Origin: Patescibacteria group bacterium
GTDB taxonomy: Bacteria; Patescibacteriota; Dojkabacteria; JAHIVN01
Reading direction: 5' to 3'
NCBI GenBank assembly: GCA_043816305.1
Contig: JBDRHZ010000012.1
Coordinates: 55,701-119,700, forward strand
Length of the DNA stretch: 64,000 bases
Within the stretch, counting starts at the first letter, position 1. Each line of letters starts with the position of its first letter. The notes under the pieces were generated by a model. It did no database searches, was not told where the DNA came from, and saw only the letters and a list, made by a program, of their open reading frames with translations. A program made the position numbers and the translations under genes. This document shows positions 1-64,000 of the stretch, one piece after another.

Positions 1-664
1 TGCCATCGGATTAAGAATATGATTTAATACATATAAATTATACCCCAGGTTAGGGGCTTTTGCAAATTTACGAAATTTCAGTTCTTCGACAAATAGTTTC
101 TTGGTTAATTATGGATATTTCCAACCTGCTTCCTGCGTATGATGAGAACTGCACTGAAAACACCATTAGCCAGCACCCAGGTCAAAGGATATGACCAAGT
201 GAGTATTGAGTCGGAATTTAGTCAGAAATTCAATTCCTTTTGTTACCTAATAATTTTATAAAGACTTCGGTTTGATATTATTTGATTTGATATAAATATC
301 TTCTCGTTCACAATGGATTAAAAATCCTGCCCGATGGAAAAGGATCATATTCAGGGAATATTTCTTCTCAACTAACGGAATTATCTAGCAAAAACTTCGG
401 AAGGATTATTTCTCTTGTTTTTTTCTATTTGCCATAACGATGCTGATCAAGCCCAAGACCATGATAAACGATGCTGTCAAAGAATAATTAAGCTTAAGTT
501 TTTCAGACATCTACTTTCTTAAAAAAACTGTTTAATGAGAATATATTGAGAATCTTCTTCAATTATACTAATTCTATTCCTAGATATTCCTTCTTAAATA
601 AGTATTATTTTACTTAAGTCAGAGTTTGGAAAAAACTGGACATTTTATAAGTAATCATTTTTGT

Positions 665-1234
665 TTACTTTCTTAATTTTAATTCAACTCTTTTTCTGCT
701 GGCAGATTTTTCAAGTTGTTCTTTAAGAAGTAGGGATTTGGCCTTGAGATCATCTTCTCTAACTTTTTCAGTCTTTATTTTTTGTTTACCTATTCTTAAT
801 GACGTTTCTAATTCGTATACTGAAAGTATAGTAGTAGCTATGCAATAAAAGTTTTTTGATCTTCCTTCATCAAAATGCTTTAAGAAGATCTCTAGTAACT
901 CAATCCGTCTTTTCTGCTGTTTAATAAATTTCTCCAAACCCTGTTTTTTAATAGAATTTAAATTTGAAATAGATTTTCTGTGAGTTACAAAAGAATCACC
1001 TTTATCCCAACCTTTAAGTTTCGAACATGGAAATTTATTACATTCTGCACAGACTTCAAAATTTTGTTTTTTCACACAACAAGTCACAAGCGAACAGGAT
1101 GGGTGCTTATCGGAAAAATCAGGACCACAACATCCTGGGCACCTCGAAGGACCTTTAATATAGTATCTTGGACATAAGCCACAATCTAACCCACAAACAC
1201 CAAGTGTAGGATACTTTTTAATGACTTTATCCAC
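665..1234 (-). CDS. Cysteine-rich DUF3795-like protein
   Basis: 189-aa ORF with an N-terminal Cys cluster GxCGLDCGLCPRY...CPGCC...C.LVTCC...CAEC.KFPC, as I recall for DUF3795. No other motif seen. Confidence 0.45.
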   Translation of the reverse strand: MDKVIKKYPTLGVCGLDCGLCPRYYIKGPSRCPGCCGPDFSDKHPSCSLVTCCVKKQNFEVCAECNKFPCSKLKGWDKGDSFVTHRKSISNLNSIKKQGLEKFIKQQKRRIELLEIFLKHFDEGRSKNFYCIATTILSVYELETSLRIGKQKIKTEKVREDDLKAKSLLLKEQLEKSASRKRVELKLRK

Positions 1235-1431
1235 GATTTTTAGTTAAATCAATTATACTAAAATGCTAAATAATTATACTTTATCGACTTTCATATTTCT
1301 ATAGAATTATTGTTTTTAATATCTTTATGAAATGATAATGAATAGGGGACTTATACCCTCCGGAGGCGGTCGGGCCATTAGACGACCAACACTCATTTTT
1401 ATAAGTTCCTCCTTCAAAACCGTGACTTCAA

Positions 1432-1502
1432 TTGCCGGGCTTAGATTCGAACTAAGATTCAGCGCTTCAGAGGCGCTTGTCCTACCATTAGACGACCCGG
1501 CA
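1432..1502 (-). tRNA. tRNA-Gln (anticodon CUG)
   Basis: Reverse complement folds as a cloverleaf. Acceptor is TGCCGGG/CCCGGCA (U1-A72). D-arm is GTC-TAATGGTAG-GAC. Anticodon arm is AGCGC-CTCTGAA-GCGCT (U33, CUG, A37). T-arm is CTTAG-TTCGAAT-CTAAG. CCA is not encoded. Confidence 0.75.
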
Positions 1503-1799
1503 TTTTTTAGTGTTAGATTTTAATACACGTTACTTTCCGATTCATTATCCCGATTCGTTATACTCATCGGGACTAGGTCAGACTACGCATTTCTTTCGTG
1601 CCTCAAGAAATCCTAGTTCTGCCTTGAGGACGACCCGGCAACATTGACCCCAGGTATTTTACCAGAGAAGAGTGCAAACAGTAAATGCCCGAAATAGCAC
1701 TTCAAAACGAAGGATATCTTAATTGATAACTGGGAATTGGTCATTGTTATTTACTGCTTCCTGTTTACTGTGTATAATACAAAGATTATTAAAAGTATT

Positions 1800-2210
1800 A
1801 TGGAAAGAAAAGTAAAAGTATATACTGACGGCGGGGCAAGGGGAAACCCAGGGCCTGCTGCAGCTGGAGTTGTGATATTTGATGAAGAGGGTAGACTACT
1901 AGCCATTGACGCGAAATATCTCGGTGAGACGACAAACAATCAAGCTGAATATCAAGCACTAGAACTTGCGCTCGAACTTCTGCAAAAGAAGGACATTTCT
2001 CGAGATATCACTTGTTACTTGGACAGCGAGCTTATCGTTAAACAATTAAACGGGGAGTACAAAGTCAAAAATTCTGACATTGCTATAGTAAAGAAAAGAA
2101 TTGACTCATTGTCTGAGTTTTTTGAGAACATAGAGTTCATTCATATCAGACGTGAGGAAAATAAGTTTGCAGATAAACTCGTAAATGTTATATTGGATGC
2201 AAGGGAGTAG
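1800..2210 (+). CDS. rnhA: Ribonuclease HI
   Basis: ORF 1737..2210. Motifs VKVYTDGGARGNPGPAAAGVV...TNNQAEYQALELAL match the RNase H catalytic core (DGG...E...D). The likely start is the internal Met at 1800 (MERKVKVYTDGG). Confidence 0.85.
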   Translation: MERKVKVYTDGGARGNPGPAAAGVVIFDEEGRLLAIDAKYLGETTNNQAEYQALELALELLQKKDISRDITCYLDSELIVKQLNGEYKVKNSDIAIVKKRIDSLSEFFENIEFIHIRREENKFADKLVNVILDARE

Positions 2211-2275
2211 CTAATAGTTAATATGTAATAGCAAGTAACTATCAAGTAATTGATAGTATTATTTAAGAAATTTCC

Positions 2276-3727
2276 ATGTCGAAAACATATTCTGTAGACA
2301 TTACAGATAAAAGACAAAAAAGACGCAAAACTCTTCGAGAAAAGAAGAAGGATAAAAAACCACAAAAGGGAAAAGTTAAGGTTATTGTAACCTTACTCAT
2401 TCTGTTTGGACTTCTTGGAGGTGTCGGTTACTATTTATATAATGCAGCTTCTAAATGCGATGGGGCAAATTGCAATCCGATACTGCGTCCCATCGAAGCT
2501 ACGATTGATCCAAAACTTAAACAAGATAAAGGTCTTACGAATGTGCTTGTTGTTGGTATCGATACGAGAGAGGCTAATCCCGGTCTTATGAATACTGATA
2601 CGATAATGATCCTGACTGTTGATCATGTAAATCAGTCTGTTGTCATGACTTCGGTTCCCAGAGACCTCTGGGTTTCTTACACCCTGCCAAACGGAAATAC
2701 TACTTCCAGTAAAGTGAATAGTGCATATGCGATGGGAGAATACTTCGAAAGTGGGAAGGGAATAGAGACATTAACAGGGGTTGTTGAAATGATTATTGGG
2801 CAGCCGATACACTATTATGTAAAAGTGACTTTGTCTGGATTTGTAGAGATAGTTGATACTATAGGAGGTGTGGATATCGATATCCCGGAATATTATAAAG
2901 ACGCATACCCGAAGTCAGAGCTTCCACAATCGTATCAAGACACCTGTGCTTCATTCTTTCATGCAGGAGAGTACTGTATTTTTGAATTTCAAGAGGGGAC
3001 TGAACATATGGATGGCCAGAGAGCATTGATCTATGCCAGAAGTAGACTTCTTAGCCCCTTAGGAGATTTTGATCGTGCAAGAAGACAGCAGAGAGTCATA
3101 AGTTCTGTGAAAGATGAGGTACTCTCCAGTGATACATTACTTGATCCTGCCAAGCTCTGGGATATATATAATATCGTCAAGGATAACATCGAAACGTCAA
3201 ATTTTACCATCAACGACATACGCGCTGCTCTCAAGCTCAAGGATGAATTTGACCCCGATAATATAGGACAACTTGTACTTGATCCAAATCTTGGTTACGT
3301 TCCCAATAAATACATCTATAGACCATATGACTTCCCAGGCAGAGGCTACAACATTGAAGCTCACGACCTGACATATGCTTCGATTCAAGCATTATTTGGG
3401 GAAGTCAGGAAATATCCGCTCCTTTATAATGAAGCTCCCAAGATCTCAATTTACAATGCAACAGGTAATCCGGTACTTGCGAAAGACTGGACAAGCGAAA
3501 TCCTAAGTAAGGCATCTTTTGTACAGATCGTGGAAACGAACAAACTTATCCAGGATCCAGAAGGGAATTTATCGGGCATCAAGATTTATAAATTTACTGA
3601 TACAGAAAAACCGGGAACTGATGAATTCTTAAAGAAAGTTTTTGAAGTAGGTGAGATCACTACTGAGAACACAGAGGTGATAGAAGCTTATCGAGGAGAA
3701 GATTATGTGATTGTTGTAGGACCGTAA
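2276..3727 (+). CDS. LytR-CpsA-Psr (LCP) family cell-envelope phosphotransferase with a C-terminal extension
   Basis: N-terminal basic tail plus a TM helix, then LVVGIDTRE...NTDTIMILTVDH...SVPRDLWV, which is the LCP signature. 483 aa. Confidence 0.8.
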   Translation: MSKTYSVDITDKRQKRRKTLREKKKDKKPQKGKVKVIVTLLILFGLLGGVGYYLYNAASKCDGANCNPILRPIEATIDPKLKQDKGLTNVLVVGIDTREANPGLMNTDTIMILTVDHVNQSVVMTSVPRDLWVSYTLPNGNTTSSKVNSAYAMGEYFESGKGIETLTGVVEMIIGQPIHYYVKVTLSGFVEIVDTIGGVDIDIPEYYKDAYPKSELPQSYQDTCASFFHAGEYCIFEFQEGTEHMDGQRALIYARSRLLSPLGDFDRARRQQRVISSVKDEVLSSDTLLDPAKLWDIYNIVKDNIETSNFTINDIRAALKLKDEFDPDNIGQLVLDPNLGYVPNKYIYRPYDFPGRGYNIEAHDLTYASIQALFGEVRKYPLLYNEAPKISIYNATGNPVLAKDWTSEILSKASFVQIVETNKLIQDPEGNLSGIKIYKFTDTEKPGTDEFLKKVFEVGEITTENTEVIEAYRGEDYVIVVGP

Positions 3728-3787
3728 TCCGTATTCAGTAATCCTTAATCTCTAAGCTGTTGCTTTCAGGAGCTTTGTTTTACAAGA

Positions 3788-3806
3788 CAAGGGGTTTTAC
3801 CCCTTG
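3788..3806. terminator. Bidirectional hairpin terminator between convergent genes
   Basis: CAAGGGG-tttta-CCCCTTG stem-loop between the LCP (+) and ABC-2 (-) gene 3' ends. Confidence 0.5.
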
Positions 3807-3918
3807 CGAGGAAATGCTAATAGATTTATTCAAGGGGCTACTGTCAGAGGCGGGCAGGAAAGTCCCTAGTCCTTGATTTTATAGTTTTGTATATATACCG
3901 GCGTATCTGCTCATCGGC

Positions 3919-4734
3919 TCATGAGCTCACGGAAGAATAGCTTTTGAGTCCCAGTTTCCAGACGAGGTTGCTTCCTAGATAAAAAACAGTAGCGAGAATG
4001 ACATAGTAGCTAGTTAGCGGCCAGTCTATGTTATTGAAGAAGATGACTGAAGTCGGTACTGTTGTGACTAGAGCAACTGGGATTATGAAACTTGCGATAA
4101 ATCTTATAGCCCCTTGGTAAGCGGATGACGGGATCGACCCTGGATCATTTAATACAGTATGCAAAAATCCCCTTACCGACTCCATTCTTCCCGCCCAGAA
4201 AGCCAGCGATAATACTATGAAGAAGATTGAGTAGAATACTACCACTGAGCAAGCTGCAAGAATTAACAATTTCAAAACGAGGAGAAAAGTTATGACAATT
4301 TTCAGCTTGATGATAGATATGAAGAAAACAGCCAGTCCGAATAACGCATTGGGTATACTGGCGATATCAAATTCATTGAACGAAGCAAGAAATTTTGAAC
4401 CGATAGGTTTTGTGAGCAGTCCATCGATCTTGCCGTAGAAAATATTATCAGAAAGAGAGTTTAGGCTGATATCAAAAAGGAACCAGAAAATGTTCTGGAA
4501 TATATGAAAAAATCCCATAAACCCTATGTATTGCCAGATACTGTATCCGGCGAAGGAGTCTGAGTAACTGTAAAGAATATAGATCCATACTATACTGGCT
4601 ATCAGCCAGAGACTTATGGAGACTGTCGTGAGATAGAAGCTGGCCCGATAGGTGAGTGCTTTCTGATAAGAAAGACTTAGGAGTCTAGCTAATATTTTCC
4701 CATATTTTAGAATGTTATGCACCATACGCTTCAT
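3919..4734 (-). CDS. ABC-2 family transporter permease subunit
   Basis: 271-aa polytopic membrane protein, clear paralogue of 41302..42117. It forms an overlapping pair with the upstream permease. No ATPase is adjacent. Confidence 0.55.
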   Translation of the reverse strand: MKRMVHNILKYGKILARLLSLSYQKALTYRASFYLTTVSISLWLIASIVWIYILYSYSDSFAGYSIWQYIGFMGFFHIFQNIFWFLFDISLNSLSDNIFYGKIDGLLTKPIGSKFLASFNEFDIASIPNALFGLAVFFISIIKLKIVITFLLVLKLLILAACSVVVFYSIFFIVLSLAFWAGRMESVRGFLHTVLNDPGSIPSSAYQGAIRFIASFIIPVALVTTVPTSVIFFNNIDWPLTSYYVILATVFYLGSNLVWKLGLKSYSSVSS

Positions 4735-5503
4735 ATTTTTTGATACCGAATTTATAAAGTAATTTGAAAATAATGATTATCAATATCACCCACAAGGCCT
4801 GCATTCCGAACATAAAGGGGAGATTGATTTCGTCCGGGGTAAATATGATATCTGCTGAAAAGGCAAAGGTGTATCTATAGAAAAGTAAGTTGTTGATCCC
4901 TGCCATCCAGGCTGGCATGAGAACTACTGGGAAAACCTGTCCTGAGAGAAGCATAAATAGTATTCTATTTAGTCTGCTTATCGGATCAACATTCTGGATG
5001 AAAAATGCACACATTCCTATGATCATATCCCAGAGAGAGAAGATGGTTGCTCCCAGAATCATAGAGACAAGTAAGAACAAAAGCTGTTCAATCGAAGTGA
5101 TCGGTATTTTTAAATTGAAAACTATAAGAAGGACTATAAAAATAGGTGCGATAAGGATGAGACTTCCGAGCTTCCATCCTTGCTCGATGAAGATGTATCT
5201 CAAGATGGGATGGATAGGTTTGACTATGAAAGCGCTGATCCCGCCATCTTTGATGGAAGAGCCTAGATACTTGCTCACTGTCCCGCCTATGATGTACCAA
5301 AGGATCGCCATAACAAGAAAGTAGGTAAGAAGATCGGTCTGCTGGAAGCCGTTTATTTCCTTCTTGTCTCCATATACTGCTACCCAAGTCACATAGTTTA
5401 CAAACGCCGGGAGCAAGCCGCAGAAGAACCAAAACAGATTGTCAAATCTGTGTTCGTATTGCCGCATGAGATTTACTTTGAAAACTGCCCAGTATTTTTT
5501 CAT
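4715..5503 (-). CDS. ABC-2 family transporter permease subunit
   Basis: 262-aa polytopic membrane protein, paralogue of 42098..42892. Stop and start overlap with the 3919..4734 gene. Confidence 0.55.
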   Translation of the reverse strand: MKKYWAVFKVNLMRQYEHRFDNLFWFFCGLLPAFVNYVTWVAVYGDKKEINGFQQTDLLTYFLVMAILWYIIGGTVSKYLGSSIKDGGISAFIVKPIHPILRYIFIEQGWKLGSLILIAPIFIVLLIVFNLKIPITSIEQLLFLLVSMILGATIFSLWDMIIGMCAFFIQNVDPISRLNRILFMLLSGQVFPVVLMPAWMAGINNLLFYRYTFAFSADIIFTPDEINLPFMFGMQALWVILIIIIFKLLYKFGIKKYEAYGA

Positions 5504-5636
5504 GACTTAAGATTTTATTATATTTAAGAATTTATTAGTAGGAGAATCGAAGGACTGAAAGAATGCCCAATGATCAAATACCAATTACCAACGAACATCC
5601 AATCCTTCGACTTCTCTCAGGATAAACAACTAATAA

Positions 5637-6140
5637 CTACTCCTTTATATAAAGATAATTATTATCCAAGACCTTTTCATATTTCCAGCTTGGGAATTTG
5701 AAAATGTGGAGAATGATCTTGGATCTAGGGGTGGTTCTATTTTGCAATTTCTTTTCCAGTGATTTCATTATGCCCTTGACGGGATAAGAGGTGATGATGC
5801 TGTACTTTGGGAAATCAATGTTCCAAAGGCTTCTCCAATGTATAAATGCCTTGTTTCTTAGTCCTGCTTTGCGTATTTTCATTTTTGAAATTAGAACAAG
5901 TATTGGATTGATTTCATATCCGTGCGACTCAATACCTTTCTTTGCAAATTCGATGACAATTCTTCCATCGCCGGAGCCCAGATCTACGACCTTGTCACCT
6001 TGTTTTGCTTCAGATAACTTGAGCAGTGCTTTGAGTCTTTTCTTGTCGATTGGCAGGTATGGAGCTCCCTTGATAACAGGAGCGGCTACGATAAAAAATA
6101 CAGGAACTAAAATAATTAGTAAGATCAAGACTTTTTCCAT
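5637..6140 (-). CDS. Membrane-anchored class I SAM-dependent methyltransferase
   Basis: N-terminal TM helix, then VVDLGSGDGRIVIEFAK (motif I GxGxG) and YEINP. 167 aa. Confidence 0.6.
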   Translation of the reverse strand: MEKVLILLIILVPVFFIVAAPVIKGAPYLPIDKKRLKALLKLSEAKQGDKVVDLGSGDGRIVIEFAKKGIESHGYEINPILVLISKMKIRKAGLRNKAFIHWRSLWNIDFPKYSIITSYPVKGIMKSLEKKLQNRTTPRSKIILHIFKFPSWKYEKVLDNNYLYIKE

Positions 6141-6406
6141 AACAATAGGATTATATTGGCTGGGGTGGGGGAAGTAAAGGGATTTTGTTTAGTAGGCAAA
6201 GAGCGGGACATACGGGTCTGGAACCCCACGTTCCAAGAATATTATACAAGAAATGAGACATTTGGGACAGCATAAAAAAAGTGAAATATAGATGTCACAG
6301 ATAGCAATATCTTATCCTATAGTTTGCCTACTAACTTTTCCTTCCCAACGAAAATTGATTCTATAGCTTTCTCATAAAATTATCTCCACTTTTTTAGAAT
6401 AACTCC

Positions 6407-7318
6407 TTAATCTCTTGTCTTATCAACTTCAGTACGTAAAACATCATGAATAGGAACTCTCCTTCTTATAAGTCTACATTCAAAATCTGTAATTTCAAGC
6501 CCTTTTTTTTCTGCCTGAAGCAAAATACCAGCTACATGCACTGTATGACAAATACAGGCAATTGTAGAAGCACTTTCACCTAAAATAGATCTAAGCATAA
6601 AAGCCTCGCGTCTATCATAGTCCCATGCAAGTTCACTGCTTAATTTATCAGACCAGTCTATAAGATCATCCGAAAATACCTCTGCATAATCCCATTTTTC
6701 GAAAATTTCTTTTATTACTCTGACAATCTCTTGCCTTTGTTCTTCATTTGCATGATTCCAACCTAAATCCATCTGTAATTCTCTTACAACTTCTCCTGCC
6801 ATCCCTCGTCCAATCATTTGGGCGTATTCTATAGGATTTCCCATTATATCCATTGTTGCAGCAAAAATGTGTTTATCTTGGGGAACATTTAGTTTAGCAT
6901 ATTGAAGTTCAGAATCAACTACAGAACCAACGCAGCGTACTCTATCTTCTTCTAACCACCCAGGGGAATCTCCCTCTATGAGTAGAGTTACACCCTCCGG
7001 GAGTTTTCTAAGAAACTCATCGATTAGATTAGTTTCATAGGGATGTGGACTAGCTCTAAAGATTCTTTCCCCATCTACAAATCTCAGACTGTACAGAGTC
7101 ATATGCTGAGTACCTAGCATTGAAACTCTTTTACCATTAATCATAAAAGAAACTTCTATGTGAAAATAATGACCAACCATCCTTTCAAAGTTAACTCCAG
7201 CAGCAGAGAAACTAGCATCTTCCCTTAATCTATGAGCAACCTTAAAAGGAGTACCCTTATAATCATCTTGTTCTGTATCGTCTAAAAGTATATCTAGTTG
7301 ATCTTTTTCTTCCTCCAT
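6407..7318 (-). CDS. Hypothetical protein (acidic N-terminus), function unknown
   Basis: 303-aa ORF immediately left of repeat A. No recognisable motif. Confidence 0.4.
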   Translation of the reverse strand: MEEEKDQLDILLDDTEQDDYKGTPFKVAHRLREDASFSAAGVNFERMVGHYFHIEVSFMINGKRVSMLGTQHMTLYSLRFVDGERIFRASPHPYETNLIDEFLRKLPEGVTLLIEGDSPGWLEEDRVRCVGSVVDSELQYAKLNVPQDKHIFAATMDIMGNPIEYAQMIGRGMAGEVVRELQMDLGWNHANEEQRQEIVRVIKEIFEKWDYAEVFSDDLIDWSDKLSSELAWDYDRREAFMLRSILGESASTIACICHTVHVAGILLQAEKKGLEITDFECRLIRRRVPIHDVLRTEVDKTRD

Positions 7319-7483
7319 GTTCCGATATTTTTGTTAAATGATAAAGATATTTTAACATAGGGAGAATTGAGATCGCAATTAAATTTACACCCACACCACC
7401 TCCCCATCCCCATCAACAAAGTGCCATCTCTGTCTCCTTTTACCTTTTCTGGGATGAACTTTGGGGAAATTCTTACACAAAGA

Positions 7484-7517
7484 AACTGGCGGGGTGCGTG
7501 GGACAAGGCTCGAACTT
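7484..7517. repeat. Direct repeat A (34 bp), att-like, identical to 9764..9797
   Basis: AACTGGCGGGGTGCGTGGGACAAGGCTCGAACTT is identical at both loci. The reverse complement contains a tRNA-like T-loop, GTTCGAGCC. Confidence 0.8.
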
Positions 7518-7654
7518 GGTTTGATTTACATCCGACATTTGAGTTAAGTTTACCAAATTTGTCATTTGATTTGGAAAAGAAGGATTTAATTCTTCTAGCA
7601 GAGTTTTAAGTTATTGATTCAGTCTTACAGTAAACAAGCTGGTATAATCTTTGC

Positions 7655-8410
7655 ATGAGCATACGAATAAAACGGTTCTACGATAAAATACCAAACTATG
7701 ACAAAAGCAAAATCGACAACGACTTTGATAATATAGATGATCTGCTAATAAGACTTGAAGGTTCTATAGATAATAAAGATATTAAAATAGTACACCAACC
7801 TATTGAAGACGCTTTTAAATCAAGGCTAACAATTATTTTATATCAAAATAACTTAAGAGCTTTCTATTTACTTACCGGAATAGTTACAGAGTTAAACGCA
7901 GATAATTTACCAGCCGCTTTGCCATTAATTAGAGCATTTTACGAGTTGATGATACAACTAGGTTATTTGTGCAGTCAGATCTTAAATCATAACGATTTGA
8001 ATTACTTGCTTTCAGAACTATTTCATAAGGTATTTTTAGGAAATCGAAATGAGGGTGCTGGCGTACTCGCTTTAGGCAAAGTAGAAACTATCAGTATTAT
8101 GACGATGCTTAGCCATGCTGAGAAAGTATTTAATTCTATTGATCCTGAAGGTACTAAAGATAAGCAAATACTAACAAACTACTATGCAGATCTATCAAAC
8201 AAGTGTCATCCCAACTTTAATAGCAATATGTTCTTTACCAGTCTTGATGAAAAAGGAGAACTATTAGGATTAGATGATATTGGAGAAAATATGAGCTCTG
8301 TCAAAGCACTTGTTTATCATGAATATATGAGTCCTCTTCTGAGTGCAATAGATCATTACAAGTTGTATATGGACAAAATAAATGCTGATCCAAAAGTCGT
8401 AACTACTTAA
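7655..8410 (+). CDS. Hypothetical protein (islet cargo)
   Basis: 251-aa ORF between repeats A and B. No recognisable catalytic motif. Confidence 0.45.
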   Translation: MSIRIKRFYDKIPNYDKSKIDNDFDNIDDLLIRLEGSIDNKDIKIVHQPIEDAFKSRLTIILYQNNLRAFYLLTGIVTELNADNLPAALPLIRAFYELMIQLGYLCSQILNHNDLNYLLSELFHKVFLGNRNEGAGVLALGKVETISIMTMLSHAEKVFNSIDPEGTKDKQILTNYYADLSNKCHPNFNSNMFFTSLDEKGELLGLDDIGENMSSVKALVYHEYMSPLLSAIDHYKLYMDKINADPKVVTT

Positions 8411-9401
8411 CGATCTGATAAATAACTCTAAAGATTGCAGTTGATACAAAGCTGAAGTATTTCGAATATTCATCATCACCAATACCATCAGTTATATCGT
8501 GTGATGTGAGATTTCGCAGAGCATAACTCACCCAAAAACTCATCACCATTCCAGAGGTATTTGAATTCTCCGATACAAACCCAGCGACATCCTTCATAGA
8601 AGATACATTATTTGTTTTGTCAAAAAAGTCTGTTTGTATATTGGCGTTTTTTGGTAGAAAATTTTTACCAAAAGTACTACTCATCTTATTGTTAAAGGCT
8701 TCACCTATATTATTTATTTCTGGAAATAATATCCTACAAAGACTCTCAAAAATCAGACTTCCTTCTCTCAAATGTGATTGGAGGAGATTTGCAGAACTTC
8801 CTGTATTAATACACAGTTGTGAGATAACTGAGTACTCTGAGTATTGAGAGAGCCAATACGCAAGTGTAATTATTAAACTAACATTTTTATTATTCCACGA
8901 AGTAGTAATTTTTTCTACGATATTTTTCCAGTAATCTACATAATCCATTCCTAAAGAAATGCCAGTATTATCTTCAAATTTTTTGAATAACTCTTTCACA
9001 GGCTCTTTCAGTTTCTTGTATAGTCTAGTTGCAGTTCCAGAATCAGATTGTAAAGTTAGTAATTTATATGCAGGATTATTTTTGAAAGTTGCTTTATCTT
9101 TACGTCTGTCTTCTTCAATTGCCATCGATAAAAATAGCATCGCTTTATGAAAACTCCCAATATCTCCTTGAAGCCATGCCATTAAGTAATATGGTGTACC
9201 TTTATGTGCGAGATTATAGGTGGCAATGTCAAATTTCCGTACCTTATTGAGAATATCTAAATATCCAATATACCTAGCATAACTCTGATCTTTGACAGGG
9301 ATTGAATTACCAGGTCCAAACTTTTCAAAGAACTTATCCCACTTCTGTGGATCAGATATACCTTTTAGAGCTTGAAGCTCTTTTTGTAATTGGTCATTCA
9401 T
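8403..9401 (-). CDS. Hypothetical protein (islet cargo)
   Basis: 332-aa ORF convergent with 7655..8410, 3' ends overlapping by 8 nt. No recognisable motif. Confidence 0.45.
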   Translation of the reverse strand: MNDQLQKELQALKGISDPQKWDKFFEKFGPGNSIPVKDQSYARYIGYLDILNKVRKFDIATYNLAHKGTPYYLMAWLQGDIGSFHKAMLFLSMAIEEDRRKDKATFKNNPAYKLLTLQSDSGTATRLYKKLKEPVKELFKKFEDNTGISLGMDYVDYWKNIVEKITTSWNNKNVSLIITLAYWLSQYSEYSVISQLCINTGSSANLLQSHLREGSLIFESLCRILFPEINNIGEAFNNKMSSTFGKNFLPKNANIQTDFFDKTNNVSSMKDVAGFVSENSNTSGMVMSFWVSYALRNLTSHDITDGIGDDEYSKYFSFVSTAIFRVIYQIVK

Positions 9402-9445
9402 AAACAGAATTATACTATATCAATATAAATTATTAACATCTATCC

Positions 9446-9703
9446 ATGACTCTAACTCCTTTCGAATGGCCCCAATATCATCTAGACCGAGTACGTAAAG
9501 TTTTTGAGCCTCGCTACGGTGAAAAACTCTCCGATGAAAGAGTAATAAATATTGCCAACAACCTCTATGGATACGCAGTTGTATGCTATGACTCATGGAA
9601 AAAGAGAATTAAAAAAGAAGAGGATGAGATTCGAACCAGGAAAAGAAATGGTGGACAAGAATTTCCACATACAGAAGAAGGTCAGGATAAATTACGAAAT
9701 TAA
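9446..9703 (+). CDS. Small protein, paralogue of the element gene 37362..37565
   Basis: Shares RKVFEPRY..KL.EE.V..IA.NL..YA.VC with the 67-aa protein inside the large element. Confidence 0.5.
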   Translation: MTLTPFEWPQYHLDRVRKVFEPRYGEKLSDERVINIANNLYGYAVVCYDSWKKRIKKEEDEIRTRKRNGGQEFPHTEEGQDKLRN

Positions 9704-9756
9704 TAAAAGGTTCGAGTCGAACCGAAGAAGCTTGCTAATTAGGGGAAATTTCGAGC

Positions 9757-9797
9757 CAGTACCAACTGGCGGGGTGCGTGGGACAAGGCTCGAACTT
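9757..9797. repeat. Hybrid direct repeat B (att-like junction)
   Basis: The left 16 bp (9757..9772, CAGTACCAACTGGCGG) is identical to 40051..40066 next to tRNA-Ser. The right 34 bp (9764..9797) is identical to repeat A. Confidence 0.8.
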
Positions 9798-10045
9798 TTT
9801 TCCTTACTCACCCTCTAACAAGGATATATATTCCCGAACTTTCTTTCAAGTTTAATTTACCTGCTAATTTAGATTTAAATTGTTAAAATAACCATTATGA
9901 TCTACAAAAAAGGAAAGGGTGCGAGAGTTTACTACAACACCGGTTTTAGGAATTATGGATGTCTGATATCATTACTTATTCTTCCTATCCAGCTTATCAT
10001 CCTTGTACTAATGAAAATGATAAGAAGGTCATAAGACAAACTGGG

Positions 10046-10264
10046 TTATTTCCCTTTTCTTAATTTTCGAACCCCTTTAAATTTGCTGTTTCTTTGAGAC
10101 TTATTATCAAGGAACTTCTTAGTCTCAGTGTTGATTTTGACATATAACTTTGTCTTGGGGTTTTTTACCTGAACTCGCTTCCGAACAGCTCCTTTTCTTT
10201 GATTATCACCATACGGTTTATTTTTTGCCATTATTAGTTTTGTAAAAATTAAATAATTGTTCAA
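10046..10264 (-). CDS. Small lysine/arginine-rich basic protein
   Basis: 72-aa ORF immediately downstream of the Avs-like gene. The probable start is the internal Met (MAKNKPYG...) at 10231. Confidence 0.35.
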   Translation of the reverse strand: MNNYLIFTKLIMAKNKPYGDNQRKGAVRKRVQVKNPKTKLYVKINTETKKFLDNKSQRNSKFKGVRKLRKGK

Positions 10265-10281
10265 GATATTTAATCAGTCTT

Positions 10282-13200
10282 TTATTCTTCGTCTAATATT
10301 TGATCTTTTTCTCTTCGTATTTCTCTAAGTACATGTTGATGAATATCAGTGAAAAATCTTTTCGCTGGAGATTCAGGGGCAATATTTGCAAGGACTTCGG
10401 CAGATTTATCACGCATTTCGATATCCTGAGGAAATGGTTCTCCTACCGTTCCTGATCTCCCACCTGAGATCAACGTGCTTCCTAAAGAGGATCTTACTGA
10501 GTTAAAACACTCTGACCCCTGAAAATAAGCACGTTCTAATATTTTTATGATAAATCCAATATTATTCCAAATAAAACTTGCTGGTGCTTCTGATATAAGT
10601 GAAGCTGCATATTTAATTTTGTCAGCTGAACCAGATTCTATCCATTCATTTAGAATTTTCATGACAGTGCCATTAAACTCGTTTGCTACCATAGAAAACA
10701 AATCCTTCCCGAAATGGATATGCTCCCATTTTTTTAGATCAGAGTAAACCCAGTCCCTTAGTTGTCTCAATATATCCTCATACTCTTTAGTTTCATGAAA
10801 TCTAAACTTTGTTTCTTTCTCATGCCTGAAAGGCAAAGGATCGTATTCTTTATTTGTTGATTTCTCAGTTTTATCAATACGTTTTTTCAAGAATTCAATA
10901 GTTTCAGTTGGATATTGAAAGGAGATCTCATTAAGATAATTTTCAATATAGTACCCATCAATAGAAGGGCAATCAAGAAGCATATTATTAATTTTTTCAA
11001 TATCCTTTACTGATAAGTCGTGTATTTTGAAAGCCCCATGTTGGTTAAACTCACTTAAAACCTCTTCTGCTATTTGAGATGATCCTTCAAACTTTATATT
11101 CAATGCCAATTGCAGTGCAATTAGTTTATCTACTTCAGCTAACCTGCTAAGTGAATGAACGCTAGATAATCGAACTGTTTTATCTGGAGAATTTAGTAAC
11201 TCAGTAAGCACTGATTTATTTTTTTCTTCAGCAATCTCGTTGCCAAACAGTCCCCAACTGAAAGAAGATGCTAGCTGTCTTTGTAGCGCTATGTTTCCTA
11301 ACTTGAGAGTTTTTCGTGCTATTTCTAAGGCTTTTTCTTTCTCAAACTTTTGTAGATAAGTAATTACTGTACTAAGGAAATTGCTGAGAACAGAGGTAGG
11401 GTTCTCCATAATAAAGTCCCCTAGCTCTCCGCCAAATTGTGGAGATAATCTAATAAGGCTACTCATGAAATGAGCCTGAATACCGTTCTGTTTGGAGATC
11501 GTAATAATTTGGGATACCCTTTCTTCAAGAAAAAGAATAAGATCAGAGTTCGAATATTTTTTTAGAGTTTTCTTAGCTGTAAGATCTATCCATTCACTCC
11601 ATCGTTCTTCTCTTTCCTTATAGGAGAGTTGCTCTTCCTCAAATGATCTGCCCCATCCATCCATTAAAGCTCTAACTATGTCTAATCCAAGGCTTTGAGG
11701 TATAGCATCTAGTACTTGTTGTGAGTGTTCCTTAGCCTTTGTTTTACCGTGCTTTGCCTGCCAAACTACAGCTTGTATTATTTCAACTAGTAAGATTGGA
11801 TCAAGGTTATTTTTTTCAACTATTTGTTTAAGTTTTATTAGAACTTCAATTATCCTTTTCTCCCATTCTTTAATTAGTTTTCCTCCTACTACAGCACCAA
11901 ACATGCCTCTTGGATAGCTTGTAGCTGCTGTAATTGTTTGAATTGCTCGACTGGCATAATGTAAATTATCTCCAATAAGGTAGTGAAATGCTAAATCAAT
12001 TGCTTTTTCCCTAAATAGATCTACCTGCGTAGGGGAAACAAAATATGGTCTCATTGTAAACTTGTTGTCATGAAACTCAGTAATATCAGTTTCCGTTGCT
12101 AAAACATGATCGATTACTTCAAATGCGGGAAGTCCGTATTCAGGATCTTTAGTCCATTCAATTGCCAGATTTAATATTCGCTCTGTGTATATCAGGGGTT
12201 TTCTTGGTTTTATTTCTATTAAGTCACTTAGTATCCTCATAGGATGCTCCGGATATTGATTTTGTCGCCTCTTATCAGTTTGGGCAAGTTTCCATAATAA
12301 ATTACATGCATCAATTAAATAATCAAGATTGTAAGCTATATCTTGTAATATTTCGGGAAGCTTATGTGTTACATAGTCGTAGGTAACATTATCTGACCAT
12401 CTAGGATCTAAACCAGACTTTCTTGTAGGATTATCTATAGCAAATCTTACTAGAGTAAGCATCCTTTCGGGTTGGAAATAGGCAATATCTTTAATCATTT
12501 CAAGTATCTCTTTTCTCTGCCAAATACCAGCATTTTTAAACTCATCCATAACTATCAACCACACTTCATCAAGAAGAGTAGTTCTCAATCCCTTCCCATT
12601 CTCATAGACCAGACGCCAGTCGAGTTGACTTAAATTCTTAAGTAAATTACTGGCTAATTTCCCTTTTGCAATTTTATACACCCTGTCAGCAAAACCTGTG
12701 GATTTTTGTTCATTTGAATTGAAGCAGGCTACTTCTCTAATATAATCAGCTAGAAGATCAGGGACTATTCTAAGCTGTTGGCCACGTCTTAAGAGGATAC
12801 CAGCATCTTCGAGTAATCTGATCTTACTATCAATAAGAACTTTGTCTTCTCTAAGTAATTCTTTCGTAATTTCAGAGAAACTTTCATCAGATTGTATTAC
12901 TGGTTGAATTAAAGTAATTAAATCCAAGAGTTTTTTAATCTGAGGTTTTTCAGTTGCATCACCTATTTCTGCTGTGACAACATCTTTAAACCTAGATAGC
13001 ATGAGTCGCCGAAATGACTTGGAATTATTTAATGTTGCAGGTAGAATAACCTCTTTACTGAGGACTTTGGCTGCAATTACTGTAATTAACGGACAATCTT
13101 TACTTAATTTAGCTATAGTTATAGCCAAGTCCTCAGGGCCATTATTTTCTCTCAGTACCTCCTTAGCAAGTATTTCTGCTTCTTTTTTAGTTAAACTTTC

Positions 13201-14394
13201 GATGTTTAGAATAAGCTCTTCACCTGTAGCAATTGCTGATGAAAATATACTTGCCTTTATTTTTTCTAAACCATATGGTCTCGTTGATAGCATAAGCTTA
13301 CATTTCAATCCTTGATGTACTATTCCATTTATAAGTACATTCAGATCATCTCTATCATGTGCATCATCTGCTATCAAAATAGTATTTTCTGGTATTCCTT
13401 CTAAATCTTTTGGTTCTATCTCAATACCTAATGACGCAAAAAATATGTGGGAAAAATTCGACTTTACTTCAGTATCGTTTGTAATTTCTCTTAAAATTTT
13501 AGTTTTTCCTATTCCTCCACGACCACTTATAATCGCAACTATTTGATCGCTTTTTAAATATTCTTTTAGTTTGCCTATTTCTTTGGTTCTTCCGACTAAA
13601 TTCCAGTCTTGGGTAAAAAATGAATCTACTCCAGGTAAACTATTAAAGTAATTTTCTGGTTTTACCCATGGTCCAGGTTTTGGTTCCCCAAGAAAGTCCA
13701 TACGTTGATTTGGAAAATACGCATCGATTATTCTTAATCTTTCTGGTCGAGGTAATCTTCTGATATCATCAGAAATGTCAACTAAATCTCGTAAATGCCA
13801 ACTCGATCCATGTTTTGTAATAGCTTCATCTTCCTTTGCGGTTGCTTCTTTCGTCAGAAGAATGAATTGATCAGTTATTTTAAAATTGGTTTTTTCTATT
13901 ATCTTTGAGAAATCGGCTTTCTGTACTGCATTGTCGATTTTTTGTGGTCCAAACTTGCTATTATATTCAACACGTTTACATTGGAAAGTTTTAATACTTT
14001 TGTCTGGAAATTTTGCATATATATCAATCCCATACTGTTTATCTCCATGTCTACCGAAAATACGAACATCGGTGGCTTCTGGGTATAAGGATTTGATTAG
14101 GTCTAAACAAAACTTTTCGAATTTTGCTGGTGGCAGGTTATAAAGTGGTAAAGTGTCTGTTAATAGCCTTTCGGGTGACGGTACTAATCGTCCTGATAGT
14201 TTATACAATTCATCTAATGAAACCTCTGGGAATAAAGCATGGAGTTTAGCTAAGTCCACTTCCTTTGGTCGAGAAGTTCCAGCTTCCCATCTACTTATAC
14301 TTTGTTGTTTAATTTCTAACTGTCTTGCTAGATCACTTTGTCTCCAACCTTTTTTCTCTCTTAATTCTTTTATTTTTTCTGATATTCTATACAT
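10282..14394 (-). CDS. Avs-like antiviral STAND NTPase: XRE-HTH, Mrr-type PD-(D/E)xK nuclease, P-loop NTPase and long helical-repeat C-terminal domain
   Basis: 1370 aa. Residues 1-65 are an XRE HTH (KKGWRQSDLARQLEIKQQSISRWEAG). Next comes an Mrr_cat-like region (FEKFCLDLIKSLYP...GDKQYGIDIYAKF...TFQCKRV). Walker A is VAIISGRGGIGKTKI and Walker B is ILIADDAHD. About 900 aa of helical repeats follow. Confidence 0.7.
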   Translation of the reverse strand: MYRISEKIKELREKKGWRQSDLARQLEIKQQSISRWEAGTSRPKEVDLAKLHALFPEVSLDELYKLSGRLVPSPERLLTDTLPLYNLPPAKFEKFCLDLIKSLYPEATDVRIFGRHGDKQYGIDIYAKFPDKSIKTFQCKRVEYNSKFGPQKIDNAVQKADFSKIIEKTNFKITDQFILLTKEATAKEDEAITKHGSSWHLRDLVDISDDIRRLPRPERLRIIDAYFPNQRMDFLGEPKPGPWVKPENYFNSLPGVDSFFTQDWNLVGRTKEIGKLKEYLKSDQIVAIISGRGGIGKTKILREITNDTEVKSNFSHIFFASLGIEIEPKDLEGIPENTILIADDAHDRDDLNVLINGIVHQGLKCKLMLSTRPYGLEKIKASIFSSAIATGEELILNIESLTKKEAEILAKEVLRENNGPEDLAITIAKLSKDCPLITVIAAKVLSKEVILPATLNNSKSFRRLMLSRFKDVVTAEIGDATEKPQIKKLLDLITLIQPVIQSDESFSEITKELLREDKVLIDSKIRLLEDAGILLRRGQQLRIVPDLLADYIREVACFNSNEQKSTGFADRVYKIAKGKLASNLLKNLSQLDWRLVYENGKGLRTTLLDEVWLIVMDEFKNAGIWQRKEILEMIKDIAYFQPERMLTLVRFAIDNPTRKSGLDPRWSDNVTYDYVTHKLPEILQDIAYNLDYLIDACNLLWKLAQTDKRRQNQYPEHPMRILSDLIEIKPRKPLIYTERILNLAIEWTKDPEYGLPAFEVIDHVLATETDITEFHDNKFTMRPYFVSPTQVDLFREKAIDLAFHYLIGDNLHYASRAIQTITAATSYPRGMFGAVVGGKLIKEWEKRIIEVLIKLKQIVEKNNLDPILLVEIIQAVVWQAKHGKTKAKEHSQQVLDAIPQSLGLDIVRALMDGWGRSFEEEQLSYKEREERWSEWIDLTAKKTLKKYSNSDLILFLEERVSQIITISKQNGIQAHFMSSLIRLSPQFGGELGDFIMENPTSVLSNFLSTVITYLQKFEKEKALEIARKTLKLGNIALQRQLASSFSWGLFGNEIAEEKNKSVLTELLNSPDKTVRLSSVHSLSRLAEVDKLIALQLALNIKFEGSSQIAEEVLSEFNQHGAFKIHDLSVKDIEKINNMLLDCPSIDGYYIENYLNEISFQYPTETIEFLKKRIDKTEKSTNKEYDPLPFRHEKETKFRFHETKEYEDILRQLRDWVYSDLKKWEHIHFGKDLFSMVANEFNGTVMKILNEWIESGSADKIKYAASLISEAPASFIWNNIGFIIKILERAYFQGSECFNSVRSSLGSTLISGGRSGTVGEPFPQDIEMRDKSAEVLANIAPESPAKRFFTDIHQHVLREIRREKDQILDEE

Positions 14395-14398
14395 ATCT

Positions 14399-14421
14399 CA
14401 CATTATACACATTTAATGTGT
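14399..14421. promoter_or_regulatory. CACATT-repeat palindrome (ACACATT-T-AATGTGT) plus an extended -10 just upstream of the Avs-like start
   Basis: Two direct CACATT copies and one inverted copy. On the coding strand TGTATAAT lies 7 nt upstream of the ATG, suggesting a leaderless transcript. Plausible operator for the N-terminal HTH. Confidence 0.45.
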
Positions 14422-14624
14422 GCGATGCAAGGAAGGAATGAAAAAGATGGTGATTTTCAGCAATAACTCAGTAATAATTCTGGAGGATTATTAGTTTCCC
14501 AAGATAACAGAGTACCTGTCGGATATTGTCTTATAAGTGAAGCTATTAAATTCTTAGCATTATTTCGTTTCCGAACATATTCACGTTGAAATGCAGGAAC
14601 AAATAATTGATAATTTAGAATTAA

Positions 14625-15440
14625 TTATTCCTTTCTAAGTATTAGGCAATAATGATGAATAATGTTACTTACCCAAGCATGAGGATATCCATATGGTGCT
14701 AACCCCACTTTGTCTTGAGCCCAAATTTTTTCATCTTTCAATACATAAAGTGTTCCTAACCTTTTAGCTAAATCCCAAGCCAATGGATATAATTTTCCCT
14801 CTTTCTTAACATTTTTGATAATTACCGTGATATAACCCTTTGGCTTCAAAATCTTGTAAATTTGCTCATATATTTTATACAGTTCATCGAGGAACTGTTC
14901 ATAATCATCAATATTTCCCAAATCTTTTTCATCTTTTGAATATTTTACATCTAGATCATCTTTTTCTCTTTTATTCTTAAAGTCTTTAGTACTCCTGTTT
15001 AATACATTCCAGTAAGGTGGTGATGATATACAGTAGTCAATTGTTGGTAAATCCAACTCATTAATATTCATTGAATTTCCCACTATTATTTTTTGGGTTG
15101 TTCTCTTTTTTGCTATTTCTGTATATTTGGGGTTAAGCTCGATTCCAATTCCTTTTCTGTTAGTTCTATCGCAAGCGACTAAAGTACTCCCAATACCTAC
15201 AAAAGGATCAAGAACAACTTGACCTTCTTTTGTAAAGAACTTTACAAAGCTTTCAATCATGGTTGAAGAATAAGTAGCTGGATGTTCTTTTGATTTACCA
15301 TTTGTCAGATCCCTCTCTTCTTTCAAGTCTTTCGGAAGGGCATTAAAAATAAAAAAACTACTCAAAAACTTTACCCATTCAGTTCCATTCAAATCGTTAA
15401 GAGTATTAACCATTTTTCTTTTTTTTGTAATTTTGTCCAT
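14625..15440 (-). CDS. DNA methyltransferase, N6-adenine/N4-cytosine type
   Basis: EHPATY...VLDPFVGIGST...GIELNP (HPxxxP + FxGxG module) followed by SSPPYW (motif IV). 271 aa. Confidence 0.7.
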   Translation of the reverse strand: MDKITKKRKMVNTLNDLNGTEWVKFLSSFFIFNALPKDLKEERDLTNGKSKEHPATYSSTMIESFVKFFTKEGQVVLDPFVGIGSTLVACDRTNRKGIGIELNPKYTEIAKKRTTQKIIVGNSMNINELDLPTIDYCISSPPYWNVLNRSTKDFKNKREKDDLDVKYSKDEKDLGNIDDYEQFLDELYKIYEQIYKILKPKGYITVIIKNVKKEGKLYPLAWDLAKRLGTLYVLKDEKIWAQDKVGLAPYGYPHAWVSNIIHHYCLILRKE

Positions 15441-15444
15441 ATAA

Positions 15445-16488
15445 TTATATTTTTATAGATATTGAATTATTTAATAAACCCTCTTCAATTATTTTTACTG
15501 CATAATCCCTTTTAGACCTTTCAACATTTAAATCAATATTTTTGTAAGTTGTTCGTAATTCTTTCTCAAATGAAGGGTTAAGACCAACCAATTCATCTAC
15601 AGTAATAATATTCCAACTTTTATCTGAGACTAGTATTTTCCACTCTTTATCATGATTCCGTGAATTATTTATCCTATTAAATTCTTCTCGTTCCAAGAAT
15701 GGAAATAAATAAAGAAACTTCTCCTTTTGTAAATCAATATTAGATTTTAATAGTAAATATTTTGATACCAAAGCCTCTCCAACAACTATATGTCCCATTC
15801 TAAAACTTGAATCTGTGAAATTCTTATACCTTGGCCCTCTTATTTTGACCCATCCATATTTTGTTTTTATTAAATCTCTTGATTCTAAATATAATTTCCA
15901 GTCTCCATTATAAGGGGGTGCAAGAAAAAAGCGGTTAAATGTTTTAAGCATTTTATTTTCTATCTGCTTGATAATCTCTTTTAGGTCAGTGGTATTTTCA
16001 TAACATTTGACAAGTTTCTTTATGTCAGATAATTCATCCGTTATCAGGTATCTAATGCAAGGATCTTGACTATGTTCCTCAGACGCGCTTAATGCAGCAG
16101 CCATTAAATCATGTCTAATTTCATGTTGGCCTTTTTTTAAATAGTAGATTGATAGAATATTATTAAGTAAGGCACCGTAGGCATGGTGAAACCTTTGTAG
16201 TTGAGCGTTACCCCAGGATCTGGTATTTAAACAATGTGACCCTTCTATTACAATTTTTGGAGAAGAATTAACAATTTGTTGAGTAAAAGGATCAAACCAT
16301 TCCTCATCAGCGAACCATGCAAAATCATTTGAACCATAAACAACTCCATTGATTCCAAAGCTGAGTCCACCTTCAGCCCAAATATCTTGATCATGATTGC
16401 TGCTACCAATATATACACGACGCTTGAGGGTATCAGTATTCCCTATACTTGAGAGCTCTCTTTTTATAATATCATCGGTTTTTGACAT
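15445..16488 (-). CDS. Hypothetical protein inside the R-M operon (candidate restriction-endonuclease subunit)
   Basis: 347-aa ORF, translationally coupled to both neighbours. No assignable motif. Confidence 0.35.
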   Translation of the reverse strand: MSKTDDIIKRELSSIGNTDTLKRRVYIGSSNHDQDIWAEGGLSFGINGVVYGSNDFAWFADEEWFDPFTQQIVNSSPKIVIEGSHCLNTRSWGNAQLQRFHHAYGALLNNILSIYYLKKGQHEIRHDLMAAALSASEEHSQDPCIRYLITDELSDIKKLVKCYENTTDLKEIIKQIENKMLKTFNRFFLAPPYNGDWKLYLESRDLIKTKYGWVKIRGPRYKNFTDSSFRMGHIVVGEALVSKYLLLKSNIDLQKEKFLYLFPFLEREEFNRINNSRNHDKEWKILVSDKSWNIITVDELVGLNPSFEKELRTTYKNIDLNVERSKRDYAVKIIEEGLLNNSISIKI

Positions 16489-17584
16489 AGTGTAAAATGT
16501 AATTAATTAATCCATCGTAATTAATATCTTTTAAATAATTTATTAAACCGATGCTATCTAATGGGAATTTCAATTCTTTTGACATTTTTTCTAAACTATC
16601 TGTTGATAAATTTGCTAAAAGATAAAATTTAATATAAGTATCTAACCATTTATTATATCTTGATTCCTTAGCATAATCTGTTATTTGAGTCGAATTCTTA
16701 TCGATAATCGTCATATCACCTTCTGCATTAAATGTGATTAGTCCTGAATATGAACTTGCGTCCTTTTTGAAAGGAATCACTTCGAAAGCTTTATGAAAGA
16801 TCTGTTTCGATATATATTTTTCAATCTGAGGTGCTGAGGATTGTAGTGTTTTAACTTCAAATACAGCATTTTTCCAATCTTGAAATGATTTTGTATTATT
16901 TTTGACTTTATCTAAACCGAACGTTGTTATTGTCATTAATTCGATTAATGAATATCCTCTAAAACCTACCCCATACTTTGTTAAAGCATTAGATAATTCA
17001 TCAACTCTATATATTGATGCATCTGGGGTACCGACTCCATAATAGAAGGGTATCTGTGTATCTGTAAAAAACCCGAATTTTGAAAAATAACTAGAGATAA
17101 TAAATTCAAAGAACGATTCGAATTCGGATACCTTTGTTAATCCCTTCCTAATTGGAATTATTATGTAGTCATTAGGATTATAATTATTTTGGATCAACTC
17201 CTTGCTTATTTCTTTTAACCTCTCAAGGAACAAGCTATATTTTTCATATTCAATCGGTAATAAGTATTTATAACCCTTAAGGATATATGGTTTTTCGAGT
17301 ACATTTATTCTTGGTGTACATGAAAACGACAGATCAGAAATTGACATCAACCCTTCTTGAATATTGTATTCCTCTGCTTGATTAAATATTCTATAATAAT
17401 CCCTTTTAAGAAAAAAACGACACTCAGGTTCAGAAATATCTAAGTATCCATGAGCAGATAAAACGGCATATAAAAATGCTTCCCTCGGACTCAATTCAAT
17501 AGTATCTCCGACACAAGGGTTTTTTACTCGTTTTAAACCAAGAGATTTCGTTAATGTATTTAAAACAAAAGATTTATTTATCAT
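16472..17584 (-). CDS. Hypothetical protein inside the R-M operon (candidate restriction-endonuclease subunit)
   Basis: 370-aa ORF. Possible PD...(D/E)xK-like elements (GVGTPD ... FEVK), but the spacing is atypical. Confidence 0.35.
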   Translation of the reverse strand: MINKSFVLNTLTKSLGLKRVKNPCVGDTIELSPREAFLYAVLSAHGYLDISEPECRFFLKRDYYRIFNQAEEYNIQEGLMSISDLSFSCTPRINVLEKPYILKGYKYLLPIEYEKYSLFLERLKEISKELIQNNYNPNDYIIIPIRKGLTKVSEFESFFEFIISSYFSKFGFFTDTQIPFYYGVGTPDASIYRVDELSNALTKYGVGFRGYSLIELMTITTFGLDKVKNNTKSFQDWKNAVFEVKTLQSSAPQIEKYISKQIFHKAFEVIPFKKDASSYSGLITFNAEGDMTIIDKNSTQITDYAKESRYNKWLDTYIKFYLLANLSTDSLEKMSKELKFPLDSIGLINYLKDINYDGLINYILHYVKNR

Positions 17585-19178
17585 TTAAATTCATTATTCG
17601 GTCAATTAAATATATGCTTATATTCTTTAAACTCTCATAATCATCTGTTTTGAAAACGTAATCTATAGCTTTTTCCAAAACTTCATCATAAATATTTGTG
17701 ATATTTAATGTACTTCCATGAGCTTTGTATTTATCAATTATTCCATCGATTTCTGATAAATTGAATCCTAAGGATAATTGGCTATTATTCATTTTGATAC
17801 TTTTTTTAAACAACATGTATAGGTCAGTTTTCGGTGATCTTTTTGACCAATTTTTATTAAAAGAATTTCCTAGTGGATCGTGAATATTTAAACCACAAAA
17901 TGAAAAACCAGCACCCTTAATCGCTCTTATTATTGCACTCCATACTTTAAAATCCTTATTGTGAAATGTTACCATCAAAAATTTCTCATTTTTTAATACT
18001 CGAAACGTTTCAGAAAAAACTTGAGATAATAAATCTTCATAATTTTTAATATTTTTTTTCTTCGATCTGTTAATGATTATTTCATCATCATGTTTATACT
18101 CATTCTTAAACCAAAAATTCCAAACCATACTCAATTCGTCGTATTGGATACTATCTCCGTATGGTGGGTCGGTAAAAATGAAGTCTATTGAATCGTTTTT
18201 AATAATATTAGAAACATCTGTTGATGATTGATTAAATATCTCACAACTGTAGTCAGAATTTTTTATTCTTTCATTGGCAATTTTTTTCCCTTCTAATAGG
18301 TTTTCTACTCTCTGTGCAAACCTAAACCAAACGTTCTCCTCAATCCAGTCATCAGGAACCCAATAATTGTTTACTGAAAGAGGACGGACATTTGCACCTT
18401 TTAGTTTACTTGCATGAAGTAAAGTATCAGAGAAAGATAGCAGAAGAAGTTCTTTAACATTATTATCTTTAATATCTTGTATAACACTTAACAGTGTAGA
18501 TAATGCATGAAGATTTCTGTTCGTAAACAACTTATCAACTGAGGTTATACCTTTATATGTAATTCTATCTTTATCAAATTTTTCAGGAAACTTATTTTGG
18601 GGATACCAATTTGCAATCTTGCTTTTTTCAAGTTTGTGTAAGTTCTGTAAATCTTTCTCAGACAATAAAAGCTTTTTCATTGTTTTTCTCTTTCCACAAT
18701 TTGGACAATATGCTTTTGCAGAAATGGATTTAAACTTTGGGCCTCTTTCGAAATATTCGCCTAAATAATTTGATCCACAGAATTCACATTTTTTAGATAA
18801 TATATAGAGCTTATTTAGTTTGTTTTTTAATTTCACAGATATTTTCTCAAACTCAATTTCGATCTCTTCTGTAATATTATGGTTCAAAATAGTCATACGA
18901 CTTACAAATGTAGACACTGGGTTTAAATCAATTAGAATAGAATTTCTATCTAGAACAAGAGATTCAACACCGGTAACACCACTTCCAGAAAATGGATCAA
19001 AAACGACATCTCCTTTATTTGTAAATTCTTTTATATATGAATTTACATAATACCAAGGTTTTCTTGCCCAATATTTATGTATTTTATACATTTTTATAAT
19101 TTTATCTTGCTTAGGAACAACAATGCTGTCCCTAATTTTGTTTAGTCTTTCTTTAGTATCAACCATATTTTTCATCAA
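17574..19178 (-). CDS. DNA methyltransferase, N6-adenine/N4-cytosine type, with a Cys4 zinc ribbon
   Basis: HKYWARKP...VVFDPFSGSGVTG (motif I) near the N-terminus and FIFTDPPYGD (motif IV) about 270 aa later. CEFCGS...CPNCGKR zinc ribbon. 534 aa. Confidence 0.75.
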   Translation of the reverse strand: MMKNMVDTKERLNKIRDSIVVPKQDKIIKMYKIHKYWARKPWYYVNSYIKEFTNKGDVVFDPFSGSGVTGVESLVLDRNSILIDLNPVSTFVSRMTILNHNITEEIEIEFEKISVKLKNKLNKLYILSKKCEFCGSNYLGEYFERGPKFKSISAKAYCPNCGKRKTMKKLLLSEKDLQNLHKLEKSKIANWYPQNKFPEKFDKDRITYKGITSVDKLFTNRNLHALSTLLSVIQDIKDNNVKELLLLSFSDTLLHASKLKGANVRPLSVNNYWVPDDWIEENVWFRFAQRVENLLEGKKIANERIKNSDYSCEIFNQSSTDVSNIIKNDSIDFIFTDPPYGDSIQYDELSMVWNFWFKNEYKHDDEIIINRSKKKNIKNYEDLLSQVFSETFRVLKNEKFLMVTFHNKDFKVWSAIIRAIKGAGFSFCGLNIHDPLGNSFNKNWSKRSPKTDLYMLFKKSIKMNNSQLSLGFNLSEIDGIIDKYKAHGSTLNITNIYDEVLEKAIDYVFKTDDYESLKNISIYLIDRIMNLNDK

Positions 19179-19374
19179 TTAATTCGTCTAAAGAGATGTT
19201 TAAAGCCTTAGCAATTTTATAAATGGTTTTTATTGTAGGATTTTTCACTTGCCCATTTTCAATCTTCATAAGTGTAGCATAAGGAATATTTGCTTTTCGA
19301 GCTAACTCTTCTTGAGTTAAATCCTTATCATTTCGTAGCTTTTTTATCTTTTCTCCAAGAGATATTTGATTCAT
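19159..19374 (-). CDS. XRE-family HTH controller (C-protein-like) at the head of the R-M operon
   Basis: 71 aa, DLTQEELARKANIPYATLMKIENGQ. Overlaps the start of the large MTase. Confidence 0.7.
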   Translation of the reverse strand: MNQISLGEKIKKLRNDKDLTQEELARKANIPYATLMKIENGQVKNPTIKTIYKIAKALNISLDELIDEKYG

Positions 19375-19502
19375 TTAGTTATTCTTATACAAGTAATATT
19401 CGGTTGGTAATATCATACCGCATAACTCTATAAAAGGAAACCAAAAGCCTTATTCTTTATCAAACTTTCTTATGGCGTATGAATAAAGAAAGTTTGTTAA
19501 AA

Positions 19503-19530
19503 AGGCGGAAGCTTTTGACCTCCGCCTTAA
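19503..19530. terminator. Hairpin terminator downstream of the DUF2958 gene
   Basis: AAGGCGGA-loop-TCCGCCTT, followed on the minus strand by a T-run. Confidence 0.45.
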
Positions 19531-19535
19531 TGCTT

Positions 19536-19829
19536 TCAGTTCATCAATTCTTTCAATGTTTTAGGTTTGAAATACATATCTCTTTCAATTGGTAATCCTA
19601 AAGCACCTTTTACACTTAGAAGCTCAGAAAGTGAGAAGTAGCCTAGCTCTTTTTCAAAGCCATCTACCAGACCAAAAAAGGTATCTTCTCCGTCAAACTC
19701 AGTAGCGTACCAAGTCCAGTTACTATCAGGAGTAAAAAACTTAACAACTGCAACCGCTTCAAGCCCTTTATCTTCCTGTGAGTAAAGTTTGGGCAACTTC
19801 TCCAGAATTTCTTTTGTAATCAATTTCAT
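19536..19829 (-). CDS. DUF2958-like small protein
   Basis: 97 aa. MKLITKEILEKLPKLY...KFFTP..NWTWYATEFDG...FFGLV.G.E.ELGYFSLSEL matches my memory of the DUF2958 consensus. Confidence 0.45.
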   Translation of the reverse strand: MKLITKEILEKLPKLYSQEDKGLEAVAVVKFFTPDSNWTWYATEFDGEDTFFGLVDGFEKELGYFSLSELLSVKGALGLPIERDMYFKPKTLKELMN

Positions 19830-20233
19830 TTTTTTTATGTAATAACTTAAATGTTTTGTTCCTTAACTGTCTGCCTCGTTAGCTCAGCTCAACGGTTTGT
19901 AGTTTTCAGATAAGGCTATTCAATTGTTAAAGAGCTATTTTCTTTCAAGTCAGGAATGTTTTCCCTTTCTAAGAGGAAAAAAGCGAGCCAAAACGACCGT
20001 AGGGAGTGACGGCAGTATAAAAAGACTGATTTGACAAGGAGGAATTTGAGTGTAGCGAAAAGCAAATCCTTGCAAACCCAAAGGGTAGCAAGCGTATGCT
20101 ATAGCAGAAGCGAAGCTATCAAAGGATTTTTATGCTAGACTTTTACCAGAAAGGGAAAATAATAATGTGTTTGTTGCGAAGCAAGCAACTTCAATTATGT
20201 TGAGGGAAAGCGGGGATTACTTTCCCTCTCCAA

Positions 20234-20351
20234 TTTAGACCTCAGAAAAAAGAACGTTTATGAGGTCATTTAAAATCTCGATTTTATCGAGAAGTTTGTG
20301 CATTTGAGCTTCGATTTCTGTTCTTAGAAGCTCTTTTGCTTGATACTCCAT
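20234..20351 (-). CDS. Possible 39-aa small ORF with a strong Shine-Dalgarno
   Basis: AAGGAGGAAATATGGAG on the minus strand. Product is MEYQAKELLRTEIEAQMHKLLDKIEILNDLINVLFSEV. It lies inside a 600-bp noncoding gap. Confidence 0.25.
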
Positions 20352-20425
20352 ATTTCCTCCTTAACAATTTAGATACATCCTAATTGTAGCGACCAAAGAT
20401 TAAATAATCCTTAAATTATTATGAA

Positions 20426-20974
20426 TTATTTCTTAATTTCTACCTTATCGAGTAAAACAAAATATCGTAGTCTCGATAACATGAATTTACAGGTATAAAG
20501 AATTGTTTTATTGTTAAAATCGGGATTATTTTTATCCTCTGTTATTTCATCAATTTGAAATTTATATTTTTCTCCATTCCAAATAATATAAACATTATCT
20601 CCTTTATTTAGCTTATCAACATGATAAAGTGTCTGCTTCATTTTTTGATCAGGCGACAATGTTGACCAGCCGAAACGATGGATTGCAATCAAATCAGGAT
20701 TATTGCTTTCATCTAGTCTTTGAATCCACCCTCCATTATCAAGATATTTCCGATCAGTACCTATCTCCATATCAACTCCGATAGAAGGGATAATCAGCCT
20801 GTTTTGCGATAAATCCTCTTGTTCCTCAATTGCCCTGATGATTTTCGCTGTATCAGGTTTATCTAATCTGTATTCAATCTCAGGCGAAAATACATGATAC
20901 AGGACATATAAACCTGCAAGAATAGAAATTAATCCTATGATAAGGCTAATTTGTTTAATAATTGTTTTGACCAT
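20426..20974 (-). CDS. Sortase-family transpeptidase
   Basis: N-terminal TM helix, then LIAIHRFGW (catalytic His) and TILYTCKF (TLxTC Cys motif). 182 aa. Confidence 0.65.
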   Translation of the reverse strand: MVKTIIKQISLIIGLISILAGLYVLYHVFSPEIEYRLDKPDTAKIIRAIEEQEDLSQNRLIIPSIGVDMEIGTDRKYLDNGGWIQRLDESNNPDLIAIHRFGWSTLSPDQKMKQTLYHVDKLNKGDNVYIIWNGEKYKFQIDEITEDKNNPDFNNKTILYTCKFMLSRLRYFVLLDKVEIKK

Positions 20975-21834
20975 TTCTCGTTTATATGAGCAAAAATAAT
21001 CTCAATTCGTAAAAACTCTCTAATTTTGTCGGATGAAATACTCTTTAAGTTATCGGATATGCCTATTCCTTTTAGAATAACGTGCTTAGATTTAGCAAGG
21101 TGGGGTCTATCCTTGAGTGCTTTATTCAGTTCTACTTCATCTTTTTCCAAAAGATTATTGATTTGTTCATCCGATCTATTCGTAAGAAAGAGTATTGATG
21201 GGAAAACCGTGAACCTTTTTGACCAGTCGCCATAAACAAAGTATTCAAAATACCTCATGAACTTCCTTGTAAGCTGTTCCTTGTCCATATTTCCGGTGTC
21301 ATATTCAAGGAAATACCCTAAAACAGCTTCATCTTTCTGCATTTTGAAATACGAATCCGGTGAAAAGTTGCGTTTGATTGTCTTACCTGTTCTTGTTGAT
21401 TTAAATGAATAGTGATACAAGGCTTTTTGATCCCCATGCCATTCAAGAAGATTAAATTCCGGGTAACTAGCCAATTCACACAAAAACTGCTCATACAGCT
21501 CAGCTATCTTTACGGTATGTTCCAGCATTGCAAACTGCACCTTCACGCCATTGTTTGGAATACCAAATTCTTTCGGATTTACACCTCTTGCACTCGCTAA
21601 AATGTCTACACCAAGCTTTGTCAAATAAATGACCTTCCAGTTATTGCCATAATAAAAACATTTAATAAAACCCCTCTGCTCAAGTCTATTAACAATCCTG
21701 CTAATATTCTGTCTGAACGCATACAATTTCTCTTTTTTCGCAATCTTAACTAAAACCTTTAAAGGTAAATACCTAAATGAATTCACTATATCCAGTATCT
21801 CTATTTGATTGTAAGTTATTCTTATATTCTTCAT
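20935..21834 (-). CDS. Replication-relaxation (Replic_Relax) family protein
   Basis: 299 aa. N-terminal wHTH-like region (ILDIVNSFRYLPLKVLVKIA...), typical of the family. Confidence 0.5.
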   Translation of the reverse strand: MKNIRITYNQIEILDIVNSFRYLPLKVLVKIAKKEKLYAFRQNISRIVNRLEQRGFIKCFYYGNNWKVIYLTKLGVDILASARGVNPKEFGIPNNGVKVQFAMLEHTVKIAELYEQFLCELASYPEFNLLEWHGDQKALYHYSFKSTRTGKTIKRNFSPDSYFKMQKDEAVLGYFLEYDTGNMDKEQLTRKFMRYFEYFVYGDWSKRFTVFPSILFLTNRSDEQINNLLEKDEVELNKALKDRPHLAKSKHVILKGIGISDNLKSISSDKIREFLRIEIIFAHINEKWSKQLLNKLALS

Positions 21835-21933
21835 ATATTCTATTATTCTATACTCTCTTACTGTTCCGCCCGCCGATTCAATCCATCGGATTAGATTAAC
21901 AAGTTACACACACAGTTAATCGTAGTCGAGGGA

Positions 21934-21970
21934 GTGATTGGGTGGAGTCCGAAGGAGTCCACCCAATCAC
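21934..21970. promoter_or_regulatory. Inverted repeat GTGATTGGGTG...CACCCAATCAC (candidate oriT or terminator)
   Basis: 11-bp arms flank GAGTCC-GAAG-GAGTCC, overlapping the last codons of the coupling-protein gene. Confidence 0.4.
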
Positions 21971-24681
21971 TCATCACCGAGACTGAATAAGGCGGAAGGA
22001 ACAGCATTTTCGTAACTTTTATCTAACTTAACTATATTGGTGCCACTGACTGCGCGAGTGCATCCAGTCTGAACCCTCTTAGAGTTATTCAATTTACAAC
22101 CTTCATTGATCCAATCCCTTCTAATTTTTATCTCGTTTTCAATCTGCTGTTTAGTTTTCCCGTATTTTTCATAGGATTCCGAAATAAACTCGTCAATAAC
22201 ATCTTCTGTAAAATTGGGTTCTCGTTCTTTCGGTACGTATATCGAAAACACATCTTCACCTGCTTTTACGTTTGCATGAAATTCGGAAACTTCCATTACT
22301 TCCTGTTCTAATACTTTTCCCTGTAAGTCTTTTGATACCATCATAGAATCCTCTAAACCGCACCTGTAATAAATCTTGTTTTTGACATTACCCATAACAG
22401 AGTGGAAAACATCATCAGGCAACTGCTGGAAGAATTGATGAGCAAGTATCAATTCAAGCTTAAACTTCCGAGCTTCTGATAGAGCTTGGGAAAAGTCAGA
22501 GCTTGCAAAATTCTGAAATTCATCTGCATATACTACGAATGGCTTTCTCTCTTTTTGAGCGAACCTTTTAGCCTCAAACCATACCTTTGACATAAGCATT
22601 GAGCCGAGTAAGCTCATGCCTTCTTCTCCTATGTTTTTAGATGATAAATTAACCAGCAGAACTTTCGAGTTTTTTATAACATCACCAAAATCAACCGAGC
22701 TTTGAGATTGTCCGAATGTGTACAAAAGTATCCCTGTAAGTATCTGTGAAAGTTTATTATCAAAGCCCTGCCGTATCTCCTGCCAGTTTTTCGATTCTGA
22801 ATAGTTAGGAAGAGTGTCCTCCCAAAATGATCTTAATCCTTCATATCTTTCAAATTCGATAAATTCTTTGACTTTTTCTGCAAATTCTTCATCAAATATA
22901 AGGTTTCGCACTTCTATCAGTGTAGGTGCGTGATTCTTTATAAAATTTACCGCCTTATCAGTACTTCCATTTTTCTTTATCCATTCATTCTGAAACACCA
23001 TAAGCGTTTTCATTGCGTTTATAAGCATTGGTTTGCCTGTTGTTCCCATTCCTGCATCAGGATTTGTCCTTTTCATTATCTTTTCTATTAACTTAAAATT
23101 TGAGTCAATAATCAGATCAATTTCACGCTCAGTCATACCAACTGCATAAAGCGGATTAAACCCAAAGTAAAACTTTTCACTTCTTGTATCCCATGCAATG
23201 ATTTTCTTTGACTGCTGAAAGTTATTATGTAACCTTTGTAGAATTTCCATGAAAAAGTCCTCGTGAGGATCCATTAGGATTAACCCTCGCTTATCTCCTT
23301 TTACAAGATTGTTATCAATGTCCTGTAATATGAAGTTTTTAAGGATTGTTGATTTCCCTGTACCCGTCTGACCCGTTATTACAATATGCCTTTTTCTGTT
23401 TTCGGAAGGAAGATAAACACGGTACTGCTTCTCGTGAGTGTTATTTATTCCAAGTATTAAATCTTCTTTCTCCTGCTTCGACCGATATTGCTTCTTTGCC
23501 GGTATATCAGGCGCTATGAAATGATCAATTGAAGGATCAAATATGTTTTGAGGCAGGTGATAGAGCATTGATATCTCCCTTGATGACAATGTGCCTTGTG
23601 AAGTAAAAATCTCTTTAAAAAAAGGAAACAATTTGTCTTCTGGGTAAATAAACCTTGTTTTTACATCCGTATAACTTTTTCCATTTTTTCTAATAAGTCT
23701 GTTCTGAGTTTCACTTTTCATAGATTCAAGTGCCTGTTCAATCGCATCCAGTTTGTTTCTGATGTCTTTTCCTTCTGCAATAACTCTAATACATGTTGAA
23801 AACGAGGTTTTGTATTTTTCATCCATCAAGCTGTTAAATGTTTGCAGTTCTTCTTTATCAATAAAGATTTTTCTAGGGTCTTGATCTGGCAGTATCATTA
23901 CAGGATCAAGTGAATTCTGTTTATTTGAAAACATTTTGCTAACTTCGGAGAGTAGTTTCATTGTAAGTAAAGGCAAAAGAGGCAATAGGTACAAAAAGTA
24001 CACCTCAAAGTGAGATAAAAATACAGTCAACCATGTAACCTCTTTTTTCACTAGTCTGAAATTCTCCTTTGCCATTCTCAAAGCTTCTTTATCAAGCTTT
24101 ACTGGACTTAGTACTACCTGAAAAAGCACCTTATCTTCCATTTCCATCCCTGACAGCGCTGTTAATAAATCTTGAATTGGATCCATGCCCTCAAAATCCT
24201 TTACATCCATAAGCGTGTAAACATCGTGCTTTAGAGCTTTATATTCATTTATTTCGGCTTTTTCCTTCTTGAAACTTTGTATCGGGTCATCTTCAAGTGT
24301 TTTAATCTGAATTCGCTCTTTGTAGGTACTATAGAGGTTGAGCTTGACTAAATCCTGTATAGATTTTGTTGGAGTCCATACAAGGAATTTAATCCCTGAA
24401 TAATCAGCATGTATTTCAAACGAAATTCTGCTTTTTTTAACAGAAGCAGTCAGATTATCAATAAAACGTTGAAGCGAAAATCTTTCTCCCTGCTTCGTTT
24501 TTGAATCAATTAATGAATATTTAGGCGGAATTATCTGCATGACAAAACCAGTCTCTTTTCGAGCTTTATACTTTATGATAATCAGGATGATGAAATATCT
24601 AACTGCCATAAAAAGACTTACTCCAAGCGAAGCAATTATCAGTATAATTATTCTTTTGTCCTGTAATAAGGCTTGAATCAT
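21967..24681 (-). CDS. Type IV secretion coupling protein (VirD4/TraD-like ATPase)
   Basis: 904 aa. N-terminal TM helices, Walker A IVITGQTGTGKST, Walker B-like VVYADEFQNF. Confidence 0.7.
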   Translation of the reverse strand: MIQALLQDKRIIILIIASLGVSLFMAVRYFIILIIIKYKARKETGFVMQIIPPKYSLIDSKTKQGERFSLQRFIDNLTASVKKSRISFEIHADYSGIKFLVWTPTKSIQDLVKLNLYSTYKERIQIKTLEDDPIQSFKKEKAEINEYKALKHDVYTLMDVKDFEGMDPIQDLLTALSGMEMEDKVLFQVVLSPVKLDKEALRMAKENFRLVKKEVTWLTVFLSHFEVYFLYLLPLLPLLTMKLLSEVSKMFSNKQNSLDPVMILPDQDPRKIFIDKEELQTFNSLMDEKYKTSFSTCIRVIAEGKDIRNKLDAIEQALESMKSETQNRLIRKNGKSYTDVKTRFIYPEDKLFPFFKEIFTSQGTLSSREISMLYHLPQNIFDPSIDHFIAPDIPAKKQYRSKQEKEDLILGINNTHEKQYRVYLPSENRKRHIVITGQTGTGKSTILKNFILQDIDNNLVKGDKRGLILMDPHEDFFMEILQRLHNNFQQSKKIIAWDTRSEKFYFGFNPLYAVGMTEREIDLIIDSNFKLIEKIMKRTNPDAGMGTTGKPMLINAMKTLMVFQNEWIKKNGSTDKAVNFIKNHAPTLIEVRNLIFDEEFAEKVKEFIEFERYEGLRSFWEDTLPNYSESKNWQEIRQGFDNKLSQILTGILLYTFGQSQSSVDFGDVIKNSKVLLVNLSSKNIGEEGMSLLGSMLMSKVWFEAKRFAQKERKPFVVYADEFQNFASSDFSQALSEARKFKLELILAHQFFQQLPDDVFHSVMGNVKNKIYYRCGLEDSMMVSKDLQGKVLEQEVMEVSEFHANVKAGEDVFSIYVPKEREPNFTEDVIDEFISESYEKYGKTKQQIENEIKIRRDWINEGCKLNNSKRVQTGCTRAVSGTNIVKLDKSYENAVPSALFSLGDE

Positions 24682-25481
24682 AATTGTGACTTTGTAATAA
24701 AAGATTCTTTGAATTTGTTAATCATGTTTTGATACTTCTCCTGTTTCCGCCTTTCATCGTTCTTCTGCATGAGCTTTTTAAGAATAGATACAAACCAACC
24801 TGCCGGATTTTTCAGGAAGGTCGTTCCATCAACTTGATCTGTACGGATCATTCGTCTTGTATCGTTAAGTGCAGATTGAATATCATCCTGTTTTATCTCA
24901 CCTTTGTTCTTTCGATTTATAAGATTCTGGTAGTACTTGATACTTTTTTCATCACTAAGTTCTTTCGCTAAAGCTACAGCCTCGCTGTCAAAAGAGTTCA
25001 GATTAATTTTTCCGTTGGCGTTGCTTAACGTTAACGGCTTCTTATATTCTTTCTTTTTATATTCATCTTCTTCTACTTTATGCACAGTCCCTTGTGCATC
25101 TGGTTGCATACTCTTTTGTGCTTCTGGATGCACACATCCTTGTGCATCAGAAGATTTAGTTAAAGCTTTACTAAGCGGTAAAATGTAATAAATATTAGTT
25201 TTTTTAAGACCTCTTCTGCACCAACTTATAAGACCGGATTCCTTCAACTCTTTTAGAAACTTCTGAACAGTATTTCTATGAACTCCCAAGTCCTTTGCAA
25301 GCCTATCCTGACCCGGAAAACATTTCTCTTTCTGCCATGCGTAATCTAAAAGCAAAGCGTATACGACCTTTGCCTGCATAGATAAATTGGATGTCCTCAA
25401 TACGCTTCTAGGTATCTGACAGAAGCCATGCTTCAGCGTTTTATCAAGAATTTCAATTGTGTCTTTGATCTCTTCACTCAT
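24678..25481 (-). CDS. HTH DNA-binding protein (replication-initiator/regulator-like)
   Basis: 267 aa. wHTH (RLAKDLGVHRNTVQKFLKELKESGLI). Internal 3 x 24-nt tandem repeat. Translationally coupled to the coupling-protein gene. Confidence 0.5.
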   Translation of the reverse strand: MSEEIKDTIEILDKTLKHGFCQIPRSVLRTSNLSMQAKVVYALLLDYAWQKEKCFPGQDRLAKDLGVHRNTVQKFLKELKESGLISWCRRGLKKTNIYYILPLSKALTKSSDAQGCVHPEAQKSMQPDAQGTVHKVEEDEYKKKEYKKPLTLSNANGKINLNSFDSEAVALAKELSDEKSIKYYQNLINRKNKGEIKQDDIQSALNDTRRMIRTDQVDGTTFLKNPAGWFVSILKKLMQKNDERRKQEKYQNMINKFKESFITKSQL

Positions 25482-26524
25482 TAGTTTGGAAATAAAAATG
25501 GGGTAGGATCAATATTGTTCCATCCTCCTGAACTATTCTTTTCATACACTCCCACATGAGTATGAACTCCTGTAGAAAAGCCTGTACTGCCCATAAGACA
25601 GATTGGATCTCCATACTTAACAGTTGACTGGTCTTGGGCTATAAAAGCACTACAATGACAGTACAAGACTTTGTAGTAATCATTTGTGATGTATGAGCAT
25701 AAAGCTCCGTTTCCATCTTTGAAATTTGAAACTTTTCCTGCAACAATTGTTCTATTTATTGCATCAGTTGAACCTTTACCCGGATTCTCCTGATACCATA
25801 TATAAGAAGGGACAAGATCAACTCCTTTATGAACATTCTTAACTCCATTTATTACTCGAACTACGTTATATCCTGAAGTAACCGTAACTAGATCAGATCG
25901 ATTCAAACCGACAGGGTTACCGTATGGGATTAAAAGCATACCGACATACATCTGGTACTGCTCGTAGACTTCATCTTTTTTAGGGTATGAGTAAGCGTAA
26001 ATCTTTGTCTTAGCATCTCCACTTGTCTGCGAAAGGATATTTGAGAGTGTGAAATAGTTATCACAAAGATCACCTTCGGTGATGTTTCCGTTGTTATCTC
26101 CGTCAGTTTTATACGTATCCCAATCACTTTGAGATATTTCAAGAAAGCCGATTCCTGAGCCTCTATGAGTACCGTCAAAATTTGCAACCACTTTGCCATA
26201 TGAAGCAATTAGCTCATACTCCTGATTGAATTTCCTACTTGATTTATCAATACATTCCTTGTGTTCAGTTGGAATTTCATCAAGAAGCCCTCTATAGCCT
26301 GCTAATACTTGATAAGCGATAGCTTCTAGTGCGAATATGCCAAAAAAGAAAACAACCACACAAGCGATAAGTATCTTGAACTTGTTTTTCCAGATAATGT
26401 TTACGAGGATTGGTCCAACAACAGGTGCAACTTTGTTTGAAGCCAAGCCTATTACGTCTCCGACAAGACTGTCCCCAATTTCTACTACATTTTTTGTTGT
26501 ATTTAACACTTTGTTTTCTTCCAC
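25481..26524 (-). CDS. Membrane-anchored M23 (LytM) peptidase
   Basis: 347 aa. N-terminal TM helix. HKGVDLV (HxxxD) and GVHTHVGV (HxH). Confidence 0.7.
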   Translation of the reverse strand: MEENKVLNTTKNVVEIGDSLVGDVIGLASNKVAPVVGPILVNIIWKNKFKILIACVVVFFFGIFALEAIAYQVLAGYRGLLDEIPTEHKECIDKSSRKFNQEYELIASYGKVVANFDGTHRGSGIGFLEISQSDWDTYKTDGDNNGNITEGDLCDNYFTLSNILSQTSGDAKTKIYAYSYPKKDEVYEQYQMYVGMLLIPYGNPVGLNRSDLVTVTSGYNVVRVINGVKNVHKGVDLVPSYIWYQENPGKGSTDAINRTIVAGKVSNFKDGNGALCSYITNDYYKVLYCHCSAFIAQDQSTVKYGDPICLMGSTGFSTGVHTHVGVYEKNSSGGWNNIDPTPFLFPN

Positions 26525-27393
26525 TACTGCACGATAATTGAAAAGTTAGAATTAACCGTTAAACCGTCTTTCGTTACTCTTATGTTTCCCGAAATACTCC
26601 CTTTGTTTCCTGCTGGTACAGTAAAGCTGACACTTGTATTTCCACTTGAATTTGATGAAGGCAGGTTATAGGTAGCTGATCCTGACTGCCAATTTACAGT
26701 TACAGATCCAGAAGCACTGTTTACAGGGCTTCCGTTTTGATCTTTTACTGAACAATCAAGTGAAACTGTTTGACCGATAAAAGGCTGGGTATTGGTTATT
26801 GAACAATGAAGTTTAAGTCCAGTTATCGGGTTTGGTTTTGGATCAGGAATGGGTTCTGGTGTTGGTTCCGGTTGTACAATCGGTTTAGGATTTTCAATTT
26901 TCGGTATTTCAACCTTTTCTTCCTGTTTTGGTTCTTCCTTTTTCTCTTCCTCACGAACAACGACTATCCGCTTATTTTTCTTCGTACCTTCAGGAGTTTC
27001 GACTTCAACCATAATTTCGTTTTGACCAATAATTAAATCTATCTTTCTTTCAAAAATACCTTCCGGATTAACTTCTGCCTGTTGTCCGTTAATCCATGCT
27101 TTATTCTCTTTATTTGTTAAAGCAACTGCAGTAATAGTTAGATCTTTTGTTCTAAATCCATCTGTGAGATTCTGAAATTCAAGTGTAATTTCCGGATGTT
27201 CGTCAATAACTTGATCTTCTTCCGAAACAGGTTTATTGTCTTGGCTATTTGCAAAATTAAACCCTCCCTTGAGGTATATTTCTACAGAAAGCGATATCGC
27301 AAATAGAACAAGAACGATGCTTATTAAGAAAAAGTATCCGTGTTTTAAATTTTTCTCTATCTCATTTGTTTTCATTCTGTCTTTGTCTGTCAA
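26524..27393 (-). CDS. Membrane-anchored surface protein with a Pro/Glu/Lys-rich linker and a beta-rich C-terminus
   Basis: 289 aa. N-terminal TM helix, PEPTPEPIPDPKPNP linker. Function unknown. Confidence 0.4.
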   Translation of the reverse strand: MTDKDRMKTNEIEKNLKHGYFFLISIVLVLFAISLSVEIYLKGGFNFANSQDNKPVSEEDQVIDEHPEITLEFQNLTDGFRTKDLTITAVALTNKENKAWINGQQAEVNPEGIFERKIDLIIGQNEIMVEVETPEGTKKNKRIVVVREEEKKEEPKQEEKVEIPKIENPKPIVQPEPTPEPIPDPKPNPITGLKLHCSITNTQPFIGQTVSLDCSVKDQNGSPVNSASGSVTVNWQSGSATYNLPSSNSSGNTSVSFTVPAGNKGSISGNIRVTKDGLTVNSNFSIIVQ

Positions 27394-29209
27394 GTTTTGC
27401 TAAATCCTCAGCACTGGAAGAGTAAAGTCTTCTTTCGTGAGGTGTTGCGTAAATAAAGATATGGGAATGAGTATTTCCTTTAATAAATAGTGCCTGACCT
27501 TTTGTAAGTCTTGTAATATAGTCTTTCTCAATATCTGAAAGATCAAAGGCTTTTGCCAAACTTGGAATAGATTGCTTCTTTTGAGCAAGTATCAATGCGG
27601 TATCAGCATTTTTTGCAATAACACTTCCTTGAGGAGAGTTAAGAAAGTCATCAACATCCTGCGATATACAGATAACACCTAAGTTGTACTTTCTACCTCG
27701 CCTTACTAAATCCTCAATAAAGTTTGCAGATGATTCATCCTTGAGTAGTAAGTGTGCTTCATCAATTATCAGGATTTTTCTTTTTCTGTTTGATAAGACT
27801 TTCTGCCAGATAAAGTTTGAAAGATAATAAATAGAAGCCTGCTTTTCTTGATCAGGAACTTTTTGAATGTTGAACACAACCATTGGAGAATCAAAATCGA
27901 CATCGCTTGTTGAAGGGTTATCATATAAATCTCCAAGCTCTCCCTGCTTGGAGTATTCAAGCAGTTCTACAGCAATTCGTTTTCCCTCTTTACCTTCTTT
28001 TTCAAAGCTGACTATTAAATCTGATATAGTGGGTGCGGGGTTAGAATATGTTGACGGATCGTCAAGTAGAACTCCCTTTTTTACATAAGTGTTATTTACA
28101 GCCTTACTGATAATTCCTTTGTTATATGCTTGTTCTGACAGCCAGATTTTTAGAAGTCCTTTCACCACACCAAGGTGAGTCCGCATAACTTCTTTTGAAT
28201 CAACTTCGGTTGAAAAAAACTCAAGAGGATTAACCTTAGTCGTGCTTTCCGGATTAATATCAATACTTGTTCCTCCTACATGGTCACATAGCGCTTTAAA
28301 CTCTCCTTCCGGATCAATTACATAGACATTTATTCCTCTAAATAAGCTTCTGTATGCTTCCAATTTTGCAGAGAAACTTTTTCCTGCACCTGATGTAGCA
28401 AATATAATTCCATTGTAGTTCTTTGATGTTCTAGAAAACCTGTCAAACCTGATTTTCTCTCCTCCGATTGTAATTCCATAAAAAATACCATCAGGATCAT
28501 TAAGTGTTGCAGTAGTAAAAGGAAGCGAAGATGATACATTTGAGCTCGTTAGGTAAAACTCTTCATTAACGAAATCAACTCCTGACGGCAGAAACGATTC
28601 AATACCTTCTTTCTGTTTATATATAAGCTGGTGAAGCTTCAACTGCTTTGCATATGTTAAATCTTTTAATGCCTTGTCGCTTTTTGAAAGTTTAGATAGG
28701 TTCGGAGCTGACAGCTTTATATACATTGTCATTGAATAAAGCTTCTCAATACCTCTTACAATTGCGTCCTCAATGCTTTTAGCGTCTGAGATCGCTTGTT
28801 CCAAGTCGATTGTATGGAGCTTTCCCTTTTCTGCCTTATCAAAATACTGAGCAGATAAATTAACAATCCTGTTCCTAAGTCCTGAAAGTGCTTTTTGGGG
28901 ATCAATAGGTTTTACAAACTGAGATAAAACAATTGGTTCGCTGTAATTAGTTAGATCGTAAAGCCAATTAGGGTAAATAATCTGTGGAAATTCCGATATC
29001 ACATATGTCTGGATAATTCCGTCCCCAAGATCAATAAACCTGCCTTTATTCTGAAACTCGTAAACAAGGTTGTCATCAGGAGAAAGCTTTGCAATTTCCT
29101 GCTTTCGAATCGAATCCCTGATAAATTCACGACCTTTTAATTCAACTTTTCCATTTAAGTCCTTAAAAGCCCATTTTGACTGTTTTGCAAAATATTTGAT
29201 AAAGTTCAT
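27362..29209 (-). CDS. VirB4/TrsE-like T4SS ATPase
   Basis: 615 aa. Walker A GIIFATSGAGKSF, Walker B ILIIDEAHLL. Confidence 0.7.
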   Translation of the reverse strand: MNFIKYFAKQSKWAFKDLNGKVELKGREFIRDSIRKQEIAKLSPDDNLVYEFQNKGRFIDLGDGIIQTYVISEFPQIIYPNWLYDLTNYSEPIVLSQFVKPIDPQKALSGLRNRIVNLSAQYFDKAEKGKLHTIDLEQAISDAKSIEDAIVRGIEKLYSMTMYIKLSAPNLSKLSKSDKALKDLTYAKQLKLHQLIYKQKEGIESFLPSGVDFVNEEFYLTSSNVSSSLPFTTATLNDPDGIFYGITIGGEKIRFDRFSRTSKNYNGIIFATSGAGKSFSAKLEAYRSLFRGINVYVIDPEGEFKALCDHVGGTSIDINPESTTKVNPLEFFSTEVDSKEVMRTHLGVVKGLLKIWLSEQAYNKGIISKAVNNTYVKKGVLLDDPSTYSNPAPTISDLIVSFEKEGKEGKRIAVELLEYSKQGELGDLYDNPSTSDVDFDSPMVVFNIQKVPDQEKQASIYYLSNFIWQKVLSNRKRKILIIDEAHLLLKDESSANFIEDLVRRGRKYNLGVICISQDVDDFLNSPQGSVIAKNADTALILAQKKQSIPSLAKAFDLSDIEKDYITRLTKGQALFIKGNTHSHIFIYATPHERRLYSSSAEDLAKLDRQRQNENK

Positions 29210-29970
29210 TTCAACTGTTTTTCTAAGATAAGATTTGATAAATTCAAAATTTCCGTTGTTGATAATTGAATAAGCCTTACTTTCGTCTGCTCTAAAAGTT
29301 TTCCAAATGAGTTTTCTTGATCTTCCAATTTGGTCTTTGCGTCATCAAGCCCTTTAGCATATGAAGTGAGTATCAAATAAAAACTTCTCTCCATTGTCTG
29401 CGTTAAATCTTGATACTCAAGCAGGTATTCCTTACACCTTTTTTGCATTAACCCTGACAGGTTTTTATATCTGTTTATTTCAGTAGCAAGGCTTTTATCA
29501 TGAGTTGAAAATTTCTGAACTGTAATAATCTGAATCTGATTTTTAAGCGCAAATAAAGCCTGTTGAAGATACTTCTTAAATGCAAAAATCTCTTCTTCAC
29601 TGCTCATTGAGAGATTGATCGGCTCAATTTGATACACTTTTGAATACTGGCTATCAGAAACAATGACTATTCCTTCTGACACGTCTCTGCCAAGTGCGAT
29701 TCTCTGCTTCTTGTGAGAGAAAATATGTTTAAGCATATCAAGGATAAAAACATGAAGTGGTCTTCCGTAAGCGTCAAAAAGAAAAGGGAGAAGCAAAGTA
29801 CCGACAACAATTTCCCCCAAAATCTTCTGGTCAACGGTTGAAAGGTACGAAGTCGTCCAAACAATAAAAGATAATCCAATACCGATGAATATCAGAAAAT
29901 TCCTTCTGTTCAATACCACTGATAAAAGCCCTGTTTCTCTATTTAGTTTTGGCGGTACGATTTCCTGCAT
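29206..29970 (-). CDS. T4SS-associated membrane protein
   Basis: 254 aa. N-terminal TM helices. Coupled to the VirB4 gene. Confidence 0.35.
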   Translation of the reverse strand: MQEIVPPKLNRETGLLSVVLNRRNFLIFIGIGLSFIVWTTSYLSTVDQKILGEIVVGTLLLPFLFDAYGRPLHVFILDMLKHIFSHKKQRIALGRDVSEGIVIVSDSQYSKVYQIEPINLSMSSEEEIFAFKKYLQQALFALKNQIQIITVQKFSTHDKSLATEINRYKNLSGLMQKRCKEYLLEYQDLTQTMERSFYLILTSYAKGLDDAKTKLEDQENSFGKLLEQTKVRLIQLSTTEILNLSNLILEKQLK

Positions 29971-31996
29971 GTACTTTGTTCTTTAATTGATAATATTTAG
30001 CGATAGGCTTTTGCCCTTTTATTTGATCAGTAATCATTACTGTCTTTATTCCCTGTGATTTGAAATACCCCTCCTGATTAGCTTTTGTGATAACTTTCAT
30101 TCTATTGGAAGGATTGCTTACAAACTGTTGTATCTTTTGAGGATTATTATTTCCTGATATAACCTCGTTTTTTGAGTACCACTGAGTAATATGATCCCAG
30201 TGCTTGTCATTGCCGGTATCAAACGTTCTTCCTTGCTGTATCTCAATTGGTTTTGTTTGAACCACTTCATTTAGGTATTGCTGAGTGTTTGGATTAGAAA
30301 ACGATATCTCCGATAGATCCATCATCTGATGAATGGTTGCTGGCTGATCTACAAGCGGATAACCTTCAAAGGATTGATTGTAATTAGCCTGTTTGAATCC
30401 ATTTGAAAGGACTGTGCTGTCCTTGACTGAAAGATCTTGAATTTGATCCAGCTTGGGTGATACAGAATACAAAGTTGAGGATTTCCCGCTGTCTTTTAAT
30501 GCTCTATTATCAAGTGGCTTCATGCCAAGCATTGAAAATGCCTTCTTTGCACCAACACCACCAATTACTGCTGTTTTAAAGCTTTCTCCCCCTGCCTTCA
30601 ATGCTGATGATCCACTTTTAAATGCCACACCTGTATCCAGTGCTTTCTTTGCTGTACCTCCAAGTGGTAGTTTTGAAACAATCGCCTCACCTAATGCCTT
30701 GCCAGCCCATGAACGTACTGAGGCTGATTTTCCTTCTGACATTCCTGAAACAATTCCTTCCTTAACTCTTCTGGCCTGTCCAATTGTTGCACCAGCTACA
30801 ATTCCTCCTGCTACTGAGCCACCAATTCCCCATAAAATCCCTGAGAACCTGTTAATAATTGCTGGGATAATGTTTAAGAAAGCAAGTGAGCCAAGTCCAA
30901 GTATTACCTTCGGGACGGGCTCATCTACACTTGCGATTATTTCAATTGCTATACCTATTCCTATCAGGAAAATCGGTTGCATAAATAAGGTTCTGAGTGT
31001 TTCCTCAAGATATGACCTGAAAAATTGTCCTCCTCCGGGTAGTAGTCCAATTACAAATACAATTGGAAACAAAATCATGTGAAGTAACAAGTGGAAAAAA
31101 CGGATGATGAATTGGAATAAAAGAGTGACTAACAGGAAAAATAGACCTATCCATAGAATTATTTCTGCAAAAATATTTAGTGTTCCTTGAATAGTAAACT
31201 GCAATTTCTGGTCAACAATTTGAAGTCCTAAAGCAGTAAACAGTGACTCTGAAAGTGTTCCTGAGCTTGATCCTGCGACAAGCCTTTGAAGCATGAACTT
31301 ATCTAAAGCATTGGTAAGATCAATTGCATTAGCAAATAAAAACCTCATGGCAACCATACCGATAATAAAAAGAAGTGTCTTCTTTGCTATTTCCTTTAAT
31401 AGCAGGATCCCCTTGAATGATCCTTCAAGTACAACATATGTCCCTGTAATAACAATAATTAAAGGAAGAAGAAGCCAGGCGACACTTTGGGTTGCGTTGT
31501 AAAATTTATCAACATGAATAGGTATTCCGTTTCCCCTCGCATCTACTATCTGTCCATCGTTTTTTGCAATATTTGGTGTAAATGCTACATAATCATCAAA
31601 TAGCTCAAGTCCCTGCATGACAATTTCAGATATTGCATCGACAATTGATTCTTGAAAGCTGGAAAATGGATTAAGCATATCAATCGGATTGGGGATTGTT
31701 TGTCCCTGTCCCTGATTTTCAATAACCACAATTCCTGTATCCTTCGGGTTTTCAGGAGATTTGAACTCCTGTTCAATCTTCGGCTGTACAGGTTCTTCTT
31801 TGGGATCTGGATTAAATAAAAGTGCAGAAACAATCTGAATAAGTCCGATTAAAAGCATTAATGCTATGCCAATAATGAAGATCCTGTTAATGAGTTTCAT
31901 TTTCTCCTTATCAGCCTTTTTAATCTTTTCCTTTACTTCTAAAGCTTTATCATGGATTGGTTTGTAAAACTTAATAAAGTTAAACATGTTATACAT
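29939..31996 (-). CDS. TrbL/VirB6-like polytopic T4SS membrane protein
   Basis: 685 aa. Multiple TM helices and a Gly/Ala/Lys-rich C-terminal region. Confidence 0.55.
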   Translation of the reverse strand: MYNMFNFIKFYKPIHDKALEVKEKIKKADKEKMKLINRIFIIGIALMLLIGLIQIVSALLFNPDPKEEPVQPKIEQEFKSPENPKDTGIVVIENQGQGQTIPNPIDMLNPFSSFQESIVDAISEIVMQGLELFDDYVAFTPNIAKNDGQIVDARGNGIPIHVDKFYNATQSVAWLLLPLIIVITGTYVVLEGSFKGILLLKEIAKKTLLFIIGMVAMRFLFANAIDLTNALDKFMLQRLVAGSSSGTLSESLFTALGLQIVDQKLQFTIQGTLNIFAEIILWIGLFFLLVTLLFQFIIRFFHLLLHMILFPIVFVIGLLPGGGQFFRSYLEETLRTLFMQPIFLIGIGIAIEIIASVDEPVPKVILGLGSLAFLNIIPAIINRFSGILWGIGGSVAGGIVAGATIGQARRVKEGIVSGMSEGKSASVRSWAGKALGEAIVSKLPLGGTAKKALDTGVAFKSGSSALKAGGESFKTAVIGGVGAKKAFSMLGMKPLDNRALKDSGKSSTLYSVSPKLDQIQDLSVKDSTVLSNGFKQANYNQSFEGYPLVDQPATIHQMMDLSEISFSNPNTQQYLNEVVQTKPIEIQQGRTFDTGNDKHWDHITQWYSKNEVISGNNNPQKIQQFVSNPSNRMKVITKANQEGYFKSQGIKTVMITDQIKGQKPIAKYYQLKNKVHAGNRTAKTK

Positions 31997-32327
31997 TGGC
32001 TATGAATTTAATAGCGTCCAAAATAAAGTCAGGTTTGAATAGGAAGAGTGCGGCAATTAGCAATAAGAGAATATCTCTAGCTAAAGCTCCTCGATATTGA
32101 GGGTTATCCTTGTTATTAAGCATTTCAAAGGCATCTTTTATGATGAAAAGAATAAATACTCCTGAACCAATTCTAGTCGCTAAAGTAACAATTCTCTCAA
32201 TAATCGCTGATATTTCACCGCTTGGATCAGATTGAGCATAAGCAGTCTGAACCGCTATAAACGGATACATCAGAAACGTTGTTCCAACTAATATCAATTT
32301 CTTGATCTTTTCGATTTTGTTCTTCAT
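31989..32327 (-). CDS. VirB2/TrbC-like pilin
   Basis: 112 aa. Signal peptide ending AYAQ, then two hydrophobic helices. Confidence 0.45.
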   Translation of the reverse strand: MKNKIEKIKKLILVGTTFLMYPFIAVQTAYAQSDPSGEISAIIERIVTLATRIGSGVFILFIIKDAFEMLNNKDNPQYRGALARDILLLLIAALFLFKPDFILDAIKFIANV

Positions 32328-32341
32328 ATATGTTGATTAAT

Positions 32342-32476
32342 AAATTAATGTGGCTCATCCTCCTTTAGGGGATCTTCGTATTTCTTCTGTTTACGGTCTT
32401 TCTTCTCGTGGTATATGCCTCTTATGAAAATGACTGCTACATAAAAAGCAAAAACACTAACAAATATTACTAAGGT
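32342..32476 (-). CDS. Possible 44-aa single-TM protein
   Basis: Unlisted small ORF between the pilin and adhesin genes: MITLVIFVSVFAFYVAVIFIRGIYHEKKDRKQKKYEDPLKEDEPH. Confidence 0.25.
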
Positions 32477-32478
32477 GA

Positions 32479-35400
32479 TCATTTCTTTCTTCTTTTTGAT
32501 TTAATAATTAAGATTAATGTCATAGTACCGATGAGGATCAGCCCAAGACCAAGTGAGACAGGTCTCAGTATTGATTCTCCTGTCTGTGCGATAACAACAT
32601 CTCTGTAAATTCCAGCATTGAGAAAGTTGATACATCCGCTTGCTGTGAGGTATCTGACTCCATCTTTTACATAATCCTCGATCTCTCCATTATCCTTTGG
32701 AGGAAGTAAAACGAGCTTAAACTCATCAGGAGTAGTGATATTGTCATAGCCTTCCGGCTTGAAAACCCTAACAGTTATTAAAGTGTTGTATGGAAGCCCT
32801 GTGTATTCGTAATGACCGTTTTGATCTGTAGATATCTCTACTTCATTGCCTTCAAGGTAATCAGTTTCTCCCCATTTGAGATTTACTCTTACATCAGCAA
32901 TTCCTTTCTCAGATTCGTCATATTTGCTGTTGTTGTTTGAATCTTCCCAAATAAAGCCTCCCATACAGCAGGAACTTACTGTAGCTGTTATCACTTCGCT
33001 TTCAATCTGATCAATAACAGGAGTGTAAATAACAGCAGTATTCCTGACCTCAGTTCCGCTTTCAGTCGGTATTTCTATAACAACTTTGAATGAAAAAGTA
33101 CCTTCAGCTTGAGGTTCAAGTTGTCCAATACTCCAAGATACTTCGTTCTTCTCAGAATTAAATTCACTTGGAATTAAAGGATCTGGATTAACAAACTCAA
33201 CAAACTTAGTATGTTCAGGAATAGAATCTGTTATCTTTGTTTCCGGCGAGTATCCTGTTCCTGTATTTTTATAGCGGATTGTGTAAACAATCATTTCACC
33301 GGGTGATACGGTTTCCGGTAGCGTTTGCTCCTTAATAAGCTCTAGTATTGGAGCGTGTACTATTATTTCAACTTCATCATTAATCTGCGGTCTTTCGTTT
33401 TCGTTTGAATCTGTATAGTTGTATTCAACCTCGTTGTTAAATACATCGAGATCTTCAACAGGAACAAGGAATTTAGCTCTGATTTGAATATCAATACTTT
33501 GTCCAGCCTCAAGCTCAACTTCAAAACTGATGTTCTGTCCGTCAACTATAGTTTTATCTTCAGGATAATCAGCAGAAACAAACTGAAGCCCTTCAGGAAG
33601 GGTATCGCTTACTGTTCCAACAGCTTTTGCACTACCTGTATTTTCAATGTGAATTGAATAAACAATTTCCTCATCACTCTGATACTCTAATTTGTCTGAT
33701 ACTTTTACAATCTGCGCGTCTGGCTGGTTTACCTTAATTATTGCATTGTCGGTATCTGTTTCAACGAGTTCATTTTCCGATACAATTTCTGATACATTGT
33801 TAATTAACCTTTCTGCATCATCGTAAGATAAAGTAACTGTAGAATCTGAGTTGATCTTCACCCTGAATTCTTTAACTTTCCATTCGTCACTAACTTTTAG
33901 ATCCCCGATATTCCAGATAATGTCGTATCCCGTTGAAGTTTCGATTACTTCAATGTTATCCGACACATCAAAAACTTCACTGGATAAAATAACCTCAAAT
34001 TGATTTCCATCCTTATCGGTAATGTATTTTGGAAGATGATCTATTACAGAAGTATCAGGACTGTCTGCGTTACCAGTGTTTCTATAAATGAGGGTATATT
34101 TAAGTGAATCTCCTGCAATTGCGTAAACATCACTTGAATTATTCAAGATACTATCTGCATCAGATCCATATTCGGGATGGTCAACATCTTTTCCGCTGTG
34201 GTCTCTTCCTTTCTCAACTGCTGTTTCATTAATCACAAACTTTTCAATATCATTATCAGGATAAGCTTCAACAGGCAGGTTATGTTCTGCTTGGGCTGGC
34301 GGATAAAAGGAGGTTTCTGTTACTGCAAGATTGTTTAAGTTTGTAGTCCCAACAGGGAAAACAGGATCAAGAACAGCATTGAACGTTAGCGTTTTACTAG
34401 AACCCCAAATGCTTCTTGAATCAGGTTGATATGAGCCATTAAGGATATATTGAGGCTCAGTTGTACTCCAAACAACTCTCCGTGTTTCTCCATCCCAAGC
34501 GCCATCATCTGAAATATCGGAAACTGTCATTCTTTCAGGTACAAAGTCATAAACCTCTGTGTTATATGCGTTTCCAGTACCAATATTTCTTACATTAATC
34601 ACCCAGTGAATAGTTTGAGCAGGATCGGCTGTATCAATTCCATCATCTTTGGTTATCTCAAGTATCGGGGCGTGTATAGTCGTTATTGTCGAATCACTGA
34701 CTGGCGGTACTTCGTTTGTTCTGACCTCTGCTATGTTGTTAATCTGGGTGTTATCAGCAATTCCTGTATTGAACTGAACCGTAAACTGGACACGCCTATT
34801 TTCAGTTTGAGGTAAATTCCCTATATCCCAAACGATTTCACCGACTAGCAGTCCACTTGGATCAATTCGAGTAGTTAAGACCCCTCCATCGCTTATATCA
34901 ATTATCCGACCTTTTCTTATAACTTCCGATACATTATCGTGAATTGAAACAGAGTGCGCATCCGCGTCACCGCTGTTTTCAATGAAGATCGAGTAGGTCG
35001 TTAGCCTTTCGGTATTATCCGGATGCGCGCCTTGTATATGGTTTGAACTGCTGTTTGTTTCATCGCTGTCTGATACAGTTTTATCAATCGTCATTCTTAC
35101 TTCAGCAGTAATATTCGTCTGAGTCGAGTCATTAATAGGAGAAGTCTGATCGCTATCTACAATAGCAGTATTAGGAGCTTGATAAGTGCCGTGTGCTAAA
35201 GGAGAAGTAACTCTTGCTCTAACCGTAAAAGTCCTTGTTTCACTATGTTCAAGTGTTCCAACATTCCAAGTGATTGTATTTCCATTGTCATTTCCACCAC
35301 CTGAATCAATTATTTGTATTAAAGACTGGTCATAATCGTCTGTAACTGTAACTCCTGTTGCTCTTCCACCAGTATTGCCAACCGTTATATTATATGAAAT

Positions 35401-36633
35401 TTCTTCATTCGGTCTTGAGTCGTTTGTCTCAACATTTGTTTCATCATTGTCGCTAACAGTTTTATTAACAGTTAGTACAGGTGGAAGATCGAGCCTTACC
35501 TGTCCTGAATTAAACCAGTAAGGTATAAGAACAACATTGATAGGTGGTCTTTCTATTTGTCCCCAAACTGGCTGATTTGCATTCCAGTTTGACGGTGAGC
35601 CTAAGTCGTCTCTTTGAACAACTCCGGGTCTGATTGCAGGGTTTCCAACATCATAAATTGAAGGCTGAGTTTCCGATTGCGTTTCTTCGTGCCAGTTGTT
35701 ATCCCAGATAGTCGCAGGATCATTAATTATTATATTCGGATAATTTGTTCCCCAATTCTCATCGTAAGTAACAGTCCTATTTTGTCCTGAATTGATACAA
35801 AAGGTTTGGTCATATACTGCACCAGTCGGCATTACATCTCTAAAGCGGATATTGCATAAATTGTATGCAGATGCATTTCGTAAAACTGCTGTATATCTGA
35901 CTGTTAAGTTTGAACCATTCCATATTGGTGAAGCTGTAAAGCTTTGAAGCTGAATTGGCTGAATTGTCTCAAAAGAGTAAATAACATGACCGTATGCCGA
36001 AACATGATCGGGGAAATATCCTACATAACCCGAAGTAATATACTTACCGCTTCTTGCAGGAAAACCATTCATATAGATAGTTCCATAAGTTCCACCCGCT
36101 CCAAGTCTTGTTATATCCCCATCAGCCGGATTTACTCTTGATGTGAAGAAATTGAGTGCATCAAGGTTTACTCCGTGACCTGCATAACTGTATGACCACT
36201 CTCCAATTTCAATTCTAGTATTCGGCGGTACTGCAACTCTATCCGCAATATAAGGATACCTGTGAGCATCAGGATAGGTGATATCAGCAACTTGTGTAAA
36301 ATGATGATTTTGAATCCAGTTGCCATTTACACCATCAACATTCCCATTATCCCAATTAACTCCATTGCCTCCAATATCGTTGTACTGAAGTCCGACTACT
36401 GTTGCGAACTGACAGCCTCCGACATCCCCATCAGGATAAAAAGGATCTGCATGTACTGGTGTTGTAAAAAGCAGATTGGTAATTCCAGAAGTGAATAATA
36501 TCGTTAAAACAGTAAAGAAAGCCCTAAGAAGCTTTCCGATACGCTTTCTTCTGAATATTCGTTTTGTTAAAAGCCGATGTTTTAAAAAGCTTTTAATACG
36601 GTTATTGATAGGCTCTGTATTTTGAGACTTCAT
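32479..36633 (-). CDS. Giant cell-surface adhesin: signal peptide, multiple DUF11 repeats, CnaB-like domain and a C-terminal sorting signal
   Basis: 1384 aa. At least six DUF11-type repeats of the form hY.I.h.N.G...A..V.V.D.hP. A CnaB/SdrD-B-like segment GGFIWEDSNNN...QNGHYEY. The C-terminus is IAQTGES plus a hydrophobic helix plus KSKRRKK. Confidence 0.65.
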   Translation of the reverse strand: MKSQNTEPINNRIKSFLKHRLLTKRIFRRKRIGKLLRAFFTVLTILFTSGITNLLFTTPVHADPFYPDGDVGGCQFATVVGLQYNDIGGNGVNWDNGNVDGVNGNWIQNHHFTQVADITYPDAHRYPYIADRVAVPPNTRIEIGEWSYSYAGHGVNLDALNFFTSRVNPADGDITRLGAGGTYGTIYMNGFPARSGKYITSGYVGYFPDHVSAYGHVIYSFETIQPIQLQSFTASPIWNGSNLTVRYTAVLRNASAYNLCNIRFRDVMPTGAVYDQTFCINSGQNRTVTYDENWGTNYPNIIINDPATIWDNNWHEETQSETQPSIYDVGNPAIRPGVVQRDDLGSPSNWNANQPVWGQIERPPINVVLIPYWFNSGQVRLDLPPVLTVNKTVSDNDETNVETNDSRPNEEISYNITVGNTGGRATGVTVTDDYDQSLIQIIDSGGGNDNGNTITWNVGTLEHSETRTFTVRARVTSPLAHGTYQAPNTAIVDSDQTSPINDSTQTNITAEVRMTIDKTVSDSDETNSSSNHIQGAHPDNTERLTTYSIFIENSGDADAHSVSIHDNVSEVIRKGRIIDISDGGVLTTRIDPSGLLVGEIVWDIGNLPQTENRRVQFTVQFNTGIADNTQINNIAEVRTNEVPPVSDSTITTIHAPILEITKDDGIDTADPAQTIHWVINVRNIGTGNAYNTEVYDFVPERMTVSDISDDGAWDGETRRVVWSTTEPQYILNGSYQPDSRSIWGSSKTLTFNAVLDPVFPVGTTNLNNLAVTETSFYPPAQAEHNLPVEAYPDNDIEKFVINETAVEKGRDHSGKDVDHPEYGSDADSILNNSSDVYAIAGDSLKYTLIYRNTGNADSPDTSVIDHLPKYITDKDGNQFEVILSSEVFDVSDNIEVIETSTGYDIIWNIGDLKVSDEWKVKEFRVKINSDSTVTLSYDDAERLINNVSEIVSENELVETDTDNAIIKVNQPDAQIVKVSDKLEYQSDEEIVYSIHIENTGSAKAVGTVSDTLPEGLQFVSADYPEDKTIVDGQNISFEVELEAGQSIDIQIRAKFLVPVEDLDVFNNEVEYNYTDSNENERPQINDEVEIIVHAPILELIKEQTLPETVSPGEMIVYTIRYKNTGTGYSPETKITDSIPEHTKFVEFVNPDPLIPSEFNSEKNEVSWSIGQLEPQAEGTFSFKVVIEIPTESGTEVRNTAVIYTPVIDQIESEVITATVSSCCMGGFIWEDSNNNSKYDESEKGIADVRVNLKWGETDYLEGNEVEISTDQNGHYEYTGLPYNTLITVRVFKPEGYDNITTPDEFKLVLLPPKDNGEIEDYVKDGVRYLTASGCINFLNAGIYRDVVIAQTGESILRPVSLGLGLILIGTMTLILIIKSKRRKK

Positions 36634-36967
36634 TTTTTAAATACTTAATATTTAATTTAACTACTAGAGTTCCTTCTTCTCTGTTTTTGATTTTTAGAAG
36701 TCCACGCTTATTTACCTGTTGTATTGCCTCATTTAAACTTCCACTTGTTATTCCACATCCGTATATTTGAAAAATTCTTTCTCCTGTATCATTGAAAAAG
36801 TCCTGTCCGTTGAGGAGTTCCTCTTTAAATACAAAACACCAGTGTTCTGGACAAAAACCAAGATAGACAAGCAGGAAAATAGTTAATCGGGCTTCTAATT
36901 CAGAAGCATTCCTTAGAATATGAAATACAAAGTGCATCAATGCTGTTTCTGTGTCTTGTCTTATCAT
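36602..36967 (-). CDS. Hypothetical protein
   Basis: 121 aa, no motif. Confidence 0.35.
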   Translation of the reverse strand: MIRQDTETALMHFVFHILRNASELEARLTIFLLVYLGFCPEHWCFVFKEELLNGQDFFNDTGERIFQIYGCGITSGSLNEAIQQVNKRGLLKIKNREEGTLVVKLNIKYLKNEVSKYRAYQ

Positions 36968-37365
36968 TTGAAGTAAATAACAACTGAGTTAGATATATTG
37001 AAAACTGGATTACCGTTTGATTTGCGAATTTCAACCTTTGGCACATTCAAACCATGCTTGTTACATGCTTCACGAAGGCTTTCTACTCTCTGCCTTAACT
37101 TATCTTTTCTGTGCATGAGGTTTTTGACTGCTTCCAGATAGTCCTCAAAGCTGGCAATCATATAAAAGCCGTATGGACCTTTCGTTGTTGATCCAATCGG
37201 ATAATTTCCTTCGTTAACCAAATACTGAACGACACGTCTGATTTCTCTATCGTTAAGCGGTACACATTCCATCAGCTGATCAACCTGTATAGGATCTACT
37301 TTGCCGATATGCTTCCGAATCAGCTTTAATATTTGTTTTTGGTATCTTCTTTCTTGTTCGTTCAT
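36964..37365 (-). CDS. Hypothetical protein
   Basis: 133 aa. Coupled to its neighbours. Confidence 0.35.
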   Translation of the reverse strand: MNEQERRYQKQILKLIRKHIGKVDPIQVDQLMECVPLNDREIRRVVQYLVNEGNYPIGSTTKGPYGFYMIASFEDYLEAVKNLMHRKDKLRQRVESLREACNKHGLNVPKVEIRKSNGNPVFNISNSVVIYFK

Positions 37366-37565
37366 ACTTGATACATTGGTAATTTGCCTTGCATCTTTGA
37401 GTAGGCGTTATGACAAACTTTGGCGTAATTTGTTAAATTAGTTGCAATGATCTCAACCTTTTCTTCCGTAAGCTTTCTTTTGTATCTCGGTTCAAACACC
37501 TTCCTTATCTGACGTAAAAATTCCTTTCGGTCTGCTACTTTTTGCTTTTCCCTCTTTGTCATCAT
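37362..37565 (-). CDS. Small protein, paralogue of 9446..9703
   Basis: 67 aa with the shared RKVFEPRY block. Confidence 0.45.
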   Translation of the reverse strand: MMTKREKQKVADRKEFLRQIRKVFEPRYKRKLTEEKVEIIATNLTNYAKVCHNAYSKMQGKLPMYQV

Positions 37566-37768
37566 TTTTTGTCCTTACAGATAAACAATTTTTCAAGTCT
37601 CTCTCCAATGGCTTTAGCTATACGAAAAGCATTTGAAAGGTTAGGTATCGATTCACCTCGCTCTATTTTGATGTAACCCATTAAGGATAAATTGGCTCTG
37701 CGAGCAACCTCTCTTTGAGTCAATTTCTTGTTTTTCCTCACTATTTTCAGGTTATTCTTAATGGTCAT
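37562..37768 (-). CDS. Cro-like XRE HTH regulator
   Basis: 68 aa, LTQREVARRANLSLMGYIKIERGES. Divergent from the S24 repressor. Confidence 0.7.
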   Translation of the reverse strand: MTIKNNLKIVRKNKKLTQREVARRANLSLMGYIKIERGESIPNLSNAFRIAKAIGERLEKLFICKDKK

Positions 37769-37784
37769 TTGTGATATATAGAAA

Positions 37785-37806
37785 ACTGTATATTTATTTA
37801 TACAGT
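37785..37806. promoter_or_regulatory. Operator palindrome ACTGTATA-TTTATT-TATACAGT in the divergent Cro/CI promoter region
   Basis: Perfect 8-bp arms. A TTGACT-N17-TATTAT promoter for the repressor gene sits at 37925..37953. Confidence 0.55.
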
Positions 37807-37956
37807 ATCATATATAGACTAATAATTGTGGTCAAGAAAAATAATCCCGAGTAACTCTGAGAGTATACCGATTCACCTTTACTAACCGAGCAAATTCGAG
37901 TTTTACGAAATTCATAATGTACACTTGACTTTATATACTAAAGTGTATATTATTAT

Positions 37957-38628
37957 ATGTATTCTATGACTAACAAGATGATTCACTCTTTAGGAAAACT
38001 CTTAAAACAAATTCGAATAGAAAAAGGGCTTACACAGATAGATGTAGGTCGTAAAATGGGCTTTACCAGCAATGGCTATGTTGCGACCATTGAAAAGGGG
38101 AAATATGAGCCCAATGAAGAAACACTTAAAAAGTATGCAAAAGCGTTAGATATTACTTTTGAAAAGATATTAAAGGTCAAGCAAAAAGGACGTTTAATGG
38201 ATATGGGATTAAGAGAAGATCATATCTTTACAGAAATGATGCGTATCCCTATTCTTGGTCAAGTACCATGCGGAGAACCTTCTGAGGCTATTGAAGAAGC
38301 TCATGAGTACTTTCCTGTACCCTTTGATGAAGAGCTGTCCAGAAAAAAAGATATATTCGGACTCAAAGCTAATGGACTCTCTATGAAAGACGCGGGAATT
38401 TTACCCGGAGATATAATTATCATTGATCCTTACGCTTTCATAAACAATGGAGATATTGTTGTTGCTAAGATAAGTGAAGATGTAACTTTAAAGTTTTATT
38501 ATGAGCGTGGCGGTTATGTTGAGTTAAGACCAGCAAATCCTGATTTTAAACCGATTAAAACCAACGACCCTTCTTTTAGAGTTGTTGGGAAAGTAATTAA
38601 GAAAATAACTGTTGAAAATTATGCTTAA
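37957..38628 (+). CDS. CI/LexA-like repressor (XRE HTH plus S24 peptidase)
   Basis: 223 aa. N-terminal HTH and a C-terminal S24 domain with GLSM (Ser) and VVAKI (Lys). Confidence 0.75.
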   Translation: MYSMTNKMIHSLGKLLKQIRIEKGLTQIDVGRKMGFTSNGYVATIEKGKYEPNEETLKKYAKALDITFEKILKVKQKGRLMDMGLREDHIFTEMMRIPILGQVPCGEPSEAIEEAHEYFPVPFDEELSRKKDIFGLKANGLSMKDAGILPGDIIIIDPYAFINNGDIVVAKISEDVTLKFYYERGGYVELRPANPDFKPIKTNDPSFRVVGKVIKKITVENYA

Positions 38629-40204
38629 ATATTATATCTACTGTAGAAAATCAACAGACGAAAATAACAGACAAGTTCAGTCTATTCAAGCACAGGAAAC
38701 CGAACTGCTTCAATTTGCCGAAAAAGAAGATCTTGAAGTTATTGAAATATTTCGAGAATCTAAAACCGCAAAACAACCCGGAAGAGAAATATTCAATAAA
38801 ATGTTAATGCAGATGGAACAGGGAAAAGCTGAGGGAATACTTGCATGGCATCCTGACAGACTTGCTAGAAACTCGGTAGATGGAGGAAAAGTCATCTTTA
38901 TGATGGATCAGGGCCTAATTAAAGATCTAAAATTTCCCACATACTGGGTAGATACCTCACCTCAAGGGAAATTCACACTTAGTCTTGCTTTTGGACAATC
39001 GAAATACTATATCGACAACTTGAGTCAGAACGTTAAACGAGGGCAAAGGGAAAAGCTTAGACGTGGAGAATGGCCTACTATGGCTATTCTCGGGTACAAA
39101 AATGATTTAGTGAAAAAGAAAATCTTACCAGATCCAAGAACTTTCCCTCTTATTAAAAGACTTTTTGATGAATATGCAAAAGGAAGATATTCCCTACGAG
39201 AAATGTCAGAAGAAGCTTACAAGTGGGGACTAACAAGTAAATTTGGGACAAAACTCACAAAAAGCGTAGTTCAGAGGATACTCGTAAATCCTTTCTATAT
39301 GGGAATTATGATCTATGGTGGTAAAAAGTATAAAGGTATACATAAAAAAGCTATTAATACAGGTACTTTTCTTCAAGTTCAAAAGGTATTAAAAAATCGT
39401 GGTAAACCTACTGATTATAAGAAAGAGAAAAAGAACTTCCCATTCACCGGACTTATTAAATGTGCTGAATGTGGCTGTTCTATCACAGCTGAAGAGCAGA
39501 AAGGACATACTTATTATCGTTGTACCAAGAAAAAAGGGAAATGCAATCAAAAATATGTACGATCTGAAGAAGTCGAAAGTAAGGTTAGCGAAATACTAAA
39601 GAATATTGCCGTAGATGATGAAGTCTTTAAGCTAATGATTATGGCATTAAAACAAGGACAAGATAATGACTATGAAGTACACAAAAGCAGTATAGACTTC
39701 TGGCAAAAAGAATATAACAGGATTGATGAGAAGAAAAAACGATTACTCAATTTGGTAACTGATGGGAAAATTTCAGAAGAGGATTTTGAGGAAAAGAAAA
39801 ATGAGCTTGAATGTGAGCAGTCAAATGTACAGGATAATATTGATGAAATAGAAAAGGTTGGAAATCAGTGGATCGAACAGCAGAAGAACCTCGCAATCAA
39901 TTGCTACAACGCCTTTCTTGTGTTTTCAAAAGGAGACGATACAGATAAGAAGCTAATACTCCACTCAGTCGGCTCGAACTTTTTACTAAGTGGCAAAAAC
40001 ATAAGCTGGGACTGGATAGAACCCTTCGACATAATGGCTGGAAATACCAGCAGTACCAACTGGCGGAGAGACAGGGATTCGAACCCTGGATACTCTTTCG
40101 AGTATACTGACTCTCCAAGTCAGCGCATTCGACCACTCTGCCATCTCTCCAATAAAAAAATTCTAAAGATCCTTCCCCCTCCTTCGCAGGCTCTGGAGGA
40201 CTAA
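38612..40204 (+). CDS. Large serine recombinase (integrase)
   Basis: 530 aa. YYIYCRKSTDE (Ser nucleophile), recombinase domain, zinc ribbon CAECGCS...YYRC. The ORF reads through the att core (40051..40066) and across the tRNA-Ser gene. Confidence 0.75.
   Translation: MKIMLKYYIYCRKSTDENNRQVQSIQAQETELLQFAEKEDLEVIEIFRESKTAKQPGREIFNKMLMQMEQGKAEGILAWHPDRLARNSVDGGKVIFMMDQGLIKDLKFPTYWVDTSPQGKFTLSLAFGQSKYYIDNLSQNVKRGQREKLRRGEWPTMAILGYKNDLVKKKILPDPRTFPLIKRLFDEYAKGRYSLREMSEEAYKWGLTSKFGTKLTKSVVQRILVNPFYMGIMIYGGKKYKGIHKKAINTGTFLQVQKVLKNRGKPTDYKKEKKNFPFTGLIKCAECGCSITAEEQKGHTYYRCTKKKGKCNQKYVRSEEVESKVSEILKNIAVDDEVFKLMIMALKQGQDNDYEVHKSSIDFWQKEYNRIDEKKKRLLNLVTDGKISEEDFEEKKNELECEQSNVQDNIDEIEKVGNQWIEQQKNLAINCYNAFLVFSKGDDTDKKLILHSVGSNFLLSGKNISWDWIEPFDIMAGNTSSTNWRRDRDSNPGYSFEYTDSPSQRIRPLCHLSNKKILKILPPPSQALED
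40051..40066. repeat. att core repeat C (CAGTACCAACTGGCGG), shared with 9757..9772
   Basis: 16-bp identity. Includes the last 6 nt (CCGCCA) of tRNA-Ser. Confidence 0.75.
40061..40150 (-). tRNA. tRNA-Ser (anticodon GGA)
   Basis: 90-nt reverse complement: GGAGAGA acceptor, anticodon arm CTGAC-TTGGAGA-GTCAG, long variable arm, T-arm CAGGG-TTCGAAT-CCCTG. Ends CCGCCA. Confidence 0.8.
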
Positions 40205-40525
40205 TTCTACGCCAATGGCGGATTATTGAGCAAGTCAGGGCCGTTCGCCTGCCTGTCGAAGCTTCAGCGAAGACAGGACCACTCCATCTCTCCAAGTCTT
40301 AACGATTATAACATCTTAGAATGATACCTCAAAGTATAGAACTTTCAATGTCTGTAAAATGATAAAACTAGATGACTTCAATCTTTATCTGCTTCTCGTA
40401 TCAATCTTTTGGTCATTTGTTCAAAAATATTACTTGCAATATTCCGAGTTGATATATATTATTTACATAGAGAACTATATAGGGGGTATATGGGGCGGTA
40501 AATATTTTTTTATATATTTACTGTC

Positions 40526-41146
40526 ATGTTGCAGATATATCTTACAAGACATGGTCAAGACGAGGACAACGCAAAAGGTTTGTTAAATGGGCAAAGAGAT
40601 ACAGATCTTACTGAAACTGGGATAAGTCAGGCAAGAGAGCTTGCTCTCAAAATTCGAGAAAATAATATTCAGATTGACTATATATATTCGTCACCTCTAA
40701 GAAGGGCTTTTCATACAGCCCAGATAGCAGATTCACTTCTTGGCGGCACTAAAGGGGTTTTCGCTTCAGACGATCTGAAAGAACGTGATTTTGGCATTAT
40801 GACAGGAAGGTCGAAGGGGGAAATTGAAACATTCTGTTCACCAAACCTGCTTTCTACTGAAACGGTTTTATACTTTCTTAAACCTGAAGGGGGAGAGACT
40901 TATCCAGAACTGATTAAGAGGACTCAACGTATTCTTAGATTTATAAAATTCCTTCATTTCAATGAGAATGTATTAGTTGTTAGTCATGGAGATACAGCTA
41001 AAATGTTATATGCTTCATATTATAACCTTGATTGGAAAAAAACTCTGCAAATGTTCCATGTTGGAAATGCAGACCTTATCATGCTATCAGAAGAATCTCC
41101 TGTTGAAGAAACGCATATGCTTAAAATGAAACAGTATAATAACTAA
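40526..41146 (+). CDS. Histidine phosphatase (phosphoglycerate-mutase family)
   Basis: 206 aa. LTRHGQ (RHG), then SSPLRRA. Confidence 0.7.
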   Translation: MLQIYLTRHGQDEDNAKGLLNGQRDTDLTETGISQARELALKIRENNIQIDYIYSSPLRRAFHTAQIADSLLGGTKGVFASDDLKERDFGIMTGRSKGEIETFCSPNLLSTETVLYFLKPEGGETYPELIKRTQRILRFIKFLHFNENVLVVSHGDTAKMLYASYYNLDWKKTLQMFHVGNADLIMLSEESPVEETHMLKMKQYNN

Positions 41147-41301
41147 TAACTTTCAACCGTAACCCATAGACTATAATCCGTTATTAGTAATCATCAGGCA
41201 TCTTAATCACTTTAATCAGATCTATCTTTTCAATCTACAATCTGACGATCAATTGCCGGATGCAAATTAACAATGAGATTTCGATTACCAAGGATCGATT
41301 C

Positions 41302-42117
41302 TTATCCGCCTCCACTGGTATATGACCTAAGTCCGCTCTTCCATATCACTCTGCCGATGAATAGCCAAGCCACGGCAATAAGTGTAAATATAAGCAGTGT
41401 ATTCTGCGGTATTCTTCCAAGTAATAGCCCGACAGGAACTGCTCCAAACAAGACAAAGGGAACGGCATATACAAAAAGAATTTTCCAAGCTCCATGAAAT
41501 GCTGACATGGGTATTTTTGCAATCTCTGACAGAGATATAAATACCCAATATCCGTGGCTGATGTTTCCAGCCCAGAAGCTTATCGAAAAAACGGAAAGTA
41601 GTATGGAATAGTAAATAACTGACAGCAAGACGATGACATACAGCATTTCCGGAACTATTGAAGCATCTAAGATAAAATCTGTGTTTGACAGGCCATAGTA
41701 CATGAAGATTATGCCAATAACACATCTTGCCAGGTAAAACACATGAAAATTCTCAAGTGATATAAGAAATAGCGGACTGATTGGTTTTGCGAGATACTGG
41801 TCAAGCTCTCCGTTTGGCACTTTGCTTGCTATGTTTCGTACGTTATCAAGAAGGACACTTTTGAGAAGTGAGATCGTAAATGTAAATGCTCCAAAGATAG
41901 CTATTACTTCAAATCTTCCCCAGCCTGCTATACTGTCAAACTTTGAGAAAATTATCTCGATAAATACCCAGTAAGATAGTATCTCGATAATGCTTCCGGA
42001 TATCTGAGAAAGAAAATCGAGCCTGTAAGTCATTTCTGTACTTATTGAAGCCTTCATCAGTACGAAGTAGACTCTTAGGTGCTTAACGATTTTCCTGCTA
42101 ATTTCCGAAACTTTCAT
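41302..42117 (-). CDS. ABC-2 family transporter permease subunit
   Basis: 271 aa, paralogue of 3919..4734. Confidence 0.55.
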   Translation of the reverse strand: MKVSEISRKIVKHLRVYFVLMKASISTEMTYRLDFLSQISGSIIEILSYWVFIEIIFSKFDSIAGWGRFEVIAIFGAFTFTISLLKSVLLDNVRNIASKVPNGELDQYLAKPISPLFLISLENFHVFYLARCVIGIIFMYYGLSNTDFILDASIVPEMLYVIVLLSVIYYSILLSVFSISFWAGNISHGYWVFISLSEIAKIPMSAFHGAWKILFVYAVPFVLFGAVPVGLLLGRIPQNTLLIFTLIAVAWLFIGRVIWKSGLRSYTSGGG

Positions 42118-42892
42118 ATTTCTGTAAACCCTTTTTATATAAGATTCTACTCAAAATAATTAGTAATATCAGCCAAAGTACTTGTAGAAAATAGCCCAGG
42201 TATATTTGACTGTTTGAGATCAGGCTTTGAAATATCTCGATAGGAAAAGAGAATGTGTATCTGAAAGGAAGCAAGTATGCGGCTTTTTGGATCCCTAAAG
42301 GCATAAGCAATAAAGGGGCAATTGCTCCTCCAAAAATATAACTTGTCGTATTGTAAACTGTGTAAACTCCATCTACTTTTTGAAACCAATGAGTGAGATT
42401 TCCAATGATGAATTGAAGCAAGGCGAATATCAAAGTACTTAGAATGATCGAAGGTAACGAGATGATCAAATGGATAAGCGAGAACTCGATGCTTAAGTTG
42501 CCTGAAAAAACTAAAAAGAATAAGATCAGAATTGGTATACCCGAAATAAGTCCAAAGGTTTTCCAGCCTTGTTCAAGAAGTATATCTTTAGCGTAGGGGA
42601 AGATCGGTTTCAGCAATGTGTTTGAAAGCTCTCCGCGTCTGATTGAATTTGAGATCAAGTGCCAAAAAGTGCCTCCTATGATGTACCAGGTGATGAAAAG
42701 GTAAAAATAGTATGTTATGACTTGAGATATAGTCATCGAGCCGATAGAGTCATGGCCTTTTGAAACGATCAGCCATGTAAAGGCCATGACAAAGCTTTCT
42801 GAGGCTCCTACCAATATCCAGATAAATGTTTTACCAGCATCAGAAAACATGTCCTGGACTGAGATTTTGTAAAGATGAATGTACTTATGCAT
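42098..42892 (-). CDS. ABC-2 family transporter permease subunit
   Basis: 264 aa, paralogue of 4715..5503. Confidence 0.55.
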   Translation of the reverse strand: MHKYIHLYKISVQDMFSDAGKTFIWILVGASESFVMAFTWLIVSKGHDSIGSMTISQVITYYFYLFITWYIIGGTFWHLISNSIRRGELSNTLLKPIFPYAKDILLEQGWKTFGLISGIPILILFFLVFSGNLSIEFSLIHLIISLPSIILSTLIFALLQFIIGNLTHWFQKVDGVYTVYNTTSYIFGGAIAPLLLMPLGIQKAAYLLPFRYTFSFPIEIFQSLISNSQIYLGYFLQVLWLILLIILSRILYKKGLQKYESFGN

Positions 42893-43039
42893 GCCCTTTG
42901 TGAATAATGATTCCCGTATTATACAAGTGTTTTCAGGTTACATGCAATGTGAAGAAATAATGATCCGTTAACAATGACCCCGCCATAGGCGGGCAGGCAA
43001 TAACTAATTTATAGTCATTTATAATTACCAGTGACCTAC

Positions 43040-43067
43040 ATCTAACATCTAACACTTAACATTTAAC
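43040..43067. repeat. Heptamer tandem repeat (ATCTAAC/ACTTAAC/ATTTAAC x4) upstream of the helicase gene
   Basis: Four contiguous 7-mers. A GC-rich hairpin (CCCGCC-ATAG-GCGGG) sits about 50 bp upstream. Confidence 0.5.
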
Positions 43068-43134
43068 ATATTGCTTTGTTACTTCCTCTGTCCTTGTAAT
43101 TAAAAAAATAAGAAGATAACATCAAGGTAATGCT

Positions 43135-44295
43135 ATGAGTATAAAACTATCGCGAGATCAAAAGCTGGCACTCGAAAGTCTGCTTGACTGGTACAAAGAT
43201 AAGAATAAGAACCAGTTTATCACATTGGGCGGCTATGCCGGGACTGGTAAGACTACGCTTATCTCTGCATTTAGAAAAAAGCTGTATCAAGCAAAGAAAA
43301 AGGCAAAGGTGGCCTTTGTCACTTATACAGGTAAAGCTTCAAGGGTACTCGACACAAAGTTAAAAGAGGTAGGAGGTGTTTTCAAAGGAGACTTTGTAGG
43401 GACTATTCATTCACTGATTTATTCTCCTGTAACAAACGATAACGAGGAGATCGTAGGCTGGGAGCTGAAGGAGGATGTGAAGTGTGATCTGATAATAATT
43501 GATGAGGCTTCCATGGTCAACAGCGAAATCTGGTCTGACCTGATTTCATACAAAATCCCGATCATAGCAGTTGGTGATCATGGCCAGCTGCCTCCTATCG
43601 AAGGACGATTTAACCTGCTTGAGCGACCTGACATTCTCTTGGAACAAATTCATCGGCAAGCCGAGGGAAACCCCATCATACAGATATCTATATGTGCCAG
43701 GCGTGATGGAAGAATTCCGTTTGGCCGTTTTGGCGACAGTGTCAAAAAAATAGGAAGAGATGATGATGAGGTGGGTGAACTACTGGAAGGAGTAGGCGAG
43801 GATACGATGGTTCTCTGCGGATACAACAATACTCGCGTAAAACTCAATCAGCACATTCGAGCAAATATGGGCTTTGAAACAGATATGCCAGAGTCTGGTG
43901 ATCGGGTGATCTGTCTTCGGAACAATCATGTTACGAGAATTTATAACGGCATGCTGGGAAACCTGGATACATTTCAAAAGGGTGATGATGAGGAGTGGTA
44001 TCTGGCGGAAATAAATTTCGATGATGGAGGTGATTTTAAGGGTTTGATATACCTGAAGCAGTTCAATAGTCCAGTTCCCTTCAACTTTACAAGTCAAAGA
44101 CGCAAGGTGATGAAAGGCGATCTTTTTGATTTCGGCTATGCATTGACGGTTCACAAGGCGCAAGGCGGCCAGGCAAGAAGGGTGATATTGTTCGAAGAAC
44201 GGTTTCGTCAGATGGATGACGAGATGTGGAGACGGTGGCTGTATACGGGAGTAACTAGGGCAGAGGAGGAACTATATCTAGTCGGTAATTCGTAG
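43135..44295 (+). CDS. PIF1/RecD-like SF1 DNA helicase
   Basis: 386 aa. Walker A GGYAGTGKTTL, Walker B IIIDEASMV, C-terminal ALTVHKAQGGQARRV. Confidence 0.7.
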   Translation: MSIKLSRDQKLALESLLDWYKDKNKNQFITLGGYAGTGKTTLISAFRKKLYQAKKKAKVAFVTYTGKASRVLDTKLKEVGGVFKGDFVGTIHSLIYSPVTNDNEEIVGWELKEDVKCDLIIIDEASMVNSEIWSDLISYKIPIIAVGDHGQLPPIEGRFNLLERPDILLEQIHRQAEGNPIIQISICARRDGRIPFGRFGDSVKKIGRDDDEVGELLEGVGEDTMVLCGYNNTRVKLNQHIRANMGFETDMPESGDRVICLRNNHVTRIYNGMLGNLDTFQKGDDEEWYLAEINFDDGGDFKGLIYLKQFNSPVPFNFTSQRRKVMKGDLFDFGYALTVHKAQGGQARRVILFEERFRQMDDEMWRRWLYTGVTRAEEELYLVGNS

Positions 44296-44394
44296 GCATT
44301 CGATTTTACTTGCAGTCCTTTTTACAGAAGTAACGTAGAAAATGCGGAAAAAGTTTTTACGGAAGGCTTTAACCGGATTAGGAAAGAATACGAT

Positions 44395-45108
44395 TTGCGA
44401 AAAGTAAAGTATTGCTATGCAGGTATAAGCGGCTGCCAAGGAGATCCCCGCTATAATTCCCAACTTGAAAATCTGCTGAAAAAATGGGTATCAAATTGTA
44501 AGACAGAGGGAGACTTGTATTCAAGCTTTCGATCCTTATCTGAGAATGAAACAGGAATGCTGGCTATATCAGGATCCGGCACTGCAGTTGTATCATTCCT
44601 TGAAGACAGAACCGAAATATTTAGCGGTATAGGAGTAGGTGGAAAGGATTATGCTTATGGTGTTGAGTATTTGCTGATGAAGGGTACAATTAAGCCTGAC
44701 TCAAAAGTTGGCAGGACAATTCTCAAGGATATCAAGCTTGAAGAGATAGAGTCAAAATTTCATGGTCGAGTTGGCCTTAATAATGAAATCCTAAATTCAA
44801 TTACTCAGATACTAGCGGAAGCTTCAAAGAAAGATCAGGGTCTCACAAAGGAACTAGAAACCTTGAGCGATCTTTTTATAGCAAGGTGGCTCTATAAGAT
44901 TACTGGTCATATCTACAAGTTCAACTTCAATGAGAAGAAATCGTTTGACCTTGTGCTGTCTGGGAGCATGTGGAAATGGGACCAATTGAGAAACGAGGTA
45001 ATTCAGAACCTAGGAAAATCAGCCCCGAATGCAAATGTTATCTATGATCCTCTGGTGAAACCAGTTGAGGGGTGTGTGAAGATAGCGGTGAAAGAAAACA
45101 GCAAATAG
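44395..45108 (+). CDS. BadF/BadG/BcrA/BcrD-type ATPase C-terminal half (likely truncated; TTG start)
   Basis: ISGSGT and LSGS glycine motifs and a PVEGCV end. There is no N-terminal phosphate-1 motif, and an in-frame stop lies at 44293. Confidence 0.35.
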   Translation: MRKVKYCYAGISGCQGDPRYNSQLENLLKKWVSNCKTEGDLYSSFRSLSENETGMLAISGSGTAVVSFLEDRTEIFSGIGVGGKDYAYGVEYLLMKGTIKPDSKVGRTILKDIKLEEIESKFHGRVGLNNEILNSITQILAEASKKDQGLTKELETLSDLFIARWLYKITGHIYKFNFNEKKSFDLVLSGSMWKWDQLRNEVIQNLGKSAPNANVIYDPLVKPVEGCVKIAVKENSK

Positions 45109-45249
45109 TGAAATAGTAAAGTAGTGAATAGTGCATTCATTGTAAATTTATCAAGCCCATCCGCTCACCAGCCCCTTAGCTTATCATCCTATCAGCCACT
45201 CCCGATTTAAAGCTATTGACCAAGCTCCTGAAAATAGTAAAATGGATCT

Positions 45250-45573
45250 ATGGGAGGTAAAATATTTTTTCACAAACTCAAGAAAATTGTTTCGTTAAGA
45301 TGGATTCTTTTGACTATTGTCTTGTTCGCTACAATAGGTTATCACTTCAACATCCCGTTACCGACTGTCGAAACTACTGATGTAGAATGTCCTCAGGTAC
45401 TAGTCACTGGGGATAACGGTCAGGTATATTATGAAGAATCTATGTGTGGAGACGCAAAGAAATTACTTGTTGTGAATACAGCGGTAAATATTGTTGTCTG
45501 GCTGCTGGTAGCGCTCATCTTAGACCACTTCATCTTCCGGCTTGTTCTTGGACGAAATAATCATCTGATTTAG
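45250..45573 (+). CDS. Small membrane protein
   Basis: 107 aa, two hydrophobic helices. Confidence 0.35.
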   Translation: MGGKIFFHKLKKIVSLRWILLTIVLFATIGYHFNIPLPTVETTDVECPQVLVTGDNGQVYYEESMCGDAKKLLVVNTAVNIVVWLLVALILDHFIFRLVLGRNNHLI

Positions 45574-45681
45574 GTTCGTCTATTTCATACTCTGTACCGC
45601 GGCTTTTAAACACGGAAAAAAAGACATTAAAATCAGGAGTTGATTTGATAGGAAAGCTTTAAGAGGTTTGAGAACAACCTT

Positions 45682-46638
45682 CTACAAGAAGTTTATTATC
45701 TGATTATACCAGTTTGTTGCCATTATTGAGTACCCCGTTGTATTTGGATGGAAGCTGTCTGACATAAGCGAGGGCTTTGCTTGTCCGGTCCCGCTGTCAT
45801 AGAATGAGCTCCAATTGGTAGTAAAGTGTTTGTCATACCCAGAAAGGTTTGTCTGCAATTGTGAGTTGTAATAGGCGACACCTGCTGATCCAAGTACTCC
45901 TTCATAAGTGTTTGGAATGAAGGCTGAAATTATCAGTTTGGGTGTTGATTTGTCTGGATTCTGGTGAGACTTTACTGTGCTTATGATGCTCTGAACCTCA
46001 GATGTGGTTTGTGCTACGACTTGAAGAAACTTCTCAGGAGTTTGAGGCTCTGTCTCTTGCTTTAGATCATTTCCACCGATCAATAGAAGAACGAAATCAG
46101 GGTCATATGTATCAATCCAACTATTTACGCTTCCCAAAACTTGATCTGCACGCCAGCCTCCCACTCCTTTATTTATGATATTGAAATCATATTGAGCGAA
46201 TGCTGCTTTGAGTTTTGAATCTAACCTCGAGGGGTATGTATTACTGCTTCCGCCGTATGGTGTACCATACGTGATACTGTCACCTAGACATAAGATTGTT
46301 ATAGTTTCGAGCTGAGGTTTAGGTTCTAGAGTCTGTGGCGATATTTGATCAGTTGCTTCCTCATCCCCTTGATCTTCTATATTGGGCTGAGATGTTGAGG
46401 ACGTAGTGGTTTTTATTTTTACAGGTTCTTTATTCGGAGTGCCTAATTCCTCATTGGAATACAAAGATGGTTCTCCCGACGCCTCCGATATTTGGTCATA
46501 AGAAGTGCTTTCGTCTGTGAGATAATTTTCTTTGATTGACTCGGCAAATTGCAAAGTGTTGTAAATATTGAACGCTGCAAATACTGTGAGTACTAGGAAG
46601 ATGATGCATAGAAATATGCTGTGGGCAGTAATTTTCAT
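45682..46638 (-). CDS. Secreted SGNH/GDSL hydrolase
   Basis: Signal peptide, low-complexity linker, LCLGDSITYG (GDS), LLLIGGNDL and DSFHPN. Confidence 0.75.
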   Translation of the reverse strand: MKITAHSIFLCIIFLVLTVFAAFNIYNTLQFAESIKENYLTDESTSYDQISEASGEPSLYSNEELGTPNKEPVKIKTTTSSTSQPNIEDQGDEEATDQISPQTLEPKPQLETITILCLGDSITYGTPYGGSSNTYPSRLDSKLKAAFAQYDFNIINKGVGGWRADQVLGSVNSWIDTYDPDFVLLLIGGNDLKQETEPQTPEKFLQVVAQTTSEVQSIISTVKSHQNPDKSTPKLIISAFIPNTYEGVLGSAGVAYYNSQLQTNLSGYDKHFTTNWSSFYDSGTGQAKPSLMSDSFHPNTTGYSIMATNWYNQIINFL

Positions 46639-46649
46639 AGTTATTTGCG

Positions 46650-46934
46650 TTATAGCTTTGATTTTCTTTCTATGAGGATAGCCTTTCCTTCAATTAGGGC
46701 TTTTGTTATCTTTTCCATTGCCTTTACAAAATCTCTTTGATACTGGCTTTGCGAGATTCCCATCTGTTTAGAAGCTGTATGCTGGTCTAGATCGTTTACA
46801 AATCTGAGTCGAAGTGTTTCAAGCTCCTCATCAGTTACCTTAACTTCATCGAGCGCAGTCATGGGTATTCCTCTCGGCTTGAAATAGTAATCGTTGAATG
46901 TATGTTGAAGTCTTCTTCTGATTCTTCTTCTCAT
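46650..46934 (-). CDS. DUF134 (UPF0251)-like small DNA-binding protein
   Basis: 94 aa, FKPRGIP, ..LTLDE.EALRL.. pattern. Confidence 0.5.
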   Translation of the reverse strand: MRRRIRRRLQHTFNDYYFKPRGIPMTALDEVKVTDEELETLRLRFVNDLDQHTASKQMGISQSQYQRDFVKAMEKITKALIEGKAILIERKSKL

Positions 46935-47044
46935 TTTATATTGAAAGCTAACAATTAATTATAGCAACAATTTATCACTGAGTCGATCAAATAGGGAAGC
47001 GATCCCGCAGAGCGGGATCGCTTGAATTTGTAGCTCTTATAAAA

Positions 47045-47269
47045 CTACCTGCAAAATGCTCCTCTCAACGGAGTTTTGCACTTGGGACACTTTGTTTGCG
47101 AACAAGGTGTTCCTCGCTTATGAGGTTCTTTGTGGCCGCACTTTGGACACTCACATTCATTTGTTCCTCCTAGTCCTGCTCTTGCTCCGGTAGCTATTTT
47201 TTTTCTACCTCTAGCAAATCCTGTCCCAGGACCTTGTCCGCGCGGGCCTGTACCATTTCTTGCTGGCAT
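47045..47269 (-). CDS. Small Gly/Arg-rich Cys4 zinc-ribbon protein
   Basis: 74 aa. CxC...CPKC...C...CPKC. Confidence 0.45.
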   Translation of the reverse strand: MPARNGTGPRGQGPGTGFARGRKKIATGARAGLGGTNECECPKCGHKEPHKRGTPCSQTKCPKCKTPLRGAFCR

Positions 47270-47374
47270 GATTTACCTCCTTAAATAAAAATATTAAATA
47301 GGGTAATAACCCAACACTATATTAACACATCTCTTATGATGGGTCAATACCCAGTCAATTGTAAGGATTGCTGT

Positions 47375-48967
47375 TCATTTGTCGAGGGAATTTATCTTGT
47401 AGACAATCATCTCTCCATCTACAACAGCATATTTATCAAGTTCGATTTTATATACTTCTTTCAGTTCTTCCTTCTTTGCTATATTGGGAAACCAGGATGG
47501 AAAAATGATTATATATTCAGGATTTTTTTCTAAAATCAGTTTCCAAAGAGCTTCCTCGCGATCTGCTCTTGTATCATATATTCTTGTTTCAAGAATTTCG
47601 GGGGAAACCAAACCCATCATATCTATTATCTTACGATCGGAGATATAAGTCATAGCCCCAATGTCATTCAAAGCAATAACGTCATTCGGTTTTGTGTTTT
47701 CAAGTATCCAATTTCCGAGTTTGACATGCATATCATTGATATTCTTTACATTCCAGCCAAACGTTGATGCCCAGACACTAAGCATTAAAATTAGGTAAAT
47801 TGAAGCTGTCGTAAATACAAAGATTTTGATTTTGGCAGCTGCTATTTTAAGCTTTTGTGCAGTGAATTCGATTCCCACTACGCCGATAATTGCATACAGC
47901 GGAATGAACGGCATAGTATATCTTCCGTGATGACGCAGATTGGGTGCAAAAATTGAAGCAAAAATCGGAAACCCGATTACTATAAGAAGAATGAGAAATA
48001 ATCGATTATTGTCTTTAATCATTTTAAATAATTTACAAAGCCCGAGTGGTACAAAGATAGTCAAGGGAATATAGTCAATAAAAAGAAGATAGGAGTATCT
48101 TAGAAGGTAAAGAATTACAGAAACAAGTTTATCACCCAATGAGTGGTAAACTACTATATCTTGTGACTTAAATGTATTTGGAAGCAAGCTACCGGTACAT
48201 CTGTAGCTGAAGATCAGATAAGGACCTATTAAAAGAGAGTAGATTGCAATTGTAATGACCAACAGTTTCACTTTGGTAAAGAATGAATTCTTATCTGGAA
48301 GTGATCTCAACAAGTGGAAAATCTCGAGTGACATAAAGAAAATAAAGATCAGATAACCTTCCGGCCTCACTGTTGATGCCAGCCCTAGCACAAGAACTTG
48401 TAAATATTTATTTTTCTTTGTGATGTGTAGAAGTAAGAATAAGAGCAGCAAAGCTGTAAAAAGAGTTACCTCCATTCCTGAAAGAGACGCCCAAGCAAAC
48501 CTTCCTGTGAATAAGGTGAACACTGCCGCTGAGATACTAGATAATTTCGATCGACTTAGTCTATATGCCAGTTTGTATGTCAGTATTCCAGAAAGTATAA
48601 AGAATATAGCACTCAGTGATTTTGCTATAAGTAAATGATCTTTTATAAAAAGATAAAAAAAGGATATGAGAATTGTCCAGCCTGGAGAAGTTGACCCTGG
48701 GGTAGGCTGATCCGGGTTGAATGAAAAGCCATTCCCTGCTACTAGGTTTTTCGAAAACTGGAAATGGATAAAAACATCATCAAGCGGTGCTCCGAAATTC
48801 CCGTTTGTCAATTTGTATTCATACGTTAGTACAATGCCCAATATTATTACCGCAAAGATCAAAATTATTAGTTCTGGTCTTGCTTGTTGTAGCCGTTTGA
48901 AAAATTTCATATCCGGCATTATAGCGTTAATTATTATTTGTTCCAAGGTTTTTCTGGATCTAAACAA
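47375..48967 (-). CDS. GT39/ArnT-like polytopic glycosyltransferase
   Basis: 530 aa, more than 10 TM helices. N-terminal loop with a DD motif. Confidence 0.5.
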   Translation of the reverse strand: MFRSRKTLEQIIINAIMPDMKFFKRLQQARPELIILIFAVIILGIVLTYEYKLTNGNFGAPLDDVFIHFQFSKNLVAGNGFSFNPDQPTPGSTSPGWTILISFFYLFIKDHLLIAKSLSAIFFILSGILTYKLAYRLSRSKLSSISAAVFTLFTGRFAWASLSGMEVTLFTALLLLFLLLHITKKNKYLQVLVLGLASTVRPEGYLIFIFFMSLEIFHLLRSLPDKNSFFTKVKLLVITIAIYSLLIGPYLIFSYRCTGSLLPNTFKSQDIVVYHSLGDKLVSVILYLLRYSYLLFIDYIPLTIFVPLGLCKLFKMIKDNNRLFLILLIVIGFPIFASIFAPNLRHHGRYTMPFIPLYAIIGVVGIEFTAQKLKIAAAKIKIFVFTTASIYLILMLSVWASTFGWNVKNINDMHVKLGNWILENTKPNDVIALNDIGAMTYISDRKIIDMMGLVSPEILETRIYDTRADREEALWKLILEKNPEYIIIFPSWFPNIAKKEELKEVYKIELDKYAVVDGEMIVYKINSLDK

Positions 48968-49040
48968 TTAAAAATTCACCCTTTACAAACGACCGGCTTT
49001 AAAATAAACTGTATTTAGTTAACTTTTTACATCCCTCCAT

Positions 49041-51431
49041 ATGCCTAGTTCATCAAAATCACCTCAGAAGAAAACGGTAGAGAAGAAAGAAGTTATTAAA
49101 GAAACTGTTCCGAACCCAGCGAAAAAAAAGAAGTTTCCAACATTTATTGCAGTTGCATGCGGATGCTTGGCATGCTGCGTTGTTAGCGGAATAATAGGAG
49201 GAGTTGTCTACTGGCTGAAATCTAAGGATAAAACTGGTCCTGTGTACAATGAGGAGCCACTAGTAGATATACTTGAACCGACCGGATCGAATTGGTATAC
49301 AACATATGAAGATAATATCGTCCTTTCAGGGATAGCCAAAGATTACGAAGAAAATATTGATAAGATCGAGTGGTCTGTAGAAGGCGGGGATTCTGGAACA
49401 ATTACAGCAGGGGAGGAATGGAATACGAGTAATATTACTCTAAAAGAAGGCGATAATAAGATAACTGTTTCAGTATACGATAATGAGAAGAATGTTGGTA
49501 CGGATAGTATCTTTGTAGTTTATAACAAAGAGGTAATATTCATCGGGGATCCTATAGCAGTACCAGATGTGCTTTATAAAGATGACCCTGCGGTGGATGT
49601 TATCATAAGTGCTAAAGTGCGGGTGGAATCTGATAAAAAGATCGGTGAGGCACTTCTTTACGATGTCGATGATAAAGGTGAAATCAAAGAAAAAATCGGT
49701 GTTATGTTAGACAATGGAAAAGTTACGAATGGAGATGATATACCTGGTGACGGGACTTTTAGCTACAAGGGGAAGATGAGTGCGACCTCACTTTCTCCAA
49801 AGTATATGAGAGTTGTGACTAAGCTTTCAGGTTCATCAATTTCCGGTATGTCGAGTTTAGTAAAAGTATCTGTGATTGAGCCGATCAGTCAGCAGGCGCT
49901 AGATCAGATAGAGCAGTTGAACCAGCAGGTATTGGATCTGCAGAACCAGCTGAATAATGATGGCGCTTCACAGCAGGAAATTGCAACTGAGATAAATACA
50001 TGGGTAGGTCAACAGCCTGGCATAGCAGGAAATGGCGTTTCTGAACAAGGACAAGGAGTGTGGTGGGTGTATGAAAATACTTGTATTCCTGGGGGAATAA
50101 TGATCAATCCTCCCGACACAAGAGGAGGTCAATCTGACGGGGCAGGTTTTGATGTTATAGCTCCCGGAAAAACTCTGGTAAGTAAAGCTAGTGCAGCATC
50201 TGACCTGAAAGTCGAAAGTACAAAAGCAATTTATCTTGGACCGTATAAGGATGACTTCGGAGCTTATGATGATTATAACGGTGCATGGAAAAAAATAAAG
50301 GAAAGTACGTGTCCTGAGTGTGAGACTGTAGAAAAAATGAACTATGACGTGACAGTAGATGACTTTAAAAATCTAGATCAGTATGGGTTGATAGTGATTT
50401 CCTCACATGGCGATAACTGGTATGGTGGGATGTGGGGTGATAATATCTGTTCAGAAGGGCTTCAGCAGTCACAGGTTGTGATTCTTACAAATCAGAAGCT
50501 GACAACTGAGAATATGAAAACATATGAAGCTGATCTTATGGCAAGAAGACTTGCAGTTCATGCAAATGGAAATCTAGTCGTACTTCCTTCATTTATCACA
50601 CATTACAACTCGAACTTTCCAAATAGTGTAGTTTATGTAGCTACCTGCCGAAGCTCGTATAACAATACTATGGCTTCAGCATTTCTTGGAAGTGGAGCAG
50701 ACGCCTACTACGGTTTTGATGACTATGTGTTATCCAGCTACTGTTATGATGTCGGTACAGATCTGTTTGATAGTTTTGTCCTTGAGGGGGATGACGCATC
50801 TACGAGTTATTCTGGTACGGTCAGTGCTGTTGGATCGAGCGACGGGCAGGGTGCAGATTTCCTCTGGACAGGAGAATCAACGCTCGAAATGGGAGGAAAG
50901 GACTTTGGAAATGTGAGCTTTGAGAGCGGTACATTCAACAGTTGGGCAGGAGCAGGGGATGATAGAATTATCACCTCACTCGGTCCCATCAAACCGAAAG
51001 ACGGGAATTTCATGGCTATCATTAGCACTGGACTCGGCTCTGTATCAGATAGCAAGAGTTCGATTAAACAGTCAATTTGCTATGGAAAGAGTGGTGGTAA
51101 GCTGAAATTTGATTACAACCTTGTATCCGAAGAACCACAGGAGTTTGTCGGTTCGCCGTATGACGATAGATTGAGTGCCTACATAATTGTAGATGGAAAG
51201 AAGACTAAAATTATGAGCAAGGGAGTGAACGATTCGACGTGGATAAAGGTCCAGGGAATAGATTTTGAAGGAGGTGATGCGTCCACTTTCCAAACAGGAT
51301 GGAAAACAATAACCTACTCTCTAAGTGGTGTAAAATCCGGTTCGAAAGTTGGGCTGTTGTTTGAGATCAAGGATGTCGGAGATAGTGCTTATGATACAGC
51401 GGCGTTGATTGATAATATAAGGGTGGATTAA
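49041..51431 (+). CDS. N-terminally anchored large extracellular protein with Ig-like regions, a Q-rich coiled coil and a possible clan-CD (caspase-like) peptidase dyad
   Basis: 796 aa. TM helix FIAVACGCLACCVVSGIIGG. Candidate dyad IVISSHGDNWYGG ... VYVATCRSSYNN. Confidence 0.4.
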   Translation: MPSSSKSPQKKTVEKKEVIKETVPNPAKKKKFPTFIAVACGCLACCVVSGIIGGVVYWLKSKDKTGPVYNEEPLVDILEPTGSNWYTTYEDNIVLSGIAKDYEENIDKIEWSVEGGDSGTITAGEEWNTSNITLKEGDNKITVSVYDNEKNVGTDSIFVVYNKEVIFIGDPIAVPDVLYKDDPAVDVIISAKVRVESDKKIGEALLYDVDDKGEIKEKIGVMLDNGKVTNGDDIPGDGTFSYKGKMSATSLSPKYMRVVTKLSGSSISGMSSLVKVSVIEPISQQALDQIEQLNQQVLDLQNQLNNDGASQQEIATEINTWVGQQPGIAGNGVSEQGQGVWWVYENTCIPGGIMINPPDTRGGQSDGAGFDVIAPGKTLVSKASAASDLKVESTKAIYLGPYKDDFGAYDDYNGAWKKIKESTCPECETVEKMNYDVTVDDFKNLDQYGLIVISSHGDNWYGGMWGDNICSEGLQQSQVVILTNQKLTTENMKTYEADLMARRLAVHANGNLVVLPSFITHYNSNFPNSVVYVATCRSSYNNTMASAFLGSGADAYYGFDDYVLSSYCYDVGTDLFDSFVLEGDDASTSYSGTVSAVGSSDGQGADFLWTGESTLEMGGKDFGNVSFESGTFNSWAGAGDDRIITSLGPIKPKDGNFMAIISTGLGSVSDSKSSIKQSICYGKSGGKLKFDYNLVSEEPQEFVGSPYDDRLSAYIIVDGKKTKIMSKGVNDSTWIKVQGIDFEGGDASTFQTGWKTITYSLSGVKSGSKVGLLFEIKDVGDSAYDTAALIDNIRVD

Positions 51432-51442
51432 AAGATCTTGGG

Positions 51443-51464
51443 GCAAGGGGCTTAAGCCCCTTGC
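51443..51464. terminator. Rho-independent terminator
   Basis: GCAAGGGGC-TTAA-GCCCCTTGC followed by TTTAT. Confidence 0.7.
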
Positions 51465-51481
51465 TTTATGCATTAATCTAA

Positions 51482-51982
51482 ATGAACATGAGCCTAAGAA
51501 ACGAAATTCTAAAATTTCTCCAGACTAACGACAACCTGACGCTGGCTACTTGTTCAAGCGCAAAGCCCTGGAGCAGTGTGGTGATCTATGTCAATGATGA
51601 TAAGTTTAACTTCTACTTCACTTCAGACCCAACCTCAAGACATGCTCGAGAGATATCGAAAAACCCACATGTTTCCTTTGCTATAAATCATGAGAGAATA
51701 GAAGAAGGCTACATCAAGGCCATGCAGGTAGAAGGTTTCGCCGAGAAACTTAATCTGAAAGAAGTGCCGTTTGTCTTTAAACTATATCTAAAGAAGTTTC
51801 CTTTTGCCAAAAGTTTTCTACCTTCTTTTAAAAGATTATTGAAGAAAGGTTTCCGCTGGAAGTTTTATAAGATCAGGCCGGCAAGGATTTTTTATATGAA
51901 CAAGGAACTTTATGATAAGGGGGTAAGAGAAGAATTTGAATTGGGGAATTCTGTGTGTAATGGTTCAAACACGGAGGTTTGA
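51482..51982 (+). CDS. Pyridoxamine-5'-phosphate-oxidase-like FMN-binding protein
   Basis: 166 aa. LTLATCSSAKPWSSVVIYV...FYFTSDPTSRHAREI pattern. Confidence 0.55.
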   Translation: MNMSLRNEILKFLQTNDNLTLATCSSAKPWSSVVIYVNDDKFNFYFTSDPTSRHAREISKNPHVSFAINHERIEEGYIKAMQVEGFAEKLNLKEVPFVFKLYLKKFPFAKSFLPSFKRLLKKGFRWKFYKIRPARIFYMNKELYDKGVREEFELGNSVCNGSNTEV

Positions 51983-52046
51983 ACTAGCTGATGAGTGATT
52001 AATCCAATGAGGTTGTAAGCTCTTGTGTTTAGCTTAAAAATAGAGC

Positions 52047-52598
52047 TTGAATAATATTCCAAGTGCGAGTAAAATTGCCTATCGTATGAAAAGTCGAGTT
52101 TATTCAAAATTTATAGTGCCGATAATGATTCCTATCTTGGGACTTATTTCTCCTCTTGGGGTGAAGGCTCAGGAAGTTTCTGCTCCTGCTGATCCTGGAG
52201 AACTCATACTTTTTGTTCGAGAGGGTTGCGAGTACTGTGCTTTGACTGAAAAATTCATCGAAGAAAAGGGACTGACTGATAAAATTTCGATTAAGGATGT
52301 CAACGAGGACCCGGCAAACGCAGCGGAGTACAATACATATGCTGATGAAGCAGGTATTCCTATCGACGATCGCGGGGTACCTATGCTTTATGACAATGGC
52401 GAAGTGATGGAGTCTGCTGATAAGATCATAATCAGGCTTGGTGAAAAATTTGAGGTTTCGACCGAGGGTTATCTTCCTGATATGAAGCCTTCTGGAAACG
52501 GCGAGGTATCCCCAGCGGTATTGATTGTGATATTTGGTATAGCAGCCGTTGTGATAGCAGGTTTTCTATTCTTGAGCAACAAGAAAGACAAGAGATAG
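52047..52598 (+). CDS. Membrane-anchored glutaredoxin/thioredoxin-like protein
   Basis: Signal peptide, REGCEYCA (CxxC), C-terminal TM helix. Confidence 0.6.
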   Translation: MNNIPSASKIAYRMKSRVYSKFIVPIMIPILGLISPLGVKAQEVSAPADPGELILFVREGCEYCALTEKFIEEKGLTDKISIKDVNEDPANAAEYNTYADEAGIPIDDRGVPMLYDNGEVMESADKIIIRLGEKFEVSTEGYLPDMKPSGNGEVSPAVLIVIFGIAAVVIAGFLFLSNKKDKR

Positions 52599-52728
52599 TA
52601 TTTCAAATCTCTCCACCAAAGGCGCTTGCCTGCGCAGACAGGGATCTTGCCAAGAGGCGGGAGAACTTAAGACTCAAAACTTCCTGCTATTGTTAATTTA
52701 TTTAGGATCATAAGCAAATAGAGAACCT

Positions 52729-53400
52729 ATGACTAACGTAACATTACCGCTTATAACTCTCGGTGCGCTTGGCGATTCGATAAACCCATGTGCGATAGCA
52801 GTGCTTGTATTTCTCGTGACATTTCTGATAACCATAAAGAAACGGGGAGTAAAATTTTTGCTGATAGCATTTGTATACATCTTCTTTGTCTACTTGACGT
52901 ATTTCTTAGCAGGACTTGGCCTTCTAAGTTCGGTCCAAAAATTAGAGATAGCACATATCGTTTATAGGATAACAGCAGTTGTCGTTATCTTGGCTGGTCT
53001 GGTAAACATCAAGGACTTCTTTTTTTCCGGTCGTGGTTTTTCACTTGCTATACCTGAATCCAAGAAACCAATTATAAAAAAGTATATACAGAAAGCTTCT
53101 ATTCCCTCAGCTATTGTGCTTGGGATACTTGTGTCTCTATTTGAACTTCCTTGTACTGGCGGGATATACCTTGCTGTTATAGGACTTTTAGCGGAGAAAG
53201 CCACCTGGACGGAAGGTTTTCTGTACTTGCTTTATTATAATCTGATCTTTGTTCTTCCTCTCATAATAATAGTTCTATTTTCATTCTTCAGCTTATCCTC
53301 TGAGACTATCAATTCCTGGCGCAAGAAAAACAAGCGGGGAATGCGGTTAATTATGGGAATTTCCATGATCCTGCTTGGTATATTGATGTGGGTGAGCTAG
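52729..53400 (+). CDS. ccdA: Cytochrome c biogenesis / thiol-disulfide transfer protein CcdA (DsbD TM domain)
   Basis: GDSINPCAIAVL and ELPCTGGIY, the two conserved Cys. 6 TM helices. Confidence 0.7.
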   Translation: MTNVTLPLITLGALGDSINPCAIAVLVFLVTFLITIKKRGVKFLLIAFVYIFFVYLTYFLAGLGLLSSVQKLEIAHIVYRITAVVVILAGLVNIKDFFFSGRGFSLAIPESKKPIIKKYIQKASIPSAIVLGILVSLFELPCTGGIYLAVIGLLAEKATWTEGFLYLLYYNLIFVLPLIIIVLFSFFSLSSETINSWRKKNKRGMRLIMGISMILLGILMWVS

Positions 53401-53631
53401 GAGCTCGTGTGCCTATGAGCTAATGAGCCCATAAGTTTATGTTTCCAGTAACTGGTGACTGTTATGAGATATCAGATACTGGCTTTCGCTTCTTTGTCAT
53501 TCTGACTTCAGAGTTCAGGCAGCTACCGAATACCGGATCCCAGCTACCAGCTACCTGATACTGCTACAAGTTTGTAATAGTCTCTGCTTTCAAGTACAAT
53601 AACTATAATTATAAATTAGTACTTATATCAA

Positions 53632-55065
53632 ATGAGCTGCCTCAAAGTCTTCCGCTGGATTCTTTCAATTCTGATTTTCGTAATCTTGTTCGCAACGATC
53701 CTTTTTGGGATTCCGTTGTCTATGCTGTCAAAGGTAGTAACAAATCCTGAAAATGTAAAAAAACTAATCGCTGAAAGCGGAGTATATGAAACTGCTCCAG
53801 ATATATTTGTCGGCCAATTTTTGAGTCATAGCAGTGAAGATATTTATGCTTATGCAGGGATTGAGAGTGAGAATGACGTGAAAGAGATTACGAACAGAGT
53901 TCTTCCCTCTGAGTGGCTGAAAGAAAATACCGAGATAATCATAGATTCTTTTTATGACTGGCTTGAGGGAGAAACGGAGAATCCTGAGTTTACGATTGAT
54001 GTAGCAGACAGGCAGAATGCACTTGTGGATGAATTTGCCCAGATCACAAAGGATAATCTGCAAGAACTGCCAACTTGTACTGAGGGTGATACTACAGAAT
54101 TCAATCCATTCTCTGCTACTTGTATTCCTTCAGGCTTTGACTTGCAGGAGCTGGAGAAGCAGATAGATGAGCAGCTGGCGAGCGGAAAATTCTTTGAAGA
54201 AACAGAGGTTTCTTCAGACCAATTCTTGAAGATCGATGAGACTGTGACTAAAAATGCACAAAGAATATACAGCGTTGTAAAAAATCTTCACAAGGTTGTT
54301 CTTGGAGTGATTGTTGTTCTTTCACTTGTACTCTTTCTCCTTTTACCGGGAATTTCGAACAAATTCTTTGTCATTGGTGTAAATTGGACGGTTTCAGGGT
54401 CTGCGCTGATGTTTGCGAATCTGCTTGCAAACAGCAAGTTTGAAAGTTTCTACTCAGATCGGCTTTCCGGAGTTTCAGTTGAGCAAAGAGAAATTGTCGA
54501 TAAAATCATTAAGGCAGTCATAGATGTCAGTTCTACTTCTATTTGGCGTGAGTCGAGACAATATGCCGTAGTAATCATAGTTCTCGGAGTGGTCTTCATC
54601 ATAGGCGGTCTGATCATGAAATTCTCGAAGGGAAGATACTATATGAGTGAGGATAAAATAAAGGATAAACCCAAGAAAGAAGAACCTGAAAAAGTAAAGA
54701 AAGACCAGGTTATAAAAGAAACGGTAAAGAAAGAAGAGCCGAAACCTGTGCCCAGACCTGAGGTCAAGTCGGAACTTTCAGTTGTGTCGATGCCTAAGCC
54801 GAAGTCAGAAATCAAGTTAGAACCAGCTGTTGTAACTGCTCCTAAACCAAAACCGAAGACTGTTCCCTTACCCAAACCGGTTGAAGAACCAGTAGAGAAA
54901 CAGGTAATTAAGCCTGTGGTAAAGCCGGCAGTTGAAAGTGAAAGTGAAAGTGAGGACGCGCTTAGTGAAGTCGAAGAGATGGAGAAACGCTTGAATATGA
55001 AAGGAGAAGAGCTGTCTCAGCAGAAAGATGATGAGACAAAGGCAAGTGTGAAGCCAGGCAAATAA
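53632..55065 (+). CDS. Membrane protein with a Lys/Pro/Glu-rich C-terminal tail
   Basis: 477 aa, several TM helices, KPKKEEPEK... low-complexity tail. Confidence 0.4.
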   Translation: MSCLKVFRWILSILIFVILFATILFGIPLSMLSKVVTNPENVKKLIAESGVYETAPDIFVGQFLSHSSEDIYAYAGIESENDVKEITNRVLPSEWLKENTEIIIDSFYDWLEGETENPEFTIDVADRQNALVDEFAQITKDNLQELPTCTEGDTTEFNPFSATCIPSGFDLQELEKQIDEQLASGKFFEETEVSSDQFLKIDETVTKNAQRIYSVVKNLHKVVLGVIVVLSLVLFLLLPGISNKFFVIGVNWTVSGSALMFANLLANSKFESFYSDRLSGVSVEQREIVDKIIKAVIDVSSTSIWRESRQYAVVIIVLGVVFIIGGLIMKFSKGRYYMSEDKIKDKPKKEEPEKVKKDQVIKETVKKEEPKPVPRPEVKSELSVVSMPKPKSEIKLEPAVVTAPKPKPKTVPLPKPVEEPVEKQVIKPVVKPAVESESESEDALSEVEEMEKRLNMKGEELSQQKDDETKASVKPGK

Positions 55066-55086
55066 TTTATTAAATTTATCTATATA

Positions 55087-55476
55087 GTGGCCAGATTCAA
55101 AATTATCAAAAAATCCCAGGCAAAAATAGTTGACCTGGGAACAAAGATCATTCGCAAGTATGCCTCATCCGATCGGAAGCTTGAAATCAATCATATGAAG
55201 ATAACGGGCCGGCATCCTGAAAATCCTGATCATTTTATATTCGAGACGAAATGTCATTTCATGGTATATATCATTTCTGGAGAAGGCTATGTTTATTGTG
55301 ATGACAAAAAGTTTAAAGTCGGTGCGGGAGATGTAATAGATGTTCCGGTAAGCACTAGATATGCTGTAGAGGGTGATAACTTGGAATACTTAACATGTGA
55401 GCATCCAGCCTGGTTTGCAGAGCAGGCAAGTATCGTTGATTCAAAGGGAATTATGATTGAGGATACAAAGAAGTGA
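55087..55476 (+). CDS. Cupin-domain protein
   Basis: 129 aa, beta-barrel pattern (GEGYVYCDDKKFKVGAGDVIDVP). Confidence 0.5.
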   Translation: MARFKIIKKSQAKIVDLGTKIIRKYASSDRKLEINHMKITGRHPENPDHFIFETKCHFMVYIISGEGYVYCDDKKFKVGAGDVIDVPVSTRYAVEGDNLEYLTCEHPAWFAEQASIVDSKGIMIEDTKK

Positions 55477-55494
55477 TTATACAGGTGTATTTTC

Positions 55495-56028
55495 TCAGCA
55501 GCAATCTTCCAGATTTTCCTCTAATTTCTTTATGGCATCCTGCTTTTCGGAGTCAGAAGTATTTGGTTTTGTTTTCTTCTTATTACCTGCAGAAATTACT
55601 TTCTCTTTGTTTTCGTTTTTTTTGAATTTAAACATAGCAAGGATTGTCAATCCAATCATAAAAGTTATTGCCAGTCCTATTTGTATCATAGAACTATCCT
55701 TCTTCGCAACTGCATAAGCTAGAAAGAAACCCCATGGTACCCAGAGAACTCTTATCATCCAAAAATGTTTTATTTTACGCTCTTTAAACTTGTCTCTTAG
55801 TGCATACATAATTCCAACAACACTCCCTCCAAATAAAACACCAAGTAGAGTGCCATCTACTTCGAGAAAATTCAGCGTTCTGAGAGTAAGCAGAGCCAGC
55901 CAGGTTGTGCTTGAGGCTGCGCAAATGGCGCATAGCTTAATTCCTGTAAGCTGTTTGCTGAGAGGAGAGATGATAAAGGCAAAGAGAAAGAAGAGAATTG
56001 TTATTGAAAGAATTGTAAGGTAGATCAT
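55495..56028 (-). CDS. Polytopic membrane protein
   Basis: 177 aa, 5 hydrophobic helices, basic C-terminal tail. Confidence 0.35.
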   Translation of the reverse strand: MIYLTILSITILFFLFAFIISPLSKQLTGIKLCAICAASSTTWLALLTLRTLNFLEVDGTLLGVLFGGSVVGIMYALRDKFKERKIKHFWMIRVLWVPWGFFLAYAVAKKDSSMIQIGLAITFMIGLTILAMFKFKKNENKEKVISAGNKKKTKPNTSDSEKQDAIKKLEENLEDCC

Positions 56029-56070
56029 GCTAGATAATCAGGAAATTAAGTTATTGGGTTATTTTAGTTA

Positions 56071-57375
56071 TTACCCTTCAATTATAACATTTGGATTGAA
56101 ACAAATCCCAGGCTGTGGGAAAAGATCCCACTTAGTAAATTTTACATTATTAGCTAAATCTACAAAAATATTGCCTGTAATAATAACTTTTATAGTTCCT
56201 CTTAACTTCCCATTTTTTATGTAAATAGCATATGGTGCGGGCAAGGAATAGTCTCCTGTTGTCTGATTTTGTGTGTGCATGCCTAAAAAGTAAGGTATGA
56301 AGACAGCCTGTTCGCTCTCGTTCAATCGTTTCTCCAGAGCATCAACTTTAGTGTCCTTTTCGACAAAAGAAGTTGTATATGGGCCAGTGATAAGCGACGT
56401 AGGCGGCAGACCTAATTTCTGTGAATGCTTGAGGTCAAGTACCGGTGTTTTCAGTTGTCCATTTTTGATAAACGTTGCCTTTTCATTCTCTACTCCTTCA
56501 GATGTGAAGTTGGCTGCTCCGGGAGTCATCTCCTTCTGTGAATCAGCACATAGAGTGAACCAAGGAGGCAGAATTTTCTTCTGGTCCTTGAAATCCTCTT
56601 TGCTGAATCGCGATAGCCGGTTTGCGACAAGGCTTCCTCTCAGGTTATTGATGACAAAAAATGATAGGAGGCTCCAGGCCGCTTCCGGTGACAATATCAC
56701 AGCTATCTTTTCTTTCTGCTTCACCTTTACACTTGTATCTGAAGCCCTAAATAGTTTACCGAGCAGCTCTATACTGGCAGAATATGCCGAGATTTCTAAT
56801 GGTGATCTAGAAGATAATGTAAAGAAAAATCTGGACTCAAGGCTCGACTGTAGGGTGTATGAGGAGAAAGAATCAGCAAGCTCCAAACCCTTTGAATTTA
56901 TAACCTGTGTTTTAGATATTGATGCTAGTATATCTGTCTCGAAAGACTTTACCCCAAATGATGCTTCGATATCCTTTATCTTTCTCAGCTGATCAACTAC
57001 AAAATCCTGATTTTCAGTCTGAATCTTCTTCAGCTCCTTAGAATATTGTAAAGTTTTATTTTTGGGTCGGTAATTATCGAGAAAAGTTTTTGAGTATTCG
57101 TCTGTGATGCTTACTTCCCTTGCAGTGAGTACAGTTCTTTCAGGGTTTTCGAGATTTGCACTTGTAATGCTCGTTTTGCTGATATTCCCATCTGTCCATT
57201 CTATCAGAAGATCTCCGCTGATTTTGCTGCTGTTTGAAATTGGAGCATAAGCACCTCCGATGCTTTGTCCATAGATCCCGATAGAGAGGCTGTCATTCTT
57301 ATATACTGATAACCGGTAGTTTCGTACTTCTTTTGTTTTTTTGAGATATTTCTGCAGATTATTCATATCAGCCAA
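56071..57375 (-). CDS. pmbA: PmbA/TldE-family metalloprotease-associated protein
   Basis: 434 aa. Coupled to the tldD gene. Confidence 0.6.
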   Translation of the reverse strand: MADMNNLQKYLKKTKEVRNYRLSVYKNDSLSIGIYGQSIGGAYAPISNSSKISGDLLIEWTDGNISKTSITSANLENPERTVLTAREVSITDEYSKTFLDNYRPKNKTLQYSKELKKIQTENQDFVVDQLRKIKDIEASFGVKSFETDILASISKTQVINSKGLELADSFSSYTLQSSLESRFFFTLSSRSPLEISAYSASIELLGKLFRASDTSVKVKQKEKIAVILSPEAAWSLLSFFVINNLRGSLVANRLSRFSKEDFKDQKKILPPWFTLCADSQKEMTPGAANFTSEGVENEKATFIKNGQLKTPVLDLKHSQKLGLPPTSLITGPYTTSFVEKDTKVDALEKRLNESEQAVFIPYFLGMHTQNQTTGDYSLPAPYAIYIKNGKLRGTIKVIITGNIFVDLANNVKFTKWDLFPQPGICFNPNVIIEG

Positions 57376-58846
57376 TCGTTACATATTTATTTGGACTCAG
57401 TAAAATCATAGGAGCTTTTGTTGATTCAGGAATATACTGCCCAAACTTTCCACATAAACCAGGTATTCCAATAGGATCGCCAAATGCCATTTCGACTGAG
57501 TGTAGTGCTTCCAGCGTAACACCGCTAAATGAAACAGGTTTTATAAGTTCAACAATGCTTTTAGTCATTTTGAAAGCCAGGGTGGCTGCAAACTGGAAGT
57601 TTCCTTTTTGGGAATCCACATTACCTCCGGATGACCCTAGTAGATATATTATCTCAGAAAAACTGTCGAAAACCCCAGCTTCCCTGAGCACTTTCTGAAT
57701 CTCCTTTGTGTTTGCTTCACGATGATCGAAGCTCAATGGAATAGTTTTATTCTTGTCTAGAATAATCTGAGTACAGCTCATGCGAGGAACAGGTATGTCT
57801 TCGTATGTTTCGCATACAGCTCCGCCCTCCAGCTGGCAGCCAGCCCTTTTTGCCGTGACGATATCACTTATTAAACTATTTAATTTACCCTTTTTTACAA
57901 TAGTAATTTTGTTTCGTTTGATTCCGTAACTGCTATAAGGATTAAAGCCGCGGTCATTCTTATCAGCATAATCTAGGATATGGATAAATGGTTTTGCTAC
58001 AACTTTGCCTTTGTCGAGCTTTTTGTTCAAAAGAAGGGGGCTGTCTTGATAAATATTGTCAGATTCAGCCGTATGGCCGAAAGCTTCATGTACAAAAACC
58101 CCTGCCATGGAACTATCAAGCAGGATTGCACGATTTGACCCGGAGACGTGGTTTGCAGCTTCTAGCTTGTCTGAGTATTGGAGCTTGTTTGCAAGCCTCT
58201 TTATATGTGCGGATTTTTCTTCACTATCATACACTAGCTCGTAGCCTTTCCCATAAGAAGATTCATAAAATTCGTTTCCTGCTTCTTTGCCGGAAGTATT
58301 GACTGTTGAAACAAGAATTGCTGCCGAAGTAGAAAAGTGCACATCTGTTCCATCTGACCGGAAAATCCTCCAATCGTTGGTACTGAAACTTGCAGTATTT
58401 GAAAGGGCATATTGGGGATACTTTCTTTGGATATTACTGTGAAACTTTAGCAGATCCTTTTCCATTTCCTTGTTTGTGATCGTAAAAGGATCGATCTCAG
58501 GTTTTTGAAAGACCTCTGCTTTAGTTGGTTCGATTTCGAATATCTCTTTTATTTTCTCGAAGTTTGACTGCTTTGAAGTTTTTGCAGAATTTATTGCAGA
58601 GTGCAGACATGCTAAAAGACGCTTTTCATCCAGAATTGTATCAACAGAAGCAAATCCAGTGTGACCGTTTTGCGTATAGGCTTGGATTCCGATGCCTGTA
58701 CTTTCGGTAAGATTAGCGTTATCGATTTTTCCGTTTTTAGCATTTATCGAACGGCTTTTGTAATCCTGAAGGCGAATTATTGTATAAATATTTTCCTTTT
58801 GAGCTTCAGAAATAAGCATTTGGGCAATTTTCTTTACGTTCTTCAT
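57368..58846 (-). CDS. tldD: TldD-family metalloprotease
   Basis: 492 aa, HEAFGH motif. Confidence 0.7.
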   Translation of the reverse strand: MKNVKKIAQMLISEAQKENIYTIIRLQDYKSRSINAKNGKIDNANLTESTGIGIQAYTQNGHTGFASVDTILDEKRLLACLHSAINSAKTSKQSNFEKIKEIFEIEPTKAEVFQKPEIDPFTITNKEMEKDLLKFHSNIQRKYPQYALSNTASFSTNDWRIFRSDGTDVHFSTSAAILVSTVNTSGKEAGNEFYESSYGKGYELVYDSEEKSAHIKRLANKLQYSDKLEAANHVSGSNRAILLDSSMAGVFVHEAFGHTAESDNIYQDSPLLLNKKLDKGKVVAKPFIHILDYADKNDRGFNPYSSYGIKRNKITIVKKGKLNSLISDIVTAKRAGCQLEGGAVCETYEDIPVPRMSCTQIILDKNKTIPLSFDHREANTKEIQKVLREAGVFDSFSEIIYLLGSSGGNVDSQKGNFQFAATLAFKMTKSIVELIKPVSFSGVTLEALHSVEMAFGDPIGIPGLCGKFGQYIPESTKAPMILLSPNKYVTIG

Positions 58847-58875
58847 ATGAAATGAAGTATATTATAAAAGAAGGA

Positions 58876-58935
58876 AATAGTTAATAGCGGATAGCAGACA
58901 TCAAATAGCAAATAGCGAACAGCTAACAGCTAATA
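58876..58935. repeat. AATAGC / AGCTAAC short tandem repeats in the divergent tldD / XRE-regulator promoter region
   Basis: ATAGC occurs 4 times and AGCTAAC twice. A related AATAGT repeat sits at 45100..45135. Confidence 0.45.
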
Positions 58936-59084
58936 CTTCGACCATGCCAAGGGGCAAGCAAGCAAGCTCAGGGCAGGAACGGCGGTTTATAGTTTACTGA
59001 AACAAACAGCAAGCTATTTCCTGGTGCTGGAACGTTGAATATGATATATTAATACATATAGTATTAAATCTTAGTCATTAGTTC

Positions 59085-59693
59085 ATGAGCGAAAAAATAA
59101 TCGGAAAACAAATAAGAAAGGCAAGAATGGAGAGACAGCTTACTCAAAGTGATCTTGGAAAGAAGATAGGTGTCACCTGGGAGATGATATCCAGGTATGA
59201 AAACGGTAAAAGCAGTTCTAGAAAAAACCTTGAGAAAATCGCAAAAGTGCTTTCAAAGCCTATCCAATTTTTCTTCGGAGTAGAGGAGGCTCCCATCACT
59301 GATGAGATAGCCAGGCTTTCGAACCTTCTCGAGAGCAAAAGAAGCGAATTGATAAGAAATACGGATGTGCCTCTTTTAGAATCTCTAGGCGAATTTAGTC
59401 TCGATGATGCTGTGAAGCTGACGCATCAAAGGTACACTTGTCCTAGCTGGATACGAAGTTCGTTTCGGGATATCTTTGCATTCAAGCTGGATGAGGTCGA
59501 ATCTGATGTTGTTTCTGCAGGAGTTAATGATATTGGTTTTTTCACCTCGGCTCTGGGCCCATTATCTGGAAGTTATATTCTACTTACTCGCAACGGACGT
59601 TTGAGTATAGAGAAGTATTCCAAAGGTCTAGAAGGTAAGGTCATTGGTACTTTGCTTGCTATCGAGAGAAGATACATTAAGCTGCAAGTCTAA
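59085..59693 (+). CDS. XRE-family transcriptional regulator with a C-terminal domain
   Basis: 202 aa, N-terminal HTH (LTQSDLGKKIGVTWEMISRYENGKS). Confidence 0.6.
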   Translation: MSEKIIGKQIRKARMERQLTQSDLGKKIGVTWEMISRYENGKSSSRKNLEKIAKVLSKPIQFFFGVEEAPITDEIARLSNLLESKRSELIRNTDVPLLESLGEFSLDDAVKLTHQRYTCPSWIRSSFRDIFAFKLDEVESDVVSAGVNDIGFFTSALGPLSGSYILLTRNGRLSIEKYSKGLEGKVIGTLLAIERRYIKLQV

Positions 59694-60180
59694 GCTTTTT
59701 ACTAAAAGTACCTAGAGTTAATAACTCCAAGAAGGAACCGGCCTCTCCTATATACAGCAAAGTATCAATTTTAGTTACAAAATCTGCAATTGTATTTGTA
59801 AGCAGGCCTCCCTTATATTTTGAAAGCAGATATGGGATTATACCGTCTCGTATAGTATCTTTGAAGTGCTCATAGGAAAGCATTCCTAATTGCTCGAAAT
59901 TTAAGCTTTGTAAAAATGCTCCAATAATCGCACGTTCAAGCAGTTTAGGATTTCTGGCCCTTGCATTACTTAAGACGGTCAGGTCCCCAATTCTATAGCG
60001 ATATGTTGCAGTTGAATGAAGTTGGCTGGCTGGAGTTACTTTCACATATCCTTTCCCTTGGACTGCAATTTCTACAGATAAGTTCTGCATTACTAGGGCT
60101 ATCCCGGTGTGAAATTTAGCAGATGAGAACCAGAGAGGTATAGCATCACTTTCATGAACCTCAGAATCTTCTTGAGGCAT
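59677..60180 (-). CDS. Hypothetical protein
   Basis: 167 aa, no motif. Confidence 0.35.
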   Translation of the reverse strand: MPQEDSEVHESDAIPLWFSSAKFHTGIALVMQNLSVEIAVQGKGYVKVTPASQLHSTATYRYRIGDLTVLSNARARNPKLLERAIIGAFLQSLNFEQLGMLSYEHFKDTIRDGIIPYLLSKYKGGLLTNTIADFVTKIDTLLYIGEAGSFLELLTLGTFSKKLRLAA

Positions 60181-60190
60181 ATAATGAGTA

Positions 60191-61195
60191 CTAACTTGTT
60201 AAATATTTCTCAGCTTCAAGCGCAGCAGCTACTCCCATACCCATAGCAGTCGTTGCCTGTCGGTATATGTAGTCAATCACATCTCCTGCGGCGAAGATTC
60301 CGGGAATAGTTGTCTGGTATTTATAAGTGAAATCAAATTTGGAACTATCAAGTCCAAGGTTTACATTCTTATTCTTCTCCCAGAGATAAGATTCTGAAGT
60401 GTATATGTATCCTGTCGGACTCAATTCGATACAGCTGCCTTTGAGGAAATCCGTATCAGGTTTATGACCTATGGCGATAAAGAGGCCGTCAATGTCCAGT
60501 TTTGCAGGAACGTCAGTACCTTTCTCAGTTGCATTTTCGGACTTCAATAGTAAAATCCCTTCTACTTTTTCTGTCCCGAGGACTTCTTTTACTTCCGCAT
60601 TCCATACAGGTTCGATTTTTGAATGATTTAAAACCCTGTCCTGCATGATCTTTGATGCTCGGAACTGGTCACGTCTATGAATGATGTAAACTTTTGATGC
60701 AAATTTTATAAGCGAGAGTGCTTCTTCCAGCGCAGCTTCTCCTCCGCCGACTACGGCAACAACCTTGTCTTTGTAGAAAAATCCGTCGCAGTTTGCGCAG
60801 GCAGATACTCCTTTCCCGCGCAGCCGTGTCTCCGACTCCAGCCCCAGCCACATCGCTTTTGCTCCAGTTGCGATGATAATAGACTTAGTCTCGGATGTTT
60901 TTCCACTTTCAAGTATTACCTTGTAAGGCTGTGAACTACATTCAAGTCCGGAGACTGTATCATCGATTACTTTTGCCCCGAGATCCTCCGCTTGCTTTCG
61001 AATGTTTGCCATAAGCTGTGCTCCAATGATTGATTTGATGCCAGGGAAGTTCTCAACTTCGGATGTCAGCATCAGCTGTCCACCTGGTGCTGAGCCTGCT
61101 ATTACCAAAGGATTTAAGCCAGCCCTAGCTGTATAAATTGCTGCTGCCAGACCTGCCGGCCCGCTGCCGATAATGATGACGTTTTCTGGTTTCAT
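60191..61195 (-). CDS. trxB: Thioredoxin-disulfide reductase
   Basis: 334 aa. IIIGSGPAGLAAAIY (FAD), ACANCDG (redox CxxC), NAD(P)-binding GGGEAA. Confidence 0.85.
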   Translation of the reverse strand: MKPENVIIIGSGPAGLAAAIYTARAGLNPLVIAGSAPGGQLMLTSEVENFPGIKSIIGAQLMANIRKQAEDLGAKVIDDTVSGLECSSQPYKVILESGKTSETKSIIIATGAKAMWLGLESETRLRGKGVSACANCDGFFYKDKVVAVVGGGEAALEEALSLIKFASKVYIIHRRDQFRASKIMQDRVLNHSKIEPVWNAEVKEVLGTEKVEGILLLKSENATEKGTDVPAKLDIDGLFIAIGHKPDTDFLKGSCIELSPTGYIYTSESYLWEKNKNVNLGLDSSKFDFTYKYQTTIPGIFAAGDVIDYIYRQATTAMGMGVAAALEAEKYLTS

Positions 61196-61291
61196 GTAAG
61201 ATTAGAAGTTAATCTTAAATACTTCTTGAATTTTAGTTGAATATAGTGAGGAATGCAAAGACCGGGCAATGGTCCCTGCTACTGAATACTG

Positions 61292-62446
61292 CTACCTCTC
61301 TTCCGGAACAACGGCTTCAAGTCGCTGCTTCTCAACAATCTTTACTCCAGCTGCAACTCCCATTCCGATCAGGGTGATTATTCCGATCAGAAGCAGCATT
61401 TTCCCAAGGCTGTTCTCAGGCGGCATTACATCATTTTGTTGAAGAGGATAGGTATTGAATTGCTCTTCGGAAACTGCCTGATAAGTTGAAAACGATGTTA
61501 CATCAAATTCCAAAGTACCTTTTTTCTCTGAGGTTGAGTAGGTATAAACTATATTGCTTACTTCCCCATTTGTCACCAGTTTCCCATCTTTTAGGATAAG
61601 CGGTGTCGTATCATAAGGAAGTCCGTACATGGTTATATGAGCCGGCTCGTCAAGAAAATCCAGATATTCTGAATCAATACTTACTTTACCAGTTGTGTCA
61701 AAGTCTATATACGCATCCAGTTTATTCAATTTCTGGATTCTCTCTTGAAAGGATAGATTCAGCTTATTCTGAAAGATAACTTTGTTTTTCTCTGTAACTT
61801 CAAGTGTGAAATTCTCCACGTTTTTCAGTTGTTTCTGTGTCATTTTATCAAGTCTTGTCGTATTTGAATTCTGTGCAAGATATCTTTCGTGAATTTGAAT
61901 TTTCAATTCGGTATTTTCTCCTTGGTTTTGTGTCTCAGTCTCATTTTGAACTAGTTCTTGATTTCCGGAATTGTTTGAATCCGCTGCCTTTATGACAAGC
62001 GGAGCTATGACTTGTGTGGGATGATCCAAAGTAGAGGAATCGTTTTTATCTAGCCAAGTAACAACACTAAAATCTCCGAAGTACCCCAACGGAGCATTTT
62101 CGCTGATTTTATAGGTTTTGGTGTAACTAAATGTTTTATGGTTTACCATAGATGGTACTGGAACAATCCAATCTTCAGATGGCTCAAGGTACTGTTTGTA
62201 TGAGCCAGACTGGATCTCAACGCCTGGATTTGTGAGCTGGTAGTCTTTTGCGGAATATTCTTCTTTGTAAGTACAATTGCTTACTAGGACTGTCAGTTTT
62301 ACGGAATCACCACGAGTTACTTCGGCCGGAGAGTAGCTCAGTTCTGCATACATCTTTTGTCCATAGCATTCCTGTGCCTCTACTTTGTATGTCCACGTGA
62401 GACACATTGTAGAAGTAAGCATGAGTGAGACGATAAGTTTTTTCAT
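61292..62446 (-). CDS. Secreted, C-terminally membrane-anchored protein
   Basis: Signal peptide, C-terminal TM helix plus charged tail. Confidence 0.4.
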   Translation of the reverse strand: MKKLIVSLMLTSTMCLTWTYKVEAQECYGQKMYAELSYSPAEVTRGDSVKLTVLVSNCTYKEEYSAKDYQLTNPGVEIQSGSYKQYLEPSEDWIVPVPSMVNHKTFSYTKTYKISENAPLGYFGDFSVVTWLDKNDSSTLDHPTQVIAPLVIKAADSNNSGNQELVQNETETQNQGENTELKIQIHERYLAQNSNTTRLDKMTQKQLKNVENFTLEVTEKNKVIFQNKLNLSFQERIQKLNKLDAYIDFDTTGKVSIDSEYLDFLDEPAHITMYGLPYDTTPLILKDGKLVTNGEVSNIVYTYSTSEKKGTLEFDVTSFSTYQAVSEEQFNTYPLQQNDVMPPENSLGKMLLLIGIITLIGMGVAAGVKIVEKQRLEAVVPEER

Positions 62447-62476
62447 TTAGAATGATTAAGTAATTTAAATAAAGAA

Positions 62477-63055
62477 CTAATCAAAGAGCAATTTGTTAAT
62501 ACCAGATAGATATTTCTTATCATAGTAAGCACTTAGAAACTCATACATCAAGCTTTGTGGGTCGTATTGCCTATTGTAGACTAGGGCTAGAAGTTTGTCC
62601 AATGTTAATTTGTGAATACAGATACTTTCACCAGAATCAGTTCTTGGTTTAACTTTCCTAGTGCAATTTTTTGCAATAAAAGCATATACGAAATATTCCA
62701 TTTTAGAAGCCGGCTGGAAAGTCTTCCACAATTCGATTTTCTCTGGAACAAAGCCAGTTTCTTCTCGAAGTTCTCTGAGAGAAGCATTCTTAGGTGACTC
62801 TCCATCATTCACGCGGCCTCCAGGAAAGGAGTAAAAGGGATGTTTGTTTGGCTGCTTCTGTTCTAGGAATAGTATTTTCTTATCAGTGGTTGTAGGGATG
62901 ACTATGACAGAATTTTTTCTCTTCAACATCTCAAAAGTAGAATATGATCCGTCATACAAACGCTGCTGCCAGTGGTAGACATCAAATAAAATTCCTTTGA
63001 AAACCTTTTTCGCACTTTCAGGCATATTCGATTTTCTCTGAATGATATTTTTCAC
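62477..63055 (-). CDS. NUDIX hydrolase
   Basis: GGRVNDGESPKNASLRELREETG (Nudix box). Confidence 0.75.
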   Translation of the reverse strand: MKNIIQRKSNMPESAKKVFKGILFDVYHWQQRLYDGSYSTFEMLKRKNSVIVIPTTTDKKILFLEQKQPNKHPFYSFPGGRVNDGESPKNASLRELREETGFVPEKIELWKTFQPASKMEYFVYAFIAKNCTRKVKPRTDSGESICIHKLTLDKLLALVYNRQYDPQSLMYEFLSAYYDKKYLSGINKLLFD

Positions 63056-63321
63056 CTTTTTACGACTTCTATTACTACATTATAGAGACAAAGAGTGGGG
63101 ATAACAAGAAGGAACAGCATATAGCGTACGGTATATAGCTTACAGCATACGGAATACAGGCATCTGTTTAGAGTTTTCTCATATTTATGAAATGCAGTTT
63201 TTTTTAAGCTGTGAGACGTATTGTTTTCTGATCTAGTTCAAAAATTGTGATCGATAATAATTGACTTGTATAGATCAGGTCCCTATATTATATTACATTA
63301 AATTCGATACGAAAAGAGTTT

Positions 63322-64000
63322 ATGACTCACATAAAACAGATAGTCAAGCTTTGTGTTGGAATCCTTGGGTTCCTATGTGCTATTGGATGCATAGCTGTTT
63401 CTATTGAGAACGATGAAGTTCTTGCTAGTTCGGAGATTACGCTGGTTCCTATAGCCGATGCTATGGTTCGAGAAGATTATCCGGATAGAAATTACGGAGT
63501 TTGGAGTGATATGACCATTGGGAGAAGCTGGAACATGGGAAATTACTTTTCGAACTCATTCGCATATATCAAATTTGACTTGAGCCCGCTAAATTCTCAA
63601 GTTGTAGTCGAGTCAGCATATCTCGATGTATACCACTATGTAAGAAGCGACTATGCTTCTGGAGATTATGTTGTCAATGTAGCTAAGGCAAACGGAAGCT
63701 GGGGAGAAACAGAGATTACTTGGAATAATAAGCCTTCGTTTTCCGGTATATATTCAAGCAATGTAATAAGCGGGTACGGGGGCCAATGGTTTAATCCACC
63801 GCAGAAGTATACATTTGATGTGACACAGCTGGTGCAAAAATGGGCCTCTGAAAGTTCAAATCAAGGTATGGTTCTTTACAAAGACAGTGGAAACTATGGG
63901 GGTTTTTGGTGCAGCAGGAATTATAATGACAGCACTTGCTTTGCATCTACACGGCCGAGACTCCGGATTACCTATTCCCAAAATTTCCCGCCAAACATCC
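63322..64000 (+). CDS. Secreted DNRLRE-domain protein (partial, runs off the window)
   Basis: Signal peptide. ...EITWNNKP... and TRPRLRITY (DNRLRE-type motif). No stop before 64000. Confidence 0.55.
   Translation, partial: MTHIKQIVKLCVGILGFLCAIGCIAVSIENDEVLASSEITLVPIADAMVREDYPDRNYGVWSDMTIGRSWNMGNYFSNSFAYIKFDLSPLNSQVVVESAYLDVYHYVRSDYASGDYVVNVAKANGSWGETEITWNNKPSFSGIYSSNVISGYGGQWFNPPQKYTFDVTQLVQKWASESSNQGMVLYKDSGNYGGFWCSRNYNDSTCFASTRPRLRITYSQNFPPNI

What the first reader, a model, noticed from the sequence alone, without database searches (positions are those of the whole stretch)
14625..19374. Five-gene R-M operon: C-protein, two N6A/N4C MTases and two unassignable proteins, a likely heterodimeric asymmetric-site Type II system
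All five genes are co-directional with overlapping stops and starts. Both MTases show an HPxxxP-FxGxG module followed by (S/D)PPY. The 347-aa and 370-aa ORFs between them carry no confidently assignable motif. The layout resembles BbvCI/Bpu10I-type systems, which have two MTases plus R1/R2 subunits, but the middle genes could equally encode a different effector.
Basis: partly seen in the sequence, partly recalled or inferred. Interest (0 to 1): 0.55.

Follow-up and report, generated by a model that had tools for sequence, protein, structure and literature searches.

The report
Split two-subunit restriction enzyme operon
This five-gene operon, carried on a mobile element in a Patescibacteria genome, most likely encodes a restriction-modification system whose DNA-cutting enzyme is built from two unrelated proteins, each cutting one DNA strand; both belong to unannotated families, so it is a new example of a known kind of system, not a new kind.

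Summary
The five minus-strand ORFs exist exactly as reported. Three of the four junctions overlap; the fourth has a 4-nt gap. The flanking genes are N6_N4 DNA methyltransferases, M1 with DPPY and M2 with SPPY. The first gene is a small Xre-type HTH protein.

The two "unassignable" proteins can now be assigned.
- **X (370 aa):** invariant E156/E160, P187-D188 and E243-x-K245 lie on an alpha-beta-beta-beta-alpha-beta core, a canonical PD-(D/E)xK site. Its model matches a phage MmcB-like nuclease fold.
- **Y (347 aa):** conserved D5, D55, E82 and Q96/Q98-R99. Its high-confidence model matches only BsmI among solved structures (Foldseek E 1.8e-5, probability 1.00). BsmI's bottom-strand site is D9/D91/E109 plus QR.

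X is immediately followed by Y in 13 of 13 loci from bacteria and archaea. Two methyltransferases accompany the pair wherever the contig is long enough, although gene order is shuffled.

Best reading: a Type IIT heterodimeric restriction enzyme with two strand-specific methyltransferases. Functionally it resembles BsrDI/BtsI, a split form of BsmI, more than BbvCI/Bpu10I. Neither subunit shows sequence-level homology to a characterised enzyme. The recognition site, the heterodimer and cleavage are all untested.

The parts
19159..19374 (-). Small Xre-family HTH protein (71 aa), a candidate controller (C) protein and first gene of the operon
   Evidence: Pfam HTH_3 1.8e-18. PADLOC Control_protein 9.1e-12. 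The closest solved proteins are SinR at 1.9e-8 and the R-M controller C.Esp1396I (3clc) at 4.2e-5. It is not conserved in related systems: two loci have HTH_17 instead and others have nothing.
17574..19166 (-). M1, a 530-aa N6_N4-family DNA methyltransferase. Motif I (FSGSG, residue 59) precedes a roughly 270-aa insert with a Cys4 zinc ribbon (CEFC 127, CPNC 154), then motif IV (DPPY, residue 333). It is probably an N6-adenine enzyme.
   Evidence: Pfam N6_N4_Mtase 1.8e-20 in two stretches. PADLOC MTase_II PDLC03319 9e-46 over the full length. Motif positions. Full-length orthologues at 41-43% identity sit next to X-Y in L005, L008 and L010. The ATG at 19166 overlaps the C-gene stop by 8 nt; the ORF tool lists an upstream TTG at 19178.
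16472..17584 (-). X, a 370-aa nuclease subunit with a canonical PD-(D/E)xK site (E156/E160 on a helix, P187-D188, E243-V-K245). It is proposed to be the top-strand (Ct-like) cutter and carries extra N- and C-terminal domains.
   Evidence: These residues are invariant across 44-45 family members. The AF2 model has pLDDT 94.2, and its secondary-structure order H156-168, E173-176, E189-192, E239-244, H253-259, E265-269 fits the PD-(D/E)xK core. Foldseek against BFVD finds an MmcB-like DNA repair protein at E 8.4e-4, probability 1.00, TMt 0.62. There are no Pfam, NCBIfam, PADLOC or PDB sequence matches.
15445..16488 (-). Y, a 347-aa nuclease subunit with a BsmI-like fold and a non-canonical D...E...QR site (D5, D55, E82, Q96/Q98-R99). 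It is proposed to be the bottom-strand (Cb-like) cutter with a recognition domain.
   Evidence: The AF2 model has pLDDT 94.6. Foldseek against the PDB returns only four significant hits, all BsmI (9f38, 9ezd, 9ez7, 9ez5; E 1.8e-5 to 1e-4, probability 1.00, TMq 0.41-0.47). BsmI's bottom-strand site is D9/D91/E109 and the class motif is PD-Xn-E-X12-QR. There are no sequence-level family matches.
14625..15440 (-). M2, a 271-aa N6_N4-family DNA methyltransferase with motif I (FVGIG, residue 80) and motif IV (SPPY, residue 140). It may be an N4-cytosine or an N6-adenine enzyme.
   Evidence: Pfam N6_N4_Mtase 1.7e-26. PADLOC MTase_II 6e-35. Orthologues at 50-61% identity lie next to X-Y in all eight related loci screened by tblastn (L001, L003, L005, L007, L008, L010, L011, plus duplicates). 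The closest solved proteins are 2zie at 1.7e-23 and N4-cytosine MTases and DpnA at about 1e-9.
19413..19501 (.). Upstream control region with inverted repeats, which are candidate operator sites (C-boxes)
   Evidence: A 16-nt inverted repeat, TTTATCAAACTTTCTT / AAGAAAGTTTGTTAAA (94% complementary, 14-nt spacer), lies at 19456-19501. A 13-nt pair, TCATACCGCATAA / TTATGGCGTATGA, lies at 19413-19425 and 19470-19482. Both sit between the hairpin 19502-19528 that follows the upstream gene and the C-gene ATG. Their function is untested.

Best explanation
The operon encodes a Type II restriction-modification system of the Type IIT kind, in which two different catalytic sites act at an asymmetric site. 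X and Y are proposed to assemble into a heterodimeric endonuclease. [quoted passage not shown] X carries a canonical PD188...E243-x-K245 site and would cut the other strand. M1 (DPPY) and M2 (SPPY) would each methylate one strand of the asymmetric site to protect host DNA. The leading HTH protein would delay or tune expression, as controller proteins do. What is shown: the gene set, the conserved motifs, the predicted folds and the conserved gene neighbourhood. What is inferred: heterodimer formation, which subunit cuts which strand, the base specificity of each methyltransferase, the asymmetry of the recognition site, and regulation by the HTH protein.
For: (1) X is followed immediately by Y on the same strand in 13 of 13 distinct loci, from Patescibacteria, Bacilli, Acholeplasmataceae, Clostridia, Humimicrobiaceae, a Thermoplasmata archaeon and several unclassified metagenomic contigs. 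Two N6_N4 methyltransferases are present wherever the contig extends far enough (11 of 13). Four gene orders occur: M-X-Y-M, M-M-X-Y, X-Y-M-M, and X-Y with divergent M genes. (2) X keeps E156, E160, P187, D188 and K245 invariant, and E243 in at least 90% of members, on an alpha-beta-beta-beta-alpha-beta core. Its model matches a PD-(D/E)xK-type phage protein. (3) The only significant PDB fold matches for Y are four BsmI structures. Its conserved D5/D55/E82/Q-x-QR99 parallel BsmI D9/D91/E109/QR and BsrDI B D83/E99/Q112R113. (4) X and Y show no detectable similarity to each other, so the two sites differ. (5) The review PMC4081073 states that Type IIT enzymes are generally accompanied by two separate methyltransferases, and BsrDI and BtsI have exactly this gene content. 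(6) An exhaustive profile search with Y found no fused form of about 700 aa, so the split state is the norm for this family.
Against: Neither X nor Y shows sequence-level homology to any characterised restriction enzyme. X has no significant match among solved structures; the best restriction enzyme is PaqCI at E 0.5. The Y-BsmI match has a modest TM-score (0.41-0.47) and high rmsd, so it is domain-level only. The residue-to-residue mapping was inferred from order and spacing and was not read from a structural alignment. The motif spacings differ from the class (D-X26-E-X13/15-QR against D-X13-17-E-X12-QR). The subunit sizes are inverted relative to BsrDI/BtsI: the PD-ExK subunit is the larger one here. 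No heterodimer model, methylome or cleavage data exist. Word avoidance in the window gave no hint of a recognition site.
Confidence: 0.8

Rival explanations
1. Only one of the two proteins is the nuclease, and it acts as a homodimer or a monomer. The other is a non-catalytic specificity, loading or regulatory subunit, or X and Y are two independent enzymes each paired with one methyltransferase.
For: X has no significant match to any solved restriction enzyme. The catalytic assignment of Y rests on a domain-level fold match and a non-canonical motif with unusual spacing. L017 carries two tandem X-Y pairs, which shows the module can be duplicated as a unit but says nothing about stoichiometry.
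Against: Both proteins keep complete sets of acidic and basic active-site-like residues invariant or nearly so across distant members. X and Y are never found apart in the 13 loci examined and usually overlap translationally. Two methyltransferases imply an asymmetric site, which a homodimer would not suit.
Confidence: 0.12
2. X and Y are effectors of a different methylation-linked defence system, such as a BREX/Pgl-like or MADS-like system or a modification-dependent nuclease, and not a classical Type II restriction enzyme.
For: M1 scores 4.4e-60 against the PADLOC PglX/PglXI profile and 6.5e-14 against the NCBIfam DUF1156 anti-phage methyltransferase model. M2 scores 1.9e-13 against mad2 and the HTH protein 0.0011 against mad1. 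The operon sits beside other defence genes: a STAND NTPase and a GmrSD remnant.
Against: The PglX match covers only the methyltransferase core (profile positions 337-619 of 919), and M1 fits a plain Type II MTase profile over its full length. No PglZ, BrxC, BrxL or further mad genes are present in the operon or in any of the related loci. The conserved module is just two methyltransferases plus X and Y. X and Y match no PADLOC model.
Confidence: 0.05

Closest known systems
BsrDI and BtsI (heterodimeric Type IIS/IIT enzymes of the BsmI class; Xu et al. 2007, PMC1950550)
   Same: Both have two separate nuclease subunits, one with the non-canonical D...E...QR site and one with a canonical PD...ExK site. 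Both have two separate amino-methyltransferases; in BsrDI these are one N6A and one N4C, paralleled here by DPPY and SPPY. Gene order is variable. Y (347 aa) is close in size to the BtsI B subunit (987-bp ORF, 37.6 kDa).
   Different: No sequence similarity is detectable. The PD-ExK subunit X is 370 aa, against 18.6-25 kDa for the A subunits, and has extra N- and C-terminal domains, so it may also contact DNA. The motif spacings differ. Nicking by Y alone is unproven.
BsmI / Mva1269I (monomeric two-site Type IIS enzymes; Sieskind et al. 2025, PMC11889245; PDB 9f38)
   Same: BsmI is the only significant solved-structure match of Y. BsmI joins an N-terminal EcoRI-like D9/D91/E109(QR) domain, a central domain and a C-terminal FokI-like E470/D528/E546-x-K domain. 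X plus Y together (717 aa) carry the same two kinds of site as BsmI (676 aa).
   Different: BsmI is a single chain; here the two halves are separate genes and the PD-ExK half is encoded first. X shows no significant fold or profile match to BsmI or FokI. No fused relative was found in 1.84 billion representative proteins.
BbvCI / Bpu10I
   Same: The layout is the same: two R genes plus two M genes, an asymmetric site, and one strand cut per subunit.
   Different: X and Y are not detectably related to each other (hhalign probability 0.2%), whereas, to my knowledge, the two BbvCI/Bpu10I subunits are homologous to each other. BbvCI is not a significant structural match for Y (6eg7_B E 2.4, probability 0.06).

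Membership tests
Type IIT restriction-modification system (two different catalytic sites, asymmetric site; PMC4081073) | Two different nuclease subunits or domains, each with its own catalytic site | tested here: met
   X has an invariant E156/E160, P187-D188, E243-x-K245. Y has conserved D5, D55, E82, Q96/Q98-R99. The two proteins are unrelated to each other. This is motif and fold evidence only, not enzymology.
Type IIT restriction-modification system (two different catalytic sites, asymmetric site; PMC4081073) | Accompanied by two separate methyltransferases, one per strand | tested here: met
   Two N6_N4 methyltransferases flank X-Y here. They accompany X-Y in 11 of 13 loci; the other two loci are cut by contig ends. 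Strand assignment was not tested.
Type IIT restriction-modification system (two different catalytic sites, asymmetric site; PMC4081073) | Recognises an asymmetric sequence and cleaves within or next to it | not testable with these tools
   This needs a methylome or a cleavage assay. Word-avoidance analysis of the 64-kb window was uninformative.
Type IIT restriction-modification system (two different catalytic sites, asymmetric site; PMC4081073) | The subunits form a physical heterodimer | not testable with these tools
   No multimer prediction was available. The only support is indirect: strict adjacency in 13 of 13 loci and translational overlap of 17 nt here.
BsmI / BsrI / BsrDI / BtsI class | Non-canonical bottom-strand site PD-X13-17-E-X12-QR | tested here: inconclusive
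   Y has D55-X26-E82-X13-Q96-x-Q98-R99, with the same residues in the same order. An N-terminal helix Asp (D5) parallels BsmI D9. The spacings fall outside the published range.
BsmI / BsrI / BsrDI / BtsI class | Canonical top-strand site PD-Xn-ExK | tested here: met
   X has P187-D188-X54-E243-V-K245 preceded by helix E156/E160, as BsmI has E470, D528 and E546.
BsmI / BsrI / BsrDI / BtsI class | Fold similarity to a solved member | tested here: inconclusive
BsmI / BsrI / BsrDI / BtsI class | Detectable amino-acid sequence similarity among members | tested here: not met
   Profiles of X and Y, both narrow and wide, find no PDB chain including BsmI. The exhaustive Y profile search finds only proteins of about 330-400 aa from its own family.
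BbvCI / Bpu10I type | Two mutually homologous subunits (this criterion rests on my knowledge of the family; it is not stated in the papers read) | tested here: not met
   hhalign of the X family against the Y family gives probability 0.2% and E 0.38. BbvCI is not a significant fold hit for Y.
R-M controller (C) protein | A small Xre-type HTH protein at the head of the operon that resembles known C proteins | tested here: met
   HTH_3 1.8e-18. PADLOC Control_protein 9.1e-12. C.Esp1396I 4.2e-5, although SinR scores better at 1.9e-8.
R-M controller (C) protein | An operator (C-box) upstream of its own gene, and conservation with the system | tested here: inconclusive
   Inverted repeats exist upstream but were not compared with any known C-box. 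Related systems carry HTH_17, HTH_3 or no regulator.
BREX / Pgl (considered because of the M1 PglX hit) | Presence of PglZ, BrxC or BrxL partner genes | tested here: not met
   None is present in the operon or in any related locus. The PglX hit covers only the methyltransferase core.

The most novel reading that the evidence does not exclude
X-Y defines a previously unrecognised and fairly widespread family of split two-site restriction enzymes: at least 297 X clusters, in both bacteria and archaea. In this family the BsmI-type architecture is divided differently from BsrDI/BtsI. The subunits are nearly equal in size, and the PD-ExK subunit carries its own extra, possibly DNA-reading, domains. 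If both subunits contribute to recognition, the family could supply natural top- and bottom-strand nickases with new, possibly longer, asymmetric specificities. It would also show that the unusual D...E...QR nuclease predates the BsmI fusion, a question the BsmI structure paper leaves open.
Probability: 0.45. Interest if true: 0.55.

Novelty: new member of a known kind. Interest (0 to 1): 0.4.

Why it matters
Heterodimeric and two-site Type II enzymes are the source of nearly all commercial strand-specific nicking enzymes, and few natural heterodimers are known: BbvCI, Bpu10I, BsrDI, BtsI and BspD6I. Here two protein families annotated everywhere as 'hypothetical', with no Pfam, NCBIfam or PADLOC model, can be assigned as the two halves of such an enzyme. 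That gives annotation pipelines two new nuclease families to recognise. It offers a set of candidate nickases with unknown specificity. It also provides a free-standing relative of the unusual D...E...QR domain of BsmI, which bears on whether that site predates the gene fusion. As biology it is an ordinary defence system on a conjugative element; it is not a new mechanism.

Tried and rejected
- **Family and PDB sequence searches.** Pfam, NCBIfam, PADLOC and PDB sequence searches with single X and Y sequences found nothing. Scanning every family member against Pfam gave no consistent family. Narrow and wide family profiles against PDB sequences found nothing, BsmI included.
- **X against Y.** hhalign found no relationship, which argues against a BbvCI-like paralogous pair.
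- **X against FokI.** I recalled the FokI cleavage-domain sequence and verified it as 100% identical to 1FOK residues 381-576. hhalign of the X profile against it gave probability 0.4%. The visual resemblance (ExxxEFF...PD) is therefore only motif-level.
- **X against solved structures.** Foldseek against the PDB gave nothing significant; PaqCI scored E 0.5.
- **Search for a fused form.** The exhaustive Y profile search was meant to find a fused BsmI-like bridge protein. None exists among 1.84 billion representatives.
- **Recognition site.** 5-mer and 6-mer under-representation in the window gave only weak palindrome signals (|z| below 3.8) and nothing asymmetric. The window is too short, and the system sits on a mobile element.
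- **Window repeats.** Self-BLAST of the window found no large DNA repeats that could mark the ends of the element.
- **BREX, Pgl and MADS.** These readings were rejected for lack of partner genes.
Full report
**Observation.** The window carries five consecutive minus-strand ORFs at exactly the reported coordinates.

| Gene | Coordinates | Length |
|---|---|---|
| HTH protein | 19374..19159 | 71 aa |
| M1 | 19166..17574 (ATG; the ORF tool also lists an upstream TTG at 19178) | 530 aa |
| X | 17584..16472 | 370 aa |
| Y | 16488..15445 | 347 aa |
| M2 | 15440..14625 | 271 aa |

The C/M1, M1/X and X/Y junctions overlap by 8, 11 and 17 nt. Y and M2 are separated by 4 nt. A GC-rich hairpin followed by a T-run (19502-19528) lies just downstream of the upstream DUF2958 gene, so the operon probably starts with the HTH gene. 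The region is the AT-richest part of the window, at 29-33% GC.

**The easy genes.** Both flanking proteins match Pfam N6_N4_Mtase (1.8e-20 and 1.7e-26) and PADLOC Type II methyltransferase profiles.
- M1 has motif I (FSGSG, residue 59) far upstream of motif IV (DPPY, residue 333). The roughly 270-residue insert between them contains a Cys4 zinc ribbon.
- M2 has FVGIG (residue 80) and SPPY (residue 140). Its closest solved relatives include both N4-cytosine and N6-adenine enzymes, so the target base cannot be called. DPPY versus SPPY is compatible with one m6A and one m4C enzyme, as in BsrDI.
- The HTH protein is an Xre-type regulator (HTH_3 1.8e-18). It matches PADLOC 'control protein' profiles (9.1e-12) and C.Esp1396I (4.2e-5), but it matches SinR better.
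- Inverted repeats lie upstream of it. Their role is untested.

**The two middle genes.** Neither X nor Y matches any Pfam, NCBIfam, PADLOC or PDB sequence, alone or as a family. Both have homologues in metagenomes, all annotated as hypothetical. The exact proteins come from a 140,951-bp contig of a Patescibacteria MAG.

A profile search enlarges the X family to at least 297 clusters. An exhaustive profile search of 1.84 billion representatives finds 107 Y relatives. Apart from one 1850-aa repetitive protein (P0139), they are about 330-400 aa long or fragments, and none is a fusion of about 700 aa.

**X.** The family alignments show conserved active-site-like residues. X keeps E156, E160, P187, D188 and K245 invariant, and E243 in at least 90% of members. 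The AlphaFold model has pLDDT 94.2. It places E156/E160 on a helix, D188 at the start of a strand and E243-V-K245 in the next core strand, followed by a helix and a strand. This is the alpha-beta-beta-beta-alpha-beta core of PD-(D/E)xK nucleases.

Foldseek finds nothing significant among solved structures; PaqCI scores E 0.5. Against phage models it finds an MmcB-like DNA repair protein at E 8.4e-4, probability 1.00, TMt 0.62. By my knowledge that family belongs to the PD-(D/E)xK superfamily.

**Y.** Y keeps E82 invariant, and D5, D33, S53, D55, Q96, R99, H102, R230, H233 and K281 in at least 90% of members. Its model has pLDDT 94.6. It has exactly four significant matches among solved structures, all of them BsmI (E 1.8e-5 to 1e-4, probability 1.00, TMq 0.41-0.47).

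**What BsmI is.** BsmI is a monomeric Type IIS enzyme with two different active sites.
- Its N-terminal EcoRI-like domain cuts the bottom strand. It uses D9, D91 and E109 and the unusual PD-Xn-E-Xm-QR motif.
- Its C-terminal FokI-like domain cuts the top strand. It uses E470 and D528 for metal binding and the E546 motif glutamate.

BsrDI and BtsI are the split versions.
- A B subunit carries the QR site (BsrDI D83/E99/Q112R113; BtsI D58/E72/Q85R86) plus the recognition domain.
- A small A subunit carries PD...ExK.
- Both systems have two methyltransferases.

Y's D5 / D55 / E82 / Q-x-QR99 reproduce the bottom-strand site in residue type and order, though with longer spacers. X's E160 / PD188 / E243-x-K245 reproduce the top-strand site. 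This mapping is inferred from order and from the fold match; I could not obtain a residue-level superposition. The abstract of Xu et al. assigns the canonical site to the large subunit, whereas their Results and the BsmI structure assign the non-canonical site to it. I follow the Results and the structure.

**Gene neighbourhood.** I examined 13 distinct loci: the window plus L001, L003, L005, L007, L008, L010, L011, L012, L013, L014, L015 and L016. The named sources are Patescibacteria, Bacilli, Acholeplasmataceae, Clostridia, Humimicrobiaceae and a Thermoplasmata archaeon; several loci are unclassified metagenomic contigs.
- X is always followed directly by Y on the same strand.
- Two N6_N4 methyltransferases are present in 11 loci. 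The other two are cut by contig ends.
- Four gene orders occur: M-X-Y-M, M-M-X-Y, X-Y-M-M, and X-Y with the two methyltransferase genes on opposite strands.
- M2 orthologues are 50-61% identical in the eight related loci screened by tblastn. M1 orthologues are 41-43% identical in three of them, and a different, shorter methyltransferase replaces M1 in two.
- The small HTH gene is not conserved: it is HTH_3 in two loci, HTH_17 in two, and absent elsewhere.
- One contig (L017) carries two tandem X-Y pairs.

A nuclease-like pair that moves as a unit with two methyltransferases while everything else changes is the signature of an R-M system with an asymmetric site. The review PMC4081073 defines Type IIT enzymes this way.

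**Interpretation.** The most likely function is a Type IIT heterodimeric restriction enzyme (X plus Y) with two strand-specific protecting methyltransferases and an optional controller. I put this at about 0.8.

The BbvCI/Bpu10I analogy holds only for the layout. Profile comparison finds no similarity between X and Y, and BbvCI is not a fold match. The functional analogue is BsrDI/BtsI.

I do not file the system as a member of the BsmI class, for four reasons.
- Sequence similarity was tested and not found.
- The X fold link to the class is missing.
- The motif spacings differ.
- The size relation of the subunits is inverted: the PD-ExK subunit is the larger one and has extra domains at residues 1 to about 150 and 300-370.

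Alternatives are listed with the rivals: only one catalytic subunit, or a different methylation-linked defence system. They are disfavoured by the conservation of both residue sets and by the absence of partner genes.

**Context.** The operon lies in a low-GC island of roughly 10-38 kb. The island also holds the following.
- A 1370-aa HTH / nuclease-like / STAND NTPase protein.
- A remnant of a GmrSD gene.
- A conjugation gene set: Replic_Relax, a coupling-type ATPase, a VirB4/TraG-type ATPase and an M23 peptidase.
- Just beyond its high-coordinate edge, a CI-like repressor and a large serine recombinase at 37957-40204.

A related X-Y module in a Humimicrobiaceae MAG sits next to the same kinds of conjugation genes. 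The system is therefore cargo of a conjugative element.

Noticed in passing
window 10282-14394 (-): A 1370-aa protein lies directly downstream of the operon. It has an N-terminal HTH_3 (8.9e-13), a nuclease-like segment (PADLOC LmuA 2.3e-7; Mrr_cat_2 at 0.059), a STAND/NB-ARC NTPase (1.5e-8) and HEAT repeats. It looks like an Avs-type or other STAND defence protein with its own promoter region.
   Followed up: partly
window 14395-14624 (-): The spacer between M2 and the STAND gene holds a short in-frame remnant...VPAFQREYVRKRNNAKNLIASLIRQYPTGTLLSWE..., ending at a stop codon. It matches Pfam GmrSD_N (DUF262) at 5.2e-8, above the gathering score. This is a decayed fragment of a modification-dependent nuclease gene.
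   Followed up: yes
window about 10000-40204: A low-GC island (29-37% GC against 39-43% in the flanks) spans roughly 10-38 kb and carries conjugation genes: Replic_Relax at 20935-21834, a coupling-type ATPase at 21967-24681, an M23 peptidase at 25481-26524 and a VirB4/TraG P-loop ATPase at 27362-29209. At its high-coordinate edge are a CI-like HTH-S24 repressor at 37957-38628 and a large serine recombinase at 38612-40204. Paralogous pairs of ABC-2 permease genes lie on both sides, at 3919-5503 and 41302-42892. This is probably an integrated conjugative element. Its ends were not mapped, and self-BLAST found no long repeats.
   Followed up: partly
window 32479-36633 (-): A 1384-aa protein with five DUF11 repeats plus DUF7619 and SdrD_B domains is encoded within the island. 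It is probably a surface adhesin of the mobile element.
   Followed up: no
window 17574-19166 (-), M1 residues about 127-157: M1 carries a CxxC...CxxC zinc-ribbon-like motif (CEFC at 127, CPNC at 154) inside the long insert between methyltransferase motifs I and IV. Its motif order (I before IV) is permuted relative to the Pfam N6_N4_Mtase model.
   Followed up: no
L017 998-5713: One metagenomic contig carries two tandem X-Y pairs (369+402 aa and 373+400 aa). The X copies are 55% identical and the Y copies 43%. The pairs are followed by a convergent SPPY methyltransferase fragment. This suggests duplication and divergence of the whole nuclease pair.
   Followed up: partly
L013 4332-14913: In a Humimicrobiaceae MAG, a related M-M-X-Y module sits next to ParA/ParB, a T4SS pilin, TrbL, a TraC/VirB4-type ATPase and an M23 peptidase. 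This is the same kind of conjugative context as in the window.
   Followed up: no
P0139: A 1850-aa protein matches the helical middle of the Y profile (positions 138-214) in 18 stretches, at E 9e-21. It is probably a repetitive or coiled-coil artefact and not a relative.
   Followed up: no
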